Assembly: GCA_049642065.1 (NCBI GenBank)
Contig: JBAROK010000026.1
Location: 1,868-65,867, forward strand
Origin: Candidatus Omnitrophota bacterium
Lineage (GTDB): Bacteria > Omnitrophota > Gorgyraeia > Tantalellales > Tantalellaceae
Reading direction: 5' to 3'
Length of the DNA: 64,000 bases
In this document: piece by piece, positions 1-64,000 of the stretch
How the letters are laid out: each line of letters opens with the position of its first letter
Position numbering within the stretch: the first letter of the stretch is position 1
Program-made: the position numbers and the translations under genes
The notes under the pieces: generated by a model
What the model saw: the letters and a program-made list of their open reading frames with translations, nothing else
The model's database searches: none
What the model was told of the DNA's origin: nothing

Positions 1-1
1 C

Positions 2-421
2 CCTGCTTTTGGTGCGGGCATGGAATGCGAATATGGATGCATAGGGTTCGGGGATTGCACGCCGGTATGTCCGTTTGATGCTATCCACATGGAAAACGGG
101 TTGCCTAAAGTGGACGTTGAGAAATGCACCGGATGCGGTAAATGTGTTGAAGCGTGTCCCCGGGACATTATCAGTCTGCAGGAGAAGAAATTCAAAAATT
201 TATTTTATGTTGCGTGCAGCACGCATGATGGGGCGTTACGTGTAAGGCAGATCTGTTCAGTTGGTTGTATAGCATGCGGTATATGCCAGAAACTTTCGCC
301 GGAAGGATACTTTGAGGTCGTCGATAGTCTTTCCTGTCCGAATTACGATAAACAAGGCAAGCAGGAAGAAGTGGAAAAACTGGTCCAAAAGTGTCCGACT
401 AAGGTTATCAAAAAAACATAG
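2..421 (+). CDS. 4Fe-4S ferredoxin-domain protein, C-terminal part (RnfB-like). 5' end runs off the window.
   Basis: The frame is open from position 2. It carries two Cys clusters typical of 4Fe-4S binding: CTGCGKCVEACP and CSVGCIACGICQ. Confidence 0.55.
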   Translation, partial: PAFGAGMECEYGCIGFGDCTPVCPFDAIHMENGLPKVDVEKCTGCGKCVEACPRDIISLQEKKFKNLFYVACSTHDGALRVRQICSVGCIACGICQKLSPEGYFEVVDSLSCPNYDKQGKQEEVEKLVQKCPTKVIKKT

Positions 422-428
422 GCTTAAT

Positions 429-1037
429 ATGAACATTGCAGTTTTTGTTTCAGGGAACGGAAGCAATCTTCAGGCTTTGATAGACGCGGAAGCCAGGGGG
501 GAGCTTGCCACTGGCAAGATAACCCTTATTGTATGCGACCAGCCCGAAGCTTTCGCTTTAAAAAGGGCGGAGAAAGCTGAGATAAAGACTTTTGTGCTTG
601 AAGCGGCCGGAGTCGCATCAAGAGAAGAATACGATAAAAAAGTCGCAAAAGAGCTGGAAAAAGAAAATATAGAGCTTATCGTACTTGCTGGTTTTATGCG
701 CATCTTAAGTGGTGACTTTGTCGATAAGTATCAAGGCCGCATCATGAACATACACCCCGCGCTCCTGCCGTCATTCAAGGGCACTCACGGGATACGTGAC
801 GCGGTAGAGTATGGGGTGAAAGTTACCGGAGTCACGGTTCACTTCGTGGATCAGGGGCTTGATTCCGGACCGGTGATCCTGCAAAAGTGCGTGCCTATTG
901 AAAAGGAAGATACGATGGATACTCTGGAAGAGAAGATCCATAGCGAAGAACATAAAATGTATCCTGAGGCTGTAAGGTTATTCACCGAGAACAGGCTTAG
1001 GATTAACGGAAGAAGAGTTGATATCCTGGACAAATAA
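429..1037 (+). CDS. purN: phosphoribosylglycinamide formyltransferase
   Basis: N-terminus MNIAVFVSGNGSNLQALID plus a HPALLPSFKG-type motif; about 200 aa, the GART length. ATG at 429 is preferred over the overlapping upstream ORF-track start at 312. Confidence 0.88.
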   Translation: MNIAVFVSGNGSNLQALIDAEARGELATGKITLIVCDQPEAFALKRAEKAEIKTFVLEAAGVASREEYDKKVAKELEKENIELIVLAGFMRILSGDFVDKYQGRIMNIHPALLPSFKGTHGIRDAVEYGVKVTGVTVHFVDQGLDSGPVILQKCVPIEKEDTMDTLEEKIHSEEHKMYPEAVRLFTENRLRINGRRVDILDK

Positions 1038-2595
<1,558 letters not shown>

Positions 2596-2596
<1 letters not shown>

Positions 2597-3096
2597 TGCG
2601 TCTTCTTGACCAAAAATTCCGTAGCAATAAGTTAAAGTATATCGGCCAGGCGCTGCTTGGCGGTTTGGCTGTTGGCATAGCGCTTCAAACCTTTGATGTT
2701 GTCAATAAGCCGGTCATCATAGCTTCTTTTGGAGCCAGTGCGTTCATAGCGTTCACGATGCCAAATCAACCGATATCCCGCCCGAGATGTCTTATTGGCG
2801 GGTATGCGGTAGGATTGGTCGTGGGGGTTCTGATGAACACCCTTACGTTCTTGCCCGCTGAAGCATACATATTACAGAAAGAAATCGAGATCACAGGAGG
2901 AGCAATAGCTGTGGCTTTAGCGATGTTCTTGATGTCTATAACCAATACTGAGCATGCACCTGCTACTGGAGTAGCTTTGGGTCTTGTGATAAACGAATGG
3001 AGTCTTCTTACGCTGGGTCAGATAATGGCTGGAATAGTTGTTATCTCTGCGATACAGAGATTGCTCAGGCCTTGGATGATGGATCTCATCGAGTAG
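2596..3096 (+). CDS. HPP-family integral membrane protein
   Basis: Four hydrophobic helices. SFGASAFIAFTMPNQPISRPR resembles the HPP-family core, with PNQP in place of HPP. Confidence 0.55.
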
Positions 3097-4054
3097 CGTG
3101 AGATCTGAGGAAATCGTTAACTTGCCTTAACCCGGTTAATCCCTGCACCGCGCCATGTCCCGAACATATCAGAGCTGAGACAGCTGATGCGAATTCCAGA
3201 TTTCTCTTCATGTTTTTTAGAAATGCGTCTTTTCCGTCTGCCGAGTACCTGTAGATAAGTCCTGCAGTAAAACCGTCACCAGCACCGATAGTATCTTTTA
3301 TGCGTACCTTGAAAGCAGGTTGTGTTATCTTTTTCTTTCCGTTCCAATAGAACGCGCCTTTTGTTCCTAGGGTAACGATTATATCTCCCTTAAGATGTTT
3401 CTTAATCTTTTCAAGCGCCTTATTAAGGGTTTTTGCTTGTGTGATGTGCAAAGCATCATCTTCGCTGAGTTTCACAAGGTCGACATACGCAAGTATCTTT
3501 TTTATCCTTTGCCGTGCTTTGGCTTTATTCGGTATTTTGCTCTCACGCCAGTTCGGATCATATGTAATAAAAACGTTTCTTTTTTTAGCCAGCCGCAACC
3601 GTTTCATTACCGATCGGAAAAACACATCGCTATACGAGAAGAAAGAACTAGCATGAAACACCACCGCGGATTTAAAGGGGGTTTCGCAAAGATGTTGAGC
3701 CTTGTCTTTATGGGGAACTTCTTTCCCGTAAAAGATGTAAGAAGAGTTGCCTTTGGAATCTATGCTTGCGAGCGCAAGAGGTGCGTTTATGTTCTTATCC
3801 TTTATGATATGGCGGGTATCTATGCCTTTATCCTTGAGTATGCTTATAAGAGACTGGCTAAGAGAATCGGTTCCCAGTCGAGACATTAGAGCAACAGGCA
3901 GGTCGAGTAGGGCAAGGATCATTGAAGTATTTGTAGCAGATCCTCCGGGATAGGCATGCAGGGTTAAGGGCTTACCCTTAGAGGACTTTTTTGCCACAAG
4001 GTCAAAAAGCGTCTCTCCGCAACATATGATTTTTTTAGGTATATTCTTGCCCAT
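3086..4054 (-). CDS. PfkB-family carbohydrate kinase (ribokinase/fructokinase-like)
   Basis: N-terminal GETLFD and C-terminal GAGDGFTAGLIY (the PfkB anion-hole/ATP motif); 322 aa. Confidence 0.8.
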   Translation of the reverse strand: MGKNIPKKIICCGETLFDLVAKKSSKGKPLTLHAYPGGSATNTSMILALLDLPVALMSRLGTDSLSQSLISILKDKGIDTRHIIKDKNINAPLALASIDSKGNSSYIFYGKEVPHKDKAQHLCETPFKSAVVFHASSFFSYSDVFFRSVMKRLRLAKKRNVFITYDPNWRESKIPNKAKARQRIKKILAYVDLVKLSEDDALHITQAKTLNKALEKIKKHLKGDIIVTLGTKGAFYWNGKKKITQPAFKVRIKDTIGAGDGFTAGLIYRYSADGKDAFLKNMKRNLEFASAVSALICSGHGAVQGLTGLRQVNDFLRSHATR

Positions 4055-4153
4055 GCAATATTAATAATAACATACAACCCCCGTATCAACAACCCGGGAC
4101 GTAAATATGTCTATATGGCCAAAAAGAGGGAAATGGCCCATACAAGCTTTTTA

Positions 4154-4183
4154 TTGACATAACTGGCTTTTTCATGGTATAAT
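4154..4183 (+). promoter_or_regulatory. sigma70-type promoter: TTGACA, 18-nt spacer, extended -10 TGgTATAAT, upstream of the giant ORF
   Basis: Hexamers read directly: TTGACA 4154-4159, TG 4175-4176, TATAAT 4178-4183. They point toward the ORF at 4289. Confidence 0.6.
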
Positions 4184-4288
4184 CTGGCTTCCACTGTATA
4201 TAAATGATAGGGGCTAAGTAGATAAATCAACATATAAGACTAAAGATAAATACTATATAGAAGTGGCGCGTAAATAATATAAAAGAAT

Positions 4289-4381
4289 ATGGGAAACTTA
4301 TTTATCAAGCACAAAACATGGGTCAGGATAGTGGCAATAGGCGTAGTGTGCCTATTTCTTCTCAATGATTTTGCGTTCGCT
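4289..4381 (+). other. N-terminal signal peptide / membrane anchor of the giant protein (MGNLFIKHKTWVRIVAIGVVCLFLLNDFAFA|VED)
   Basis: A positively charged n-region, a hydrophobic core, and an AFA|V signal-peptidase-I-like site. Confidence 0.55.
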
Positions 4382-7300
4382 GTTGAGGATGTGGCACTGA
4401 GGAAAAATGCGTATACCCTTTCTCCGGTTTCCCGCATAAGGCCGATTATCACAATTGAGGATAATGACGGTGAGCTTACCATAGTCGAGGATGAACAGGA
4501 AAGATCCAGACTGATCGAAGGTTTTCAGGAAGACGCCGGTTTCATATACCTGAACACTCTCATAGCCCAGGTGCTTCAAAAGTTCGGCTCTAGGATAAGC
4601 GCCGAAGGGTTGAAAGAACTTATCTCCAAACATCTTTCCCACGTAGATTTCACTAATTTTAAATGGCAAGAGATTTACAAAGAAGGAGACGTCTTCTGCC
4701 TTCCATATGCTAGAAAAGATGATGGCCGTACACAGATATTAAAATTCTACCTTCCGAAAGACAAAGAAGTACAGTTTCCCCACGAGGTTGCTTTAAAGTT
4801 TGATGACGGTTCAACTGCCATATTAGAAGACCCGATGGCCGAGCTTCCGGAGCATCTTAAGAAAATCCGTGAGACCGCTGCCAGTATCGCAGGGCAAGGA
4901 ATATTGTCTGGGATGGAGCTAGCGGAAAGAGGGATTAAGGGGAGCGCCTCAGCGGACGTAAAGGATCTTTCAAAAGACGGCAGGCTTTCATGCAATATGA
5001 TCTTGGTGGAGAAGTCTGAGAGGGACAGGGAAGCTTTAGACAGAACACTTTATGATAAATACCAGGGAAGTTTTCAGGTAGTTGCCGAAAGAAGAGAAGA
5101 CGTAGAAGACAGAATCTTGCGTTGGCCGCAGAAAGAACTTGAAAGAATTCTTGGAGAAAGAGCTTCTCATAATTTTATCGTAATAATCGATCCGGCAAAA
5201 CTTCATCCTGTCAGCAGAGAAGATGTTAAGAGAGTGCCCCAGGGTGCCTATCGTTCATATATTGAGATGCGTTTCAGTTACGGGATAAGACCTGAAGCTT
5301 TCAAAGCCGTGCTAATACCTAAAGAACTTGTTCCCATTATAGGGAATGTCTTTCCGCCACATGTAAAGATCATTGAAGTAAACGGCACAAGGCAAAAAGA
5401 GTTGGAAGTGCTGAGGCAGGAACCGATGATGGTAGGAGAGCGTCGTATAGGGGAAGAATCTAGAACGCGTATGGTTAACATGGAATTGCCGGACTATGAA
5501 ACTGCCCTTAGCGATTATTTAAGAGGCATGTCTAGAGGAGATAAACTCCTGACCCATATCGTAAGGCTTACTGCTCCGTCTGATGTCGAGCCTGAAAAAT
5601 CCGAAAACGAAAAGAAACATATACAAGGAGATAGTTCTGGGGATGATGGGAATCCTTCAGCTAAAGGTTCGGGTGGCCCCGTAACGTTAATGAGTGTAGC
5701 CTTACCTGCCCTTGCTACAGCATTTTTAAACACAGGCGAAGCGATAGATCCACTGATACCTGTGCTTTTTGGGATTGTTGCATTAGTCGCGATACCTATA
5801 GCGCTTTATCATGCATACAGATTTTGTATCGGGATAATGACAGTGGCCTTAGGGGTCAGAGAAAGAATAGCGACTGAGTTTGTTTTGGGAGGCGGCCTTA
5901 TCGCTGCCGGGATCCATTTGGGGTTCGGTCAAGTTGTACCGTCTTTTACGGAATATATAGCATCACCACTTTTATGTAGTGCCGGGGCGTGCCTCATAAC
6001 TTTTGGTGCGTACGAACTCGTAAAAGGTCTCATCATAAAATGGTCAAAAAAACAGGAAGACACACCGAACTTGGGTTCAGTCAACTCTTATGATCTAGCG
6101 TCTCACGAACTTCTTCGGGAGCATCTTAGGTATGCGGGGCAGTTACAGGCATGGGGACAGGAAGTAGAAGGTACAGACTTTTCGCAATATTATCACGACA
6201 GGCTAACTGAAGCCGGGATAACTCTACCAGATGATCTTAATCTGATCGTAATAAAACATAATCATGGGCCCCAAGGATCGCTAGAACAGAAATTTCTTTA
6301 TTTTGAGCCTATGGCTGAAAAATGGATATTCTCTCATTCTGGAACGCGCAAAGGAACCGGTAAATTCGTATATCTTACTGAGGAATCTTTATATCTTCTT
6401 ACGCATAACGTAAGCAGACATCCTGATTGCAAAAAGTTTCTTGAAGAACTTTTAATGGAAGAATACGAACACGCTACCCTTAAGCTGGAAGGCCGCTGGG
6501 CACAGGATTCACATAAGCTTGGCGATTCGCATCTTAAGGAATATGTGGAAAAAAACTTTAAGCTAAGACAACTCAGGTTAGCGGAACCCGTAGCGACAGC
6601 TATAGCCGATAACTGGACAATATCCGGAAGCATAATAGAACTATTTATTGATTTTCACCTTAAGGAAAAAGTTCCGCTAGATATTGAAGCGAGGTTTCAT
6701 AGAGAAGCAACTGAAGCAACAGACCTGGGGGGAATAGCCCGCATAATGGCTAGCAGCGCCAAGAGTCCGGACCACGCGAGAGAAAGAGTGCTTGAAGATG
6801 TACAAGTGATGGTTAGGTATAACTTGGCACAGGCGCGCAAGACAATAGATTTTATGGACGAAATGGCGGCAAAAGTTTCGCCTGAAATAAGAGAAGGACA
6901 AGAGTTTAAGAATCTCGTTGCTTTCTTTGTGGAGAATTTGAGTGACGCAGAGCTATACAAGGAAATCATAGACGATGAGCACATTCAATATGACGAGATA
7001 AATATAGGTTATCTGGCAAGGGATACGATCAGGTTCCTTAAGTCCCTGAAACAGTTCGAGCACACCGATATTGTTTTTAAGAATGATACGCCGGAGACGA
7101 CCATTTTGGGTGAGCCATATCTTATACGCTGGGAATTTATCGGTGCAGTGTTGAGGGAGGTTGATAATCTGCCAAGAGGAAGCGGCAAGATAGAAATCGG
7201 ATATCGGCAAGATTCATCAAGGATAGGGATCGAATTCATAGCGGAAAACCCGGCAGAACGCGCGAGGTGGATCGAAAGCGTAAAAGATAAATGCGCTGAT

Positions 7301-10300
7301 CTGAACGGTGCTTTTTATCGCGAGCTTAGGAAAGAATATAGAAGGGATGCGGGATCATGTTTTGATGCTTCTTACGTTCTTTCCCGAGTGCTGGCGGAAC
7401 ATCTTGGTCTTCCGATCGATGGTGATTCTCCCGATAGGATAGAGATAGAGGTGGGAGAGTACCCGTCTACGAGGCTTCTTAAGCCTTCTATTCACGCTTG
7501 GGTAATTGTGTACAGAAAAGGGGAGAGAACTCTTCTTATCGACCCGACCAGAGGGCAGTATGACAAGGGACAGTATAACAAAATATTTGTTGGAGAGTAT
7601 GCGAAGGCGATGGAAGAGCTGGAGCTAATAGGTCCGGATGAGCTGAGAGGAAAAGATGACTATAGGGATATAAACGATATCTTATTCAGCCATACGAGCA
7701 AGGAACCCCTGGACCTGATGTCAAGCCGCGTGTTGGAGAATATGGAGCTAGTCAGCATACTCAGAAACAGGTTGGATCTCAGTATAGGAAACGCAAGTCT
7801 TGGTCTGACCGAGCGGTTTGATTTTCTGGTGGGTGCTAATAAAGAGAAAATAATCAAGGAAACTGCTTTTACTGTTGCGGAGATTAAAAGAAGTACAGGC
7901 AAAAATACTAGAATGGGAGTACGCGTGGGCTACAAGGATGAAAGCACGGGTACGCAGTTTGACCTTGTCCTGGATATTGCTTATTACGGGGACGTCGAAA
8001 AAGTCGAAATAGTCATAAAAGTGTCAACCTCAGATATCTCAAAAGTGTTCCTCCTCCCGGAGCCCAATACTGTTGATATGGTCTTTCTTGGCGGAGGTAA
8101 AGCTTCGCTAAAACCAGCAGCGAAAGAGGCACATCCCGTTAGGCGAGGGGGAGAAAAAAACATACGAACTGACGAAGAAGCCAATGAGATCATACCAGGA
8201 ATTTTCAAAGCGCTAGGTATTGAATCGGAAAAACTGGAATGGCGCGAAGAGGATGGGTTGGTAGTAGCCGACATGCCGGTAGAGATGCTTAAAGAGCAGG
8301 AGGTAAAATTAGCGTTTGATCTTCCCGAGAAGGCACCTGTTGCAGGAGAGCTATTGATAGCGTGTCACGGAAGCTCACCGATGTTTTTATGCTTAAGAGG
8401 TAAAAAGCAGCTCGTGAAGATCATCAATTTAATGCCCTATTACGAGGATCTTCCCGAAGAAACCGCATTACGCATTATGGGCAGACTGGACGCTAAATTC
8501 CCAATAATGGAATTCGTGGGACACTCGCCATATTCATATGCGGTATTCAATGAGTGGGGAGGGTTGATCGAAATAACATCCGGATATCCGAACACAAAAA
8601 AATACCGTATTCCGATACATGTTACGCGCATACCCATACTCCCAGGGGTGTACGGAGGATCCCACTCATCGAGCGAGATAAGTGCCCGCGCTACAGTCGA
8701 ATATGCTAAACCAGGCATGAAAGTGCTTGTTGTCGGAACCGGCAAAGGTCTTGAGGCTCGAATAGCGGCGCTGCGGGGTGCTACTGTAGATGCCGTGGAC
8801 ATAAGAGAACTTGCAGTCGCGAACACTAAAATAACCTGTTATCAAGCGGGCGTGTCGGATAAAGTGAACGCATTCTGCAACGATCTTTTTAACGGGCTCG
8901 GGAAATATGATCTTATTATCTTTAACATGCCGCATGCCTCCGATGAACCGCTGGTTCACGATCTAGTTACAAGTAAAGACCGTAATACCAGTGATTTCGG
9001 AGGAGCATTGCTTGACAGGGTAGCCGATGAGATAGCAAAACACATGGCGCTGGGAGGTAAAGCCGTTCTTATCAATAGTGAATCTTTTATTACGGAAAAG
9101 AAACTGAAAGAAAGAACAGGGTTTAGCGTTAGATCGGACTTCTTTGATGTTGCCGGAGGATCAAAAGCGTACATTATAGAGAGGCCCGATTCAGATAGGG
9201 AAAAATCTGCCGGGATTTTACGTCTTCCTTCGCCGCGCGGGCATGTTCCCGATATACAGGGAAACATTGAAAGGGCTAAAAGGAATATGTGCCAGCCTTT
9301 AGAGCAGGACAATTCTACTATAGTTAGTGAAAAAGATATCGACTGGACGGCGATAAACGCGTACATGCGCCAGAAGAAACTGAAGGTATACCCCAAAAAA
9401 GACAGGCCTGTCGTACATGTAGTGGACATACAAGGCGAGAACGGAAAAGACCTTTTCGGGTTTCCGCTTGTACCGGGCCATGAGGAGTTTGAGGGAATTG
9501 TACCGGTCATATCGTACAGGTCCTTAAAGGACGACCGGTTGCACGTGTTCATGACAGCCGGCCTTTATGACGACTATCTTGAAGTATCCCACATGAGAGC
9601 GACTAGAAGCGCGAAAACGCTTCGTATTGTCCGGCTCGCCGAAATACTTGATCACGAGATCTTTGAACATTCCGAGGAAGCTCTTGCTGAGCCCGAAGAA
9701 GAAAGGCACCATCTTGCTGCGCTCCGCGCCGGGCATTTTATCCCGCGTGGCCAGAAAATAAGCGCGTTCCACAAATGGGTCTTGGACAATATGGCGCTTA
9801 CAGAAAACGGACGCGAACATATAATGCTTATGCTTGACGAAGAGAGGCCAGAGCCGGAGAGGTCCAGCCAGCGTAAATACGAAAGGAATTTTTATAATTA
9901 CGCCAAGAGCGTGTTACCAAGGGAAAAATATTCAGGCAAAGTGCAGCGTGCCGCTCATCATCTTTTGAGAGTATACGGGCACGGAGATGTACACGCTTTT
10001 GAAGAATTGTGCGTAAAAGTCGGAGTAGACCCCAAAGCGCTTAGTAAAGCGATCGAGCAAGAGGAGAAAAAACACGTGTTGAACGCCGTTGAAGGGTTTA
10101 AGCCGGATATAGTTATTACGGAGACGAGTGAGACGAATGTGGAGATAGATAACACAAAAGCCATTGTAAGAAAGCTGCTCAAGAACCAATACGCTGATTT
10201 TGTATGGAACGCGCTGATGAAAGCCAAACACGGGCCGGAATGTATGACGGTGCTGTTGGAGGTACTTGCTAAACACGGTAAAGATGTCTTCTGCAGCGAG

Positions 10301-13300
10301 AAGATGGAGCCTGTTATAGAGTATGCGTTCAGGGAACTAAAACGGTACGATAAAGAGAAATACGAGAGAGTAAGCGATAAGGCCGGTACAGTACTTGAGG
10401 TAGTTTCAGATTATATGGATCAGCTGGCGATACTTGCCAGTTATCTTCTTGCCCAGGAAAGGTTGGGAGGGCTTATAGCGGACTTTACGATAATCGACGG
10501 CCAGATATACCAAGAAAAGGTGACCCCTCTTACAGTTTATCTTCAGCAGCTTATTAGCGGAACGGGCCCCTTCGAAGACCTTAAAGATAAATCTTACGAG
10601 AACAAAGTAAGGATAGGGTGGGACGTTCTGGAAAAATATATCGAATGTATTCAAGAGATAGCTAAAAGGGGAGCAGTAATATGTAACGTTAAGTTAACTA
10701 ATTTTGGTATAAGAGAGAACGGTGAAGTGGTTCTTTTTGACCTGGGAAGGTCGTCTTTGGGGTGGCATGACAGAGGAGAGATAAACCAGGAGTTCGCGCT
10801 TACCCTGCTTGGTACGAAAATAGCAATGGATGCCAGGCGACTTGAGAACTTGAATGCCGAAGGTGTTTTTGAAGAAACGGGCATACGTCATGATTTTGGA
10901 GATGATGAGCAAGCCCAAAAACTTCAAACGGAACTAGCGCGGATATGGACAGAACTAATCTCCGCAAGACCCATTGCGGAGGGTGACGAGGAGGCCGTGA
11001 AGATACTGGATGGCAGGGAGTTTGTTGAGAGGGTCAAGACCATTCTCCCAAAAACACCGGAAGAAGCTGAACCCGAATACAGGAGGATAACGTTCATCCC
11101 AAACGAAATAGCGGGGGAAGAGATCTTACAGGTAATAATGAAGGAGATAGATGACAGTAAAACAGAAACAACGTCCTCGCTTCCACAAGGATCCATACAT
11201 GGCGTTTTCACATATCTATGTGAAAATAATGTTATAAATCCTGAAACTAGTTTACCGGGCGATCTGATAGCTAATGGTCTTGACCGCCAGTTTGGAACGA
11301 TAAAGTATGACCTGAGAGCTTTATTTTACCATTTGCATCTTATTGAAAAAGCGGATGTCAAGGAGACCGGCAAGAGCGCCAGATACTACGTACCGGAAAG
11401 GGTAAAGAAGAAAGCCGCCAGGATATTACCTGTTCTTACCCGTTTTGTTGGAGAAGACCGTGTGCCCAAAGTAACACTTCTTGATAAAGTTTACGAAGAA
11501 GAGATAGCCCCCATTCTGCAAGCCCTGCCCCAAACAAGATGCAGACCCAAGCCCATTGAAGGAAAAGCGCCGATAATCCTTATCCTGGGATGGCCCGGAT
11601 CAGGTAAGACTACCCTTGGAAGATCTTTGAGCCAGGAGCTGGGAGTGCCTCATATCTCAATAGGTACATTGATAGCGCAAGAAAGGGAACGCAACCCTGA
11701 TTTTGATCCGGCGCTTCTTAACAGTAACGACTACGTCTATGGTGAGCTTCTTGAGAATGCGCTTGGGGAGTGCGATCTTACAGGAGGTGTTATTATTGAC
11801 AATTCTCCACGTACACCTGATGCGATAAACGCATTAAAAGAAATACTCGAAGCCAAAGGTCTCAAGCTCGGGGCGATAATAGAGCTTACTATTAGCAGGA
11901 GAACTGCCGGTTCACGTATGGTAAAAAGGTCCAGAGAAGAGGGAAGAAACTGGGACAGGAGCAGGAAAGTAAGGCGCAAAAAAATGGACATGTACCGGAA
12001 GATGGCGATGCCGCAGCTTGATCAGTGGCGCAAGAAAGGACTTGTATGTTCGCTGGACGCGGAAGTGGAACCGTGGATCCTGGAAGCCAGAGCGCTTGGA
12101 AGGTTGAATGAGAAAGGCGTGGTTTCGCTGCATCCGCAAAGTGACGAACAGACACATAAGCCACTCACTCCGATTAAAGAAGAGGGCTCCATAGAGTTAG
12201 CTGGCAAGAAATTCCGTTTAGCGACTATAGCAATAAGTGATACCTATAAATCACTTGAAGTGTTTGATGAAGAGACCGGCAAGCGTGTGGGTTTCTTTTA
12301 CGCTATGGTGGGAGACGAAACTAGTCCTCATTGTGCTGATGTTTGCGGAATAAGGGGAATACACCTCAAGCCCCAATACAGGGGGCTAGGATTATCAGCG
12401 AAGATGATGGAAATATTTTTCCAGAAGTTTAGAGAAGTTAATCTGCTTCTTGATGAGATAATGAACCCCATGCTAATTCACATGGCAAAAGAACATTTTG
12501 GGTTTTTGCCTGTTAACCCGGTCCCGGAGAACAGGGTGTACATAAACCTTAAGCAGGGAAGATCCAGCAAGCCAAAGATATGGATACCTGAAGATTTTCT
12601 GAGGCGTTCATACAGTATGGGTCCACCGGAAACTATGCGCAAAGAGTTCGAAGTGCTTCAGGAAGAGCCGGACAATCTAGACGATTTTGAAAAGGTATAT
12701 TTCCGTACTGCGTACAAACGGGTTTACCATCCAGGACTTAGGCTGGAAGGTGTAGATGCTGTTATTACTGATTTTGATGGCGTGGATAGAGACCACAGCA
12801 TGGATGTCGTGAGCGAAGAAACCATTGCGGCAAAGAGAGGACTATCAAGAAGAGGTGTTCATAACATAACGATTACAGGACTCGAACAGGGCAAGCTTTT
12901 CAGGCGTTTCGGCGGGGCAAAAAGAGCCGGGAAGATAAGTACCCGAGATGATTATATCGCTCTTAGCTGTTCCGGGGCTGTTGCTAACCAGGTAACAAAA
13001 GATGGCCAGATAAAACCGCTTGCAGGGTTTAAGGGTGTTTCGTTGGGAGACAGAAAGACAAAACAGGATATTGCAAGGATAGCTAGAAAGGCTTTACTTA
13101 TAGCTTGCCGAGAAGCGGGCATACCACAGGAAGCTGCCGATAATGTCGAAGAATCGATCAGGGAAGAGCAGGTATCTCTTATTGCGAGGGGCGATGAAAG
13201 AATTAGTGCGATACGTTACAGAGTAGCGGAGATTATCCGTAAAGAGCTAAAAAAACAAGGCTTTCCAAAGAATATTGAAGTTTCAGCTTCATTCGTGGCA

Positions 13301-14776
13301 GTGGACATTACCAGTACGTCCAAGGGCAAGGCCGCGATCCAGATGATTAAGCTTTTGAAGCTTACGAAAGTAGTACTAATAGGTGATTCCGTTGGTACTG
13401 AAGAGAAGCCCGGCAATGATAGGAGCTTACTTGTTTTGACTAAAAAAGATATCCGGGCCGCCGGGATAGACTGGGAAGTTGAGCTCATACCTGTTTATGT
13501 AGGACGAGAGGAGAATTATACTCTTCCGGAGAACGTTATTATCTCTCCTCAGGGCGAAAGAGAAATCGATCCTGCACTCAACCTGTACAACGCTGTTATA
13601 AGGGCACAGGACGAGGTAGCGCTACGCGAACTAGCAAAAGAAAAGACCATGAGAGTATGGGGATCGCTTGATAAGAAGAGATTGACCAAATGGTTACAGG
13701 AATGGAAGAAGATATATAAGATCCAAGGTAAGATAGATATAAAACGCCTTTTCAAGGACAGGGTCGGCAGGACACTGTCTTTCAGTATCGGTGAGCACAA
13801 TTGTACGGTTACGTTCGATGTAACAAAAAGCATGAATACCGGCAAAGTGCGGCTGACGATAATGGGCATGCATCTTGACGGAAAACTCAGGGAAAAGCGG
13901 CTTATGTCCATGTTGACCCTGTATCTTATTCAGCCTTATAAGTGCGATGAAGTTTATCACGACAGGATGAACGAGAAATTCGGAGAAAAATTCTTCAAAG
14001 GCTTGAAAAAGCTTGGTATTTACAGCGATATTACATATTCTGAAAAACAGAAAGGTAAATACAGGAACGGGCTGGGGATAATAGATAAAAAGCGCGTCAA
14101 AGAAATCACACATAACACAGAAGCTCTTAAGAAGTTTATCTCAAAAGACGAGGATAGCCGAGGCAAGGAAGGTTTATCTAATGAGGTAAAGGGCAGTCAG
14201 GAGGCAGCTGGCAGATTCGTTGACGAGATAATTATAAGAGCTTTTGAAGCGCAAAAAGAAGGGCAGGATATTATTATTGGTGTAGATACCAGCTGGATAC
14301 CTGATATGCAGGGAGTGCAGCTAGTGTTAAATGAACTATCCCGCATTTCAAGACGTAAAGGGTTTAAGAATATCCATTTTATAAGAGGCAGGGGAGCCGA
14401 ACTGGCGGAGCTTATTTCAAAAAGAGTAGAGAAGACAGGAACCGCACTTTCAAACGTTATAGTGCTTGCTGAAGAACATGTTTTGCAGGCGGATCAGTTT
14501 AATGGTCTGAGAAGTACTGAAGATGAAGAAAAAGCTTTTCTGGTGGGGGTTGATCCAAAGCATCTTACCGACAAAAGTTATACTAGAATACTTGAGATGC
14601 TGACCTTGGCGGTTAAGCTCGCTTTCAGCGAGCAGGAAAAAGCTGAAATTTTTGGAGTATCGGCTACCCGTATTGGTCCAAGAACGTGGATATTTATTCC
14701 CGAGGCGTGTCCGATGGACTTTGAGGAAAGAAAAGCTATTTATAAAGCCCAGATGCAGGCGCTAATCGCAGCCTAA
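4289..14776 (+). CDS. giant multidomain membrane-anchored protein (3,495 aa); motifs are detailed in the sub-features
   Basis: Single uninterrupted frame of 10,488 nt, with a promoter upstream and a hairpin terminator downstream. Multiple independent catalytic motifs occur in the same frame. All ORF-track antisense ORFs across this span are short. Confidence 0.85.
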   Translation: MGNLFIKHKTWVRIVAIGVVCLFLLNDFAFAVEDVALRKNAYTLSPVSRIRPIITIEDNDGELTIVEDEQERSRLIEGFQEDAGFIYLNTLIAQVLQKFGSRISAEGLKELISKHLSHVDFTNFKWQEIYKEGDVFCLPYARKDDGRTQILKFYLPKDKEVQFPHEVALKFDDGSTAILEDPMAELPEHLKKIRETAASIAGQGILSGMELAERGIKGSASADVKDLSKDGRLSCNMILVEKSERDREALDRTLYDKYQGSFQVVAERREDVEDRILRWPQKELERILGERASHNFIVIIDPAKLHPVSREDVKRVPQGAYRSYIEMRFSYGIRPEAFKAVLIPKELVPIIGNVFPPHVKIIEVNGTRQKELEVLRQEPMMVGERRIGEESRTRMVNMELPDYETALSDYLRGMSRGDKLLTHIVRLTAPSDVEPEKSENEKKHIQGDSSGDDGNPSAKGSGGPVTLMSVALPALATAFLNTGEAIDPLIPVLFGIVALVAIPIALYHAYRFCIGIMTVALGVRERIATEFVLGGGLIAAGIHLGFGQVVPSFTEYIASPLLCSAGACLITFGAYELVKGLIIKWSKKQEDTPNLGSVNSYDLASHELLREHLRYAGQLQAWGQEVEGTDFSQYYHDRLTEAGITLPDDLNLIVIKHNHGPQGSLEQKFLYFEPMAEKWIFSHSGTRKGTGKFVYLTEESLYLLTHNVSRHPDCKKFLEELLMEEYEHATLKLEGRWAQDSHKLGDSHLKEYVEKNFKLRQLRLAEPVATAIADNWTISGSIIELFIDFHLKEKVPLDIEARFHREATEATDLGGIARIMASSAKSPDHARERVLEDVQVMVRYNLAQARKTIDFMDEMAAKVSPEIREGQEFKNLVAFFVENLSDAELYKEIIDDEHIQYDEINIGYLARDTIRFLKSLKQFEHTDIVFKNDTPETTILGEPYLIRWEFIGAVLREVDNLPRGSGKIEIGYRQDSSRIGIEFIAENPAERARWIESVKDKCADLNGAFYRELRKEYRRDAGSCFDASYVLSRVLAEHLGLPIDGDSPDRIEIEVGEYPSTRLLKPSIHAWVIVYRKGERTLLIDPTRGQYDKGQYNKIFVGEYAKAMEELELIGPDELRGKDDYRDINDILFSHTSKEPLDLMSSRVLENMELVSILRNRLDLSIGNASLGLTERFDFLVGANKEKIIKETAFTVAEIKRSTGKNTRMGVRVGYKDESTGTQFDLVLDIAYYGDVEKVEIVIKVSTSDISKVFLLPEPNTVDMVFLGGGKASLKPAAKEAHPVRRGGEKNIRTDEEANEIIPGIFKALGIESEKLEWREEDGLVVADMPVEMLKEQEVKLAFDLPEKAPVAGELLIACHGSSPMFLCLRGKKQLVKIINLMPYYEDLPEETALRIMGRLDAKFPIMEFVGHSPYSYAVFNEWGGLIEITSGYPNTKKYRIPIHVTRIPILPGVYGGSHSSSEISARATVEYAKPGMKVLVVGTGKGLEARIAALRGATVDAVDIRELAVANTKITCYQAGVSDKVNAFCNDLFNGLGKYDLIIFNMPHASDEPLVHDLVTSKDRNTSDFGGALLDRVADEIAKHMALGGKAVLINSESFITEKKLKERTGFSVRSDFFDVAGGSKAYIIERPDSDREKSAGILRLPSPRGHVPDIQGNIERAKRNMCQPLEQDNSTIVSEKDIDWTAINAYMRQKKLKVYPKKDRPVVHVVDIQGENGKDLFGFPLVPGHEEFEGIVPVISYRSLKDDRLHVFMTAGLYDDYLEVSHMRATRSAKTLRIVRLAEILDHEIFEHSEEALAEPEEERHHLAALRAGHFIPRGQKISAFHKWVLDNMALTENGREHIMLMLDEERPEPERSSQRKYERNFYNYAKSVLPREKYSGKVQRAAHHLLRVYGHGDVHAFEELCVKVGVDPKALSKAIEQEEKKHVLNAVEGFKPDIVITETSETNVEIDNTKAIVRKLLKNQYADFVWNALMKAKHGPECMTVLLEVLAKHGKDVFCSEKMEPVIEYAFRELKRYDKEKYERVSDKAGTVLEVVSDYMDQLAILASYLLAQERLGGLIADFTIIDGQIYQEKVTPLTVYLQQLISGTGPFEDLKDKSYENKVRIGWDVLEKYIECIQEIAKRGAVICNVKLTNFGIRENGEVVLFDLGRSSLGWHDRGEINQEFALTLLGTKIAMDARRLENLNAEGVFEETGIRHDFGDDEQAQKLQTELARIWTELISARPIAEGDEEAVKILDGREFVERVKTILPKTPEEAEPEYRRITFIPNEIAGEEILQVIMKEIDDSKTETTSSLPQGSIHGVFTYLCENNVINPETSLPGDLIANGLDRQFGTIKYDLRALFYHLHLIEKADVKETGKSARYYVPERVKKKAARILPVLTRFVGEDRVPKVTLLDKVYEEEIAPILQALPQTRCRPKPIEGKAPIILILGWPGSGKTTLGRSLSQELGVPHISIGTLIAQERERNPDFDPALLNSNDYVYGELLENALGECDLTGGVIIDNSPRTPDAINALKEILEAKGLKLGAIIELTISRRTAGSRMVKRSREEGRNWDRSRKVRRKKMDMYRKMAMPQLDQWRKKGLVCSLDAEVEPWILEARALGRLNEKGVVSLHPQSDEQTHKPLTPIKEEGSIELAGKKFRLATIAISDTYKSLEVFDEETGKRVGFFYAMVGDETSPHCADVCGIRGIHLKPQYRGLGLSAKMMEIFFQKFREVNLLLDEIMNPMLIHMAKEHFGFLPVNPVPENRVYINLKQGRSSKPKIWIPEDFLRRSYSMGPPETMRKEFEVLQEEPDNLDDFEKVYFRTAYKRVYHPGLRLEGVDAVITDFDGVDRDHSMDVVSEETIAAKRGLSRRGVHNITITGLEQGKLFRRFGGAKRAGKISTRDDYIALSCSGAVANQVTKDGQIKPLAGFKGVSLGDRKTKQDIARIARKALLIACREAGIPQEAADNVEESIREEQVSLIARGDERISAIRYRVAEIIRKELKKQGFPKNIEVSASFVAVDITSTSKGKAAIQMIKLLKLTKVVLIGDSVGTEEKPGNDRSLLVLTKKDIRAAGIDWEVELIPVYVGREENYTLPENVIISPQGEREIDPALNLYNAVIRAQDEVALRELAKEKTMRVWGSLDKKRLTKWLQEWKKIYKIQGKIDIKRLFKDRVGRTLSFSIGEHNCTVTFDVTKSMNTGKVRLTIMGMHLDGKLREKRLMSMLTLYLIQPYKCDEVYHDRMNEKFGEKFFKGLKKLGIYSDITYSEKQKGKYRNGLGIIDKKRVKEITHNTEALKKFISKDEDSRGKEGLSNEVKGSQEAAGRFVDEIIIRAFEAQKEGQDIIIGVDTSWIPDMQGVQLVLNELSRISRRKGFKNIHFIRGRGAELAELISKRVEKTGTALSNVIVLAEEHVLQADQFNGLRSTEDEEKAFLVGVDPKHLTDKSYTRILEMLTLAVKLAFSEQEKAEIFGVSATRIGPRTWIFIPEACPMDFEERKAIYKAQMQALIAA
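5675..6050 (+). other. internal block of 4-5 predicted transmembrane helices (aa ~463-587) in the giant protein
   Basis: Consecutive hydrophobic stretches: LMSVALPALATAFL, LIPVLFGIVALVAIPIALY, FVLGGGLIAAGIHLGFG, IASPLLCSAGACLITFGAY. Confidence 0.6.
7300..7600 (+). other. transglutaminase-like cysteine-protease core (Cys1024-His1069-Asp1085) in the giant protein
   Basis: GSCFDASYVLSRVLAEHLGLP (Cys codon 7358-7360), SIHAWVIVY (His codon 7493-7495) and LLIDPTRG (Asp codon 7541-7543). This matches the C...HAW...DPT pattern of the transglutaminase-like superfamily. Confidence 0.6.
8700..9120 (+). other. class I SAM-dependent methyltransferase-like domain with an N-M-P-H motif IV (amino-group MTase type) in the giant protein
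   Basis: Motif I VLVVGTGKG at 8723-8749; acidic beta-2 end AVDI; motif IV DLIIFNMPH with NMPH at 8924-8935, where N6-adenine and protein Gln/Lys methyltransferases have (D/N)PP(Y/F). Confidence 0.55.
10660..10760 (+). other. protein-kinase-like catalytic-loop/DFG-like signature (possibly degenerate) in the giant protein
   Basis: VICNVKLTNFG aligns to HRDLKPxN with Asn in the Asp position. It is followed 10 aa later by VVLFDLGRS (DLG 10739-10747). Confidence 0.35.
11560..11960 (+). other. adenylate-kinase-like (NMP kinase) P-loop domain in the giant protein
   Basis: Walker A ILILGWPGSGKTT (11588-11614); GVIIDNSPRTPDAINAL resembles the adenylate kinase GFLLDGFPRT segment; ISRRTAGSRMVKR resembles the LID arginines. 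Confidence 0.6.
12200..12520 (+). other. GNAT-type N-acetyltransferase-like domain in the giant protein
   Basis: VGFFYAMVGDE...VCGIRGIHLKPQYRGLGLSAKMMEIF matches GNAT motif A (R/Q-x-x-G-x-G/A). Confidence 0.5.
12746..13470 (+). other. HAD-superfamily phosphatase-like domain (Cof/SPP type) in the giant protein
   Basis: Motif I VITDFDGVD (Asp 12770, Asp 12776), a conserved Lys region SKGKAAIQ, and motif IV VVLIGDSVGTEEKPGND (Asp 13385, Asp 13418). Confidence 0.5.
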
Positions 14777-14805
14777 TTTCGATCCAGAACATGCAACAAT
14801 TGACA

Positions 14806-14840
14806 AAAAGCCCGGGTAATTTAATAACCGGGCTTTTTAT
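14806..14840. terminator. bidirectional rho-independent terminator for the giant ORF (+) and tRNA-Met (-)
   Basis: Stem agcccgg / ccgggct with a 12-nt loop. A T-run follows on the + strand and an A-run precedes it, which reads as a T-run for the - strand. Confidence 0.7.
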
Positions 14841-14845
14841 ATATT

Positions 14846-14920
14846 TGGTTGCGGGGGACGGAATCGAACCGCCGACCTTGAGGTTATGAGCCTCACGAGC
14901 TACCCCTGCTCCACCCCGCG
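14846..14920 (-). tRNA. tRNA-Met (anticodon CAT), initiator-like
   Basis: The reverse complement reads CGCGGGGTGGAGCAGGGGTAGCTCGTGAGGCTCATAACCTCAAGGTCGGCGGTTCGATTCCGTCCCCCGCAACCA. It has a cloverleaf, a CAT anticodon, three G-C pairs in the anticodon stem, an unpaired C1 as in fMet tRNAs, and an encoded CCA. Confidence 0.9.
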
Positions 14921-15050
14921 TCAATAACTATTTAGAGTGAGTGATTATAGCAAATAAAACTAACACAGGCAAGGAGTTTTTGACAAAAACACAAGAGCCT
15001 ATCGGTACAGCGGTTTAATACCTATATATTGTGTAGTTACCCCATAATAA

Positions 15051-15079
15051 TTGACAGTAAGTATTATATATGTTATAAA
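15051..15079 (+). promoter_or_regulatory. sigma70-like promoter (TTGACA, 17-nt spacer, TATAAA) upstream of purB
   Basis: Hexamers read directly, 55 nt upstream of the purB ATG. Confidence 0.45.
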
Positions 15080-15133
15080 AAATATCTCTGATTCAAGTAA
15101 TCACTAATTTTCCCTAAAATCAGGAGAGAAAAT

Positions 15134-16426
15134 ATGATAGAAAGATACTCACGCCCGGAAATGGCCAGAATATGGACGGATGAAAATAAGTTTCGCAAAA
15201 TGCTCGAGGTAGAGATACTTGCCTGTGAAGCTTTCGCGAAATTAGGTGAAATTCCCAAAGATGCGGTCAAAGTCATCAGGAAAAAAGCCGATATTGACGT
15301 TCAGCGGATAAAAGAGATAGAAGAAGTTACCAATCACGACGTGGTCGCGTTCATAAAGAACGTATCTGAGAACGTGGGTGAGGAAGCTAAATATTTTCAC
15401 TACGGGCTCACTTCCAGCGATATACTTGATACGGCTCTTTCGGTGATGATGGTGGAAGCTATAGATATTATCGAAAAAAGCCTTGCTGAATTCGTCGAAG
15501 TGCTCAAAAAGAAAGCTCTCGAGTATAAGAAGACACCGATGATGGGTCGTTCCCACGGTGTGCACGCAGAACCGATATCATTCGGGTTGAAACTGGCGGT
15601 TTATTACAAAGAGATGCAGAGGAACCTTGAACGGGTTCGGGATGCAAGAGAGACCATCGCTGTAGGTCAAATGTCCGGTTCTGTAGGAACTTTCGCGAAT
15701 GTTGACCCTTATGTGGAAGAGTATGTCTGTAAGAAACTGGGGCTTAAACCCGCGGGTGTTTCCAGTCAGATCATCCAGCGTGATCGTCACGCATATTACC
15801 TGAACGTACTAGCTATTGTAGGAGCGTCATTGGAAAAGATAGCTCTTGAAATAAGGGGTCTTCAGAAAACAGAAATAGGCGAGGTACAAGAATACTTTGC
15901 TAAGGGCCAAACCGGTTCATCAAGCATGCCCCATAAAAAGAACCCTATCATATGCGAACGTATAGTCGGTATGGCAAGGCTTTTGAGGGGGAATGCGACA
16001 GCGGCACTTGAGAATGTGGCTCTCTGGCATGAGCGCGATATCTCACATTCTTCGGTGGAACGTGTGATAATACCGGATTCCACGATACTCTTGGATTATA
16101 TGCTCGCAAAAGCCAAACCTCTCATTGAGAAACTGGTAGTTAACGAGGAAAAGATGCTGGAGAATATTGGTGCTACCAAAGGGCTGGTCCATTCTCAGCA
16201 CATCATGCTCGAGCTTATCAAACGAGGTGCTACTCGCATGAAAGCTTACGAGATAGTCCAGAAAGCGGCCCTTGAAGCTTACAACAGCGGGAAGGATTTC
16301 CAAAGCCTCATGCTTGAGGATGCTAGGATGAACGAGTACATGTCGCGGGAAGAAATAGAAAACTGTTTCGACTTAGAGTATCATCTTCGTCAGATCGATA
16401 AAATTTTCAAGAACATAGGTCTGTAA
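15134..16426 (+). CDS. purB: adenylosuccinate lyase
   Basis: N-terminus MIERYSRPEMARIW; 430 aa; fumarase/ASL family SSxMPxKxNP signature GSSSMPHKKNP. Confidence 0.95.
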   Translation: MIERYSRPEMARIWTDENKFRKMLEVEILACEAFAKLGEIPKDAVKVIRKKADIDVQRIKEIEEVTNHDVVAFIKNVSENVGEEAKYFHYGLTSSDILDTALSVMMVEAIDIIEKSLAEFVEVLKKKALEYKKTPMMGRSHGVHAEPISFGLKLAVYYKEMQRNLERVRDARETIAVGQMSGSVGTFANVDPYVEEYVCKKLGLKPAGVSSQIIQRDRHAYYLNVLAIVGASLEKIALEIRGLQKTEIGEVQEYFAKGQTGSSSMPHKKNPIICERIVGMARLLRGNATAALENVALWHERDISHSSVERVIIPDSTILLDYMLAKAKPLIEKLVVNEEKMLENIGATKGLVHSQHIMLELIKRGATRMKAYEIVQKAALEAYNSGKDFQSLMLEDARMNEYMSREEIENCFDLEYHLRQIDKIFKNIGL

Positions 16427-16430
16427 ACTT

Positions 16431-17435
16431 ATGGCAAAACGAAAAGTCACTTATAAGCAAGCTGGTGTTGACATTGACCGGGCCAACCGTCTTGTAGGCA
16501 CCATAAAAAACCTTGTCAAATCAACGAATGTTCCGGGATGTGTGGGTGCTATCGGTGGGTTTGGTGGGCTGTTTGACACCTCGAAGTCTGGAATAAAAGA
16601 TCCGCTGTTAGTATCCTCAACGGACGGGGTGGGCACGAAACTTAAAGTAGCCCAAGTCTCCGGCGTACATGACACTATCGGGATTGATCTAGTAGCTATG
16701 TGCGTGAACGATATAATTTGTCTTGGCGCAAAACCTCTATTCTTCCTTGACTATTTTTCTACAGGTAAGCTGGAAGACGAGCAGCTTACTGCGATTATAA
16801 AAGGCGTGGTCAAAGGATGTCGAGATGCCGGGTGTGCTCTTTTAGGAGGCGAGACGGCCGAGATGCCGGGAGTTTATCCAAAAGGCGAGTACGACCTTGC
16901 CGGGTTCTGTGTAGGGGCAGTTGACAGGAAAAAAGTAATAGATGGAAGGCGCATCAAAGCCGGTGACGTTATACTCGGGGTAGCTTCAAGCGGCCTACAT
17001 TCGAACGGATATTCACTTGCTAGAAAGGTTTTCACTAAAAGACAGCTTAAAAAGCATTACAAGATGCTTCTCAAACCCACAACCATTTACGTTAAACCCA
17101 TTCTAGAGGTCTGTAAAAAAACGAAGGTAAAAGGCATAGTCAATATTACGGGTGGCGGGTTTTACGATAATATACCGAGAGTGTTACCTGCTGGAGTAAA
17201 AGCAGTCATAGAAAAGGGAAGCTGGAAAGCTCCCAAGGTATACGATCTTATCAGGGAAATCGCCAATATAAGAGAAAAAGAGCTTTACAGGACTTTTAAT
17301 ATGGGAATAGGCATGACGCTGATGCTTTCCGAGGCGGAGGCGCAAAAAGCTATAAAGATCCTGAAAAAACATAAACTAAAAAGCTGGATCATAGGTGACG
17401 TCATTAAAGGCAAAGGGGACGTAGAAATAATTTAA
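16431..17435 (+). CDS. purM: phosphoribosylformylglycinamidine cyclo-ligase (AIR synthetase)
   Basis: MAKRKVTYKQAGVDID N-terminus; PurM-like GGFGGLF and DGVGTK motifs. Confidence 0.93.
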   Translation: MAKRKVTYKQAGVDIDRANRLVGTIKNLVKSTNVPGCVGAIGGFGGLFDTSKSGIKDPLLVSSTDGVGTKLKVAQVSGVHDTIGIDLVAMCVNDIICLGAKPLFFLDYFSTGKLEDEQLTAIIKGVVKGCRDAGCALLGGETAEMPGVYPKGEYDLAGFCVGAVDRKKVIDGRRIKAGDVILGVASSGLHSNGYSLARKVFTKRQLKKHYKMLLKPTTIYVKPILEVCKKTKVKGIVNITGGGFYDNIPRVLPAGVKAVIEKGSWKAPKVYDLIREIANIREKELYRTFNMGIGMTLMLSEAEAQKAIKILKKHKLKSWIIGDVIKGKGDVEII

Positions 17436-17454
17436 GTGGTGGAGGATAAATTCG

Positions 17455-18732
17455 ATGAATGTACTAGTTATCGGTTCAGGTGGAAGGGAGCATGCTCTTT
17501 GTTGGAAGTTGAAGCAAAGCCCGCTAGTGAACGACTTGTATTGTGCGCCTGGTAACGGAGGCACGGCACTGGATGCGGTTAACGTTGATGTTAACGTTTT
17601 CGAGCACCAAGAGGTTATAGAGTTCTGCAAGGAAAAGAACATAGACCTGGTCGTTGTAGGTCCGGAAGCGCCTTTGGCGGTAGGGATAACTGACGACTTG
17701 GAAAAAGAAGGTATAAATGTTTTCGGACCTTCTTATGCAGCCGCAAGAATGGAGTCCAGCAAGATATTCTCCAAGGAGCTTATGGGCCGGTATAACATAC
17801 CCACAGCTGCTTTTCGCATATTCGATGATTTTGATAAGGCCGAAGAGTATATAAGGTCAAAAGGCGCTCCGATAGTGGTCAAGGCATACGGTCTTGCTGC
17901 CGGCAAGGGTGTTGTAGTGACCGATAACGTCGAAGAGGCGGTTGCCGCAGCTAAAGATATGCTTGTTGAGAAAAAATTTGATGCAGCTGGCAGCAAGATC
18001 ATAGTAGAAGAATGCCTTTTTGGTGAAGAAGCTTCCATATTGGTTTTAACTGATGGAGAGAATATAATACCTCTTGCGACCAGTCAGGACCATAAGCGCG
18101 CTTATGACGGGGATAGTGGGCCCAATACCGGTGGCATGGGCGCGTATTCGCCGGCACCTGTTATAGACGATGCGCTTTTTGAAAAGATCATAGAGACGAT
18201 CATACGGCCTACCATAGAAGCTTTAGGCAAAGAAGACATCGTTTACAAAGGGGTGCTTTATGCCGGTCTTATGATGACCGAAGATGGTCCGAAAGTGCTC
18301 GAGTATAATGTCCGTTTTGGTGACCCGGAAACGCAGGTCATACTTCCGCGCATGAGATCAGATCTTGCAGATTTGTTAATGGCGACCGCAAAAGGCGAAC
18401 TTTCGGGGAAGACGGCTGAATGGGACCAGGACGAATGTGTTTGTGTGGTACTCGCTGCAGGTGGATATCCGGCAAGCTACGAAAAAGGGAAAAAGATAAC
18501 GGGGCTTGAGGAGGCGGCAGAAGAAGGTGCAGTGGTCTTTCATGCAGGCACCCGCGCGGAAGGCGATGATATAGTTACTTCGGGCGGCAGGGTGCTTAAC
18601 GTGACAGGCAAAGGCCATGGCATAAAAGAAGCAGTAGCCAACACGTATAAGGCCGCAGGAAAAATACATTTTGACGGTATGCATTACCGTAAAGATATCG
18701 GATATAAAGCTATCGCGCGCGTAAACGCATAA
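17455..18732 (+). CDS. purD: phosphoribosylamine--glycine ligase
   Basis: MNVLVIGSGGREHALCWKL N-terminus; ATP-grasp motifs; 425 aa. Confidence 0.95.
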   Translation: MNVLVIGSGGREHALCWKLKQSPLVNDLYCAPGNGGTALDAVNVDVNVFEHQEVIEFCKEKNIDLVVVGPEAPLAVGITDDLEKEGINVFGPSYAAARMESSKIFSKELMGRYNIPTAAFRIFDDFDKAEEYIRSKGAPIVVKAYGLAAGKGVVVTDNVEEAVAAAKDMLVEKKFDAAGSKIIVEECLFGEEASILVLTDGENIIPLATSQDHKRAYDGDSGPNTGGMGAYSPAPVIDDALFEKIIETIIRPTIEALGKEDIVYKGVLYAGLMMTEDGPKVLEYNVRFGDPETQVILPRMRSDLADLLMATAKGELSGKTAEWDQDECVCVVLAAGGYPASYEKGKKITGLEEAAEEGAVVFHAGTRAEGDDIVTSGGRVLNVTGKGHGIKEAVANTYKAAGKIHFDGMHYRKDIGYKAIARVNA

Positions 18733-18753
18733 CTTGTAAAAGAGAGGAAATAC

Positions 18754-19248
18754 ATGAAAAAGAAACCGTTGGTAAGCATAATAATGGGAAGCGATTCGGA
18801 TCTTCCCGTAATGAGCGAAGCGTCAGCAGTTCTTAAAAAGTTCGGTATAGCCCATGAAGTGAAGATACTTTCGGCGCATCGTTCACCTGACAAGACTTCC
18901 AGTTTTGCGAAGTCCGCAAGGAAAAGAGGCGTAAAAGTTATCATCGCAGGAGCCGGCGGAGCAGCTCATCTGGCGGGTGTTGTAGCAGCCCACACTACGC
19001 TTCCTGTTATCGGTGTTCCCATGGAGAGCAAGCTTGATGGTTTGGACTCACTTCTTTCTACGGTACAGATGCCTTCGGGTGTGCCCGTTGCTACTGTTTC
19101 GATCGGTAAAGCCGGAGCCGTCAACGCGGGGATACTTGCAGCAGAGATCATAGGCGTAAACAGCAGCGCCATAAACAAAAAAATACAACAGCACAAAAAG
19201 GAACTTGTGCGCAAGATAGACGCAAAGAACCGCAAAATAAAAGGATGA
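18754..19248 (+). CDS. purE: N5-carboxyaminoimidazole ribonucleotide mutase
   Basis: [12 protein letters not shown] and the SAHRSP motif typical of PurE. Confidence 0.93.
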
Positions 19249-19709
19249 TGGAAGACGTGCAGAAAATACTTTTTGTGTGCACTGGCAACAGCTGTCGAAG
19301 TATAATGGCTGAAGCCTATATGAAAAAACGCGCACAGGAAGAAAGTTTATCCCTCGAAGTGAAATCCGCGGGGACGCTTGGTATTAACGACATGCCGCCT
19401 ACGCAACAGGCCCTTAAAGTTCTTGCTGATGAAGGTATCGATACAGAAGGATATCAATCGAAAGCTCTTTCGAAAGAGCTGATAGACTGGGCGGATCTTA
19501 TACTGGTCATGGAACCCTTACATAAGAGCAGGATACTGGAAGACGTGCCGGAAGCTGAAGGCAAAGTACGATATCTCGCGGAATTCAATCCCGAAAAGAA
19601 CGACGTTATGATCCCAGATCCCATAGGAAGACCCGTAGCGTTCTATAAGACATCTTTCGGGCTTATACGTTACTCGATAGAGGAGCTGATAAAATGGCTA
19701 AAAAAATAG
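19245..19709 (+). CDS. low-molecular-weight protein (Tyr/Arg) phosphatase, YwlE-like
   Basis: P-loop [16 protein letters not shown] (CX5R). It sits directly before rpiB and glyA, as in the Bacillus ywlE-ywlF(rpiB)-glyA arrangement. Confidence 0.8.
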
Positions 19710-20158
19710 TTATCGGCGCGGATCACGGCGGATTTGCGCTAAAGAAAAAAATAATAGAACAGCTTAAAAAAGCGCGTTACCATGTCGACGATGTGGGAGC
19801 GCATGCCGCTGAGGCCAGCGACTATCCGGGATATGGGTTCAGTGTTGCTAGCAAAGTTTCTCAGAAGAAAGCGTTCAGGGGTATAGTCATATGCAAGTCC
19901 GGGATAGGCATGTCCATAATAGCCAATAAGATGCCGGGAGTAAGAGCTGCTCTTTGCGGTTCCGTGCAGGACGCGGTATCGTCACGAAAACATAACGATG
20001 CGAACGTACTGGTTCTCTCAGCGACGAAGGCCGGCCCTAAAAAATCCGAAGAGATAATTAAAGCATGGCTAAAGACAAAAGCTCTTAAAGGCAGGCACGC
20101 AAGACGTGTTAACCAGATTAAAAAGCTCGAAAAGAAAGTGTTCAAAAAAATAAAATAG
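19694..20158 (+). CDS. rpiB: ribose-5-phosphate isomerase B
   Basis: RpiB/LacAB family; N-terminus [14 protein letters not shown] and the active-site region ICKSGIGMSIIANK. Confidence 0.88.
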   Translation: MAKKIVIGADHGGFALKKKIIEQLKKARYHVDDVGAHAAEASDYPGYGFSVASKVSQKKAFRGIVICKSGIGMSIIANKMPGVRAALCGSVQDAVSSRKHNDANVLVLSATKAGPKKSEEIIKAWLKTKALKGRHARRVNQIKKLEKKVFKKIK

Positions 20159-20179
20159 AAGCACGAAAGGAAACATGAA

Positions 20180-21451
20180 ATGAGATTCCTGAAAAAATCC
20201 GATCCTGTGATATTTAAATCTGTTTTGGGCGAGACAAAAAGGCAGAGCGACGGTATTGAGCTTATCGCCAGCGAGAATTTTGCCAGCCGCGCTGTGATGG
20301 ATGCGGTATCTTGCTCTATGACCAACAAGTATGCCGAAGGGTATCCGCACGCCCGTTACTATGGAGGATGCGAGTTTGTTGACCAGGTCGAAGATATAGC
20401 GATAGAGAGGGCAAAAGAACTGTTCGGTGCCGAACACGTGAATGTGCAGCCTCATTCTGGCTCGCAGGCTAACATGGCGGTCTACTTCGCCATGGTGGAT
20501 ATCGGAGATACGGTAATGGCTATGGACTTGGCGTGTGGCGGGCACTTAACACACGGACATTTCAAGAACTTTTCCGGGAAATACTATAACATGGCCTTTT
20601 ACGGAGTTAACAAAAACACTGAAAAATTAGATTACAATGAGATACAAAAGCAGGCTAAAAAACACAAACCCAAAATGATCATCGCGGGAGCTTCAGCGTA
20701 TCCGCGCACGATAGATTTCAACAAGTTCAGGCAGATCTGTGATGAGGTCGGGGCCATACTTATGGTTGATATGGCGCATATAGCCGGACTTGTTGCGGCA
20801 GGAGTCCATCCCAGTCCGGTTCCCGTATCGGAGTTTGTTACCACAACAACGCATAAGACTTTGAGGGGACCGCGTTCCGGCATGATATTGTGTAAGAAAG
20901 AATACGCGAAAAAAATAAATTCCGAAATATTCCCCGGGATACAGGGTGGGCCGCTTATGCACGTTATAGCCGGTAAAGCGGTGGCTTTTAAGGAAGCGCT
21001 TCAGCCGGGGTTTAAAACGTATCAGGAAAACGTCGTAAAGAATGCCGCAAAACTGGCGGAAGAACTTCTTTCCAGGGGGTACCGGTTGGTGTCGGGCGGT
21101 ACGGATAACCATCTTATGCTGGTTGACCTTTCAGATAAGGGGATTACGGGCAAAGAAGCTGAAACCTGCCTGGATAAAGCAGGGATAACCGTTAACAAGA
21201 ACCTTATTCCTTTTGACGAAAAGAGTCCTTTTGTGACCAGCGGTATTCGTATCGGCACTCCCGCGGCTACGACAAGAGGCGTTAACGAAAAAGGCATGGT
21301 GAGAGTGGCCGAGTTTATGGATGCTGCGATCAAAGCCCGTGATGACGAGAAACAGCTCGCTTTCATACGGGGAGAAGTTAAAGAGTTCTTGAGAGAGTTC
21401 CCGCTTTACAAAGAATGGATAGACGAGATGGAAGAGCTGGAGGGAAATTAA
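20180..21451 (+). CDS. glyA: serine hydroxymethyltransferase
   Basis: ELIASENF and the [17 protein letters not shown]-lysine motif; 423 aa. Confidence 0.97.
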
Positions 21452-21452
21452 A

Positions 21453-21935
21453 ATGGCTAAAGAGTCTGGAGCGAAAAACGTACAACATATTGAAAGACCA
21501 TCCTGGGACGAATATTTTATGAGGATAGCCCATCTTGTTTCCACGCGGTCTACGTGTATGCGCAGGAAAGTGGGAGCTGTTATCGTTAAGAACAAACAGG
21601 TGCTTGCTACTGGATATAACGGGGCTCCGACAGGGATAACCCATTGCGATAAGGTAGGTTGCTTAAGAGAAGAGCTTGGTGTGCCTTCCGGGCAGCGGCA
21701 TGAACTGTGTCGGGCTCTGCATGCTGAACAGAACGCGTTTTTGCAAGCCGCAAGGCACGGGGTAAGTTTAGACGGGTCTATACTGTACATAACTACTCAA
21801 CCCTGCAGCATCTGCGCGAAGATGATAATAAACGTTGGTATACGGAAAATAATCATAGAAGGGGAGTATCCCGATGAGTTCGCCCTTAAATTCATTACTG
21901 AAGCCGGGGTCGAAATGGAGGTAAGAAAACCATGA
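21453..21935 (+). CDS. deoxycytidylate (dCMP) deaminase
   Basis: Zinc-binding HAEQNA and PCxxC (PCSICAKMI) deaminase motifs; 160 aa. Confidence 0.88.
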
Positions 21936-22384
21936 GGTGTCCGTATTGCAACAACATAGAAGACAAGGTTATAGACTCGCGGATGAGTGGTGAAGGGCTA
22001 AGCATCAGAAGAAGAAGAGAATGTCTGAAATGCGGCAAAAGGTTCACTACGTACGAGTATGTGGAAAAAGCACAGCTGATGGTAGTTAAAAGAGACGGGA
22101 CTCGCAAAAAATTTGATAGGGAAAAGATAAAAACCGGTATCATGAAAGCGTGCGAGAAACGTTCGGTCAGCATGGATAAGATAGACGAGATAGTCGACGC
22201 TATCGAAAGAAAAATCCAAAAAAAAGCGGACAAAGAAGTCAAATCAACCGATATCGGCAACAAGGTAATGGAAGAGTTATACGATCTTGATGAGGTGGCT
22301 TATGTCCGATTCGCCTCTGTTTACAGGCGATTCAAGGACATATCACACTTTAAAGAAGAGCTTGAAAAATTCTTGAGTGATTGA
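21932..22384 (+). CDS. nrdR: transcriptional repressor NrdR
   Basis: [17 protein letters not shown] zinc ribbon followed by an ATP-cone; 150 aa. Confidence 0.95.
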
Positions 22385-22400
22385 TTTATTGCTCATACAT

Positions 22401-22432
22401 AAAAAAGGCCGGGATTTTCCCGGCCTTTTTTA
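22401..22432. terminator. bidirectional rho-independent terminator between nrdR (+) and the convergent PpiD-like gene (-)
   Basis: An A-run, stem ggccggg / cccggcc with loop atttt, then a T-run. Confidence 0.7.
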
Positions 22433-22455
22433 TGTTATACACGTTAGTGATTATT

Positions 22456-23913
22456 TTACAGTTCGTCCAGCGGCTTGTTTAGCTTAGTTTTAGTGCGATT
22501 TTGTTTGAACCAGTTGTCCATTACGTTCATCTGTTTGTTCGCCAGAAGTTCCTGCCGTAAAGTTTTCTTTTGTTTCTCGAAAGTTTTTTCATCAGCCGGG
22601 ACGATTTTTCCCACCCGTCCGATGAAAACGCCTTTTTTGACCGGCACAGGAGCCATCACGTTACCTTCACCGGTTTCATGCGCTACCAGGACTATGGTGC
22701 CCGCTGGACCGATATTCTCAATATAATCGTTCACAGAAATTGTTCCGGTAGAACTTATCTTTATATCCATGGTTTCGGCTGTTTCTTCTAGTGTCGTCTC
22801 GCCGGAAGAAAGTTTTTTGGATAGGGCTTCTGCGACCTTTCCAGCGGCAAGCATTTTCTTTTCATCTTTTATGCCGGATGTTATCTTATCGCGGACCTCT
22901 TCGAATTTCATGGGCCGAGGCGGCACATATCCTGTTTTGCGCAGTATGTACCCAGCGCCTTTATCCGGAGATGAGAATACGGGAGTTCCGATCTCACCTT
23001 CTTTAAGTGCGAAAGCTGCTTCGTGGAACCCTGTAAAGAAAACGACCCCCGGGACAACTTCTTCGCGGGAGAAGGGGGGAGTCTTGCCGTACTGGAAACC
23101 ATATTTCTTGGCTATTTCCCGGAATTTTGACGGATCTTTAGCAAGTTCCGCGTATACTTTTTCTATCTTACGCATTGCCGAATCTCTTTGAGATGAGTCT
23201 TCATATGGAAATTCAATATACTCTACTGTTGACTTGGCTGGTTCCATAAAGTTGCCTTTATTTGTTTCATAAGCGGAGAGAATCTCATCTTCAGTTATAA
23301 TTGCCTCATCGCCCATAGAATCTTTGTCTATTAGCATGTAAGATATTTCCACTTTATCGTTTCGTTTCTTGTAAACATCCAGCACCTCGTCTTCTGAAAC
23401 AGTAACACCCTTAAGGAGATTTTGCCGGAAAGCCCTTATTTTAAGGTTATCCCGGACAATCTCTTCGAATTGATGCGGATCCATAGAGAGGTTATTCTTA
23501 AGAATGTAAGCGTAGATGTTCTTATCGAAAACACCTTTTCTCTGGAAAAGAGGGTGACGGGTGATAAACGTTAAGAGGTCGTCGTTAGATACTTTTACTT
23601 TCATGTTCTTAAGCGCATCCAGGAGCATGAGTCTTTCCCAGGCCATGAAGTTCACCAGGGTACGGTTCTGCAGGATGGTATTGAGAGTATTGGTGTCCCC
23701 AAAATATGAAAAAAGTATCTGTACTTTTATGCCCTGACGGCTCTTGACGAATTCTTCGGCAGATATTTTGTGGCTACCTATTTGGCCTACGGGACCCGGT
23801 CTTGACGCCAGGTTCCCGACTCCCCACAGGACAAAAGCGGGGATTATAACAATGAGCAGGCCGATAAGAACTCTTTTAGCGAATTTTTTACTTCGAAGTA
23901 TGTGCATTACCAT
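22456..23913 (-). CDS. periplasmic chaperone / peptidyl-prolyl isomerase, PpiD/SurA family
   Basis: An N-terminal TM anchor, a SurA-N-like domain, and a PpiC-type rotamase-like segment (FREIAKKYG...GEIGTPVFSSPDKGAGYILRK). Assigned by overall architecture only. Confidence 0.55.
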   Translation of the reverse strand: MVMHILRSKKFAKRVLIGLLIVIIPAFVLWGVGNLASRPGPVGQIGSHKISAEEFVKSRQGIKVQILFSYFGDTNTLNTILQNRTLVNFMAWERLMLLDALKNMKVKVSNDDLLTFITRHPLFQRKGVFDKNIYAYILKNNLSMDPHQFEEIVRDNLKIRAFRQNLLKGVTVSEDEVLDVYKKRNDKVEISYMLIDKDSMGDEAIITEDEILSAYETNKGNFMEPAKSTVEYIEFPYEDSSQRDSAMRKIEKVYAELAKDPSKFREIAKKYGFQYGKTPPFSREEVVPGVVFFTGFHEAAFALKEGEIGTPVFSSPDKGAGYILRKTGYVPPRPMKFEEVRDKITSGIKDEKKMLAAGKVAEALSKKLSSGETTLEETAETMDIKISSTGTISVNDYIENIGPAGTIVLVAHETGEGNVMAPVPVKKGVFIGRVGKIVPADEKTFEKQKKTLRQELLANKQMNVMDNWFKQNRTKTKLNKPLDEL

Positions 23914-24085
23914 TAGGTATCGTCTCCTTTTACTTGTTAAGTTGGCCCGGGCTTAAGGTAAGGCCGGGTTGTAAGAATTGAGCATATATTATAAGGGAAT
24001 CTTACGGATAAACAAAGCAAATTTATACAGCGTTGACTACACGATGGGCCTATGTTAAACTGACTTTTGAAAAAAGGAGACGCTA

Positions 24086-24663
24086 TGGAAAAAATGGACA
24101 GGATCATCAAATATGGTAAATTGGCGCATTCTGACGGGTTGGTTATAGGTGCTGGCGGGAATATAAGTGAAAGAGACGACGACTTTATCATCATAAAGAG
24201 AAAAGGGGCGGATATGTCTACCGGAGAGGAAAGCTCGTATGTCCGTTTGCTTTTTGAAGAAGTGGAGAAACGGCTTAAGGATCCGGCATACGAAAAAGAA
24301 GAAGGTGACGTGCTGAGTTCAGAGACGCCTCTACATATTGCATGTTACGGTGTTAGTCATGATATAGGTGCTGTTGTACACGTTCATCCGCCTTACACTA
24401 TAGCTGCTTCCGGGAAAGTAGACCATCTTGAGGATATCTCTTATGAGTTCGAGTGTATACTTGGCAAAAATGTGCCCGTTATAGATTATTTACAGCCGGG
24501 ATCCCATGATCTGGCCTCAGCGGTAGCCGAGAAGGTCAAAAAAGGAGCGAAAGCGGTCATGTTAAGAAAACATGGGGCGATTTCGGTCGGAAAAGACCTT
24601 GAAGAGGCGTATATCCGCATTCTTGCTCTGGAAAGAGCGTGTATCACTTACCTCAACAGCTGA
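24086..24663 (+). CDS. class II aldolase/adducin-family protein
   Basis: GAVVHVHPPYTIAASG metal-binding His motif. ATG at 24086 follows the RBS aaaggag; the ORF-track start at 24067 is a TTG. Confidence 0.7.
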
Positions 24664-24707
24664 TATACCCCCTTGAAACCACTGGATTCGTATATAAATA
24701 AATATAA

Positions 24708-24736
24708 TTGACACGCAATATACCGTATATTATAAT
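24708..24736 (+). promoter_or_regulatory. consensus sigma70 promoter (TTGACA, 17-nt spacer, TATAAT) upstream of hisG, leaving a ~115-nt leader
   Basis: Both hexamers are perfect: TTGACA 24708-24713 and TATAAT 24731-24736. Confidence 0.6.
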
Positions 24737-24855
24737 AGCTCGCTACTATATGGTAAATCCCGACGTGAGCTAAATATTTGCGACGGTTAACTTTGCGTTA
24801 AAAATAGCGCTAGGTAAGGGTATTTTTTTGTCAAACACGAATAAGCGAGGGGAAA

Positions 24856-25734
24856 ATGGGAGAGAATAAACTTAAGCTTGGTGTTCCCAAGGGAAGCCTT
24901 CAGGAAACGACATTAAGGCTTTTTGAAAAGGCCGGATATAAAATAAAAGTCTCTTCAAGGTCGTATTTCCCGAGCATAGATGACGAGGATATCGAAGTGG
25001 TGCTTTTCAGGGCACAGGAGATGTCTCGTTACGTTGAAGATGGGATAATAGACTGCGGTATAACCGGGAACGACTGGATCGAAGAGAACGCTTCTGATGT
25101 AGAGAGAGTGGCTGAACTTGTGTACGCGAAGGCGAGCATGAGACCCGTAAGATGGGTTTTGGCTGTTCCGAATGCATCGAAGATAAAGAGCGTTAAGGAC
25201 CTTCAGGGAAAACGGGTGGCAACTGAGCTTGTAAAAGTCACAGAAAAATACCTGAAAGAAAACGGTGTGACCGCTGAAGTGGAATTCAGTTGGGGGGCCA
25301 CTGAAGTTAAATGTAAGATGGGCATCGACGCTATAGTCGAGGTGACCGAAACGGGGTCGAGCTTGCGAGCCAACGATTTAAAGATAGTCGATACTTTATG
25401 CGAATCCACGACTCAGTTCATAGCCAATAAAGACGCATGGAAGGACAAATGGAAGAAAGAGAAGATGAGCCGTATAGCCATGCTACTTGAAGGCGCTATA
25501 CAGGCTGAAGGCAAAGTCGGCCTTAAAATGAACGCTAAAAAGGAAGATGTCGAGAAGATAATAGCTCTGCTTCCTGCCATAAACACGCCAACTGTTTCGC
25601 AGCTTTTTGATAAGGAATGGGTAGATATAGATACTGTGATAGACGAAGAAGAAGTAAAGAGACTGATCCCCGACCTCAGAGAGGCCGGAGCCACGGGTAT
25701 AATAGAGTATCCGCTGAATAAAGTGATCTATTAA
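24856..25734 (+). CDS. hisG: ATP phosphoribosyltransferase (long form)
   Basis: [13 protein letters not shown]-terminus; 292 aa including the C-terminal regulatory domain. Confidence 0.9.
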
Positions 25735-25778
25735 GACAACAAACAACGAAACGCATAAATTGGAGGTGACAAGAGGAT

Positions 25779-25874
25779 ATGCCCTGCGGGAGAAAAAGAA
25801 AGCTTAAAAAAGTAAAGCGCCATAAACGTAAGAAGAGGATGCGAAGGGATAGACATAAAAAGAGGAAGGTATGA
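25779..25874 (+). CDS. 31-aa hyper-basic peptide (MPCGRKRKLKKVKRHKRKKRMRRDRHKKRKV), possibly bS22-like ribosomal protein
   Basis: Strong RBS tggaggtg 10 nt upstream. Its stop overlaps the downstream ATG (ATGA). Below the ORF-track size cutoff; found by eye. Confidence 0.45.
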   Translation: MPCGRKRKLKKVKRHKRKKRMRRDRHKKRKV

Positions 25875-27412
25875 CGTCCATACGTTCGTTCGTCCTTACC
25901 GTTTTTTATATCTTATATATTTTTATTCCCGTGCTCGTTACGGGAACATGTGCTTACGGTGCTCCCGCAAAGGTGGCCATCGATGAGTCCAGAGCTGAAG
26001 ATTCTGAAACCAAAGCGTTGTCAGGGGCCCTTGCCCATTACATAATGGGCGCTATTTACGACAACTATGGCGATCCGGAAACGGCCGTTATCGAATACGA
26101 TAAAGCTCTGGAAGATAAAGCGGATATAAGCGATATTTACCTTAAACTTGGTTCGAGTTATTTGCTCCTTGGCAAACTTGATGAATCGGCTGCGAAATTA
26201 CAGACGGCTATCGATATGTCCCCAGAAGATATTAAAGCTTATCTTCTTTTGGCCATCATCCATACAGCGAAAGGCGAGTTCGATATTGCGCAGAAGCAGT
26301 ATGATGAAGCTCTTAAGTACGATCCTGACAATGTTAAAGTGCTAACCTTCCTGTCGGATCTTTATATCGTCCAGCAGGACCTGGACAAAGCCGCAGGGGT
26401 ATACGAAAAGATCCTCCAGATAAAACAGGATGATGCGTTCATATATTTCAATCTTGGGATTATTTACAGTAAACTTAATCTGCTGGATAAAGCCGAGGAA
26501 AACCTGAAAAAAGCGATTGAAGTGGACAAGAGCTATCTTGAAGCCCAGATGGTTCTCGGGTTTGTCTACGAGATCGACGGGAAGTACCCGGAAGCGGTAG
26601 AACAATACAAAAAGGTCACCGGGATCGATTCGCTGAACAGGGAAGCCTACGTTCGTTTGGGGCAGCTTTATTACAGGATGGGGGATACGGAGAAAGCTCT
26701 TCAGCAAAACCGCATCCTGATGCGATTAGATATATATTCTCCCGAACCGTATCTGAGGAACTTCAGCATATATCTGGCTGAAAAGAAATACGATAAGGCC
26801 GAGGAGCTCCTGAGAGAGGCTTTACGGAACGGCATTTCGGATGCTGTTATTTACGCGAGCCTAGGATACTTGGCGACGCAGGAGAAGGACCATAAAAAAG
26901 CGATCGATTATTACGAAGTCGCCGCGGAAAAGGATCCGGAGAACTATAGCTACAAGTTTTATCTTGCGGTAGCGACTGATCAGGCCGGAAAAAGAAAAGA
27001 AGCCATAAAGGTTCTGGAGAAAAGCGTTTCCGAAGGGGCGGATTTGCCCGAGATTTATAATTATCTTGGATACTTGTACGTAGAAGAAGGACAGGATCTA
27101 GATAAGGCGATCAGCCTCATTAAAAAATCTATCGCGAAAGATCCTGATAACGGCGCTTACATCGATAGCCTGGGATGGGCATACTATAAAAAAGGCATGC
27201 TGCCTGAAGCTGTAGTAGAGATAGAAAGGGCAGCACATTTTCTGCCGGAAGACCCTGTAGTAAGGGACCATCTCGGCGAAGTATATTACACGATGGGTGA
27301 ATGGGAAAAAGCCCTTGTGCAATGGAAACTATCGTTTAAGTTGTATCCAGCGAACATCAAGATCCTGAACAAGATACGCGCGGTTGAACGAAAAATAAAA
27401 AATGGGAAATAA
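25871..27412 (+). CDS. secreted tetratricopeptide-repeat (TPR) protein
   Basis: N-terminal signal peptide followed by many 34-aa TPR-like repeats (AxxYxxLGxxY patterns). Confidence 0.75.
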   Translation: MTSIRSFVLTVFYILYIFIPVLVTGTCAYGAPAKVAIDESRAEDSETKALSGALAHYIMGAIYDNYGDPETAVIEYDKALEDKADISDIYLKLGSSYLLLGKLDESAAKLQTAIDMSPEDIKAYLLLAIIHTAKGEFDIAQKQYDEALKYDPDNVKVLTFLSDLYIVQQDLDKAAGVYEKILQIKQDDAFIYFNLGIIYSKLNLLDKAEENLKKAIEVDKSYLEAQMVLGFVYEIDGKYPEAVEQYKKVTGIDSLNREAYVRLGQLYYRMGDTEKALQQNRILMRLDIYSPEPYLRNFSIYLAEKKYDKAEELLREALRNGISDAVIYASLGYLATQEKDHKKAIDYYEVAAEKDPENYSYKFYLAVATDQAGKRKEAIKVLEKSVSEGADLPEIYNYLGYLYVEEGQDLDKAISLIKKSIAKDPDNGAYIDSLGWAYYKKGMLPEAVVEIERAAHFLPEDPVVRDHLGEVYYTMGEWEKALVQWKLSFKLYPANIKILNKIRAVERKIKNGK

Positions 27413-27434
27413 AACAGAGAGGAAAAAGATCTAA

Positions 27435-28274
27435 ATGAAAAAGATCGATACCATCAAAGGACTGGAGAAAAAATCTATCGATATAAGACGCGATATATTG
27501 ACTATGCTAGAGAAAGCCGGAAGCGGGCATACTGGGGGTTCATTGTCGATAGTTGAAATACTTGTATCTTTGTATTATGGAAGGTTGAATGTAAACCCCA
27601 AAGATCCTGACAATAGAGATCGCGACAAGTTCGTACTTTCCAAAGGCCACGGGTGTCCGGCGCTTTACGCGGTACTAGCGGACCAGGGCTTCTTCCCAAA
27701 AGATGAATTATGGACGCTGAGAAAAATTGGGTCACGTCTCCAGGGTCATCCGCAGCATGGTCTGCCGGGGCTGGAAATATCCAGCGGGTCTTTAGGTCAA
27801 GGTCTATCCGTAGCTATTGGCATGGCGCTTGGCGACAAAATGGACGGAGTGGACGCCAAGATATATTGCCTGATGGGTGATGGTGAGACCAACGAGGGTC
27901 AGGTATGGGAAGCGGCCATGACAGGCGCGCATTATAAACTGGACAACCTGTGCGGTATAGTGGATTTCAATAAACTTCAGATAGATGGTTTGTGCTGTGA
28001 AGTAATGGATATGGCTGAATACTGCAAGAAATGGGAATATTTCGGTTGGTATACCATAGAAATAGACGGTCATGATTTCGAACAACTGAACAAGGCGTTT
28101 GATGAAGCTGCTTCAGTAAAAGGTAAACCACAGATCATAATAGCGCATACCGTTAAGGGGAAGGGAATCTCGTTCATCGAGAACAAGGTGGACTGGCACG
28201 GAGTAGCCCCGAAACCTGATGAACTGGAAAAAGCGCTTGCTGAATTGGATGAACAAGAAAAGGCTTTGGGATAG
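27435..28274 (+). CDS. transketolase, N-terminal (thiamine-diphosphate-binding) subunit
   Basis: GSGHTGGSLSIVEIL, GHGCPALYA and GSLGQGLSVAIGMAL, the transketolase N-terminal section motifs; 279 aa. Confidence 0.9.
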   Translation: MKKIDTIKGLEKKSIDIRRDILTMLEKAGSGHTGGSLSIVEILVSLYYGRLNVNPKDPDNRDRDKFVLSKGHGCPALYAVLADQGFFPKDELWTLRKIGSRLQGHPQHGLPGLEISSGSLGQGLSVAIGMALGDKMDGVDAKIYCLMGDGETNEGQVWEAAMTGAHYKLDNLCGIVDFNKLQIDGLCCEVMDMAEYCKKWEYFGWYTIEIDGHDFEQLNKAFDEAASVKGKPQIIIAHTVKGKGISFIENKVDWHGVAPKPDELEKALAELDEQEKALG

Positions 28275-28301
28275 TTTGCAGTCCGAAATAAGGAGATAAA
28301 C

Positions 28302-29975
28302 ATGCTCAGTAGAAAAATTAAGATGCACATAAGGCAGCACAAGGTAAAGATCATACTCTTCTTTGTGGTCTTTATACTGCTAATCCTTTCTGTCGTGGGC
28401 CTCATGTCGCTGGAGTCCTTTTACCGGAAGATGACTCTTGCCACGATGCCCGTACAGTTCATTATGGCCGGCATCCACGCCGGTATATTCGTTTTCATGT
28501 ACCTTACATTCATGCGCGGAGGGTTTGCTAAACTCGACAAAGCCCCCATAAAGGGAAGAGATGTTGATATTACCTGGGATGATGTTATCGGGATGGAAGA
28601 TGCGAAGATAGAAGCCCTGGAGGTGGTGCAGCTCATAAAGGACAGGGCCACCGTTACGAGGATGGGTGGAAGCGTTGTGAAAGGGCTTCTTATGCTGGGG
28701 CCCCCCGGATGCGGAAAAACTTATATGGCCAAAGCCATAGCGACCGAAGCCGATATGCCGTTTATTTCGATGTCGGGAAGTGAATTCGTGGAAGTCTTTG
28801 TCGGAGTCGGTGCCTCGCGTGTGCGGAAACTCTTTAAAAAAGCGAGGGATCTTGCGTACGGTTACGGCGGATGCATACTGTTCATCGACGAAATAGACGC
28901 TATAGGAAGATCCAGGTCGTTCAGCATGGGTGGCGGGCAGGAGACCAACAGCACGCTAAACCAGCTTCTCGCTGAAATGGACGGGCTGAAGGGGAAGGAA
29001 GAGAACGTGATCGTCATCGGCGCTACCAACGCCATGGAAGAAAATCTCGATACGGCTCTTCTCAGGCCCGGAAGATTTGACAGAAAACTTATTGTTTCGG
29101 CCCCTTCCCAGGAAGACAGGGAAAAGCTGTTCGGGTTTTACCTGAAAAAAGTGAAGGCCGAAAAGGATCTTGACATGGGCCGCCTCGCAAGGCGCGCTGT
29201 GGGAAAGACACCTGCGGATATCGCCAATATAATTAAAGAATCAGCCCTTATAGCGACAAGGCACAAAAAGAATGCTATAGGGCTTAAAGAAATAAGTGAA
29301 GCCTTTGAAAGGGTGGATCTTGGTATAAAGTATCGATTGACAGTTACGCCCAAAGAAAAGGAGATGACCGCGTATCATGAGACAGGACATTTGATCACGA
29401 CATTTCTCAAGGCGCCTTCAAAAACGGTCTTCAAGGCCAGCATTATCCCTAGAAGGGGCACTCTTGGAGTTGTCTGGTCGCCCGAAAGAGAAGAGCTGCA
29501 TTCAAGGAGTAAGGAGCAGTTGTTATCTGAGATCATGATATCTCTTGGAGGATATGCCGCCGAAAAGATAAAATTCAACACAACGACCACAGGTGTCGGC
29601 GGAGGAGGGTCAGGAGATTTTGCCAAGGCGATGCGCGTAGCTCACGCTATGGTGTGGGGTTTCGGCATGGGAGAATCGGGGATGGTCGGAGATTATTCCG
29701 TCATTCCGAAAGAACAATTGTCAGAAGATGTGAGAGTTGCACTTAACAAAGATACGAATACCATTATGAACACGTGTATGAAGGAAGTAGAAGAGACACT
29801 CAAAGAAAAGGAAGAGATTCTTGACAGGTTCGCAAAAGAACTCTTACAGAGGGAAGAACTGGAATACGATGAGATAATTGCGATCTTTAAGGAATTTGGG
29901 ATAGAAGAATCTGTCGGACAGGAAAAAGCCCCGCCAGAAGAAACGCAATGGGACAATAAAAGTGAAACTGCTTAG
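28302..29975 (+). CDS. FtsH-family AAA+ zinc metalloprotease paralog with a minimal periplasmic loop
   Basis: Two N-terminal TM helices about 20 aa apart; Walker A GPPGCGKT; Walker B ILFIDEIDA; SRH; HETGH zinc site. Confidence 0.8.
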   Translation: MLSRKIKMHIRQHKVKIILFFVVFILLILSVVGLMSLESFYRKMTLATMPVQFIMAGIHAGIFVFMYLTFMRGGFAKLDKAPIKGRDVDITWDDVIGMEDAKIEALEVVQLIKDRATVTRMGGSVVKGLLMLGPPGCGKTYMAKAIATEADMPFISMSGSEFVEVFVGVGASRVRKLFKKARDLAYGYGGCILFIDEIDAIGRSRSFSMGGGQETNSTLNQLLAEMDGLKGKEENVIVIGATNAMEENLDTALLRPGRFDRKLIVSAPSQEDREKLFGFYLKKVKAEKDLDMGRLARRAVGKTPADIANIIKESALIATRHKKNAIGLKEISEAFERVDLGIKYRLTVTPKEKEMTAYHETGHLITTFLKAPSKTVFKASIIPRRGTLGVVWSPEREELHSRSKEQLLSEIMISLGGYAAEKIKFNTTTTGVGGGGSGDFAKAMRVAHAMVWGFGMGESGMVGDYSVIPKEQLSEDVRVALNKDTNTIMNTCMKEVEETLKEKEEILDRFAKELLQREELEYDEIIAIFKEFGIEESVGQEKAPPEETQWDNKSETA

Positions 29976-30987
29976 ATTAAATAAATACAGGGGGCTATTT
30001 GTCGCGATAACTATTGCCGGGATGTTGATGTCGGTTCCTGCGTGTACGCCGACCTATCCGAAAGAAAAACTTCCGGAAGCGGTACAATCGGTCTGCAAAA
30101 TAGAGTATGACATGGACGTGGACGTAACGGTACAAGGGTCCACGATGGGAATATACTATCCCATGAAAGGCCTGTTGGATGCGGGGCTTGGCATAAGCGA
30201 GGAAGCGTGGGACCAGATAAGCAACCTTATCCTTATTGCTTCACGTGTCGTTCTCTCCACGGATGCTGAGGTACAGTTTTATTGTGTGATAACGCAGGAC
30301 GCGCGCCTTCCGGAGCTTCAAGTCGTAATAATAAAATATGTCGAAGATATCAAGCGCGGAATGGTACGCAATATTTCAAGGAGCGAATCTTTTAAAAGGA
30401 CACTTTTCAGTATAAACCTTACGCCGCAGGCGAAAAAGGAAAGGTCCATAGAAAAAGTTTTCACCAAGCTGGGCGTGGGTGACGAGACGAGACAGAAAGT
30501 GATGGATGAGTTTTTCAGGAGCCCGCCTACAAGATTAAGTGACATAGGGTACTGGCGCGGCAATTTCTATTTGAAATCCATAAGCTTAGAAGAGTTCCTT
30601 GCAGCGCAGATAGCTAACAGGATAAAAATAGATTTCAGGCAAGACAAAGAACTGGCTGAAATGTTCCAGTACAAGGCGGCGGAGGGTGTTTACAGGACAA
30701 CGAAAACGAGAAAATCTTTTCTTGTAAAGTTCAAGATCGCTGATCAGGTTGCCGGCGATGAGATCGAAAACCCCCGAGTCAAAAAAATAGAAAAAATACT
30801 GAGAATAGCCAACACTGTCTTTTTTGGGTATAAGTTCCAGGATTTTGATATTCTTATACTTGAAGACCAGCTAGAGAACGCTAATATCAGTATAACCGAG
30901 CAGGATATATACAATCTTAATATCAAGAGATTCTCAGTGGAAGACGTAGTGAACGCTCCTGCGGGATATTTTACTCCCGTTAAGTGA
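29962..30987 (+). CDS. hypothetical lipoprotein/secreted protein
   Basis: N-terminal signal with Cys (LMSVPAC); no recognisable catalytic motif. Confidence 0.5.
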   Translation: MKLLRLNKYRGLFVAITIAGMLMSVPACTPTYPKEKLPEAVQSVCKIEYDMDVDVTVQGSTMGIYYPMKGLLDAGLGISEEAWDQISNLILIASRVVLSTDAEVQFYCVITQDARLPELQVVIIKYVEDIKRGMVRNISRSESFKRTLFSINLTPQAKKERSIEKVFTKLGVGDETRQKVMDEFFRSPPTRLSDIGYWRGNFYLKSISLEEFLAAQIANRIKIDFRQDKELAEMFQYKAAEGVYRTTKTRKSFLVKFKIADQVAGDEIENPRVKKIEKILRIANTVFFGYKFQDFDILILEDQLENANISITEQDIYNLNIKRFSVEDVVNAPAGYFTPVK

Positions 30988-31017
30988 GGTCTCAATACAC
31001 AGAAAGGGAAATGTTTC

Positions 31018-31968
31018 ATGGGCGATGAGAAAGTTAAAAAAGAAGCTACCAGGGACGGTTTCGGTAAAGCTTTACTGTATCTGGGAGAGAAGAACAAAGA
31101 TGTAGTCGTGTTATCAGCGGATCTTACTGAGTCGTGCAGGGCGCATTGGTTCAAAGACAAGTATCCGGATCGGTTCGTCAGTCACGGTGTTGCCGAACAG
31201 GACATGATAAGCGCGGCTGCAGGTCTTGCGCTTGCGGGAAAAATACCTTTTGCCGTTACCTTCGGGGCTTTCGCAAGCGGAAGAGCCTGGGATCAGGTGA
31301 GAGTATCGGTAGCTTATATGAACCTTAACGTCAATATTGCTGGAAGTCACGGCGGTATATCTGTAGGCGGCGATGGTGCGACTCACCAAGCGCTTGAAGA
31401 AATAGCTTTGATGCGGATAATCCCTAACATGACGGTTGTAGTGCCCGCTGATTCTGAAGAAGCTTATCAGGCAACAATACAGGCAACACAGATAGATGGC
31501 CCGGTATATATCAGGTTAGGCAGAGAGAAGGTGCCACTGCTGGAGACTAAGACTCCGTTCAAGATCGGCGAAGCGTCCGTTCTTACCGAAGGGGATGACC
31601 TTACTATTGTTGCTTGCGGTCACATGGTATTCAAGGCATTGGAAGCGGCATACAGGCTCAAGGCCAAGAATATACAAGCAAGAGTTATAAACTTACATAC
31701 ACCCAGTCCGATAGACAGGGAAACCCTGGCTAAAGCGGCTCGTGAAACGGGTGCGATACTGACGGTGGAAGAGCATACTGTTTATGGCGGTATGGGAAGT
31801 GCTGTTGCCGAAGTGATCGTGGAAGAATGTCCTGTCTTGATGAAGATGATGGGATTAAAAGATGAGTTCGGTGTAAGCGGAGAGCCAGCGGAACTCTTCA
31901 AACTTTTTGGGCTTACTGAAGATGATATAGTGAAAGAAGCGGAAACGTTGGTCGCCAGAAAGAAATAA
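31018..31968 (+). CDS. transketolase, C-terminal (pyrimidine-binding) subunit
   Basis: Transketolase central/C-terminal motifs DGFGKAL, VSHGVAEQDM, GSHGGISVGGDGATHQ; 316 aa. Confidence 0.9.
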   Translation: MGDEKVKKEATRDGFGKALLYLGEKNKDVVVLSADLTESCRAHWFKDKYPDRFVSHGVAEQDMISAAAGLALAGKIPFAVTFGAFASGRAWDQVRVSVAYMNLNVNIAGSHGGISVGGDGATHQALEEIALMRIIPNMTVVVPADSEEAYQATIQATQIDGPVYIRLGREKVPLLETKTPFKIGEASVLTEGDDLTIVACGHMVFKALEAAYRLKAKNIQARVINLHTPSPIDRETLAKAARETGAILTVEEHTVYGGMGSAVAEVIVEECPVLMKMMGLKDEFGVSGEPAELFKLFGLTEDDIVKEAETLVARKK

Positions 31969-32001
31969 ACCGCCAGGGATATTCCTCGGCGGTTATCTTT
32001 T
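31968..32001 (+). terminator. terminator-like hairpin after the transketolase C subunit
   Basis: Stem aaccgcc / ggcggtt with a 13-nt loop, then atctttt. Confidence 0.4.
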
Positions 32002-32014
32002 ATATAATAGTAGG

Positions 32015-32881
32015 ATGGACACCATGGAAGTTACAGCACCTGCCAAGATTAATCTTTATCTTAGGGTGGTCAGAAAACTGGATGACGGTTACCATGAGAT
32101 AGAGACCCTTTTTGAGCGGATTTCCATATTTGATAGGATAGTAATAGAACCGTCACAGAACGGAACTATAATCCAGTGTGACGATCCCAAGGTGCCTACC
32201 GACGAAGAAAGCCTTCTTGGTAAAACCGTTAAGGCTTTCCGGGAGGAATCGGGGAAAAAGGAAGATTTTTACATATCTTTAGAAAAGAACATCCCCATAA
32301 GTGCTGGTATGGGTGGAGGTTCCAGCGATGCTGCCGCGCTGCTGAAAGGGATGAACGAGATGACGGGATCTCCCCTTGAAAAAGAGGCGCTTCTTAAGAT
32401 AGGACGCACCTTGGGAGCAGATATCCCGTTTTTCCTGTCCGGCTGCAGTTTCGGGCATGGAACGGGACGAGGGGATATTATAGAAAAGCTGGAAACCCCC
32501 CATGATTTATGGCATGTAGTGGTGAACCCTCCGTTCGAAGTGGCCACAAAAGATGTCTACAGCAAGACATCTGCTTTTGCCTTGACAAAAAATAGGGGGG
32601 TTGATAGAATGATTTCCGCTTTTTCAATAGGTAATAATATTAAAGAGATAGCGGAAAATCTTCGTAACGATTTACAGGATATAGTATTACGGGAATTTCC
32701 ATCGTTGGAACAGGTGTTTTCCGAGTTGCGGGAAGCGGGAGCTGAAGGGGTACTTTTATCCGGAAGCGGACCTACCGTTTTCGGTATTTTTACCCGGGGA
32801 AAAGCGGAGAAAACTGCGGAAGATATCAAACGCGTGTTTTCGGGAGAAAACTGGCGGGTTTATGTGGCCCGGACTTATTAG
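32015..32881 (+). CDS. ispE: 4-diphosphocytidyl-2-C-methyl-D-erythritol kinase
   Basis: GHMP kinase family: PAKINLYLRV and the ATP motif PISAGMGGGSSDAAA. The start may be the ATG at 32024 (MEVTAP). Confidence 0.88.
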   Translation: MDTMEVTAPAKINLYLRVVRKLDDGYHEIETLFERISIFDRIVIEPSQNGTIIQCDDPKVPTDEESLLGKTVKAFREESGKKEDFYISLEKNIPISAGMGGGSSDAAALLKGMNEMTGSPLEKEALLKIGRTLGADIPFFLSGCSFGHGTGRGDIIEKLETPHDLWHVVVNPPFEVATKDVYSKTSAFALTKNRGVDRMISAFSIGNNIKEIAENLRNDLQDIVLREFPSLEQVFSELREAGAEGVLLSGSGPTVFGIFTRGKAEKTAEDIKRVFSGENWRVYVARTY

Positions 32882-32935
32882 TGCAGGTAGAAAACCCACA
32901 GTAATGGGACGCATCCACAGAAAGGAGCAATTAAG

Positions 32936-33457
32936 ATGAAGATTACGGAAGTCAGGATCTTTCCTACGGAAAGTAAGGATGGTAAGCTTAAAGCTTTTGC
33001 TACCATGACATTTGATGACTGGTTCGTGGTGCGCAACGTCAAGGTAATACAGGGTAACAACGGTCTTTTCGTAGCAATGCCTTCCAGAAAGGCTATGGAC
33101 GCTTGCTCAAAATGTAACTTCAAAAATGTAAGAGGCTCAAGATATTGCAACCAGTGTGGCGCCCAGATGGGACAGGTAGAGATAGCAGACGATAATGCCG
33201 GTAAGAATTCAGGTAACCACATGGATATAGCGCACCCGATAACGCAGGAATGCAGAGTATACATACAAGATAGTATACTTACTGCGTATAAAAAGGATCA
33301 GGATAGACAGGAGCAGGAAGGGTCGTCCTATACACCCGCTTCGGATAATGACCTGAACGTAACAGCTGATCAGCTTTTAATGGGGAAAAGTGCTCCTAGT
33401 GAAGAACGCGTGGCAGAAGTTGCTGACGTAGAAGACGCCAAGGATATTGAGTTGTAA
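32936..33457 (+). CDS. spoVG: SpoVG-family protein fused to a C-terminal CxxC...CxxC zinc ribbon and an acidic tail
   Basis: MKITEVRIFPT...FVVRNVKVIQGNNGLFVAMPS is the SpoVG core. CSKCNFKNVRGSRYCNQCG then adds a zinc-ribbon extension, giving 173 aa against about 100 aa for typical SpoVG. Confidence 0.75.
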   Translation: MKITEVRIFPTESKDGKLKAFATMTFDDWFVVRNVKVIQGNNGLFVAMPSRKAMDACSKCNFKNVRGSRYCNQCGAQMGQVEIADDNAGKNSGNHMDIAHPITQECRVYIQDSILTAYKKDQDRQEQEGSSYTPASDNDLNVTADQLLMGKSAPSEERVAEVADVEDAKDIEL

Positions 33458-33479
33458 TACTTCGTCGATAAGCAGCAGC

Positions 33480-33553
33480 TGGCGGATAGTGTAATGGTAG
33501 CACCGCAGCTTTTGGAGCTGCTTGTCAAGGTTCGAATCCTTGTCCGCCAGCCA
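33480..33553 (+). tRNA. tRNA-Gln (anticodon TTG)
   Basis: Cloverleaf: acceptor TGGCGGA / TCCGCCA, anticodon loop TTTTGGA, T-loop GGTTCGAATCC, 3' GCCA. Confidence 0.85.
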
Positions 33554-33605
33554 GCTAAAACTAGGCTAGGAATAGAACGTTCGCGGAATAAACAAGGACA
33601 GGAGT

Positions 33606-34865
33606 ATGAAAAATATTACAGCGGTTATACTCGCTGCGGGGCTGGGGACCAGGATGAAATCAAGTGTTCCTAAGGTCCTGCACCGGGTCGGATCCGAGAC
33701 CATTCTCGGAAAGGTCGTTGCCAGTCTTAAAAAGGCCGGGGTAAACGATATAATCGCCGTGGTCGGGCACAAAGCCGAACAGGTTGAAGCTCTTTTTAAA
33801 GACGATATGAGGTTTGTAAGGCAACCGGAACTATTGGGTTCTGGGGACGCGTTAAAACGCGCCGCAGAAAAGATAACTGATACTGGCGGTGATGTACTTG
33901 TAACGTGCGGTGACGCACCGCTTATTACCGGTTCGATCTACAAGAAGCTTATTGACGCAAAGCTTACCGAGAAAGCTTCTTGTGCTATTCTGACGTGCCG
34001 GATGGAGGACCCTACTTCTTATGGCAGGGTCGTGCGGGGCGAAGATAACACCGTGCTTCGGATAGTCGAAGAGAAGGACGCTTCAGAAGAGGAAAGAAAG
34101 ATCGATGAGATAAACGTCGGCACCTATTGTTTTTCCAGGGCCGAGCTTAAAAAGCATATAAACGATATTGAGCTCAATGAAAATAAAAAAGAGTTTTATT
34201 TAACCGATATCGTTGAGGTACTTACGCGTAACGGGAAGAAAATAGTGTCCGAAAGCTGCAGCTCTACTGAAGCGATCGGCATAAACTCGAGAAAAGACTT
34301 GGCGGTGGCGAATAAAATGGCCTACAAAAAGAAGCTTGAAGAGCTGATGGATTCGGGCGTAACGATAATAGACCCTGATAATACCTACATAGACGATATG
34401 GCGGAAATAGGCAGGGATACGGTTATTTTCCCGAATACTGTTATAGAAAAAGACGTAAAAGTTGCTGAAGGCTGCAGGATCGGGCCTTTTGCGCGATTGA
34501 GGCCGGGAACGAGAGTTTCCGAAAGCGTGGAGATAGGGAATTTCGTGGAACTCTGCCGTACACAGATAGGTAAGAACACGAAAGTCAAGCACCATACTTA
34601 TCTAGGCGACACCGTTGTTGGTGAAGATGCTAATATAGGTGCCGGAACTATTACCGCGAATTATGATGGTAAAGATAAGTTCCAGACAGTTATTGAAGAT
34701 AACGCTTTTATCGGCGTAGGAGTTGTGCTTATCGCGCCTGTAAAAATAGGAAAGGGTGCCAAGGTCGGCGCGGGTAGCGTTGTGACCAAGAATAAGGATG
34801 TTCCTGCAGGGGGCACGGTAGTTGGTGTTCCGGCGAGACCGTTCGATCCGCAAAGGAAGGGATGA
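33606..34865 (+). CDS. glmU: bifunctional UDP-N-acetylglucosamine pyrophosphorylase / glucosamine-1-phosphate N-acetyltransferase
   Basis: Nucleotidyltransferase motif AVILAAGLGTRMKS. The C-terminal half carries left-handed beta-helix hexapeptide repeats. Directly followed by prs. Confidence 0.8.
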   Translation: MKNITAVILAAGLGTRMKSSVPKVLHRVGSETILGKVVASLKKAGVNDIIAVVGHKAEQVEALFKDDMRFVRQPELLGSGDALKRAAEKITDTGGDVLVTCGDAPLITGSIYKKLIDAKLTEKASCAILTCRMEDPTSYGRVVRGEDNTVLRIVEEKDASEEERKIDEINVGTYCFSRAELKKHINDIELNENKKEFYLTDIVEVLTRNGKKIVSESCSSTEAIGINSRKDLAVANKMAYKKKLEELMDSGVTIIDPDNTYIDDMAEIGRDTVIFPNTVIEKDVKVAEGCRIGPFARLRPGTRVSESVEIGNFVELCRTQIGKNTKVKHHTYLGDTVVGEDANIGAGTITANYDGKDKFQTVIEDNAFIGVGVVLIAPVKIGKGAKVGAGSVVTKNKDVPAGGTVVGVPARPFDPQRKG

Positions 34866-35806
34866 CATATATGGACAAGTTAACTATTTTCAGCGGTAAC
34901 AGTAATCCGGCGCTTGCCGAAAGTATATGTGAGAGCCTTGGCGTACCGATGGGTGAAAGCGCAGTGACCAGGTTCAGCGACGGTGAGGTCCGCGTTAAGA
35001 TCAAAGAAAACGTAAGAGGGAAGGATGTCTTTGTTATTCAGTCAACTTCCGCTCCGGCCAATGAGAACCTCATGGAGCTTTTGATAATGCTGGATGCGTT
35101 CAAGAGGTCCTCGGCCAAGAGGATAACGGCAGTTCTTCCGTATTTCGGATACGCGCGGCAGGACAGGAAAGATCAGCCCCGAGTGCCGATAACCGCCAAG
35201 CTTGTGGCGAATTTACTTACCCGGGCGGGAGCTGACAGGGTACTCACGATCGATCTGCACGCGGGCCAGATACAGGGTTTCTTTGACATACCGGTTGATC
35301 ATCTCTACGCGGTGAATATCTTTGAAGAATATTTCAAAGAGAAAAACATAAAAGATATCGCGATAGTTTCTCCGGACGTGGGAGGCATCAAGATGGCCCG
35401 GGCTTATGCTAAAAGGTTTGATGCGGGTCTGGCAATTGTCGATAAAAGACGTATAAGCGATGTGAAAGCGGAAGTGATGCATATCCTCGGTGATGTTGAG
35501 GGAAAGAACGTCATAATAGTTGACGATATGGTCGCGACAGCAGGCAGCATTACAGAAGCCGCTGCGGCACTTAAAAAGAACGGCGCTAAGGATATTTACG
35601 CGGCTATTACGCACCCGGTGCTTTGTGGGCCCGCGATAGAGAGGATAAAGGGTTCGCAGATAAAGCAGCTGGTAGTGGCCGATACTATACCACTTGATAA
35701 AGAGAAGAAAATAGATAACATCGCGCAACTCTCTGTTTCTGACCTCTTGGGTGAAGCAATACGACGCATACACAACGAAGAGACAGTAAGCGCTTTATTT
35801 GAATAA
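34862..35806 (+). CDS. prs: ribose-phosphate pyrophosphokinase
   Basis: LTIFSGNSNPALAE N-terminus and the PRPP-binding site VDDMVATAGS; 314 aa. Confidence 0.95.
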   Translation: MTYMDKLTIFSGNSNPALAESICESLGVPMGESAVTRFSDGEVRVKIKENVRGKDVFVIQSTSAPANENLMELLIMLDAFKRSSAKRITAVLPYFGYARQDRKDQPRVPITAKLVANLLTRAGADRVLTIDLHAGQIQGFFDIPVDHLYAVNIFEEYFKEKNIKDIAIVSPDVGGIKMARAYAKRFDAGLAIVDKRRISDVKAEVMHILGDVEGKNVIIVDDMVATAGSITEAAAALKKNGAKDIYAAITHPVLCGPAIERIKGSQIKQLVVADTIPLDKEKKIDNIAQLSVSDLLGEAIRRIHNEETVSALFE

Positions 35807-35835
35807 AATAGAAAAATAGAAAAGGAGCAAGATAA

Positions 35836-36531
35836 ATGGAAAAGATAATCTTAAAAGCTGAAGAGAGAGAAAGCACAGGGAAAGACGTGTGCAAACAGCT
35901 CAGACGAGACGGAAAGATCCCGGCTGTTGTGTATAAAGAAGGTAAAAAAGCCCTTAGCGTACAGGTAGAAAGTAAGGATCTGTGGCATGCGCTTCATACC
36001 GACGCAGGGGAGAACGCTATTATCACAATGGATATATCCGGAGATAAAGCGACCAAGAAAACCGTTATCGTTCAGGAAACGCAGCATGATCCTCTAAACG
36101 ATAAGTTCCTGCACGTTGATTTTCATGAGATATCCATGAAAGAAGCACTTAAGGTCAAGGTGCCTATACACCTTAAAGGCGAAGCTATAGGTGTGACGGA
36201 AGAAAGTGGCATCTTGAACCAGATCATATGGGAGATCGAGGTAGAATGTCTTCCGACATCTATACCGGAACGTATAGAGATTATTGTGGAAGAGCTTAAG
36301 ATAGGCGATGCGGTCCACATTCAGGAAGTTACACCTCCCGAAGGCGTAAAAATACTTGGTGATCCCGAAGACGTTGTAGTTACCGTGACTCCGCCGCAGG
36401 CCGAAGAGGAAGAAGAAGCGGTTGAAGGCGAAGAAGAGGCTGGCGCAGAGCCGGAGCTCATCCAGAAGGGCAAGAAAGAGGAAGAAGAAGAGGCTGAAGG
36501 CGAAGAATCTTCTGCCGAAGGTGGAGAATAG
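35836..36531 (+). CDS. rplY: 50S ribosomal protein L25 / general stress protein Ctc, with an E-rich C-terminal tail
   Basis: L25/Ctc family N-terminus (KAEERESTGKD...RRDGKIPAVVY). It sits in the conserved prs-rplY-pth order. Confidence 0.85.
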   Translation: MEKIILKAEERESTGKDVCKQLRRDGKIPAVVYKEGKKALSVQVESKDLWHALHTDAGENAIITMDISGDKATKKTVIVQETQHDPLNDKFLHVDFHEISMKEALKVKVPIHLKGEAIGVTEESGILNQIIWEIEVECLPTSIPERIEIIVEELKIGDAVHIQEVTPPEGVKILGDPEDVVVTVTPPQAEEEEEAVEGEEEAGAEPELIQKGKKEEEEEAEGEESSAEGGE

Positions 36532-36584
36532 TTTTTCGTCACTTGTGTCTTGATAGGTGAATGCAAGACACGGGCTAAGATACA

Positions 36585-37145
36585 ATGAAAATTATCGTAG
36601 GGTTAGGTAATCCGGGGTTAAGGTACAGAAGCACCAGACACAATGCGGGATTTCTGGTGTTAAAGGCACTTGCAAAAAAACACCGGATGTCGATACGAAA
36701 AAAAGGCTTCCAGGGGGTATACGGAATAGGGCGTATACTGGAGCAGGAAGTCATGCTCTTTGAACCACTCACGTTCATGAACCGTTCCGGTGGAGCCGTA
36801 AAAGCGGTTTGTTCTTCTAAGCTGGAAGATAAAAATGATCTTCTGGTGGTCGGCGATGATTTTAATCTTCCGCTGGGGACGATAAGGTTGAGAGAAAAAG
36901 GCTCTGCGGGAGGTCATAACGGCCTGCAGTCGGTAATAGAGATCATAGGTCCGGATTTTGCCAGACTGAGGCTCGGGATAGGTTCTGGTTCGGCGGCAGG
37001 AGACATGTCTTCATATGTACTGGCGCCTTTTCCCAGAGCTGAAAAGCCTGTCTTGAACGAAATGCTCGAGGCAGCCGTTGATGCGATCGAAATATGGCTC
37101 AAAAAAGGCACAAAAAAGGCCATGAATTTGCATAACTCTCGATAA
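36585..37145 (+). CDS. pth: peptidyl-tRNA hydrolase
   Basis: IVGLGNPG...RHNAGF and GHNGL motifs; 186 aa. Confidence 0.95.
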   Translation: MKIIVGLGNPGLRYRSTRHNAGFLVLKALAKKHRMSIRKKGFQGVYGIGRILEQEVMLFEPLTFMNRSGGAVKAVCSSKLEDKNDLLVVGDDFNLPLGTIRLREKGSAGGHNGLQSVIEIIGPDFARLRLGIGSGSAAGDMSSYVLAPFPRAEKPVLNEMLEAAVDAIEIWLKKGTKKAMNLHNSR

Positions 37146-37275
37146 AGACAGAGGTTAAACTAATGGGGCAGATTCAAGAAAACGTGTTCCATAAAACATA
37201 TTGAATATGCTTAGGATATATGTTAGTATCTATCAATTAAAATCAAATAAATATAAGGAAGTTCGGTGATAATTA

Positions 37276-37563
37276 ATGGAAAACACTAGATCGTATTCAG
37301 GATTATTCATCATTGTCCCGGAGCAACAGGACTCTATGGACGATATGAAAAAGACTATAAATACTGTTATTGGGGAGAATTCCGGCAATATAGTTAAAGA
37401 GAACATGATGGGTAAAAGGGTTCTTGCCTATCCGATCAAGAAGAAGACTGAAGGTATATATTACGAGGTCACTTTTGACGCTGCGCCTGAATCTATCGTG
37501 AACATGATGAAACTGTTCAGGATAAATACGGATATCCTCAGGACGTTGATCGATAAGAACTAA
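37276..37563 (+). CDS. rpsF: 30S ribosomal protein S6
   Basis: 95 aa; first gene of the S6-SSB-S18-L9 context. Confidence 0.85.
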   Translation: MENTRSYSGLFIIVPEQQDSMDDMKKTINTVIGENSGNIVKENMMGKRVLAYPIKKKTEGIYYEVTFDAAPESIVNMMKLFRINTDILRTLIDKN

Positions 37564-37597
37564 CATTTTTGCTGATTTCAACTTAGGAGAAGGAACA

Positions 37598-38047
37598 ATG
37601 GCTGCAAGTTTAAATAAAGTTTTTTTGATGGGCAACCTTACAAGGGACCCTGAATTACGTTATGTGCCCAGTGGGGCTGCGGTCGCTAATTTTACCCTGG
37701 CTGTTAACCGGCTTTACAAAGATAACGCGGGCGAAAAGAAAGAAGACGTGTCTTTCATTCGAGTAGTGGTCTGGGGCAAGATGGCAGAGATATGTGGCGA
37801 GTACCTTACAAAGGGTAGGCCAGTTTTGGTAGAAGGACGTCTGAAATCCCGTTCGTGGGAAGATCAGTCTGGCCAGAAAAGAAGTGCGTTGGATGTAGTT
37901 GCGGTAAACGTGCAGTTCATAGGGCCCAAGGGGCAGAGGCAGGATGCCACCGCGCCGCAGGCAACCGGGGACGTCGATAGCGGTTACGGCAGTGGTGTAG
38001 AAGCGATTGATGTTGAAGAAGGCGGGACGGACCAGCCTCCATTTTAA
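37598..38047 (+). CDS. ssb: single-stranded DNA-binding protein
   Basis: OB-fold N-terminus NKVFLMGNLTRDPELRY, a Gly-rich linker, and an acidic C-terminal tip (DQPPF). Confidence 0.92.
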   Translation: MAASLNKVFLMGNLTRDPELRYVPSGAAVANFTLAVNRLYKDNAGEKKEDVSFIRVVVWGKMAEICGEYLTKGRPVLVEGRLKSRSWEDQSGQKRSALDVVAVNVQFIGPKGQRQDATAPQATGDVDSGYGSGVEAIDVEEGGTDQPPF

Positions 38048-38068
38048 CCGATAGGATGAGAGAAGGAT

Positions 38069-38353
38069 ATGTCAAAAAAGAAAGTAATTACAAAAACAAG
38101 AAGAGTATTCAAGAAAAAACCTTGCCGGTTATGTAAAGACAAGGTAGAAAAGCTAGACTACAAGGATGTTGATCTTCTGAAGAGATTCATCTCCGACAGG
38201 GGCAAGATCACACCTCCGCGTCTTACGGGCAGCTGTGCGAAGCATCAGCGTATGATATCCAATGGTATCAAAAAAGCGCGGCTAGCGGCTTTATTGCCGT
38301 TCGTAAAAGTTAAAGAAGGGTTGGCACGCGGACGCGGGAGGAGACAATCGTGA
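38069..38353 (+). CDS. rpsR: 30S ribosomal protein S18
   Basis: [18 protein letters not shown]...RLTG, the S18 signature; 94 aa. Confidence 0.93.
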
Positions 38354-38793
38354 AAGTTATACTGATCAAAGACATAAATAAGCTGGGCGAGATCGGAGAC
38401 GAAGTGCAGGTAAAAGACGGTTATGCCCGGAATTACCTTATTCCCCAAAAGATAGCCATAGAATCTAATAAAGGCGCTTTACTGGTCATCGAACAGAAGA
38501 AGCGCGAGAAGGCCCACAAGGAGCAGAAGCTGAAGGAAGAATGCGAGCAGATGGCCGAAAAGATAAAATCGTTATCCTGTACGATTTCAATGGAAGCCGG
38601 TGAAGAAGACAAGCTTTTTGGGGCCGTTACTTCGGAGATGATCGCCGAGAACCTTCTGACAGAAGGCGTTGAAGTAGACAAAAAGAAAATCGTTCTTGAA
38701 GAACCGATAAAAGCGCTGGGCGTTTATAACGTCGATATCCGCTTACATCCGGAAGTTACGGCTCAAGCCCGGGTCTGGGTCGTTAAAAAATAA
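38350..38793 (+). CDS. rplI: 50S ribosomal protein L9
   Basis: [34 protein letters not shown]-terminus; 147 aa. Confidence 0.93.
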
Positions 38794-38815
38794 CTACGTT
38801 CTCCCGGTTTTTGAA

Positions 38816-40171
38816 ATGATTCCTAAAACTCTTATCGAAAAAGTACCTCCTCAGAATGCAGAGGCTGAGATCGCTGTTTTGGGATCAATGCTCTTGGACA
38901 GGGAAGCTATCTCAAGAGCCATTGAACTTCTAGAACAGTCCTCTTTCTATTCTGAATCCAACAAGAAGATATTTGAAGCCATAGTGAAACTATACGATAG
39001 CAACGAAGCCGTTGATATCGTTACCCTCATTGAAGAACTCAAGAAGAAGGACATACTGGACGAGGTGGGCGGTCCGTCCTATATCACGGCGCTTGCCAAC
39101 AGTATTCCTACAGCAGCCAATATAGAACATTACGCAAAGATAGTCCGGGAAAAGTTTCTGATCAGGTCCTTGATAAATACCGCCACACAGATAGCTGCTG
39201 AAAGTTACGAGCCTTCCTGCGAGGCGGAAGAGCTTTTGGACAGGGCCGAGAAATTGATATTCGATATCACTTCGAACAAAAAGAGAGAAATGTACGTTGC
39301 CGTAATGAAGGATATCGTCAAAGAAACTATCGAGACCATTGATCGCTTATATCAGAGAAAAGAGAATATAACGGGTATCCCCACGGGTTTTCATGATTTT
39401 GATGTAATGACGGCGGGTCTTCAGAAATCAGATTTCATTGTTCTTGCAGGACGTCCTTCCATGGGTAAAAGTGCGCTTGCTATATGCATGATGGAGTACG
39501 CGGGTGTAATAGAAAAAATACCGTGCGCGTATTTCAGCCTCGAAATGTCAAAAGACCAGCTGGCGCAAAGAATGTTGTGTTCCATTGCAGGCGTGAACGC
39601 GCACAAAGTAAGGACGGGGTTCCTTTCTCAGAACGATTGGCCGGAACTGGTAAAAGCCGCTCAAAAGCTTTCGGAAGCGCCTATTTACATAGACGATACT
39701 CCGGGCATAAGCGCGCTTGAGCTGCGCGCTAAAGCAAGAAGACTAAAAGCCAAACATGATATCAAGCTGATGGTGATTGACTATATGCAGCTTATGAGAG
39801 GGGCTTCCAGGTCAGAGAATCGTCAGCAGGAGATATCCGAGATATCCCGGTCGATGAAAGCTCTGGCGCGAGAACTTAACGTGCCGATAATAGCTATAAG
39901 CCAGCTTTCCAGGGCGGTCGAGCAGCGCCAGGATCACAGGCCGCAGCTTTCCGACTTGAGGGAGTCCGGCGCTATCGAACAGGACGCGGATCTGGTAGTA
40001 CTGCTTTTGCGTGAAGAGTATTACAGTCCTACCGAAGAGAATAAGGGCCTTGCGGAAGTTATAGTGGCCAAACAGCGGCACGGTCCCGTAGGGTCGATTA
40101 AACTGGCATTTATATCTGAGTTTACCAAATTCAGCAACTTATCCAGAATAGAAGAGGAAGAAGGCTTTTGA
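38816..40171 (+). CDS. dnaB: replicative DNA helicase
   Basis: N-terminal PPQNAEAEIAVLGSML, Walker A GRPSMGKS, and the RecA-like ISQLSR motif; 451 aa. Confidence 0.95.
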   Translation: MIPKTLIEKVPPQNAEAEIAVLGSMLLDREAISRAIELLEQSSFYSESNKKIFEAIVKLYDSNEAVDIVTLIEELKKKDILDEVGGPSYITALANSIPTAANIEHYAKIVREKFLIRSLINTATQIAAESYEPSCEAEELLDRAEKLIFDITSNKKREMYVAVMKDIVKETIETIDRLYQRKENITGIPTGFHDFDVMTAGLQKSDFIVLAGRPSMGKSALAICMMEYAGVIEKIPCAYFSLEMSKDQLAQRMLCSIAGVNAHKVRTGFLSQNDWPELVKAAQKLSEAPIYIDDTPGISALELRAKARRLKAKHDIKLMVIDYMQLMRGASRSENRQQEISEISRSMKALARELNVPIIAISQLSRAVEQRQDHRPQLSDLRESGAIEQDADLVVLLLREEYYSPTEENKGLAEVIVAKQRHGPVGSIKLAFISEFTKFSNLSRIEEEEGF

Positions 40172-42483
40172 TGATGAAAAAAATCTTTATTGCAGTACTT
40201 GTCTTAGTACTCTTCACTACCTTTACCGGCCTTTCTGTATGGGCGCAACCCGGATCCAAGCAGATAAGCGATATCAAGGTAAAAGGAAACTTCGCCATCA
40301 GCAAGACCACTATCCTGAACAGGCTCAAGATCAAGTCCGGTGACACATTTGATGAAACCGCGCTTAACAAAGAGCTAAAACGACTTTATGCTACAGGATA
40401 TTTCAGCGACGTTTTTGTAGAAACAGAGGATCGGCCCGAAGGTATAGTTATAATATTCACTGTTGTTGAGAAGCCTGTGGTCGAGAAGATAGAGTTCAGA
40501 GGTAATTCCAAGATAAGAAGCGGGCGACTGGCCAAAAAAGTCGCTACAAAAGAAGGTGTATTGCTCGACTTTAATCTTCTTTCACAGGATGCCAATGAGA
40601 TCCAGAACTTTTATATCGAGCAAGGTTACAGCCGCATATCTGTAGAGTACAAGATAGAAAAAGATCCGAAGACAGGTAAAGCAGTGGTCGTTTTCGTTGT
40701 TAACGAAGGAACGCCTCAGAGAATAAAAGATATATACTTTGAAGGGAATAAGAGCATAGCTTCCGGTGAGCTCCAGAAATACATGGCTACAAAAACGGCA
40801 TGGTGGTTCATTCGTAAAGGAGCTTTTAACCGGGAGGAATTCTCTGCAGACCTTGACCGCATAAGAGCCGTTTACAGAAACAAGGGGCTTCTGGATGCTA
40901 GGGTTAGCTATAAAGAAACTTTCTCTGAGGATGGCAGCGAGATATATCTTACGGTTATGATTACAGAAGGCGAACAGTATATGGTGGGGGAAGTAACCGT
41001 AGATGGCCAGCTTGCCTTCCCGGAAAAAGAGATCAAAGACCAGATTAAAGTAAAACCAGGAGACCCGTTCGATTATGAAAAAATAAAAGAAGATATGGAA
41101 CGCGTAAGGTCGTTGTATTATGACAGGGGATATATGAACGCCGAAGTGGACCTGCAGCATAAATACAACGCGACGAACGGGAGGATGGACCTTAAATACA
41201 AGATCATAGCTCATGATGAAGTATATGTTGGCAGGATAAACGTCATAGGTAACACCAGGACAAAGGACAAGGTTGTCCGCAGGGAGCTGAGGGTCTATCC
41301 GGGCGAAAAATATGACGGCAAGAAACTGAAGAAGAGTAAAGAGAGGATATATAATCTCGGGTTCTTTGAAGATGTTTATTTTGATACCATCCAGACAAAA
41401 GAAGGCGATATAAAGAATCTCAACGTAACGGTCAAGGAAACCAAGACCGGGGAACTGTCGTTCGGTGGTGGGTACAGTTCTGTAGATTCCTTTTTAGGGT
41501 TTGCTCAGGTAAGACAAAGAAACTTTGATATTCTGAACTTTCCGACCTTTACCGGCGGTGGTCAGGATCTTACGATAAGAGGGGAAATGGGAACCGCTCG
41601 GACGAACTATTTTCTGAGCTGGACGGATCCGTGGATATTTGATTATCCGTTTCTTTTTGGGTTTGATATCTATCGTAACGAACAAGACAGGTACGGAAAA
41701 GCCGGATGGGGATATGACGAAAGAAGAGTGGGGGGATCCCTCAGGCTGGGCAAAGAGATAACAGACGAACTTAGTACGGGTCTTGTTTATAACCTTGAAG
41801 AGGTAAAGATATCGAATATACCCGATAATGCTACTAACGCTCTCAGAAGAGAGCTTGGTGAGAACTGGTTAAGCCGTCTTACCTGGAACACCGCGTATGA
41901 CGTAAGAGACAACAAGTATTCACCGACCAAAGGATGGCTCGCTACCATCGCGCTTGAGAACGCGGGCGGTTTTCTGGGCGGAGATAGAGATTTTGTTAAA
42001 GGATTCGGTAGCCTCAGCTGGTACCATAGCCTAATGGAGCAGGTCGTGCTTGAACTCAAGGCGCGTGCCGGTGGGGTAGAGCCTTACGGTGATTCAGATG
42101 AAGTGCCTATCTATGAAAGGTTCTTTGCCGGTGGAGCGACGACCATACGCGGATATAAGCAAAGAGGTGTAGGCCCCAGGGATCAGGGGACTAACTCCGC
42201 GATTGGTGGAAGAGCTCTGGTTATCGGTAACGTGGAGGTGACCTTCCCGATATGGAAGAACCTTATCAAGGGTGCGGTCTTCTACGATATTGGTAATGTC
42301 TGGGAAAAATTCGATTTTGCAGGAACTAAAGATGATACGGGATTCAAGTCAGGTACCGGTATAGGCGTAAGGGTTAAAACGCCTATAGGTCCCGTAAAAC
42401 TTGATTATGGATACCCACTTAGTGATAATTATGGCGACAAAAAGAACGGTGAATTTTACTTTAGCGTTACCCACGGTTTCTAA
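40168..42483 (+). CDS. bamA: outer membrane protein assembly factor BamA
   Basis: Signal peptide, five POTRA-like repeats and a C-terminal Omp85 beta-barrel ending in the F-x-F-like TDPWIFDYPF motif; 771 aa. Confidence 0.9.
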   Translation: MMMKKIFIAVLVLVLFTTFTGLSVWAQPGSKQISDIKVKGNFAISKTTILNRLKIKSGDTFDETALNKELKRLYATGYFSDVFVETEDRPEGIVIIFTVVEKPVVEKIEFRGNSKIRSGRLAKKVATKEGVLLDFNLLSQDANEIQNFYIEQGYSRISVEYKIEKDPKTGKAVVVFVVNEGTPQRIKDIYFEGNKSIASGELQKYMATKTAWWFIRKGAFNREEFSADLDRIRAVYRNKGLLDARVSYKETFSEDGSEIYLTVMITEGEQYMVGEVTVDGQLAFPEKEIKDQIKVKPGDPFDYEKIKEDMERVRSLYYDRGYMNAEVDLQHKYNATNGRMDLKYKIIAHDEVYVGRINVIGNTRTKDKVVRRELRVYPGEKYDGKKLKKSKERIYNLGFFEDVYFDTIQTKEGDIKNLNVTVKETKTGELSFGGGYSSVDSFLGFAQVRQRNFDILNFPTFTGGGQDLTIRGEMGTARTNYFLSWTDPWIFDYPFLFGFDIYRNEQDRYGKAGWGYDERRVGGSLRLGKEITDELSTGLVYNLEEVKISNIPDNATNALRRELGENWLSRLTWNTAYDVRDNKYSPTKGWLATIALENAGGFLGGDRDFVKGFGSLSWYHSLMEQVVLELKARAGGVEPYGDSDEVPIYERFFAGGATTIRGYKQRGVGPRDQGTNSAIGGRALVIGNVEVTFPIWKNLIKGAVFYDIGNVWEKFDFAGTKDDTGFKSGTGIGVRVKTPIGPVKLDYGYPLSDNYGDKKNGEFYFSVTHGF

Positions 42484-42499
42484 AATGAAGGGAGTCAAA

Positions 42500-43000
42500 A
42501 TGACTAAAAAAACGATAGTGGTTCTAATAGCAGTTTTCATGATATTAAGTCTTCTTGTGCCTGCCGCTCAAGCCAAGGATGGGAAGATGGGATACGTTGA
42601 TCTAAGAAAAGCGTTCTACGAATACGAAAAGACCAAGACCATGGAATCGCAGCTTACCGACGAAACGGAAAGCCGGCAGACAGAACGCACGAAAATGATC
42701 GAGAAGATCAATAAGATTAGAGACGAAGTTGAACTGCTTAGCGGCAAGGCAAAGACAAGCAAACAAGCCGAGATCGATAATGGGCTGGCTGCGTTGCAGG
42801 AATTTGACAGAGAGACCAGGCAGACCTTGCTCAACAAAAAGAATGATATGTTCCGCGAAGTTATAGAAGATATCCAGAAGGTCGTTGAAACGATAGGCGA
42901 GAAAGACGGATACGATTATGTGATGGACTCAAGGAACATAATGTACGCGAAACCTGAATTTGATCTTACGGAGCGGGTGATCAAAGAGCTGAATAAATAA
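42500..43000 (+). CDS. skp: periplasmic chaperone Skp (OmpH)
   Basis: Signal peptide followed by a coiled-coil-rich body; GYVDLRKAF is a Skp-type start. ATG at 42500 follows the RBS gggag, and the gene sits directly after bamA. Confidence 0.8.
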   Translation: MTKKTIVVLIAVFMILSLLVPAAQAKDGKMGYVDLRKAFYEYEKTKTMESQLTDETESRQTERTKMIEKINKIRDEVELLSGKAKTSKQAEIDNGLAALQEFDRETRQTLLNKKNDMFREVIEDIQKVVETIGEKDGYDYVMDSRNIMYAKPEFDLTERVIKELNK

Positions 43001-43082
43001 GCTGGTAGCCGTAAACTATAAGGTATAAATTTTTTGTAGGCCGGGCACTCCCGGCCTACAAGCGTTAAGGGGCGCGATATAA

Positions 43083-43928
43083 ATGACAGAGAGCCAGAGA
43101 ACCATCAAAAACGAGGTACAGTTTTCAGGAAAGGCCCTTCAGACAGGGCGTTCTGTTGATGTAGTTTGCAGGCCTGGTGGTCTGGACTCCGGCGTGATCT
43201 TTAAAAGAACTGATATCCCAGGCGCCCCGGCGTTACATCTAAAAGATGTTGCGCTATCTGATGAGCATGATAGAAGAACCACGATAGGCGCAGGACCTGT
43301 AGCGATACAGACGGTCGAGCATTTTCTTGCGGCGTTATGGTGTCTTGGTATAGATAACCTGGAGGTCGAAGTGAACGCTCCCGAACTTCCGGCAACGGAT
43401 GGTAGCGCTCTCGGGTTCCTTGAAAAGTTAAAAGAAGCAGGTATTGTAGAACAATCTGCTACGCGCCGCATAATCAAGATCCAGGAGATTATCGAGGTAA
43501 AGGACGGGGATCGGTCACTTACGATATCACCCGACGAAAAGTTCCGCGTCTCGTATCTTATCGATTACAAGGTCAAGTGTATTGGACGGGAAGTTTTTGA
43601 GATAGATCTGGACCCGGCAGTTTTTGAAAAAGAGATAGCTCCAGCGAGGACTTTTTGTACGAAAAGAGAAGCTCTTTTTCTTTTCTTGGCAGGGTTTGGG
43701 CGCGGCGCCAATTTAAGCAATACTCTCGTTCTCGGGAACAAGGGCCCGTTCGGGACAAAGTTCAGGTTCCCGAACGAGCCGGTAAGGCATAAAGTGCTGG
43801 ATCTGGTGGGAGACCTTTATATGCTCGGGATGCCGGTTCTTGGCAGGGTCGTTGCCGAAAAATCGGGACATAAGCTTAACGGCAAGTTAGTGGAAGAAAT
43901 ATACAAAAGATATATAGAGAGCTCATAA
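43083..43928 (+). CDS. lpxC: UDP-3-O-acyl-N-acetylglucosamine deacetylase
   Basis: QRTIKNEVQFSGKALQTG N-terminus; 281 aa, the LpxC length. Confidence 0.9.
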   Translation: MTESQRTIKNEVQFSGKALQTGRSVDVVCRPGGLDSGVIFKRTDIPGAPALHLKDVALSDEHDRRTTIGAGPVAIQTVEHFLAALWCLGIDNLEVEVNAPELPATDGSALGFLEKLKEAGIVEQSATRRIIKIQEIIEVKDGDRSLTISPDEKFRVSYLIDYKVKCIGREVFEIDLDPAVFEKEIAPARTFCTKREALFLFLAGFGRGANLSNTLVLGNKGPFGTKFRFPNEPVRHKVLDLVGDLYMLGMPVLGRVVAEKSGHKLNGKLVEEIYKRYIESS

Positions 43929-43943
43929 AGGAAAGGAAACGAC

Positions 43944-44399
43944 ATGGGCGAAAAAACAATGAATATCAAACAGATAATGGAGCGAATACCGCACAGGTAC
44001 CCGTTCCTCTTGGTTGACAGAGTGCTGGATTATGAAGAAAAGAAATGGATAAAAGCTATAAAGAACGTGACAATGAACGAGCCTTTCTTCCAGGGACATT
44101 TTCCAGCGGAACCTATTATGCCCGGGGTGCTTCAGCTAGAGGCTTTGGCGCAGACAGGCGGGATACTGGCTATGCTGGGTGAATCCCAGAGCGATAAGCT
44201 GGCGTTCTTTATGACCATAAACAACGCTAAGTTCCGTAAGCCTGTTGTTCCCGGAGATCAGCTTCTTTTTTATGTTACGTTCGAAAAGATCGTTCGCGGA
44301 AGCATTATCCAGACTCATGGAGAAGCTTCGGTTGACGGCAACCTGGTCTGTGAAGCGGACCTTATGTTCAGCATAGTTGATAAGGGTAAACTCAAATAA
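43944..44399 (+). CDS. fabZ: 3-hydroxyacyl-[acyl-carrier-protein] dehydratase
   Basis: LPHRYPFLLVDRV and the hot-dog-fold active site FFQGHFP...PGVL. Confidence 0.95.
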   Translation: MGEKTMNIKQIMERIPHRYPFLLVDRVLDYEEKKWIKAIKNVTMNEPFFQGHFPAEPIMPGVLQLEALAQTGGILAMLGESQSDKLAFFMTINNAKFRKPVVPGDQLLFYVTFEKIVRGSIIQTHGEASVDGNLVCEADLMFSIVDKGKLK

Positions 44400-45199
44400 T
44401 GGATAAAGTAGCTTTGATCGCCGGTGGAGGAATTCTGCCGCTTGAATTCATAAGGTCTGCCAAGAAGACCGATGATAAGGTAGTGGTTTTTGCGCTTAAT
44501 AAAATGGCTTCACCGGAACTGGACAAAGAAGCCGATAAGATCTATTGGCTGGATATCGGGCAGTATGCCAAGTTCGTATTCTTTATTATGAAGGAAAGGG
44601 TTCGCAAACTGGCTTTTATTGGCAAGGTCGATAAAAGTATTATTTACAAAGAGAAGAAGCAGGACGACCAGACCCGTGAAGGGCTGAAAACCCTGAAGGA
44701 TAAAAAAGATTATTCTATTATGGAGGAAATCACAAGAAGGCTCAAGCAAGTAGGAATAGAAGTAATAGATGGTAAGAAATACTTATCCCATCTTTTAGCA
44801 GAAAAAGGCCTTTTAAGCAAAACAACTCCTGATGAGCGCATAGAAGAAGATATAGAATTCGGGTTCGAAACCGCCAAAAAATTAGCCGGTATGGATATAG
44901 GCCAGACAGTGGTCGTAAAGAATAAGACCATTGTGGCGGTAGAGGCGATGGAGGGGACCGATGCGACGATTGACAGAGCCGGATCCATTGCCGGAGATGG
45001 CTGCGTCATGATAAAAGTGAGCCGTCCGCAGCAGGACATGAGATGGGATGTACCGACAGTTGGTCTTGAGACAATGAAAAAACTTGCCGAAAACAATTTC
45101 AGCGCTCTTGCCATAGAAAGCGGCAGGATGTATTTGGTGGAAAAGGATAAATTCATCGAAATGGCAGATTCCAGCAATATAGCCGTAAAGGCGCTGTAA
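44399..45199 (+). CDS. lpxI: UDP-2,3-diacylglucosamine hydrolase LpxI (DUF1009 family)
   Basis: VALIAGGGILP N-terminus; 266 aa; positioned between fabZ and lpxB. Confidence 0.7.
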   Translation: MDKVALIAGGGILPLEFIRSAKKTDDKVVVFALNKMASPELDKEADKIYWLDIGQYAKFVFFIMKERVRKLAFIGKVDKSIIYKEKKQDDQTREGLKTLKDKKDYSIMEEITRRLKQVGIEVIDGKKYLSHLLAEKGLLSKTTPDERIEEDIEFGFETAKKLAGMDIGQTVVVKNKTIVAVEAMEGTDATIDRAGSIAGDGCVMIKVSRPQQDMRWDVPTVGLETMKKLAENNFSALAIESGRMYLVEKDKFIEMADSSNIAVKAL

Positions 45200-45217
45200 C
45201 CTCATATTGATCTAGTC

Positions 45218-46345
45218 ATGAACAAGAATATTCTTATAATAGCGGGAGAAGCTTCGGGGGATGTACGCGGGAGTGAACTCTTAAGAGAGCTGGTCCCTTT
45301 GCTTAGCGGTACGCACTTTTGGGGTGTTGGTGGAAATCGCATGGAAGAAGAAGGGGTAGAGCTTATAGAACATATACGCGACCTTTCTATGGTAGGCATT
45401 GTTGAGATACTCAAAAAACTCCCACAGATACGAGCTCATTATAACAACATTACTTCGCAGGTCATAAAAAGGAAACCGGAGCTGGCGATACTTATAGATT
45501 ATCCTGGATTTAACCTGAAAATAGCTAAATTCCTTAAGAAGCAGGGTATCCCGGTTATCTATTACATAATACCGCAGGTATGGGCATGGGGCCCTTGGAG
45601 AATAAAGACAATAAAAGAACGTGTCTCAAAAGCGCTTGTTCTTTTTGATTTTGAAGAAAAGTTATTAAAAGAATCCGGCGTGGATTGTGAATTCGTCGGA
45701 CATCCTCTGGTAGACGAAGCGCCATCGGCGTCAGATCGTAGCGGAAAGGAGCACTTGAGAGTAGCTCTTCTTCCGGGATCCAGGAACAATGAGATAAATG
45801 CGATACTTCCCGTAATGCTTGATGCAGCTGAAAAGATACGGTCCGTCCGTAGCGATACGCATTTCATCGTTGCCGAAAGTTCAAACATCCAAAAAGACAC
45901 GTACGATGCCATGCTTTCTCGGCATGAAAACCTTGATATAGAGCGGGTTACGAACGATACGTTCAGTTGTCTTGACAAATGTGATTTCGCTATTGTTGCT
46001 TCCGGAACAGCTACTCTTGAGACAGCCGTCATGGAGAGGCCAATGGTTATCACATACAAGGTATCGCCGGTTACGGCGTTTATTGCCCGGCTCTTGCAAA
46101 CGGTACCGTTTTTGGGGCTTGTCAACATAATCGCCGGGAAGGAAGTCGCGCCGGAACTTCTTCAAGAAGACGCCACTAGCGAGAAATTATCCGGGAAAGC
46201 CTTGGAAATACTAGGTAATAGCTCAATGATGGACGGCATGAAAAAAGAGCTGCGTGAGGTGAAACATCACCTTGGAGAAAAAGGCGCTGCAAAACGTGCC
46301 GCACTCGCCGTAAAAAACTTCATTAATAAAAAATCCGGAACTTAG
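45218..46345 (+). CDS. lpxB: lipid-A-disaccharide synthase
   Basis: ILIIAGEASGD start, a GT-B fold, and LLPGSR; 375 aa. Confidence 0.9.
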   Translation: MNKNILIIAGEASGDVRGSELLRELVPLLSGTHFWGVGGNRMEEEGVELIEHIRDLSMVGIVEILKKLPQIRAHYNNITSQVIKRKPELAILIDYPGFNLKIAKFLKKQGIPVIYYIIPQVWAWGPWRIKTIKERVSKALVLFDFEEKLLKESGVDCEFVGHPLVDEAPSASDRSGKEHLRVALLPGSRNNEINAILPVMLDAAEKIRSVRSDTHFIVAESSNIQKDTYDAMLSRHENLDIERVTNDTFSCLDKCDFAIVASGTATLETAVMERPMVITYKVSPVTAFIARLLQTVPFLGLVNIIAGKEVAPELLQEDATSEKLSGKALEILGNSSMMDGMKKELREVKHHLGEKGAAKRAALAVKNFINKKSGT

Positions 46346-47289
46346 AGAAAAGAAACCTGATTGCTATTTATCTTATCAAGTATAGCAAGGGCGACTTCTA
46401 AGGCTTGCCTGCCTTCATGGCCGGAAACGATCGGTTTTTTATTTTTACGGACGCAATCGATGAACGATTTAAGTTCGACTTTGAGTGCGTCCTTTTTTCT
46501 TATCCGTATTCTCTGTTTATCAAGCTCTTCGTCGGATTTCAAGAAAAGGAACGCTTCCTGATGCTGGAAGTCCAGTAGGATATAGGACTGTTCCTGGAAG
46601 ATGCGTATTTTACGTGTTTCTTCCTTGGTAACACGGCTGGCAGTGATATCAGCGATAACGTTATTATGAAAAGTCAGGCGAACGTTCGCGAGGTCTTCAT
46701 GGTCTGAGACCGTGCTTATGCCTACCGCTTCGATCTCTTTTACCGTGGAGTTGACTAACCCCAGGATGATATCAATATCGTGTATCATAAGATCGAGTAC
46801 CACGCCTACGTCCTTGATACGTTTTTTTCTTTTTATGGATCCAAGCCTCTGGCATTCGATGAACTTGGGTTTAAGCATTAAGGGTTCGATAGCCCTTACG
46901 GCGGAATTAAACCTCTCAATATGGCCTACCTGTAGGATAAGGTCTTTATCTTCGGCGAGTTGAATAAGTTCATCCGCTTCTTCCAGGGTTTTAGCCATGG
47001 GTTTTTCTACAAGCACATGGACACCGGCTTTCAGGAAATCTCTGGCAACTTCATGGTGAAGGGTGGTCGGCACGACTATACTTACGGCGTCTACCTTATC
47101 CAAGAGTTCATGGTAGTTCGTGTAGTAAGGCACGTTATATCTTTTACCGACTTCTTTAGCAGCTTTTTTATTCTTATCGCAGACACCGATAAGTTCTATG
47201 CCTGATTTTTTGGCAATATTAGAGTAGACTTTGGCATGGAATGAGCCAAGGTGTCCGGTACCTATAACAGCTATACGTATTTTATCCAT
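46342..47289 (-). CDS. Gfo/Idh/MocA-family NAD(P)-dependent oxidoreductase (possibly a UDP-GlcNAc 3-dehydrogenase GnnA-like enzyme)
   Basis: Rossmann fold IAVIGTGHLG, EKP motif, 315 aa. Convergent with lpxB, overlapping by 4 nt. Confidence 0.75.
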   Translation of the reverse strand: MDKIRIAVIGTGHLGSFHAKVYSNIAKKSGIELIGVCDKNKKAAKEVGKRYNVPYYTNYHELLDKVDAVSIVVPTTLHHEVARDFLKAGVHVLVEKPMAKTLEEADELIQLAEDKDLILQVGHIERFNSAVRAIEPLMLKPKFIECQRLGSIKRKKRIKDVGVVLDLMIHDIDIILGLVNSTVKEIEAVGISTVSDHEDLANVRLTFHNNVIADITASRVTKEETRKIRIFQEQSYILLDFQHQEAFLFLKSDEELDKQRIRIRKKDALKVELKSFIDCVRKNKKPIVSGHEGRQALEVALAILDKINSNQVSFL

Positions 47290-47471
47290 GATTTATGCGA
47301 TATTATTGTTATAGTTAATATAAATATCCAGAAGATTATAGCACTATTAGGTCGCAAGGGCAAGCTTTTCAAGGGCTATAGCGCAGTATAGGCCATTCCC
47401 TGAATACCTCGACAAAGAGGGGCACATATGCTAAAATCTTCACTTACATTGCTTAAAAAGGCTAACTTTAT

Positions 47472-49304
47472 ATGAAGAATTACTTTAGGTTCATGAAACT
47501 TATGCTCCCGCACGGGGGTGTTTTCGCTCTGGCGATACTGTGTATGGTCCTGGCGACGGCTTTCAGTGCGTCACCTTTAGGGCTTATTATACCCTTGGTA
47601 GATAAGATCATTAGTGGCAAAGATATCCTTATACCTGCCGGGGTAAATGCGCCCCAGATACTGGTCGATGCGGTACAAAAAATTAACGCATTGCCACCAT
47701 TAAAACTGCTTAACATAATGACGGTAATGGTGGTGTTTCTATTTATTCTTAAGGGTATTTTTGAGTTTTTTCAGACGTATCTGATGAGTGACGTAAGCCA
47801 GCGGGTTATTCGGGATCTTAAGGACACCATCTACAAGAAACTTCAGCAGCTCTCAATGGATTTTTACAGCCACAACCCCACAGGGCATCTTATGTCACGT
47901 ATTACATATGATGCCGCCGTGATACGGGACGCTATCGGTACGGGTATTGCAGACACGTTTTACCAGCCGATACAGCTTATTGTATATGCAGGTCTTCTTA
48001 TAAGCGTTAAAGTGTTTTTTGGCGTGCCATGGAGCCTCATATTAGTAAGTTTTGTGATTTTCCCGCTGATACTTTTTCCGGTGGTAAAGATCGGCAAGAG
48101 GCTTCGTAAGATCAGCCAGAGTTCTCAGGAAAAAATAGGCGATATTAATAACATGCTTCTTGAAACGATAGTAGGCATGAAGCTTGTAAAATCGTTTTGC
48201 ATGGAAGACTACGAGTGGAGAAGGTTCAAAGAACACAACAGAATATTTTATAAACTTAACATGAAATCCGTAAAGAGGACAAAGATAGTCAGCCCTCTTA
48301 CTGAAGCCATGGGTGTTCTGTGTGTTGCGATAATATTGTGGATGGCCGGTAAAAGTATTGTTTCCGGGGCGCTTTCAGCGGGTGTTTTCACGGCTTTCCT
48401 GGCGGCGATCTTTTCGATGATGAAACCTTTGAAAAAGCTAAGTAACGTTTACGGTATAAACCAGCAAGCCCTTGCGGCCGCTGACAGGATCTTCCATCTT
48501 CTAGATGAACCGGTAACCATCAAAGAAAAACCGGAAGCAATTGAACTGTCAACGTTCGATAAAGAGATAACCCTCGAAGGCGTACATTTCAGCTATGACC
48601 AGAAAGAGGAAGAGGTGCTTTCGGGAATAGACCTTACTATTAAAAAAGGAGAGGTCGTGGCGCTGGTGGGACCTTCCGGCGGGGGAAAGAGCACGTTGGT
48701 TAATCTTATCCCGAGGTTTTATGATCCCGAAAAAGGTACGGTGCGGATAGACGGGATAGATGTCAGGGATACTAAAGTAGCTTCTCTCCGCGGGCAGATC
48801 GGACTTGTAACACAAGAGACGTTACTTTTTAATGATTCGGTTAAGAACAATATCAGTTACGGTCATGAGGATGTTGATGAAGAGCAGCTAGAGAGTGTTG
48901 CTAAAGCGGCTAACGCGCACAGGTTTATCAAAGATTTTCCAAAAGGATATGATACCATCATCGGCGAAAGAGGCCTGAAAGTTTCGGGTGGCCAGAGGCA
49001 GAGGATAGCTATTGCCAGGGCCGTGTACAAAAATCCGCCTATTCTCATATTTGATGAGGCTACTTCACAGCTTGATACTGAAAGCGAAAAGCTCGTACAG
49101 GAAGCTATCAATAACCTCATGAAAGGCCGTACGGTCATCATGATAGCCCACAGGCTGAGCACGATAACCCATGCTGATAAAATAGTGGTAATTGACAAGG
49201 GCAGGATCGTCGAATCCGGCACTCACGATGAGCTTCTTTCTACAAGTCCTTTGTATAAAAGGCTTTACGAAATGCAGTTCATGAATCAATCACAGCATTC
49301 CTGA
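47472..49304 (+). CDS. msbA: ABC transporter permease/ATPase, MsbA-like lipid A exporter
   Basis: Six TM helices plus a nucleotide-binding domain with Walker A GPSGGGKST, the LSGGQRQRIAIARA signature and Walker B ILIFDEATS. Confidence 0.8.
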   Translation: MKNYFRFMKLMLPHGGVFALAILCMVLATAFSASPLGLIIPLVDKIISGKDILIPAGVNAPQILVDAVQKINALPPLKLLNIMTVMVVFLFILKGIFEFFQTYLMSDVSQRVIRDLKDTIYKKLQQLSMDFYSHNPTGHLMSRITYDAAVIRDAIGTGIADTFYQPIQLIVYAGLLISVKVFFGVPWSLILVSFVIFPLILFPVVKIGKRLRKISQSSQEKIGDINNMLLETIVGMKLVKSFCMEDYEWRRFKEHNRIFYKLNMKSVKRTKIVSPLTEAMGVLCVAIILWMAGKSIVSGALSAGVFTAFLAAIFSMMKPLKKLSNVYGINQQALAAADRIFHLLDEPVTIKEKPEAIELSTFDKEITLEGVHFSYDQKEEEVLSGIDLTIKKGEVVALVGPSGGGKSTLVNLIPRFYDPEKGTVRIDGIDVRDTKVASLRGQIGLVTQETLLFNDSVKNNISYGHEDVDEEQLESVAKAANAHRFIKDFPKGYDTIIGERGLKVSGGQRQRIAIARAVYKNPPILIFDEATSQLDTESEKLVQEAINNLMKGRTVIMIAHRLSTITHADKIVVIDKGRIVESGTHDELLSTSPLYKRLYEMQFMNQSQHS

Positions 49305-49530
49305 TCTATTTCAACAGGCAGTCAATCCTCAAAAATACCGTAAAATACGCATATAATAATGAATTTTATAAAAAATATTATAAAATACTTGAATTTATAT
49401 GCATTTTCTATATAATAATCGTTCAGTATGTGTTTTATTTAAACGAGGTTAAACCGTCGCGCGCAATGGCCTTAGAGGGTTTTTAATTGTGCAATGCAAG
49501 GCTTAGCCGAAAAACAGGAGGAAAGCGAAA

Positions 49531-50419
49531 AATGGCAGCAGGAACAAAAATAATAAGAGAGCTATTGGAGAATGGTGTTCATTTTGGGCATCAGACCAAC
49601 AAGTGGAATCCGAAAATGGAGAGATATATTTTCGGGGCAAAAAGCGGTATCTACATAATCGATCTGAAGAAGACAGAAGAAGCACTTAAAAAAGCTTCAG
49701 ATTTCGTTTACGAACTTGCCGCAGCAGGCAAAAGGGTACTTTTTGCAGGCACGAAAAAACAAGCCAAACAGATCATCAGAGAAGAATCCCAGAGATGCGA
49801 GATGTTCTTTGTGGATGAAAGATGGCTGGGAGGATGTCTCACCAACTTCAGTACGATCATGAAAAGCGTGAAAAAGCTGGACCAGCTTCAGGAGATGAAA
49901 GCCGGCGAAATGTACGAAGCACTAACAAAAAAAGAAAAAGCTCGCCTAGACAGGGAAGAGTATAAGCTGCTCAAGAACCTTGAAGGCATAAGGGACATGA
50001 AACAGCTTCCGGACTGCGTGGTAATAATTGATGCCGAAGCTGAACATATAGCAGTCGCCGAAGCCAGGAAGATAGGTGTACCCGTGATCGCGCTGGTAGA
50101 CACTAACTGCAATCCGGAAATCATCGACTATCCTATACCCGGTAACGACGATGCTATAAGATCCATAAGATACATAGTCACCACACTTGCCGACGCCGCA
50201 GCAAAAGGCCGTAGCGAGTTTATGGGCACGACTATAGGAGAGAGAAAAGAAGAGGCGCCTGTCGAAGTCGAAGAAACTCCCGAGGAAAAAGAAGAAGAGA
50301 AAGAGGCCGAAATAGAGAAAGCTCTTGATGAGGTAGAGGAAGAAGCCGCTGCCGAAGAGGAGACGGCCACAGAAATAGACGATGTTATAGAAGGCGACAT
50401 AAAACTTAACGACGAATAA
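49531..50419 (+). CDS. rpsB: 30S ribosomal protein S2 with an acidic C-terminal extension
   Basis: [30 protein letters not shown]-terminus. RBS aggagg lies 11 nt upstream of the ATG at 49531; the ORF-track start at 49487 is an upstream extension. Confidence 0.93.
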
Positions 50420-50436
50420 AAAAGAGGAGAATATAA

Positions 50437-51027
50437 ATGAGTTTGATGGATGCAGTAAAAAAATTAAGATTCAAGACTTCAGCGGGCATGATGGAGTGTA
50501 AAGATGCTCTTAAGGAGGCGAACGGCGACATAGACAAAGCCGTTGATATACTCAGGAAAAAAGGTATAGCCAAAGCAGCGAAAAAGTCCACACGTGTTGC
50601 CGAACAGGGGGTCGTAGAAAGTTACATACATATGGGCGACAGGATTGGCGTGCTTATAGAAGTGAACTGCGAAACGGATTTTGTCGCGCGGAATCACGAC
50701 TTCAGGAAAATGACCAAAGATCTTTCTATGCAGGTAGCTGCAGCTAACCCGCTTTATGTGGCAAGGGACGATGTGCCGGCTGATGCTATTGAAAAGGAAA
50801 GAGATATTTTCCGCACGCAGATTAAAGACAAGCCGGATAACGTGATCGAAAAGATCGTTGACGGGAAGCTAGAAAAATATTTCTCAGAAGTATGTCTTCT
50901 TGAGCAACCTTTTATAAAGGACCCGAACGTCAGGATAAAGGATCTTGTAACCCAGATCATAGCTACGCTAGGTGAGAACATCAAGGTCAAGAGATTCGTA
51001 CGGTTTGAGGTTGGCGAAGAAGAGTAA
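50437..51027 (+). CDS. tsf: elongation factor Ts (short form)
   Basis: [37 protein letters not shown]-like N-terminus; 196 aa. Confidence 0.92.
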
Positions 51028-51053
51028 AGCATTAACCTACAGGCAGGGTCATT

Positions 51054-51770
51054 ATGGCAAAGAAGAAGAAAGCTAAAAGAGTCGTTCTGAAAATAAGCGG
51101 AGAAGCTTTAATGGGCGACCTCGGTTTCGGTATTGACCCGGATGTCAACGCTTCAATAGCTGCTCAGGTAAAAGAAATACGCATGGACGGGGTTGAGATA
51201 TCGCTTGTAATAGGCGGGGGCAATATCTTCCGCGGGCTCGCAGCTGCTAGTGACGGGATGGAAAGATCTAACGCCGACTATATGGGGATGCTTGCCACGA
51301 TGCTTAACGGCCTTGCTCTTCAGGACGCTCTTGAAAGAATAGGTGTCAAAACAAGAGTTATGACGGCGATCGAGATGAGAGAACTTGCTGAGCCATATAT
51401 ACGCCGCAGAGCTGTAAGACACCTTGAGAGAGGCCGTGTGGTTATATTTGTATGTGGAACGGGTAACCCTTATTTCACTACGGATACCGCGGCAGCTTTA
51501 AGGGGTACGGAGATCGGTGCGGATATGATACTCAAGGCCACTAAAGTGGACGGCGTCTATTCCAAAGACCCCGTCAAGTACAAGACCGCTAAAAAATTCG
51601 ATAAACTCACCTATATGGAAGTGCTTAAGAATAAGCTAAAAGTTATGGATGCTACGGCAGTAAGTCTTTGCATGGATAACGACATGCCGATAGTAGTCTT
51701 TAATATAAAGAAAAAAGGTAATATCAAGAAGGCTATCGACGGGAAGAAGATCGGGACGATAATTAGTTGA
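51054..51770 (+). CDS. pyrH: UMP kinase
   Basis: [10 protein letters not shown] and GGGNIFRG motifs; 238 aa. Confidence 0.95.
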
Positions 51771-51781
51771 GAGGTGAACTT

Positions 51782-52348
51782 ATGTATGAGACCGAAGTCG
51801 ACAGGATCGTGAAGGAAACAAAGGGCAGGATGGATTCTGCAGTAGAAGCCGTACAGAAACAGTTCTCGACAATACGTACTGGTAGAGCCCATCCGCGTCT
51901 TGTAGAGGCAGTAAGGGTTGACTATTACGGAACGAAGACGCCGCTTAAGCAGCTTGCGAATATCACGGCACCTGAACCGAGGATGATAGTGATACAGCCG
52001 TGGGATAAAGGCTCAATGGAAATGATCGAAAAAGCCATAATGGTCTCTGATATCGGCATAACACCCGCGAACGACGGAAAAGTCATACGCTTGTCCATGC
52101 CGCAGCTTACTCATGAGAGAAGGGAAGAGCTCGCCAAGGTACTTCACAAGGTAGCTGAAGAAGGTAGGGTATCTGTAAGAAATTCGCGTCATCAGGCGAA
52201 CGACGAAGCTGCCAAGCTTGAAAAAAATAATCAGATGACTGAAGACGACAAGTTCGAGACCAAAGACAGAGTCCAGAAACTGACTGATGAATACATCAAG
52301 AAGATCGATGGCGCTCTGAAAGATAAAGAAACGGAAATAAAAGGTTAA
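51782..52348 (+). CDS. frr: ribosome recycling factor
   Basis: RRF family, 189 aa, directly after pyrH. ATG at 51782 follows the RBS gagaggtg; the ORF-track start at 51767 is an extension. Confidence 0.93.
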   Translation: MYETEVDRIVKETKGRMDSAVEAVQKQFSTIRTGRAHPRLVEAVRVDYYGTKTPLKQLANITAPEPRMIVIQPWDKGSMEMIEKAIMVSDIGITPANDGKVIRLSMPQLTHERREELAKVLHKVAEEGRVSVRNSRHQANDEAAKLEKNNQMTEDDKFETKDRVQKLTDEYIKKIDGALKDKETEIKG

Positions 52349-52354
52349 TTTTCC

Positions 52355-52430
52355 GGGCCGCTAGCTCATCCGGTAGAGCAACGCCCTTTTAAGGCGTGGG
52401 TGCTTGGTTCGAGTCCAAGGCGGCTCACCA
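52355..52430 (+). tRNA. tRNA-Lys (anticodon TTT)
   Basis: GGGCCGCTAGCTCATCCGGTAGAGCAACGCCCTTTTAAGGCGTGG...GGTTCGAGTCC...CACCA with anticodon loop CTTTTAA. Confidence 0.88.
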
Positions 52431-52438
52431 CTTTAGTT

Positions 52439-52470
52439 CCCCCTGGGGTACCCCAGGGGGATTTTTTATT
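52439..52470 (+). terminator. rho-independent terminator after tRNA-Lys (end of the rpsB-tsf-pyrH-frr-tRNA unit)
   Basis: Stem ccccctgggg / ccccaggggg with a 2-nt loop, followed by attttttatttc. Confidence 0.8.
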
Positions 52471-52600
52471 TCTTCCTTGAGGTCCGCGACCTCTACGATA
52501 CCACACGCACGCTGCGCTTTAGTGCGTAAGATTCGCTACAATCCTATTATTTTAAAAGCATTATTGAAAATAGATACAAACCCTGTATAATTAAGGGGTT

Positions 52601-53824
52601 ATGATGAGATCTGACGGCGCGAAAGTCTTCCCGGTCCTCTCTTGGTCACTCTATGACCTAGCGAATCAATTTTTTGCCTTAAATGTAGTGTCATTATATT
52701 TCCCTCGTTGGTTAACACTAGAGAAAAACACTCCCGAGATATTTTACAGCCTGACTTTCGGTCTTTCCATGCTGTTTGTAGCTATCTGCGCGCCTTTTCT
52801 GGGTACTATGTCTGACAGAAAAGGTAAACACAAGATATTTCTTATTATTCTTACCGTTATTTCCGTAATATTTACCGCGGCTCTTGGTATATCTAATAAT
52901 GTATTTATAGCGCTAGTATTTTTTGCGATAGCTAATTTCGGGTGCCAGGAAGCCATTATCTTTTATAACGCTTTGATGGTGGATATAGCGCCTCGCGGGA
53001 AAATAGGATTAGTTTCCGGGTTAGGGAGGATGTTCGGGTACACCGGTGCGATAGTAGCTCTAATGGTCACCAAACCGGTAGTAATGAAAGCGGGGTATCA
53101 GCCGGCTTTTTTGGTGACAGCTGCGCTATTTTTAGTGTTTGCATTACCGTGCATGATCTTTGTAAAAGAAAAGCGACGGGAAGAAAGACCCTCAGCAGGT
53201 ATTTTCAGCGGTGAAAATTTTTCTTCGGTTCTTGAAGACATGAAAAAGATCTGCAGGGTTAAGGGGTTTAAATATTTTTTACTGGCATCGTTTTCCGTGA
53301 TATGTGCGGTAAGCGCTACTATGCTTTTCATGGGAGTTTATGCGAGCAAGGTTTTCGCTCTTGCGGAAAACAAGATCATAGATCTTATCGCTTTTTCGAC
53401 GGTTTTCGCGATCATCGGTAGCATAGTGTCGGGATACATAAGCGATATCGTAGGGCACCGTAAATCGCTTATGGGTGTCTTCCTTCTTTGGGGAGTTTGC
53501 CTTATAGGCGCAGGGGTTCTTAAAGCGCCTTTTCATTGGGCGATTGGAGCTCTTATAGGATTATGCTTAGGAGCTACTTGGGTCATTCTGCGGGCTGTGG
53601 TCGTACGGCTTATCCCGCCGGAAAATATAGGAAAAGCTTTCGCTCTTTTTAACCTGGTTGGTTATTCTGCAGGAATCGTAGGGCCAATGTTCTGGGGTTT
53701 GAACATATTGTATCTCTCAAGATTAGGAGCGACAGGGTACAGGCTGGGTTTGCTTAGTCTGATAATATTTATTGTGATGGGTATTATTTTTCTCCAGCGG
53801 ATGAGGACAGAGGACCAAAAGTGA
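52601..53824 (+). CDS. MFS transporter (Atg22/UMF1-like)
   Basis: Twelve predicted TM helices and the SWSLYDLANQFF motif characteristic of Atg22-like MFS proteins. Confidence 0.7.
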   Translation: MMRSDGAKVFPVLSWSLYDLANQFFALNVVSLYFPRWLTLEKNTPEIFYSLTFGLSMLFVAICAPFLGTMSDRKGKHKIFLIILTVISVIFTAALGISNNVFIALVFFAIANFGCQEAIIFYNALMVDIAPRGKIGLVSGLGRMFGYTGAIVALMVTKPVVMKAGYQPAFLVTAALFLVFALPCMIFVKEKRREERPSAGIFSGENFSSVLEDMKKICRVKGFKYFLLASFSVICAVSATMLFMGVYASKVFALAENKIIDLIAFSTVFAIIGSIVSGYISDIVGHRKSLMGVFLLWGVCLIGAGVLKAPFHWAIGALIGLCLGATWVILRAVVVRLIPPENIGKAFALFNLVGYSAGIVGPMFWGLNILYLSRLGATGYRLGLLSLIIFIVMGIIFLQRMRTEDQK

Positions 53825-56529
53825 CAAAAAGTCTTAGCGAAAGATTCAAGCAGACGGTACAGGAATTTCCTGATGATATTGCTATAAGGTATAAAGGCAA
53901 AGGCGGCTGGACTGATATTTCATATAGCGAACTCGGAAGAAATGTTAGATCGCTTTCAGCTTTTTTGTCTAAAGAAGGTGTTGTAAAGGGAGATAGGGTA
54001 GCTATTCTGGCAGAGAACCGGCCGGAATGGCCGCTTGTGTTTTTTGCTGCGGTTTCTATCGGTGCGGTTTGTGTGCCGCTTAACCCCGTAACCGTACCCG
54101 CTGAAATAGAGAGTTTTGTAAAAGATTCTGGATGTAAAATAGTTTTTACGGACAAAAGCTCAAATTCTCTTACAAGCGAACTTCAATCAAAATGTTCGTC
54201 TGTAAAAAAAGTTATTTCCGTTGATTCGGACATCTTTAAAAAAACGCTTTTACATCCGACCGGAACTGAAAAAACGTGCGAAATCTCAGGCAACGCTTCG
54301 GCATGTATAATGTATACTTCCGGGACCACTGCAGTCCCCAAAGGCGTGGTACTATCGCACTGCAACCTTGTGTCAAACTGTGATTCCCAATACAAATGTG
54401 ACATGGGTACCCGTAAGGACAGCGCAATATCTATACTTCCGTTGCATCATACATATCCCTTGACCGCGACAATGATACTCCCGATCTTGAACGGAGCAAA
54501 AATAATTTATTCTAAAAGCATGCGGCCGGAAGATATATCAGAAGCTATGAGAGAGTCGGGCGGAACCATTTTTATGGCCGTTCCGCAGATATTTTCTTCG
54601 TTTCACCATAGAATAACGGAAGCGGTCAAAAAAATACCGTTCCCTTTTAATCTTCTATTCAATCTTGTTATTACTGGGTTAAGCAAGATAAGACAAAAAA
54701 CTGGGCTTAATCCTGCAAAGTATTTTCTCCATGCTATTCACAGTAAGTTCGGGAAGTCCATGCGTATTTTTGTAAGCGGCGGTGCGAAACTCGATGAGAA
54801 TGTTGCAAGGGATTTGTATAAATTTGGGTTTACCATTTTAGAAGGGTATGGGCTCACGGAGACTTCGCCTGTTTTGACGTTCAACCCTATCAAACGCCCT
54901 AAGATAGGGTCGGTGGGGCTGCCGATACCGGATGTAGAGCTCGAGATAAAGGATATAGATAAAGATGGTATAGGGGAGGTTATAGCACGCGGACCTAATA
55001 TTATGCAGGGTTATTACAAAAGAGAGGACCTAACGGAAGAGGCGATAAAAGATGGGTGGTTTCATACGGGTGATCTCGGGTATCTTGACGAAGATGGGTA
55101 CCTTTTCTTGACGGGCAGGCTCAAAGATGTGATCGTGCTTAGTTCCGGCGTTAATGTATATCCCGAAGAGGTCGAAGAAGCTTATATGCGTGATGCGCCG
55201 GTCAAGGAGATGTGCGTATTTGAAGTCCCGCTTACCGAAGGCAAAAAGGTAATGGAGCTCTGGGCTGTTGTAGTGCCTGATCTTGAATTTTTCAGAAAAT
55301 ACGGTGAAATAAACCTTAGGTCCGTCATTAAGGAAAGGTTTGATAACGTTTCAAGAGGCTTGCCCAGTCACATGAGGCTTATGGGTTTTACAATAACGCT
55401 GGAAGAGTTGCCGCGTACACTGCTCGGTAAAGTAAAAAGGTTTGCTGTTAAAGAAGAATATGCTTCAAAAGCAACCGAAGAGAAAGGTCCTCAAATACCG
55501 AAAGAGATCTCGGAAGAAGATATGGAAATGATGGAAAAGTCTTCAGGTAAGAGGATAATAGACTACCTTAAGAAACAAACGGGAGTAAAAAGGGATATCG
55601 TACCGGCAGACCTTCTGGAACTGGACCTTGGTATAGATTCTCTTGGCAGAGTAGAGCTTCTTTCAGGCCTTGAAAAGGTTTTTGGTATTGAGATAAAAGA
55701 CAAGATTGTTGGTGATGCTTTTACTGTCAGGGATCTGATCGCGGGTCTTGGGCCGCTTTTACCGGAAGGGACAGCTTACCGTGTGCACGATAAAGATGTG
55801 ATGTTCGAGCTAGCACAGTGGAAAGAGACTCTGGAGGAACTTCCGAAGAAAGAAAACCTTGATAGAATAGACTTCTCTCCCGGGTTCTGGACGTGGTTGG
55901 GGTGTTTTATATTCGTCTCTATCCATTATTTGGTTTACAGGGTATTCTATAACCTTAAAGTGGAAGGGAAAGAGAACGTACCGGAAAAAGGTCCGTATAT
56001 ACTTTACGCGAATCATACGAGCTATTTTGACGGGTTTCTAGTTGCTGTATCGTTGCCGCGGTTTCCTAAGTTGGATCTTTTTTTCGTGGGGTTCAGGCCG
56101 TATTTTACCGTGCCGATTATCCGTAACTTGGTTAGGATCGGCAGGATAATACCGCTGGATTTTTCGTCACATCTACTTGAAGCACTGAGGAGCTGTTATT
56201 ATGTTCTGAAAAATGGGAGGAACCTGTGCCTTTTTCCGGAAGGGATACGGACTCTCGATGGTAACGTGGGCAAGTTTAAAAAAGGGTTTGGGATACTTGC
56301 GAAAGAAACAGGAGCTAAACTTGTTCCTGTAGTCCTTGAAGGCACGTATGAAGCCTGGCCCAGGACATCTAAGTTCCCGCGTCGCCATCCTATAAAGGTA
56401 AGTTTCGGAAAAGCTATTACACCAGAAGAAGCGGAACGAGTTGGGTGGGATCTGAATGCTAAAGACGATTACGAAGCGGTTTGCCTTGGCGCAAGAGAGA
56501 CGCTGGTAAAACTCAAGGAGCAAAAATGA
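53821..56529 (+). CDS. tri-domain fusion: AMP-dependent acyl-CoA/ACP synthetase, an ACP-like carrier domain and a PlsC-type lysophospholipid acyltransferase (Aas-like)
   Basis: YTSGTTAVPKGV, GYGLTETS and GWFHTGDLGY are AMP-binding motifs. DLGIDSLGRVEL is a phosphopantetheine-attachment-like DSL. YANHTSYFDG (HX4D) and FPEGIRT are PlsC motifs. GTG start. Confidence 0.75.
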   Translation: MTKSLSERFKQTVQEFPDDIAIRYKGKGGWTDISYSELGRNVRSLSAFLSKEGVVKGDRVAILAENRPEWPLVFFAAVSIGAVCVPLNPVTVPAEIESFVKDSGCKIVFTDKSSNSLTSELQSKCSSVKKVISVDSDIFKKTLLHPTGTEKTCEISGNASACIMYTSGTTAVPKGVVLSHCNLVSNCDSQYKCDMGTRKDSAISILPLHHTYPLTATMILPILNGAKIIYSKSMRPEDISEAMRESGGTIFMAVPQIFSSFHHRITEAVKKIPFPFNLLFNLVITGLSKIRQKTGLNPAKYFLHAIHSKFGKSMRIFVSGGAKLDENVARDLYKFGFTILEGYGLTETSPVLTFNPIKRPKIGSVGLPIPDVELEIKDIDKDGIGEVIARGPNIMQGYYKREDLTEEAIKDGWFHTGDLGYLDEDGYLFLTGRLKDVIVLSSGVNVYPEEVEEAYMRDAPVKEMCVFEVPLTEGKKVMELWAVVVPDLEFFRKYGEINLRSVIKERFDNVSRGLPSHMRLMGFTITLEELPRTLLGKVKRFAVKEEYASKATEEKGPQIPKEISEEDMEMMEKSSGKRIIDYLKKQTGVKRDIVPADLLELDLGIDSLGRVELLSGLEKVFGIEIKDKIVGDAFTVRDLIAGLGPLLPEGTAYRVHDKDVMFELAQWKETLEELPKKENLDRIDFSPGFWTWLGCFIFVSIHYLVYRVFYNLKVEGKENVPEKGPYILYANHTSYFDGFLVAVSLPRFPKLDLFFVGFRPYFTVPIIRNLVRIGRIIPLDFSSHLLEALRSCYYVLKNGRNLCLFPEGIRTLDGNVGKFKKGFGILAKETGAKLVPVVLEGTYEAWPRTSKFPRRHPIKVSFGKAITPEEAERVGWDLNAKDDYEAVCLGARETLVKLKEQK

Positions 56530-57326
56530 ATTTTCTTATATATCTGGTTATTTTTATTGTTCTTCTCGTTGTCTCGGTAAGGTATATCGAAAAACGGAGC
56601 CTGTTTTTTCCGATGAAAGAAGTTACTTCCGATCCCGGATCGGTAGGCCTGCCGTACGAAGAGATTTATTTCGATACGATAGATAATAAACGCCTGAACG
56701 GGTGGTTTATCTCTAATCATGACGCAAGGTTTACGGTTATTTTTTCTCACGGGAACGCTGGTAATATTGCCCACAGGCTAAGCAAGTTGTGTGTTCTGTA
56801 TGACTTGGGGCTCAGTATATTTGTTTATGATTACCGGGGATTCGGGAAAAGCGAAGGAAGCCCTTCCGAAGCGGGGTTATATAAAGACGTGCGTGCTGCA
56901 TATAATTACTTAACTAAAGAACGTAACATTCCCAAAGAGAACATCATTCTTTATGGGGAATCTTTAGGCGGTGCAGTTACGATCGATCTTGCTCGGGAGA
57001 TAGCGCCGCGGGCGTTTATTACCGAAGAAGCTTTTACGTCTATCCGGGATATGGCAAAGATAGCATATCCGGGGATGCCTCATTTTGTGTTCTCATCCAG
57101 GTTTAATGGTGCTAGCAAGATAAAAGATATCGATTGCCCGAAACTTATCATCCACAGTATAGATGATGAGATAGTGTTCTACCGTTTAGGCGAAAAACTC
57201 TTTAATGAGGCGAAACCGCCGAAAGAGTTCCTTCAAATAAGAGGTACTCATACCACGGCTTTTATGGATTCAAATGAACGGTTTAAGCAGGGGTTAGGCT
57301 CTTTTTTAGACGGGCTGAAAAAATAA
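56526..57326 (+). CDS. alpha/beta-hydrolase (serine hydrolase, hydrolase_4/S33-like)
   Basis: N-terminal TM helix, nucleophile elbow GESLGG, and the catalytic His region near the C-terminus. ATGA overlap with the upstream gene. Confidence 0.75.
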   Translation: MNFLIYLVIFIVLLVVSVRYIEKRSLFFPMKEVTSDPGSVGLPYEEIYFDTIDNKRLNGWFISNHDARFTVIFSHGNAGNIAHRLSKLCVLYDLGLSIFVYDYRGFGKSEGSPSEAGLYKDVRAAYNYLTKERNIPKENIILYGESLGGAVTIDLAREIAPRAFITEEAFTSIRDMAKIAYPGMPHFVFSSRFNGASKIKDIDCPKLIIHSIDDEIVFYRLGEKLFNEAKPPKEFLQIRGTHTTAFMDSNERFKQGLGSFLDGLKK

Positions 57327-57390
57327 ATGCACAAATATCCCGCTCTTGAAAAGAGTTGGAAAAGCGTTATTTAAGCAATATAATTAAGGC

Positions 57391-57807
57391 ATGATGAGAT
57401 ACGAACAGGTGCCACATACAGCTGACTTAGCGGCTAAAATATATGGGAAAAATTTGCCGGAGCTTTTTGAGAACGCAGCTTTTGCCATGATGGATATGTC
57501 CGTGGACCTGGAAGGGGTAACATCTGATGAGACGATAACTCTTGAGCTTGAAGCGCCCGACAATGAAAGTTTGCTCATCTGTTGGTTGAACGAGGTATTA
57601 TATGCTTCCATTTCAGAGAAGATTCTTTTCTTTGAGTTTCATGTGCTTTCGGTAGAAGAGAACAAGATGGTAGCTGAGGTTAGAGGGCAGCGCATAGGTG
57701 AGGATTCAGGAAGGATCCACACAGAGATCAAGGCAGCTACATACCATGATGTTGAAATAAAACATACAGAAACCGGTTATGAGGTCACTGTAGTGTTTGA
57801 TGTGTAG
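57391..57807 (+). CDS. archease (RtcB activator)
   Basis: Archease family: N-terminal HTADLAAKIYG and C-terminal TEIKAATYHDVEI. Confidence 0.8.
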   Translation: MMRYEQVPHTADLAAKIYGKNLPELFENAAFAMMDMSVDLEGVTSDETITLELEAPDNESLLICWLNEVLYASISEKILFFEFHVLSVEENKMVAEVRGQRIGEDSGRIHTEIKAATYHDVEIKHTETGYEVTVVFDV

Positions 57808-57816
57808 GGAGTAGTT

Positions 57817-59274
57817 ATGACAAAAGCTTTTACGGGACAACTTGAAAAAATAGGTGATTACCAGTGGCGCATTCCTAAGAGCTATCTACCGGGGATGAAA
57901 GTACCGGGTATCATATATTCCGACGAGAAGATGCTGGTAAGCATCCTCAAAGATAATGCTCCCCAGCAGGTTGCGAACGCGGCGCATCTTCCCGGTATAG
58001 TAAAAGCTTCCATGGCGATGCCTGATATACATTGGGGTTACGGGCTTCCCATAGGGGGAGTGGTCGCTACTGACGTAGAGGCTGGCGGCGTGATAACGCC
58101 GGGTGGTGTTGGATACGACATAAACTGCGGAGTACGTCTTATAAAGACGGAACTTGAAGCTAGCGATGTGCGGTCACATGCTAAGGAACTGGTAGACGCT
58201 TTGTTTAGGATAGTACCGACCGGGGTTGGTTCGAAAGGTAAGATAAAGGTCGATATCACTGAAGAGAAGAACATGCTGCTGAATGGCGCGAAATGGGCCG
58301 TTCAAAAAGGTTATGGATGGCAGAGCGATATAGAAAACTGCGAAGAGAACGGGGCTATAGGCGATGCGGATCCTTCAGCCGTTTCTCAAAGAGCGTACCA
58401 GCGTGGACGCGACCAGTCCGGGACACTTGGGTCAGGTAATCATTTTTTAGAAGTGCAGGAAGTCGATGAAATTTACCATGAAGATATCGCAAAAGCGTTC
58501 GGTATAAGAAAAGGCCAGGTCACGTTGATGGTGCATACCGGAAGTAGAGGTGTAGGTCATCAGATATGTGGTGATTATGCGACAAAAATGGTCAAACTGC
58601 TTTTCAAATACAAAATAAACATCCCGGATAGGCAGCTTTCATGTGTACCGGTAAACAGCGAAGATGGCCAGGCGTATCTTGGGGCGATGAGGTGTGCCGC
58701 GAATTACGCGTGGGCTAACCGGCAGGTAATAACGCATTTGTGCCGGCAGGCTTTTGAACAGGTTTTAGGGGAAAAGGCCGAGTCTTTGGGGATGCATCTG
58801 GTTTATGACGTGGCGCATAACATAGCGAAACTGGAAGAGTACGAGATCAACGGTAAGAAACGTCTTCTTTGCGTGCACCGTAAAGGAGCTACACGAGCTT
58901 TTCCGCCCGGGCACAAGGATCTACCGGATAAGTATAGGGCGACAGGACAACCGGTGATAATACCAGGAGACATGGGCAGGTGCTCTTATCTACTGGCGGG
59001 GACTCTTGGGGCGGAAGAGACGTTCTATTCCACATGTCACGGGGCTGGCAGGCTTATGTCACGTACCGCGGCAAAGAAAGCTACAAGAGGCAGGCAGATA
59101 GTCCAGGAACTTGCCCAGAAGGGGATAGCTATAAGGTTTACGGGCCGGGATACCCTGCACGAGGAAGTTTCTGAGGCGTATAAGAACGTAACGGATGTAG
59201 TAGATATAGTACAAGGCGCCGGGATATCGGTAAAAATAGCTCGCATGAAGCCGCTTTGTGTTGTAAAGGGCTGA
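57817..59274 (+). CDS. rtcB: RNA-splicing ligase RtcB
   Basis: Metal-binding GYDINCGVR, GSGNHF and HTGSRG motifs; 485 aa. Confidence 0.92.
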   Translation: MTKAFTGQLEKIGDYQWRIPKSYLPGMKVPGIIYSDEKMLVSILKDNAPQQVANAAHLPGIVKASMAMPDIHWGYGLPIGGVVATDVEAGGVITPGGVGYDINCGVRLIKTELEASDVRSHAKELVDALFRIVPTGVGSKGKIKVDITEEKNMLLNGAKWAVQKGYGWQSDIENCEENGAIGDADPSAVSQRAYQRGRDQSGTLGSGNHFLEVQEVDEIYHEDIAKAFGIRKGQVTLMVHTGSRGVGHQICGDYATKMVKLLFKYKINIPDRQLSCVPVNSEDGQAYLGAMRCAANYAWANRQVITHLCRQAFEQVLGEKAESLGMHLVYDVAHNIAKLEEYEINGKKRLLCVHRKGATRAFPPGHKDLPDKYRATGQPVIIPGDMGRCSYLLAGTLGAEETFYSTCHGAGRLMSRTAAKKATRGRQIVQELAQKGIAIRFTGRDTLHEEVSEAYKNVTDVVDIVQGAGISVKIARMKPLCVVKG

Positions 59275-59369
59275 GGTTGCATAATAACAGTCTAGAATAT
59301 ATAATTAAATATAAATATATAGGGGCAACCCCCTGTGGTTGCCCTTTAAATTAAAGAGAGGACACATAT

Positions 59370-60659
59370 ATGCTAGATCCGAAATTTATAAGGGAAAACC
59401 CGGATGTTGTAAGAAAGTCTTTGGAAGACAGGGGCGATAAGGTAGAGCTCCTTGATAAGTTCCTCAAGCTGGACGATGAAAGAAGAAAAGTTATCCAGGA
59501 GGTAGAGGATCTTAAATGCAAAAAGAACGAGTCTTCAAAAAAAATAGGCGAACTTATCAAGCAGAAAGCTGATGTTACTGAAGCTAAAGCCGAGGTAAAA
59601 GAACTTTCAGAGAAAATATCCGCGCTTGATGAAAACCTCCGTCAAATAGACGAAGGTTACCAGGGCGCACTCGACAGGATACCTAACGTGCCACATGAAA
59701 GCGTCCCGGTAGGTTTGGATGAAAGTGCCAACACGCTTGTCAAAGAATGGGGCGAGAAGAAAGAGTTCTCTTTTGAGGCACGGGATCACCTGGAGCTGGG
59801 AGAACTTAATAGTCTTTTTGATCTTGAAAGAGCCGCCAAGATAACAGGGTCCTTTTTCCCGCTGTTTACAGGAGCAGGGGCAAAGCTGGAGAGGTCGCTG
59901 ATAAATTTCATGCTGGATGTGCACATCAAAGACCACGGGTACACGGAGATCTTCCCGCCAGTTCTGGTAAACCGTAAAAGCATGTACGGTACGGGACAGA
60001 TTCCCAAACTGGAAGAGGATATGTACAGGATAAATGAAGAAGATTTATTCCTGATACCCACCGCGGAAGTTCCGGTTACTAATTTTCGTGCAGACGAGAC
60101 TATAGACGAAGAGAGGCTCCCCATATATTACACCGCGTATACCGCGTGTTTCCGCAGAGAAGCCGGCACTTACGGTAAGGATACGAAAGGTCTTATCCGT
60201 GTGCACCAGTTCGATAAGGTAGAGATGGTGAAATTTACTACTCCTGAAACTTCAATGGAAGAACACGAAAAGCTCTTAAAAGACGCCGAAGATATCATTC
60301 AGCGGCTTGAGCTTCCGTATCGCGTGCTTATACTATGTACGGGAGACATGAGCTTTGCCGCTCACAAATGTTATGATATCGAGTTATGGGCTCCGGGCTC
60401 TAAACGGTGGCTGGAAGTATCCAGCTGTTCGGTATTCACCGATTTCCAGGCAAGAAGAGCCAACATCAAGTACAGACCTTCGGATAAATCTAAAAAACCT
60501 GGATATCTCCATACGTTGAACGCTTCCGGTGTGGCTCTTCCGAGGCTCGTGATATCCATCATGGAGACATACCAGAACAAAGACGGTTCTATCACTATCC
60601 CGGAAGCAATAAGACCGTATTTCGGCGCAGACATAATAGAACCGAGCTCACTGTCATGA
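59370..60659 (+). CDS. serS: serine--tRNA ligase
   Basis: MLDPKFIRENPD start, an N-terminal coiled-coil arm, and class II motifs FRRE and GSGVALPRLVISIME; 429 aa. Confidence 0.95.
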   Translation: MLDPKFIRENPDVVRKSLEDRGDKVELLDKFLKLDDERRKVIQEVEDLKCKKNESSKKIGELIKQKADVTEAKAEVKELSEKISALDENLRQIDEGYQGALDRIPNVPHESVPVGLDESANTLVKEWGEKKEFSFEARDHLELGELNSLFDLERAAKITGSFFPLFTGAGAKLERSLINFMLDVHIKDHGYTEIFPPVLVNRKSMYGTGQIPKLEEDMYRINEEDLFLIPTAEVPVTNFRADETIDEERLPIYYTAYTACFRREAGTYGKDTKGLIRVHQFDKVEMVKFTTPETSMEEHEKLLKDAEDIIQRLELPYRVLILCTGDMSFAAHKCYDIELWAPGSKRWLEVSSCSVFTDFQARRANIKYRPSDKSKKPGYLHTLNASGVALPRLVISIMETYQNKDGSITIPEAIRPYFGADIIEPSSLS

Positions 60660-61336
60660 AATTTCTTAAGACCATAATAGGCATATTTCTTATTCCGATA
60701 GTCATCGGTGTAGGTAAATCTTTTTATGTCAATATTTCTGGGATAAGCATTTTTAGCGGGACCCTTCATATACTGGAAAGAGGTGTTCTTGTCTATCTTG
60801 CGGTACATGTAATGGTGTTTCGGCCGGCGTATTTATACGTATTAGGGCATGAATTCGTCCATGTTCTTGCTACGTGGCTTTGTGGCGGCAGGGTGGTATC
60901 CTTTAACGTAAGGCCTTCAGGCGGCAATGTGGTGACATCCAAATCGAACATCTTCATTGAACTTAGCCCGTATTTCGTGCCGATTTATACAATAGTCCTT
61001 GGGCTGGTCTTTCTTGTCCTTAAAGCGATCGGGCAGGAAACCCCGTTCATGTCGGAAATATTCATTTTTCTTGTTGGCCTTACCCTGGCGTTTCATTTTG
61101 TTATGACATCAGAAGTTCTCAGGATGGAGCAGCCGGATATCATCAAGTCGGGACTCATTTTTTCGCTTGTTTTTATACTTTTATGCAACCTTATAATAAC
61201 CATGGCTGTAGTGTCCCCGGTATTTGACGGTATCTCGTTCGTGGATTTCATAAAAGAGGGTATTGATAACTCAAAGGATATTTACGTTCTGATATACGAA
61301 AAAGCACTTGGATTTGTAAATAAAATACAAATTTGA
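60656..61336 (+). CDS. polytopic membrane protein with an HExxH motif (putative intramembrane zinc metallopeptidase-like, DUF3267/M50-like)
   Basis: Six hydrophobic helices; LGHEFVHVLATWLCGG lies at a membrane boundary. Confidence 0.4.
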   Translation: MKFLKTIIGIFLIPIVIGVGKSFYVNISGISIFSGTLHILERGVLVYLAVHVMVFRPAYLYVLGHEFVHVLATWLCGGRVVSFNVRPSGGNVVTSKSNIFIELSPYFVPIYTIVLGLVFLVLKAIGQETPFMSEIFIFLVGLTLAFHFVMTSEVLRMEQPDIIKSGLIFSLVFILLCNLIITMAVVSPVFDGISFVDFIKEGIDNSKDIYVLIYEKALGFVNKIQI

Positions 61337-61370
61337 TAGAATAAGAATCCTCAAAAGAAGATTTTTGGGT

Positions 61371-61458
61371 GGAGGAGTGGCTGAGCGGTCGAAAGCGGCG
61401 GTCTTGAAAACCGTTGTCCTTCACGGGACCGTGGGTTCGAATCCTACCTCCTCCGCCA
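61371..61458 (+). tRNA. tRNA-Ser (anticodon TGA)
   Basis: GGAGGAGTGGCTGAGCGGTCGAAAGCGGCGGTCTTGAAAACCG...GGTTCGAATCC...CCA, with a long variable arm and anticodon loop CTTGAAA. Confidence 0.85.
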
Positions 61459-61464
61459 TATTTT

Positions 61465-61496
61465 AGCCCTTATCCTTACAGGATAAGGGCTTTTTA
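61465..61496 (+). terminator. rho-independent terminator after tRNA-Ser
   Basis: 10-bp stem agcccttatcc / ggataagggct with loop ttaca, followed by ttttt. Confidence 0.8.
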
Positions 61497-61507
61497 TTGG
61501 GCCTCTA

Positions 61508-63163
61508 GTGTTGGTGGCAGAACATCTGCAGGTAGTGTATACTAAAGATTGTCTGTATATTTTGAAACGGAGAGAAATAGTGACTGAAATAAAAACATAC
61601 ACCGATGAGATAGATTTTGAAGGTGCCTATTTTGAGTCCCTGGACCTATTAAGAAGTCTTATGACCGGGGCCGAACAGGGCGCGATCGGGTACGTGGCCT
61701 CTTCGGAAAATATTGATAATTATAAACGTCTTTTCACCAGAGATGCTTTCTGGATCGGTATGGCTGCTATTCTTTCAGAGGACGAAGAACTGATAGGAGC
61801 CTTTAGAAGCAGTCTTGAAGTTTTAATGAACACCCAGAGGGAAGACGGGGCTATACCAAGCAACGTATCCCCCGGCGGAGAAATAAGCTACGGGGTCATA
61901 AACCCGCGGGTGGATCCCACTACTCTTTATGTGATCGGATGCATAGAGTATTGCAGGTGCAGGGGAGGCAAAAAGGACCTGGAATATTTCAAAAGGTCCA
62001 TAGAGAAGGCCATGAAATACCTGGAAAACACCTGGGAAAATAAAATCTGCGGACTTTTATATATTCCACGGGCAGGCAACTGGGCGGACGAATATTTTCA
62101 GAAAGGTTTTGTATTATATGACGAAGTACTGTGGCATATTGCATTGAAAAAAGCGGCGTACGCGCTTAAAGTGCTTGGAAACAAGCGCGCAAGCGAATAT
62201 CTGACAAAATCCGGTACCGTAAAGAATACTATAAGAGACAAGTTCTGGCTGAAGAACAACGAGTCGAAAGAGGACCCGGTGTATCTGACCATGAGAAAAA
62301 AGATCGACATGGATCGCATGGGGTACCTTATGCATTTTTACTATGCGAACCGCCGCACCAAAGCGTGTTTTGCCAAGTCCCACTGCATATTTGATGCTTT
62401 CGGCAATAGCTTGGCGGTATTAGCGGGGGTTGCGTCAAAGAAACAGATAGAGAGCATATTGCGGTTCGTGGACATGATATCGGTTAACTGGTATCCGCTT
62501 GTCCCTGCGCATTACCCGTTTTTCAGAGAAAATACTTTTAAGACAAAAAAGCTTTCCCAATACCGGTTCAAGGAGTTTATAGGCCATTACCATAACGGCG
62601 GACTCTGGCCATGGTATACGGGCGCATATGTTGCGGGGTTAGTAAGAGTGGGGGAAGAGAAAAGGGCCATACGGTTTTTGCACGGTATACTCAGGGCTAA
62701 TGCGTCAGAAAAAAACGGCAAGAAATTTTATGAGTATCATACCGCCCAGAAATCCACTGCGGTGCTTGAAATAGTGCATCCGCACGGGCTGGATCTCTAT
62801 TTCTCAGAAAAGCTATGTACATTTATGACACCGCAGAAATCCAATCTCCGGATAAAATTCAAGAACCGGAAGATCGATGTTACCGACGGTATGTGCGTGC
62901 GAACTTTAAACGCTAAAAAAGGCGATAAGATACAGATCAGCACGGTAGGCCCTGATGCTAAGGATGTGCTGCTTACGATAGCCTTTTTCAAGGACAAGGA
63001 AGGCAACAGGTATTTCAGGAACATAGAGATGAATAAAGTAAAGAGCGAGCCTGACGGCACGCCGAATCTTGGGGTAAGCGCTGCCGCGTATGTTATTGCG
63101 TATAAAGCTGTCGCTGAAAATAAAATACTTTTTGAACAGAAAGAAGAAAAAGATGAAAAATAA
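61508..63163 (+). CDS. six-hairpin (alpha/alpha)6 glycoside hydrolase, GH100 neutral-invertase / GDE_C-like
   Basis: HYHNGGLWPW (the YHNGGxWP signature), FTRDAFW and EDGAIPS motifs. The true start may be the in-frame GTG at 61580, which follows ggagag; 61508 lies inside the upstream terminator. Confidence 0.6.
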   Translation: MLVAEHLQVVYTKDCLYILKRREIVTEIKTYTDEIDFEGAYFESLDLLRSLMTGAEQGAIGYVASSENIDNYKRLFTRDAFWIGMAAILSEDEELIGAFRSSLEVLMNTQREDGAIPSNVSPGGEISYGVINPRVDPTTLYVIGCIEYCRCRGGKKDLEYFKRSIEKAMKYLENTWENKICGLLYIPRAGNWADEYFQKGFVLYDEVLWHIALKKAAYALKVLGNKRASEYLTKSGTVKNTIRDKFWLKNNESKEDPVYLTMRKKIDMDRMGYLMHFYYANRRTKACFAKSHCIFDAFGNSLAVLAGVASKKQIESILRFVDMISVNWYPLVPAHYPFFRENTFKTKKLSQYRFKEFIGHYHNGGLWPWYTGAYVAGLVRVGEEKRAIRFLHGILRANASEKNGKKFYEYHTAQKSTAVLEIVHPHGLDLYFSEKLCTFMTPQKSNLRIKFKNRKIDVTDGMCVRTLNAKKGDKIQISTVGPDAKDVLLTIAFFKDKEGNRYFRNIEMNKVKSEPDGTPNLGVSAAAYVIAYKAVAENKILFEQKEEKDEK

Positions 63164-64000
63164 AAACTTAAGAAGAATATTTGTCGGTATCACTGTTTTC
63201 ATGTTTGTGATAACTGTTGTTAACACTTCTTATGGAGAGGGGCGGGTTACTAAAACCTATGATATTGGAGGCGCGACCGTCAAGGTAAAGATAATCAGCT
63301 CCCTTATGCCTACCATGCTGGAAGGACGGATAAAAGAAGAATCAGGGTTTTATTTTCTTAAGATGAATTTCATGGACAACTTTTTTAGTATTAATGTACC
63401 GCAGAGGTCCTATGAGAAGATGACGGAGCAGCAGCAGAACGATCTAGTGGCAGCGGTACTGCAGCTGTATGGAAGATCCTTCGAGGTTTCTAGGGCTATG
63501 CTTGGTTATATGCCCAAGGGATACCGCTTCAACGTCACTTTCGGCGAAACCCAGTCAGGGCACCCTTTTAACAGAGTGTATGCCTATAGCAAGACGTCCA
63601 ATATATATCCGGATTTTCTGCCATTTGAAAGTAAGATGATTCCAGGTGAGACAATAAACACGCCTATGATAGGGCTTGAAGAATCGACAATGTTGCATGA
63701 GATAGGACACAGTATTTTTGCTATAGTCATTGGAAATATAAAGAATCCCAAGAACAAATACATGGAAGAAGGGTTCGTTGATTATTTCGCAGACAAAGTT
63801 CTCGGCAGGAAAAGCCCCCACAGGGAAGCTATCGAAAAAATAACCATAACGAACGCTCAGGCCGCGAACATTAATGGATTGTCTCAGCTGGACGTGGATG
63901 TGAGTATATGGGGTGAAGAAGAGGCACTTAATTCTTCTACCATGGAAGGGTATGCCGGTATAACTCACCATCATTTTGGGTATGAGTTTATTAGAACATA
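63153..64000 (+). CDS. secreted HExxH zinc-metallopeptidase-like protein, 3' end beyond the window
   Basis: ATG at 63153 with a hydrophobic N-terminus (IFVGITVFMFVITVV). The frame is open to the window end. ESTMLHEIGHSIF HExxH at about 63696-63710. Not in the ORF track because no stop falls inside the window. Confidence 0.5.
   Translation, partial: MKNKNLRRIFVGITVFMFVITVVNTSYGEGRVTKTYDIGGATVKVKIISSLMPTMLEGRIKEESGFYFLKMNFMDNFFSINVPQRSYEKMTEQQQNDLVAAVLQLYGRSFEVSRAMLGYMPKGYRFNVTFGETQSGHPFNRVYAYSKTSNIYPDFLPFESKMIPGETINTPMIGLEESTMLHEIGHSIFAIVIGNIKNPKNKYMEEGFVDYFADKVLGRKSPHREAIEKITITNAQAANINGLSQLDVDVSIWGEEEALNSSTMEGYAGITHHHFGYEFIRT

What the first reader, a model, noticed from the sequence alone, without database searches (positions are those of the whole stretch)
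8700..9120. SAM-methyltransferase fold with an N-M-P-H motif IV
Motif I is VLVVGTGKG and motif IV is DLIIFNMPH. That is the position where N6-adenine DNA MTases and protein Gln/Lys N-MTases carry (D/N)PP(Y/F/W). An amino-directed methyltransferase inside a secreted or membrane giant protein is unusual. Its substrate could be nucleic acid or protein.
Basis: partly seen in the sequence, partly recalled or inferred. Interest (0 to 1): 0.65.

Follow-up and report, generated by a model that had tools for sequence, protein, structure and literature searches.

The report
Divergent HemK-like methyltransferase in Omnitrophota protein
The flagged stretch encodes a real SAM-dependent methyltransferase domain in which the classic nitrogen-methylating "NPPY" loop has become "NMPH"; it defines a small, uncharacterised family found almost only inside the very long multi-enzyme proteins of Omnitrophota bacteria, and its target is still unknown.

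Summary
VLVVGTGKG (nt 8723-8749) and DLIIFNMPH (nt 8909-8935) lie in frame in a 3495-aa ORF (4289-14776, +).

The domain is a class I SAM methyltransferase. Its closest known relatives are all nitrogen-directed enzymes:
- HemK2/MTQ2 (hhalign 99.5 %, with NMPH aligned column for column on NPPY);
- PrmA, PrmB/PrmC and the MTS family;
- a carbamoyl N-methyltransferase that carries NPPH.

It reaches no NCBIfam cut-off and only borderline Pfam scores.

An exhaustive profile search found about 32 cluster representatives forming a distinct family. The signature is D-x-[IV]-[IV]-F-N-M-P-H, with N in 28/31, M in 28/31, P in 30/31 and H in 23/31. In most members the catalytic core is fused to a 150-aa upstream domain. 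That domain models at pLDDT 94 and has no significant PDB match.

The two-domain module sits at variable positions in 1.4-7.8 kaa proteins of Candidatus Omnitrophota and relatives, and is sometimes a stand-alone gene. Methyltransferase domains in Omnitrophota giant proteins are already published in generic terms. This family, its motif and its accessory domain are not.

The best reading is an active N-methyltransferase, most likely acting on protein. The substrate and the side of the membrane are unresolved: several homologues place the module directly after a signal peptide.

Verdict: a new variant of a known kind, of moderate interest.

The parts
4289..14776 (+). 3495-aa ORF (long multi-enzyme membrane protein of an Omnitrophota-type bacterium) that contains the finding
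   Evidence: There is a 50 %-identity orthologue, P0008, over aa 489-3350, and a 57 %-identity N-terminus in P0005. Family loci lie in Candidatus Omnitrophota MAGs.
4289..4798 (+). Conserved N-terminal 'bookend' (aa 1-170). It has a basic n-region, a hydrophobic segment at aa 14-32 ending AFA|VE, then a YTLSPVSRIRP motif.
   Evidence: blastp shows it shared with P0005, P0006, P0010, P0013, P0019 and P0024. Leader alignment by eye. Hydropathy scans. No Pfam hit.
5675..6043 (+). Hydrophobic cluster aa 463-585. One strong TM lies at 489-507, with weaker segments around it. The positively charged loops are RER (aa 525-527) and KWSKKQ (aa 585-590).
   Evidence: Kyte-Doolittle and Hessa-scale scans. 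The topology is inferred from the positive-inside rule only.
8174..9238 (+). Complete conserved two-domain module (aa ~1296-1650): accessory domain plus methyltransferase core
   Evidence: Boundaries come from blastp against about 30 family proteins and hmmsearch envelopes. The AF2 model of aa 1300-1660 has pLDDT 74.8 and pTM 0.78.
8192..8620 (+). Upstream accessory alpha/beta domain (aa 1302-1444), specific to the family
   Evidence: AF2 with 22 sequences gives pLDDT 94.2. Foldseek finds no significant hit in PDB (best E 0.06, TM <= 0.3, weak GNAT-like matches) or in BFVD. A profile search of PDB sequences also finds nothing significant.
8621..9199 (+). Class I SAM-dependent methyltransferase catalytic core (aa 1445-1637)
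   Evidence: NCBIfam, Pfam and PDB profile hits. Foldseek E 1e-9 to PrmA, RsmC and 9l4q. hhalign 99.5 % to HemK2/MTQ2.
8639..8674 (+). Pre-motif-I element LPGVYGGSHSSS (aa 1451-1462). It corresponds to PrmA 'AFGTGxHxTT' and to the MTS 'pGVF' / HemK2 'VYxPxEDS' element.
   Evidence: PG-V is invariant or nearly invariant in 26 cores. It is aligned to PrmA residues 93-110. The hmmalign columns are shown.
8723..8749 (+). Motif I VLVVGTGKG (GxGxG SAM-binding loop, aa 1479-1487)
   Evidence: V32, G36 and G40 are invariant and G38 is >=90 % conserved in A2. It follows strand beta-1 in the model.
8798..8800 (+). Motif II acidic residue D1504 (end of beta-2, VDAVD)
   Evidence: Invariant D57 in A2. It sits at the end of strand E200-205 in the model. 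Its role in binding the SAM ribose is inferred from class I methyltransferases in general.
8909..8935 (+). Motif IV DLIIFNMPH (aa 1541-1549). N1546 is the catalytic-loop Asn; M1547 replaces the first Pro of NPPY; P1548 is retained; H1549 replaces Tyr/Phe.
   Evidence: It aligns to NPPY of HemK2/MTQ2, to NPPH of 9l4q and NSPT of GenN, and to N191 of PrmA.
8936..9007 (+). Variable post-motif-IV loop ending in the conserved N-x-x-D-x-x-G (RNTSDFGG; D1569 invariant)
   Evidence: Low pLDDT at model residues 249-272. D122 is invariant in A2. In hhalign it aligns with the HemK2 'D...GG' segment.
11576..12064 (+). Adenylate/NMP-kinase-like P-loop domain (aa 2430-2592), same protein
   Evidence: Pfam ADK 9.9e-13 and AAA_17 1.8e-13. 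PDB adenylate kinases 1e-13. All NCBIfam adenylate kinase models score below their cut-offs.
12263..12505 (+). GNAT acetyltransferase-like domain (aa 2659-2739), same protein
   Evidence: Pfam Acetyltransf_1 scores 21.4 bits against a 20.7 cut-off when scanned alone. Orthologue P0008 is named a GNAT family N-acetyltransferase by NCBI.
14156..14773 (+). Conserved C-terminal 'bookend' (aa ~3290-3495) ending ...QMQALIAA-COOH
   Evidence: blastp shows it shared with P0003, P0005, P0006, P0008, P0013, P0019 and P0024. Tail comparison. No Pfam hit.

Best explanation
Window nt ~8621-9199 encodes the catalytic core of a class I (Rossmann-fold) SAM-dependent methyltransferase. It belongs to a previously undescribed family, largely restricted to Omnitrophota, that branches from the HemK2/MTQ2-PrmA-MTS group of nitrogen-directed ('amino') methyltransferases.

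The SAM-binding side is canonical: GxGxG motif I and an invariant acidic residue after beta-2.

The catalytic loop after beta-4 reads N-M-P-H instead of N-P-P-Y.
[quoted passage not shown] The aromatic residue packs on the substrate.
- Here the Asn, that main-chain position (now Met) and the second Pro are all kept, and the aromatic residue becomes His.
- I therefore infer that the domain still transfers a methyl group to a nitrogen. The most likely target is a protein side-chain amide or amine (Gln, Lys or an N-terminus), because the closest profiles and folds are protein N-methyltransferases.

The core is fused to a family-specific 150-aa alpha/beta domain that probably presents the substrate. 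The two domains travel together as one cassette through long, membrane-anchored multi-enzyme proteins. In the window protein the module most likely faces the cytoplasm, where SAM is available.

Shown: the fold, the motif equivalence, the family, the conservation, the cassette behaviour and the taxon.
Inferred: catalytic activity, nitrogen as the target atom, protein as the substrate, and the topology.
For: Fold and relatives:
- NF011529 7.5e-16 and TIGR00537 (HemK2/MTQ2) 2.7e-13, with PrmB and PrmA weaker.
- All 26 family cores hit NF011529 and TIGR00537; 21/26 hit Pfam PrmA and 20/26 hit MTS.
- Foldseek top hits are PrmA, RsmC, the carbamoyl N-methyltransferase 9l4q, GenN, METTL21A and PrmC.
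- The family profile against PDB sequences gives 9l4q 6e-8 and PrmA 1e-7.

Motif equivalence:
- hhalign 99.5 %, E 1.4e-22, with FNMPH on FNPPY of P0089, which passes the HemK2/MTQ2 cut-offs.
- The mechanism of NPPY is taken from PMC6796863.

Conservation across 31 modules:
- N 28/31, with the alternatives D and S, which is the classical D/N/S alphabet.
- M 28/31, P 30/31, H 23/31.
- SAM-binding residues are invariant.

Family and cassette behaviour:
- 32 representatives score below 1e-30, at variable positions in 1.4-7.8 kaa proteins.
- The module occurs as a stand-alone gene in L014 and L015.

Other points:
- The module is mildly acidic (median pI 6.0 for the core, 5.4 for the accessory domain), which is weak evidence against a nucleic-acid substrate.
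- Topology: the RER and KWSKKQ loops flank the hydrophobic cluster.
Against: - No curated NCBIfam cut-off is reached (58 vs 162 bits; 50 vs 87), so the function cannot be transferred from HemK2/MTQ2 or PrmA.
- The first Pro of the motif and the aromatic residue are both changed. No enzyme with N-M-P-H has been characterised, as far as the PDB and literature searches here show.
- The ranking of protein over RNA or small-molecule N-methyltransferases is shallow: Foldseek E-values all lie between 1e-9 and 1e-7.
- The accessory domain gives no functional clue.
- Several homologues (P0015, P0020, P0032, P0010, P0013) put the module straight after a signal-peptide-like leader with no TM in between. 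That conflicts with a cytoplasmic, SAM-supplied enzyme.
- The topology rests on crude hydropathy rules.
Confidence: 0.6

Rival explanations
1. The domain is a small-molecule or glycan N-methyltransferase. It would methylate an amine or carbamoyl nitrogen of a metabolite or cell-envelope sugar, as one station in a multi-enzyme 'assembly' protein together with the kinase-like, GNAT and phosphatase-like domains.
For: - The best PDB sequence hit of the family profile is the carbamoyl N-methyltransferase Asc-Orf2 (9l4q, 6e-8; motif NPPH; Foldseek TM 0.70 normalised to the target).
- The gentamicin 3''-N-methyltransferase GenN (FNSPT) is also among the top hits.
- Published readings of Omnitrophota long proteins see them as multi-enzyme metabolic or sugar-processing clusters.
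- The same protein carries GNAT and NMP-kinase-like domains.
Against: - NCBIfam profile hits to the protein methyltransferases HemK2/MTQ2, PrmB/PrmC and PrmA are stronger and universal across the family.
- The module's neighbours are not conserved, so there is no recognisable pathway.
- No biosynthetic cluster surrounds the gene; the neighbours are enolase, PfkB and the pur genes.
Confidence: 0.2
2. The domain is an RNA or DNA base amino-methyltransferase (m2G, m6A or m4C), like RsmC/RsmD, TrmN6 or N6-adenine DNA methyltransferases.
For: - Pfam MTS (the RsmC/RsmD family) is hit by 20/26 members.
- RsmC 2pjd is in the Foldseek top 10.
- PADLOC mad2 (the MADS methyltransferase) scores 2.8e-15 over aa 1460-1603.
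- NPPY-type loops were first defined in DNA amino-methyltransferases (PMC6796863).
Against: - The RsmC and TrmN6 NCBIfam models are hit by only 6-7 of 26 members and far below their cut-offs.
- The mad2 match covers only the generic SAM-binding core (profile positions 274-403 of 492).
- There is no target-recognition domain and no restriction or defence neighbours.
- The module is acidic rather than basic.
- HemK2 itself shows that an NPPY loop does not imply DNA activity (PMC6796863, PMC6796829).
Confidence: 0.1
3. The domain is a non-catalytic remnant: a SAM/SAH-binding or purely structural Rossmann domain retained as a scaffold or sensor in a long regulatory protein.
For: - The motif IV consensus is broken (Pro to Met, Tyr to His).
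- Related multi-copy arrays show further decay: WNG(V/M) in P0033 and WHMPT in P0034.
- The module co-occurs with HATPase_c signalling domains in P0002, P0010 and P0017.
Against: - F-N-M-P-H is strongly conserved across 35-60 %-identity homologues, and the SAM-binding residues are invariant.
- Position 1 varies only within D/N/S, which is the pattern of purifying selection on an active site.
Confidence: 0.07

Closest known systems
HemK2/MTQ2 (N6AMT1) family protein glutamine-N5 methyltransferases (NCBIfam TIGR00537; PRK14968/NF011529)
   Same: - Best profile match for all 26 family cores.
- hhalign 99.5 %, 34 % identity over 134 columns.
- Same order of elements: pre-motif I, GxGxG, acidic beta-2 end, beta-4 'YDLIIFN', and a post-IV 'D..GG' segment followed by 'hL.pgG.a.lv'.
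- The catalytic Asn and the second Pro are in identical columns.
   Different: - Scores are far below the curated cut-offs (50 vs 87 bits; 58 vs 162).
- NPPY is replaced by NMPH.
- It is not a ~200-aa stand-alone enzyme; it is fused to a 150-aa accessory domain and embedded in multi-kaa proteins.
- There is no evidence for a Trm112-type partner or a GGQ substrate.
Ribosomal protein L11 methyltransferase PrmA (Pfam PF06325; PDB 1ufk/2nxc/3cjt)
   Same: - Top Foldseek hit (E 1.2e-9) and second-best PDB sequence hit.
- The pre-motif-I 'G.H..S/T' element aligns with PrmA GTGHHETT, and the Asn aligns with N191.
- Both are two-domain enzymes with an N-terminal substrate-recognition domain.
- The window core alone scores 24.3 bits against the Pfam cut-off of 22.
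   Different: - The PrmA loop is A-N-L-Y with no Pro.
- NCBIfam PrmA models score 20-28 bits against cut-offs of 183-327.
- Only the SAM-binding half of the Pfam model is matched (positions 143-234 of 296).
- The accessory domain shows no significant similarity to anything in the PDB, PrmA's N-domain included.
Carbamoyl N-methyltransferase Asc-Orf2 (PDB 9l4q, 'Methyltransferase small domain-containing protein')
   Same: - Best PDB sequence match of the family profile (6e-8) and highest target-normalised TM (0.70).
- Its motif IV is N-P-P-H, the only solved relative found here that shares the His at position 4.
- It methylates an amide-type nitrogen.
   Different: - It keeps Pro-Pro.
- It is a small soluble biosynthetic enzyme.
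- Only profile positions 60-151 are aligned.
- No paper on it could be found in the searchable library.
Methyltransferase domains of Omnitrophota giant/long proteins ('Archaeovorins'; 'Pfam module 1')
   Same: - Same phylum and the same kind of host protein: membrane-associated, with many enzyme domains including GNAT, HAD, HATPase_c and kinases.
- The topology is equally ambiguous in the published work.
   Different: - The published descriptions are generic (PF08241, 'SAM-dependent methylases', one structural match to PDB 5BXY).
- Neither preprint mentions the NMPH signature, PF05175/HemK similarity, the accessory domain or the module's cassette behaviour.
- The window protein, at 3.5 kaa, is well below the sizes on which those papers focus.

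Membership tests
Class I (Rossmann-fold) SAM-dependent methyltransferases | Glycine-rich motif I (GxGxG) after beta-1 | tested here: met
   VLVVGTGKG, aa 1479-1487. G36 and G40 are invariant and G38 is >=90 % conserved in 26 cores.
Class I (Rossmann-fold) SAM-dependent methyltransferases | Acidic residue at the end of beta-2 (ribose contact) | tested here: met
   D1504 in VDAVD is invariant and lies at the end of a predicted strand. The contact itself was not modelled.
Class I (Rossmann-fold) SAM-dependent methyltransferases | Seven-stranded alpha/beta fold | tested here: met
   The AF2 secondary structure alternates seven strands with helices as in a class I core; strand order was not checked. 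Foldseek gives 1191 PDB matches with E <= 0.001, and the listed top 50 are almost all methyltransferases.
Amino-methyltransferases with a (D/N/S)PP(Y/F/W) motif IV | D/N/S at the C-terminal end of beta-4 | tested here: met
   N1546. Across the family: N 28, D 1, S 1, A 1 of 31. It aligns to the Asn of NPPY.
Amino-methyltransferases with a (D/N/S)PP(Y/F/W) motif IV | Pro-Pro at positions 2-3 | tested here: not met
   Position 2 is Met (28/31). Position 3 is Pro and is kept (30/31).
Amino-methyltransferases with a (D/N/S)PP(Y/F/W) motif IV | Aromatic Tyr/Phe/Trp at position 4 | tested here: not met
   His in 23/31; the others are Q, I, L, S, Y and V. His also occurs at this position in 9l4q, which has NPPH.
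HemK2/MTQ2 (TIGR00537 / NF011529) | Score at or above the curated NCBIfam cut-off | tested here: not met
   50.0-50.5 bits vs 87, and 57.8-58.1 bits vs 162. Bona fide members P0046, P0073, P0089 and P0135 score 131-199 bits.
HemK2/MTQ2 (TIGR00537 / NF011529) | Methylates the Gln of the GGQ motif of release factors; needs a Trm112 partner in archaea and eukaryotes | not testable with these tools
   No biochemical data are available, and no partner was sought.
PrmA (Pfam PF06325; NCBIfam TIGR00406) | Score at or above the curated cut-offs | tested here: inconclusive
   Pfam: 24.3 bits vs 22 for the core scanned alone, but 19.2 in the whole-protein scan, with only profile positions 143-234 of 296 matched. 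NCBIfam TIGR00406: 20 bits vs 183.
PrmA (Pfam PF06325; NCBIfam TIGR00406) | N-terminal L11-binding domain | tested here: not met
   The accessory-domain model (pLDDT 94) has no significant PDB match. PrmA is absent from its Foldseek hits.
MTS, methyltransferase small domain (Pfam PF05175: RsmC/RsmD-type) | Score at or above the gathering threshold (23 bits) | tested here: inconclusive
   The window protein scores 20.8 bits, below the threshold. Several family members pass: P0010 30.5, P0021 35.6, P0030 72.9. 20/26 cores match at E <= 0.01.
N6-adenine DNA methyltransferases / MADS mad2 | Target-recognition domain and a restriction/defence gene context | tested here: not met
   The PADLOC mad2 hit covers only the SAM-binding core, profile positions 274-403 of 492. 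The neighbours are enolase, HPP, PfkB, purB, purM, purD, purE and SHMT.
Trm5/TYW2 (Met_10, 'NLP' loop); a lead from memory | Match to Pfam PF02475 | tested here: not met
   PF02475 is absent from the hits of all 26 cores at E <= 0.01.

The most novel reading that the evidence does not exclude
The NMPH module, and the long proteins that carry it, may be exported cargo rather than cytoplasmic enzymes.

Supporting observations:
- Complete family members share a Sec-type leader followed by a conserved (Y/H)TL(S/A)P.S.F.P motif.
- They also share a conserved C-terminal tail ending in hydrophobic-x-(A/S/K/R)-A-COOH.
- In several members (P0015, P0020, P0032, P0010, P0013) the SAM-dependent module follows the leader with no membrane segment in between.

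If these proteins really leave the cytoplasm, the methyltransferase could only work inside another cell. That would make it a new class of N-methylating effector, delivered by predatory or epibiotic Omnitrophota into prey, with a new substrate-recognition fold.
Probability: 0.15. Interest if true: 0.75.

Novelty: new variant of a known kind. Interest (0 to 1): 0.45.

Why it matters
- It gives a concrete, sequence-defined handle on the largely unannotated proteins of Omnitrophota. The handle is a two-domain cassette of ~350 aa with the signature D-x-[IV]-[IV]-F-N-M-P-H. More than 80 % of this 3495-aa protein has no Pfam match.
- It extends the known alphabet of the catalytic loop of nitrogen-directed methyltransferases from (D/N/S)-P-P-(Y/F/W) to N-M-P-H, within a visible continuum that includes NPPY, NAPL, NVPF and NMPS. 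This is useful for annotation and for understanding which parts of that loop are essential.
- The same SAM-dependent module appears on the predicted cytoplasmic side in one protein and directly behind a signal peptide in others. This turns the topology and secretion of these proteins, a question both published studies leave open, into something testable with one small, expressible domain.

Tried and rejected
Searches that failed or were unavailable:
- The word-indexed homologue search with the domain alone found nothing.
- The whole-protein search timed out.
- The profile version returned only distant generic methyltransferases.
- The family was found only through a wider 801-aa query followed by the exhaustive profile search.

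Ideas considered and dropped:
- DNA methyltransferase / defence reading from the PADLOC mad2 hit: rejected, because it matches only the core, there is no target-recognition domain, and the neighbours are housekeeping genes.
- Trm5-type 'NLP' loop (from memory): no Met_10 hit in any member.
- My eye-guess of a transglutaminase-like Cys-His-Asp core at aa ~1005-1080, and of a HAD domain at aa ~2838, got no Pfam support.
- Minus-strand ORFs 8440-8826 and 8956-9552: no family hits. Rfam: nothing.

Limits:
- No paper on PDB 9l4q could be found.
- The topology was assessed only with Kyte-Doolittle and Hessa-scale windows and the positive-inside rule. No SignalP or DeepTMHMM was available.
Full report
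**1. The observation**

The window carries a 3495-codon ORF at 4289-14776 on the + strand.
- In its frame, VLVVGTGKG is aa 1479-1487 (nt 8723-8749).
- DLIIFNMPH is aa 1541-1549 (nt 8909-8935).

Both motifs are therefore real and lie at the stated place.

Nothing else is encoded there. The two minus-strand ORFs overlapping the region have no family match, and Rfam finds nothing in 8000-10000.

**2. What the domain is**

Sequence profiles:
- Pfam gives sub-threshold hits to MTS (PF05175, 20.8 bits vs 23) and PrmA (PF06325) in the whole-protein scan.
- NCBIfam is clearer. NF011529/PRK14968 'putative methyltransferase' scores 7.5e-16 and TIGR00537 'HemK2/MTQ2 family protein methyltransferase' scores 2.7e-13. 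PrmB, PrmA, TrmN6 and RsmC follow, all far below their curated cut-offs.
- Against PDB sequences, the single domain finds T. thermophilus PrmA (3e-5). Its GTGHHETT aligns with GGSHSSSE, and its VAN(191)LY aligns with IFNMP.

Structure:
- An AF2 model of aa 1300-1660 (pLDDT 74.8, pTM 0.78) has seven strands alternating with helices, as in a class I methyltransferase core. YDLIIFN forms beta-4 and MPH opens the next loop. That loop is the only low-confidence stretch in the domain.
- Foldseek against the PDB ranks PrmA, RsmC, the carbamoyl N-methyltransferase Asc-Orf2 (9l4q), the aminoglycoside N-methyltransferase GenN, METTL21A and PrmC at the top, with E between 1e-9 and 1e-7.

**3. The family**

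A word-indexed search with the domain alone found nothing. An 801-aa query found three homologues.

A profile of these was searched exhaustively against 1.84 billion representatives. It returned 2110 hits, of which 32 scored below 1e-30.

Those 32 form a distinct group.
- Nearly all are pieces of very long proteins (1.4-7.8 kaa).
- The match sits at quite different positions in different proteins, and sometimes occurs in 2-4 copies.

Aligning 31 modules gives this signature:
PvLPGVf.g.H.SS.iSA.A ... pG.kVLViGTG.G.EA.iAA.kGA.VdAvDi...A.eNTkl ... LG.YDlIiFNMPH ... N..D..g.lL ... H...G.A...N ... SqaYIi

Within motif IV:
- Asn is present in 28/31. The exceptions are D, S and A, and D/N/S is exactly the classical alphabet of amino-methyltransferases.
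- Met is present in 28/31, Pro in 30/31 and His in 23/31.
- The exact string NMPH occurs in 20/31.

**4. Equivalence of NMPH and NPPY**

When all 150 listed hits are aligned to the family profile, the motif-IV column shows a continuum: FNMPH, WNMPS, FNAPLA, FNLPL, WNVPF, FNPPF/Y.
- Four of the FNPPYL proteins (P0046, P0073, P0089, P0135) pass both curated cut-offs for HemK2/MTQ2.
- hhalign of the family alignment against one of them gives 99.5 % probability, E 1.4e-22, and 34 % identity over 134 columns. YDLIIFNMPHASD lies directly on YDLIIFNPPYLPE.
- The family profile also aligns FNMPH with GNPPH of 9l4q and with FNSPT of GenN.
- All 26 cores individually hit the HemK2/MTQ2 models. 21-23 hit PrmA models, 20 hit PrmB and 15 hit PrmC. 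Only 6-7 hit RsmC or TrmN6.

That criterion is not fulfilled.

**5. Mechanism**

In NPPY enzymes the target nitrogen is hydrogen-bonded by the Asn side chain and by the main-chain carbonyl of the following residue, and the aromatic residue packs against the substrate. This holds both for adenine in M.TaqI and for the RF1 glutamine in HemK (PMC6796863).

In NMPH the Asn is kept. The carbonyl donor position is still there (Met instead of Pro, a main-chain function). The second Pro is kept, and Tyr becomes His. The solved relative 9l4q also has His at that position.

Together with invariant SAM-binding residues, this argues for an active enzyme that methylates a nitrogen. That step is inference, not demonstration.

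The closest relatives by profile are protein Gln/Lys/N-terminal methyltransferases, and the module is mildly acidic (median pI 6.0 and 5.4). I therefore rank a protein substrate first (about 0.4 of the total), a small-molecule amine or carbamoyl second, a nucleic-acid base third, and a non-catalytic remnant last.

**6. The accessory domain and the cassette**

In about 22 of the 31 modules aligned, the core is preceded by a ~150-aa domain (aa 1302-1444 here).
- Modelled alone with 22 sequences, it reaches pLDDT 94.2.
- It has no significant match in the PDB (best E 0.06, TM <= 0.3) or in BFVD. The only recurring hits are weak GNAT-like ones, which I do not accept.
- A profile search of PDB sequences is also empty.

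blastp of the window protein against the family shows that similarity rises sharply at aa ~1250-1300 and falls at ~1650. Outside the module, only close orthologues match: P0008 at 50 % over aa 489-3350, and P0005 in blocks.

The module also exists as a separate gene. P0015 (430 aa) and P0018 (487 aa) lie in rows of co-directional genes for large unannotated proteins. It is therefore an autonomous two-domain unit.

**7. Host protein, organism and literature**

Organism and public annotation:
- GTDB genomes carrying the module are Candidatus Omnitrophota (including Ca. Tantalella remota), MAGs labelled 'uncultured Planctomycetia', and FCPU426. One divergent member is from Ca. Auribacterota.
- Public names are generic: 'methyltransferase', 'methylase of polypeptide subunit release factors', or named after another domain.

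Genomic context:
- The gene sits among housekeeping genes: enolase, HPP, PfkB, purB, purM, purD, purE, SHMT and SurA.
- A JGI metagenome contig is 99.98 % identical to this part of the window.

Other domains in the protein:
- An NMP-kinase-like P-loop at aa 2430-2592.
- A GNAT at aa 2659-2739.
- A weak kinase-like region.
- The remaining >80 % has no Pfam match.

Literature:
- Two preprints describe methyltransferase, GNAT, HAD, HATPase_c and kinase domains as common components of Omnitrophota giant/long proteins, and both discuss their uncertain topology (10.1101/2023.11.21.568195; 10.64898/2026.06.07.730766).
- Neither mentions this family, its motif or its accessory domain.
- The general phenomenon is therefore known, and the specific family is not.

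**8. Topology: an unresolved point**

Complete family members share two terminal features:
- An N-terminal leader, made of a basic stretch, a hydrophobic segment and an S-[FYW]-A or A-x-A site, followed by a conserved (Y/H)TL(S/A)P.S.F.P motif.
- A C-terminal domain or tail ending in hydrophobic-x-(A/S/K/R)-A.

In the window protein:
- The leader is followed by ~430 soluble residues and then a hydrophobic cluster (aa 463-585), with one strong TM and several weaker segments.
- The positively charged loops (RER, KWSKKQ) place aa 590-3495, including the methyltransferase, in the cytoplasm by the positive-inside rule. This fits the need for SAM, ATP and acetyl-CoA.

In P0015, P0020, P0032, P0010 and P0013, by contrast, no hydrophobic segment separates the leader from the module. 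By the same rules the module would be exported.

In locus L014, five tandem genes each begin MKIKKQIN(H/Y)IIIFLL and end (I/L/M/V)EQA(I/V). One of them is the methyltransferase module.

I cannot resolve this with the tools at hand. It is the basis of the 'novel case' (exported effector, probability ~0.15).

**9. Verdict**

The fold and the motif-IV equivalence are right, and nitrogen-directed chemistry is the best inference. 'Unusual in a giant protein' is not right for this phylum. The substrate and localisation remain open.
- The domain is not a member of HemK2/MTQ2 or PrmA by their curated criteria, but it most probably works like them.
- Novelty: a new variant of a known kind.
- Interest: moderate (0.45). 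It would be higher if export is demonstrated.

Noticed in passing
window 13130 (codon aa 2948); locus L001: A JGI metagenome contig (3300060480, Ga0589154_00000504) is 99.98 % identical to window 1289-16132. It differs by 3 SNPs. One of them, GAA->TAA (E2948*), splits the 3495-aa gene into 2947-aa and 493-aa ORFs in that assembly. This is either a strain polymorphism or a sequencing error.
   Followed up: partly
window 4289-4798 and 14156-14773; proteins P0005, P0006, P0008, P0010, P0013, P0019, P0024: The long proteins carrying the module share two conserved 'bookends' around variable enzyme blocks. The N-terminal one is ~170 aa: a leader followed by a (Y/H)TL(S/A)P.S.F.P motif. The C-terminal one is ~200 aa and ends in ...LIAA, ...SAA or ...KSA. 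Neither has a Pfam match. The C-terminal tail superficially recalls ssrA-type 'LAA' ends.
   Followed up: partly
locus L014 (Ca. Omnitrophota GCA_043826565.1, JBDRPX010000037.1) 1-11817: There are five tandem co-directional genes (1042+, 928, 430, 814 and 661 aa). Each starts MKIKKQIN(H/Y)IIIFLL... and ends (I/L/M/V)EQA(I/V). Two of the ~42-nt intergenic spacers are identical. The 430-aa gene is the stand-alone NMPH module (P0015). It looks like a 'leader-cargo-tail' paralogue array, possibly an unfused counterpart of a giant gene.
   Followed up: partly
proteins P0025, P0033, P0034 (family relatives, not in the window): These are multi-copy arrays of the methyltransferase core with a drifted motif IV: 4x WNMPS (P0025), 4x WNG(V/M) with the Pro lost (P0033), and 2x WHMPT (P0034). 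They may represent diversification or decay of the catalytic loop within a single polypeptide.
   Followed up: no
proteins P0002, P0010, P0017; locus L015: The NMPH module repeatedly co-occurs with histidine-kinase-type HATPase_c domains, and in P0010 with a metallophosphoesterase. In P0010 these ATP-dependent domains also lie between the signal-peptide-like leader and the module, with no hydrophobic segment among them.
   Followed up: no
window 4289-14776 (aa 32-460, 600-1300, 1650-2050, 2800-3290): More than 80 % of the 3495-aa protein has no Pfam hit even when scanned in pieces. A C...H...D pattern at aa ~1005-1080 (GSCFDAS / IHAWVIVY / LIDPT) looks transglutaminase-like by eye but got no profile support. 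A weak FAM69/AceK kinase-like match lies at aa ~2068-2152.
   Followed up: partly
[not shown]
   Followed up: partly

Follow-up and report, generated by a model that had tools for sequence, protein, structure and literature searches.

A basic patch in a 3,495-residue Omnitrophota protein is the lid of an adenylate-kinase-type domain and no nuclear targeting signal

A strongly basic patch in a 3,495-residue protein of a Candidatus Omnitrophota bacterium, initially annotated as a possible bipartite nuclear localisation signal (NLS), is the arginine-rich catalytic lid (LID) of an enzyme domain and no targeting signal. The elements of the patch, KR...GRNWD...RRKK, are parts of this lid, and nuclear targeting is unsupported. 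We analysed a window of 64,000 nucleotides, the whole stretch of DNA under study, in which nt 11561-12103 encode a real adenylate-kinase-type domain with a short LID. The observation is largely ordinary once the patch is read as a lid; the catalytic arginines alone do not explain what the excess positive charge of the LID does. Our analyses make it likely that the short-LID domain acts as an ATP-dependent phosphotransferase whose acceptor site has been remodelled, and that it is carried as one cargo module of a protein that looks membrane-anchored.

The long protein and its kinase domain

All motifs that had been quoted for the patch and its surroundings (nt 11576-11983) lie in a single open reading frame of 3,495 aa (frame 1, nt 4289..14776, + strand), and the encoded protein is identical to NCBI record MGB2601467.1, titled 'MAG: nucleoside monophosphate kinase [Candidatus Omnitrophota bacterium]'. 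Its modules are listed in Table 1. The N-terminal ~145-190 residues are conserved among other long proteins (blastp), and the hydrophobic cluster that follows at residues ~466-580 suggests a membrane anchor. The HAD-IIB-like module carries the invariant motifs DxDGV ... K ... GDxxGTxxxPGND, and the similarity of module M1 to winged-helix domains is weak and under every cut-off. Module content is shuffled among relatives of the protein, and one of them (P0005) is devoid of the entire kinase cassette, so the kinase module is dispensable for the remainder of the protein. A scan of GTDB genomes gave one orthologue, from Omnitrophota Bin_214 (L002), whose contig stops at about residue 2301, ahead of the kinase domain. 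The genes around the open reading frame include purine-nucleotide genes, among them purB, the product of which is AMP. No further adenylate kinase was found within the 64-kb window, and Rfam and tRNA scans of it returned only four tRNAs and nothing relevant to the kinase or NLS question.

Table 1. Features of the 3,495-residue protein, with residue and nucleotide positions in the window
Feature	Residues	Nucleotides	Strand	Basis and remarks
Signal-peptide-like hydrophobic N-terminus, MGNLFIKHKTW-VRIVAIGVVCLFLLNDFAFA, putative cleavage before VE		4289..4387	+	Hydropathy
Hydrophobic cluster, probably transmembrane, then KWSKKQ	~466-580	5684..6028	+	Hydropathy; putative topology
SAM-methyltransferase-like module (HemK/PrmC/MTS type)	1452-1613	8642..9127	+	Pfam MTS E 3e-4, NF011529 E 1.7e-14, both below cut-off
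Module M1, adjoins kinase domain upstream	2298-2415	11180..11533	+	Unit of ~115 aa that recurs in other long proteins
Adenylate-kinase-fold domain (NMP-kinase family, short-LID type)	2425-2605	11561..12103	+	Profile, alignment, structure model
Walker A / P-loop GWPGSGKTT in ILILGWPGSGKTT	2430-2442	11576..11614	+	Alignment; K2440 = E. coli K13
NMP-binding segment HISIGTLIAQERER...DYVYGELL, remodelled and shortened		11651..11752	+	T31->I, D33->T, R36->A, 7-residue deletion; subfamily motif YVY
GVIIDNSPRTPDAINAL	2500-2516	11786..11836	+	D2504 = D84, R2508 = R88; G85->N, F86->S, Q92->A
ISRRTAGSRMVKR	2535-2547	11891..11929	+	R2543 and R2547 = invariant R119/R123 equivalents
LID and flanking helices (initially annotated as 'bipartite NLS')		11915..11983	+	R2543 = R119, R2547 = R123, G-R2553-N-W2555-D2556 = GRxDD, K2565 = R167
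KRSREEGRNWDRSRKVRRKK	2546-2565	11924..11983	+	String quoted as bipartite NLS
GNAT-like module	2634-2806	12188..12706	+	Acetyltransf_1 E 0.011, below cut-off
HAD-IIB-like phosphatase module (tentative)	2807-3120	12707..13648	+	Weak; Cof-type phosphatases are best PDB matches, E 0.017-0.6
Module X	3121-3294	13649..14170	+	Marginal likeness to C-terminal domain of M. tuberculosis isocitrate lyase 2 (8g8k, E 4.6e-4)
C-terminal module CT, ~200 aa, conserved, without known family		14171..14773	+	Extreme C-terminus of >100 related proteins

An adenylate-kinase-like P-loop domain had already been proposed in the initial annotation, together with a profile search, and profile, sequence and structure comparisons all agree with that proposal. 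Pfam ADK (PF00406) matched with 56.0 bits against a cut-off of 26.8 (E 6.6e-15) over model positions 1-150 of 151 and is the top-scoring and sole full-length Pfam match to the domain; AAA_33 also passed its cut-off (39.5 vs 27 bits) but scores and covers less. A phmmer search of the PDB gave the short-type adenylate kinase of M. tuberculosis as best match (E 3e-15), and the top NCBIfam models were all adenylate kinases, with scores far below the equivalog cut-offs (84.9 vs 187 bits for NF001381, the best, and 60.3 vs 168 for TIGR01351). The AlphaFold2 model of the domain (pLDDT 85.7, pTM 0.82) has the CORE, NMP-binding and LID fold, and its top 50 Foldseek matches in the PDB are all adenylate or UMP/CMP kinases (TM 0.82 for 2CDN to 0.86 for 1UKE). 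As the input alignment of the model consisted of ordinary adenylate kinases, this agreement in fold is not independent evidence, and a single-sequence AlphaFold run of the domain reached a pLDDT of 47. A word-index search with our profile query (A1) retrieved ordinary adenylate kinases, and in a metagenome scan with the same query the matches listed were distant P-loop kinases, 22-38% identical over partial lengths, with no new subfamily member among them.

In the E. coli enzyme, the numbering of which is used for equivalent positions, the ATP and phosphoryl-transfer residues are D84, R88, R119, R123, R156, D159 and R167. When the domain was aligned with 89 ordinary adenylate kinases, G15, P17, G18, G20, K21, T23, G40, R89, R124, R128 and R134 (domain numbering) were invariant across all 90 sequences. 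The domain keeps the equivalents of K13, D84, R88, R119, R123, R156 (R2553) and D159, and a lysine (K2565) stands at the R167 position, which is arginine in all three orthologues. The Walker A assignment (GWPGSGKTT, K2440) was thereby upheld, as was that of the 'SPRT' arginine, R2508, which is the R88 equivalent. Arginines of the LID had been placed in ISRRTAGSRMVKR, and this was correct for R2543 and R2547 (R119 and R123), but the LID motif proper sits within the supposed NLS spacer. This motif, GRxDD in adenylate kinases, reads GRNWD here. It retains its arginine and second aspartate, and the first aspartate (D158, present in 88 of the 89 ordinary enzymes) is replaced by a tryptophan that is invariant in all four subfamily copies.

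The AMP site also departs from the family. Isoleucine, alanine, asparagine and alanine occupy the positions of T31, R36, G85 and Q92, which are conserved in 79, 89, 89 and 87 of the 89 ordinary adenylate kinases, respectively. Our subfamily sample comprises four sequences only, namely the window protein, the Omnitrophota long proteins P0004 and P0007, and P0018; the copies are 41-52% identical overall, and R-x-W-[DE], YVY and SPRT are kept in all three orthologues. Q92 is replaced in 3/3 orthologues and R36 also in P0004 and P0018, whereas P0007 retains an R36 equivalent ('GDLIRR'). In three of the four copies an arginine at +3 (R2466 in the window protein) takes the place of R36. The domain is a small Omnitrophota-specific kinase variant with a conserved ATP side, a rewritten acceptor side and an unusually cationic lid, a combination that might indicate a substrate other than the canonical one.

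The basic patch as a lid

A functional classical bipartite NLS would direct the protein, or a processed fragment of it, to the nuclei of eukaryotic host cells, and we regard this as extremely improbable. The reading has the literal consensus of KR, a 10/11-residue spacer and a basic cluster on its side, and no other region of the protein is as basic, since its most basic 30-residue stretch falls in residues 2536-2572 (14 K/R). With the bipartite pattern defined as (K/R)(K/R)-X10-12-(3 of 5 K/R), a match is present at residue 2546 (KR-SREEGRNWDR-SRKVR). However, the entire protein contains 3 matches where 500 shuffles of its residues gave 2.9±1.9, and the frequency of the pattern is therefore that of chance. 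The 'boxes' are, moreover, catalytic positions: KR matches R123 of E. coli, GRNWD matches GRxDD with R156, and RRKK spans the R167 position, and in the PDB phmmer search the string 'reeGRnwDrsrkvrrkkMdmYr' was aligned with the M. tuberculosis enzyme. The patch is modelled as helices 118-132, 135-138 and 140-163 (domain numbering) with pLDDT values of 77-87, and the predicted structure is a confidently folded, helical segment and not an exposed, extended or disordered linker that would fit into the importin-alpha groove. P0004 does not have the pattern, and P0007 and P0018 have it at other offsets; conservation is limited to the positions of the catalytic arginines. An ordinary adenylate kinase (P0192) has the bipartite pattern at the same place, and cytosolic human AK1, with KRGETSGRVDDNEETIKKR at the homologous place, fits the regular expression as well. 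The case is a more general caution for annotation: by its very nature, the lid of a short-LID adenylate kinase resembles the consensus of a bipartite NLS.

Action inside a eukaryotic host, which the patch had been taken to hint at, also finds little in the biology of the phylum. Organisms that live as parasites inside eukaryotic cells typically possess ATP/ADP translocases. Such translocases occur in some Omnitrophota classes (PMC10066038), so a eukaryotic host is formally possible for the phylum. However, the sole cultured Omnitrophota preys on archaea, isotope data of other families fit predation on bacteria, and no eukaryotic host is known for Omnitrophota (PMC10066038; 10.64898/2026.06.07.730766). 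The protein is of Omnitrophota origin, and its signal-like N-terminus and hydrophobic cluster would be typical of a membrane anchor. A true nuclear signal would have been surprising, as it would have meant an effector aimed at eukaryotes in a phylum whose prey is thought to be prokaryotic, and this reading does not hold.

The basicity itself is a different matter. Conservation of the patch had been suggested as a check, and it is the composition that is conserved and not the position of the pattern: the 46-aa LID region contains 17 K/R in the window protein and 14-16 in the three orthologues, and thus 14-17 across the four subfamily copies, as compared with 8.7 on average and 12 at most in ordinary short-LID adenylate kinases (n=43). 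Extra basic residues are conserved at domain positions 127, 140 and 162, and protein positions 2546 and 2559 are among the LID extras. With this shared basicity, the fallback reading of the initial annotation, a nucleic-acid-binding patch, or an anion-binding one, may still hold. A charge swap between a basic LID and an acidic NMP-binding segment was considered and dropped, as this segment is acidic in the window protein and basic in P0004 (judged by eye).

Acceptor site and possible substrates

We consider it likely, as stated above, that the domain is a phosphotransferase with a remodelled acceptor site. The module would still bind ATP and transfer phosphate, and its lid arginines would close over ATP and the acceptor phosphates during phosphoryl transfer, as in every adenylate kinase. 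The acceptor would be bound otherwise than AMP is bound in canonical adenylate kinases, and the additional lysines and arginines may enlarge an electrostatic clamp for an anionic acceptor. The module probably works at the cytoplasmic face of the membrane; its need for ATP, the probable need of the neighbouring modules for SAM and acetyl-CoA, and the lysine-rich stretch after the last hydrophobic segment all point to this side. Metabolic modules of some Omnitrophota long proteins have been predicted to be outward-facing (10.64898/2026.06.07.730766).

The replacement of R36, G85 and Q92 means that the domain could also be a non-catalytic ATP-binding or structural module, that is, a degenerate adenylate-kinase fold serving as ATP sensor or spacer. 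Several near-invariant residues of the family are indeed gone, and the shuffling and dispensability of modules among relatives would suit such a role, but the residues for ATP binding and for stabilising the phosphate in transfer have been kept, and their conservation across copies of 41-52% identity argues for selection on chemistry; we consider a degenerate fold improbable. On the opposite side, a conventional AMP:ATP adenylate kinase might buffer ATP and ADP for neighbouring ATP-using modules, in the manner of the tethered kinases of eukaryotic cilia. Adenylate kinases come out on top in both the family and the structure comparisons, large proteins with several such domains exist (AK9, PDB 9d2f; the 1,910-residue chain 9fqr_Xf), the gene neighbourhood with purB is one of purine nucleotides, and P0007 has its R36 equivalent. 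Nevertheless, the acceptor-site replacements described above, the NMP-binding segment that is 7 residues short, the equivalog cut-offs that were missed by ~100 bits and the dispensability of the module, as judged from P0005, speak against AMP as the acceptor, and we hold this reading to be unlikely.

The hyper-basic LID may be an adaptation to a polyanion, for which the ends of nucleic acids, polyphosphate and phosphorylated glycans are conceivable candidates, and the domain may accordingly be thought of as a macromolecule or polyanion kinase or binding module. Pfam AAA_33 is a family that includes polynucleotide-kinase-like proteins, and its score above the cut-off agrees with this idea, as do the replaced AMP-site residues, the conserved LID basicity and the weakly winged-helix-like M1 that adjoins the kinase upstream in the window protein and P0004. 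On the other hand, ADK remains the best and sole full-length family match, all structural neighbours are NMP kinases, and the resemblance of M1 to winged helices is as weak as noted above. In P0007, furthermore, M1 lies far from the kinase, and in P0018 it was not detected, for which reason we dropped a conserved wHTH and kinase unit as a rule; such a unit would have implied nucleic-acid work. Overall, we see a polyanion partner as a rather doubtful option. A related and equally tentative proposal, which we think has a small chance of being right, is that the variant with R-x-W-[D/E], YVY and a hyper-basic LID represents an undescribed branch of the adenylate-kinase fold that is confined to Omnitrophota long proteins, and that its acceptor is not a free NMP but a larger anion, for instance polyphosphate, the end of a polynucleotide or a phosphorylated intermediate of the cell envelope or of a glycan. 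If this were true, the larger anionic acceptor would be a new substrate class for the fold, within a membrane-anchored enzyme assembly line.

Relation to known kinases and giant proteins

The adenylate kinase of M. tuberculosis (PDB 2CDN / 1P4S) shares with our domain the fold (TM 0.82), the length class, the order of helices and a short LID without zinc or beta-hairpin insert, and the equivalents of the P-loop, D84, R88, R119, R123, R156 and D159 are present in both. However, identity is only ~29-34%, the NMP-binding segment of the domain is 7 residues shorter, the positions of R36, G85, F86, Q92, D158 and R167 are taken by A, N, S, A, W and K, the LID region has twice the K/R, and the domain is embedded in a 3,495-aa protein and not free-standing. 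The best superpositions were obtained with eukaryotic short-LID NMP kinases (AK1; UMP/CMP kinase, 1UKE and 1Z83), with a TM of 0.86 to 1UKE, but the domain is far under the cut-off of NCBIfam UMP_CMP_kin_fam (59 vs 208 bits). Its acceptor-site residues are not the set of adenylate kinases and, as we assume, not that of UMP/CMP kinases either. With the AAA_33 / polynucleotide-kinase group, the domain has the P-loop-kinase superfamily and the profile score in common, but no member of this group is a structural neighbour among the top 50.

Adenylate kinase domains within very long polypeptides are known from eukaryotic multi-adenylate-kinase proteins (AK9, 9D2F; 9FQR_Xf, 1,910 residues; tandem proteins of fungi and protists such as P0035). 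Several kinases are arranged in tandem there, whereas the protein described here has a single kinase domain among unrelated enzyme-like modules, is bacterial, and has a signal-like N-terminus and a putative hydrophobic anchor. The giant proteins of Omnitrophota ('Archaeovorin'-type and 'multi-enzyme metabolic cluster'; 10.1101/2023.11.21.568195, 10.64898/2026.06.07.730766) differ in size, as our protein has 3,495 aa and the catalogue minimum is 10 kaa (2026, 916 proteins) or 30 kaa (2023). SecA-DEAD, C39 and dockerin domains were not detected by Pfam at E<1 in the 3,495-aa protein, and in the two studies of giant proteins there is no mention of an adenylate-kinase module or, under 'C-terminal', of a conserved C-terminal domain (10.1101/2023.11.21.568195, 10.64898/2026.06.07.730766). 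What our protein has in common with these giants is the phylum, the anchoring by signal or transmembrane segments, and a shuffled set of methyltransferase, GNAT, HAD and kinase modules, all strongly diverged from their free-standing homologues. The long proteins of this family have conserved domains at both termini, and the kinase is one of the modules that are exchanged among them, which bears on the question of how the very long proteins of Omnitrophota are constructed.

An adenylate-kinase-fold domain within a long protein

The interval 11560–11990 lies within one very long open reading frame (4289..14776, + strand; 3,495 aa), and all strings quoted in the initial annotation, which had described an adenylate-kinase-like P-loop domain followed by a basic patch, are present in this frame at the mapped coordinates (see the table). 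The product is a recorded protein, identical to NCBI MGB2601467.1 on GCA_049642105.1, which is annotated as a Candidatus Omnitrophota nucleoside monophosphate kinase, and a JGI fragment of the same protein is labelled "adenylate kinase"; the identity has been assigned automatically by public pipelines already.

The adenylate-kinase reading was borne out at the levels of profile, structure database and fold, which establishes membership of the family and fold. Pfam ADK (PF00406) matches aa 2432–2584 over model positions 1–150 of 151 (E 6.6e-15) and scores 56 bits where the gathering score is 26.8; AAA_17, AAA_33 and AAA_18, families of related P-loop kinases, are above the Pfam cut-off, too. 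Among NCBIfam models, the top-scoring ones are without exception adenylate kinases, but each falls short of its own equivalog cut-off, the highest score being 84.9 bits versus 187. In phmmer, the top PDB relative is the short-type Mycobacterium tuberculosis adenylate kinase (2CDN/1P4S, E 3–5e-15), followed by about 90 further adenylate and UMP/CMP kinases. The AlphaFold2 model of the domain (pLDDT 85.7, pTM 0.82) has only adenylate or UMP/CMP kinases among its top 50 Foldseek neighbours in the PDB (TM 0.82 for 2CDN, 0.86 for 1UKE). As its input aligned the domain with 89 ordinary adenylate kinases, the model depends on the family; the statistics from sequence searches stand by themselves.

Features of the long protein and its surroundings (positions in the window)
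Feature	Residues (aa)	Window (nt)	Remarks
Signal-like N-terminal segment	10–33		ends AFA, followed by VE; hydropathy
Cluster of hydrophobic segments	~466–580		followed by KWSKKQ; hydropathy
HemK/MTS-type methyltransferase-like region	1452–1613		
Protein-kinase-like region (weak)	2094–2152	10568–10744	FAM69/PIP49 protein-kinase domain, E 0.11
Module M1	2298–2415	11180–11533	weak winged-helix similarity
Adenylate kinase domain	2425–2605	11561–12103 (+)	
ILILGWPGSGKTT	2430–2442	11576–11614 (+)	
GVIIDNSPRTPDAINAL	2500–2516	11786–11836 (+)	
ISRRTAGSRMVKR	2535–2547	11891–11929 (+)	
KRSREEGRNWDRSRKVRRKK	2546–2565	11924–11983 (+)	
GNAT-like module	2634–2806		
HAD-IIB-like module (tentative)	2807–3120		
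Module X	3128–3286	13670–14146	marginal, E 4.6e-4
C-terminal module (~200 aa)	3295–3495	14171–14773	
Gene neighbourhood		312–4054, 14846–22384	housekeeping nucleotide-metabolism genes around the long gene

Catalytic residues, acceptor side and LID

In the HMMER alignment, the stretch reeGRnwDrsrkvrrkkMdmYrkmamPqLdqwr is aligned to M. tuberculosis Adk, and domain residues R124, R128 and R134 (R2543, R2547 and R2553 of the protein) are invariant in the 90-sequence alignment. In E. coli numbering, they correspond to R119, R123 and R156. The supposed nuclear localization signal (NLS) thereby maps residue by residue onto the LID: its first "box" KR includes the R123 equivalent, its "spacer" holds the real LID motif (GRNWD in place of GRxDD), and its second "box" RRKK covers the R167 position, which is K2565 in the window and arginine in 88/89 ordinary enzymes. 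The proposal that ISRRTAGSRMVKR supplies the LID arginines stood for two of them, the R119/R123 equivalents; the remaining arginines are without conservation. AlphaFold2 models the patch as helices 118–132, 135–138 and 140–163 (block pLDDT 77–87), and the basic segment is thus predicted to belong to the folded core, not to a flexible linker.

The ATP side is conserved: the window retains the equivalents of K13, D84, R88, R119, R123, R156 and D159, each present in 88–89 of the 89 ordinary adenylate kinases. The acceptor side has been rewritten, with T31 (79/89) replaced by I, D33 (75/89) by T, R36 (89/89) by A, G85 (89/89) by N, F86 (56/89) by S, Q92 (87/89) by A and D158 (88/89) by W, and with an NMP-binding segment that is 7 residues shorter. 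When 1.84 billion representatives were scanned exhaustively by HMMER with the C-terminal 1,200 aa of the window protein, the domain turned up in three other long proteins as a close copy, namely in P0004 (3,866 aa), P0007 (4,074 aa) and P0018 (2,620 aa), the first two being Candidatus Omnitrophota proteins according to their source names. The four copies are 41–52% identical and share, without exception, the motifs R-x-W-[D/E], YVY and SPRT and all ATP-side residues, and these peculiarities mark out a small subfamily. R36 is missing in three of the four, which have an arginine three residues later instead, whereas in P0007 R36 is retained and the later arginine is missing; on the basis of four sequences, this hints at a phosphate contact that has shifted.

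The LID region of the window contains 17 K/R in 46 positions and is thus about twice as basic as normal; its three relatives have 14–16, and in ordinary short-LID enzymes the count averages 8.7 and reaches 12 at most. Basic residues occupy domain positions 127, 140 and 162 in each of the four copies (127 being H in P0004), whereas ordinary enzymes mostly have G/A at 127 and E/P at 140. The excess charge exceeds the ordinary range in every copy and is therefore a conserved property, unlike the NLS-like spacing.

Proposed function and alternative readings

The domain is likely to be a phosphotransferase module with the adenylate-kinase fold that binds ATP and has the basic stretch as its LID, whose arginines would clamp phosphates during transfer. 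The module is probably catalytically active and would bind its acceptor otherwise than AMP is bound, and the extra charge may serve an anionic acceptor or partner. A kinase or binder of polyanions or nucleic acids would also suit so cationic a LID; we regard this reading as unlikely. Slightly less probable still, and equal to each other, are a conventional tethered AMP kinase, against which the substituted acceptor residues speak, and a non-catalytic remnant, with which the lost acceptor residues would agree and against which the ATP-side residues kept in four copies speak. The preferred phosphotransferase module would act on the cytoplasmic side, because of its need for ATP, the probable SAM and acetyl-CoA needs of its neighbours and the K-rich stretch that follows the last segment of the hydrophobic cluster; against this placement, an outward orientation is predicted for some of the metabolic modules in long proteins (10.64898/2026.06.07.730766).

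By far the least probable reading is a true NLS, from which the initial annotation had derived a hint of a eukaryotic host. The usual regular expression for such signals, with two basic residues, a spacer of 10–12 residues and at least three basic residues in five matched the window protein three times and residue-shuffled versions 2.9 ± 1.9 times. The pattern occurs at the homologous place in P0192, one of the 43 short-LID adenylate kinases of ordinary type that were retrieved, and human cytosolic AK1 fits it there as well. Of the domain's closest relatives, P0004 does not match the expression, and P0007 and P0018 match, but with different offsets. Conservation extends to the catalytic arginine positions and not to a two-box signal, and with this chance frequency, its absence or shift in relatives and the folded LID, the NLS reading is unsupported. 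The one Omnitrophota member in culture is a predator of archaea. Isotope data from three other families of the phylum agree with obligate bacterial predators, and a eukaryotic host is not documented, with ATP/ADP translocases in some classes leaving lifestyle questions (PMC10066038). Nothing in our analysis suggests delivery of the apparently membrane-anchored window protein into a eukaryote.

Modular context and comparison with giant proteins

Upstream of M1 may lie a protein-kinase-like module, with a catalytic-loop/DFG-like pattern (...NVKLTNFGI...VLFDLG) in its matched region; aa 2048–2318 are conserved in P0007 and P0008. M1 itself, a unit of about 115 aa with the consensus GSIxGVFxYLCxNNIT...TIKYDLRALxYHLxLIEK...ARYYVPE...ILPILxRFxGKDLRP, occurs in up to three copies in other long proteins (P0006, P0026, P0010), and its matches are only weakly winged-helix-like (HTH_11 in 4/12 members; PDB 2d1h, E 0.023). 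Module X marginally resembles the C-terminal domain of M. tuberculosis isocitrate lyase 2/AceAb (PDB 8g8k, 6edw). The C-terminal module, found in 111 of the best 152 matches of the exhaustive search, ends at most 15 residues from the C-terminus in 108/111, in proteins of 112 to 6,375 aa. It carries the conserved motifs IIIGxDTSWIP, LSNVVVLG, YIRLLEMLT and IFIPxAEPxD, finishes with AA and is without a Pfam family or a sequence relative in the PDB; a word search for "C-terminal" found no mention of it in 10.64898/2026.06.07.730766 and 10.1101/2023.11.21.568195. It may serve in sorting, anchoring or assembly.

P0004 is collinear with the window protein over aa 489–3350 (51% identity), and P0005 over aa 1–1756 and 2635–3495, with a clean absence of aa ~1757–2634, a cassette that comprises the adenylate-kinase domain together with M1 and the kinase-like region; in P0007 and P0018, the adenylate-kinase domain stands in other contexts. 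The first ~145–190 aa (signal-like segment and a small domain; window 4289–4860) and the last ~200 aa are common to P0005, P0006, P0008 and P0010, whose interiors differ as shuffled modules, and by sequence this looks like a protein family with conserved ends and exchangeable cargo. The gene is surrounded by a purN-like formyltransferase, enolase (eno), DivIC, an HPP-family protein, PfkB and tRNA-Met (both on the − strand), as well as purB, purM, purD, purE, an LMW phosphotyrosine phosphatase, rpiB, glyA, a dCMP/cytidine deaminase and nrdR; the upstream order formyltransferase–enolase–HPP recurs in the Omnitrophota MAG Bin_214 (L002).

Omnitrophota long and giant proteins contain many divergent methyltransferase, GNAT, HAD and kinase modules, and 94% have transmembrane helices or carry a signal peptide (10.64898/2026.06.07.730766; 10.1101/2023.11.21.568195). 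Neither paper mentions an adenylate-kinase module, and a Pfam search of the window protein found no SecA, C39 or dockerin domains. What remains novel is that Omnitrophota have a small variant of the fold of their own, in which the acceptor site is remodelled and the LID hyper-cationic and which is used as an exchangeable module. The window protein is far below the length thresholds of the Omnitrophota giant-protein catalogues, but it is like the long and giant proteins of this phylum in its modular design.
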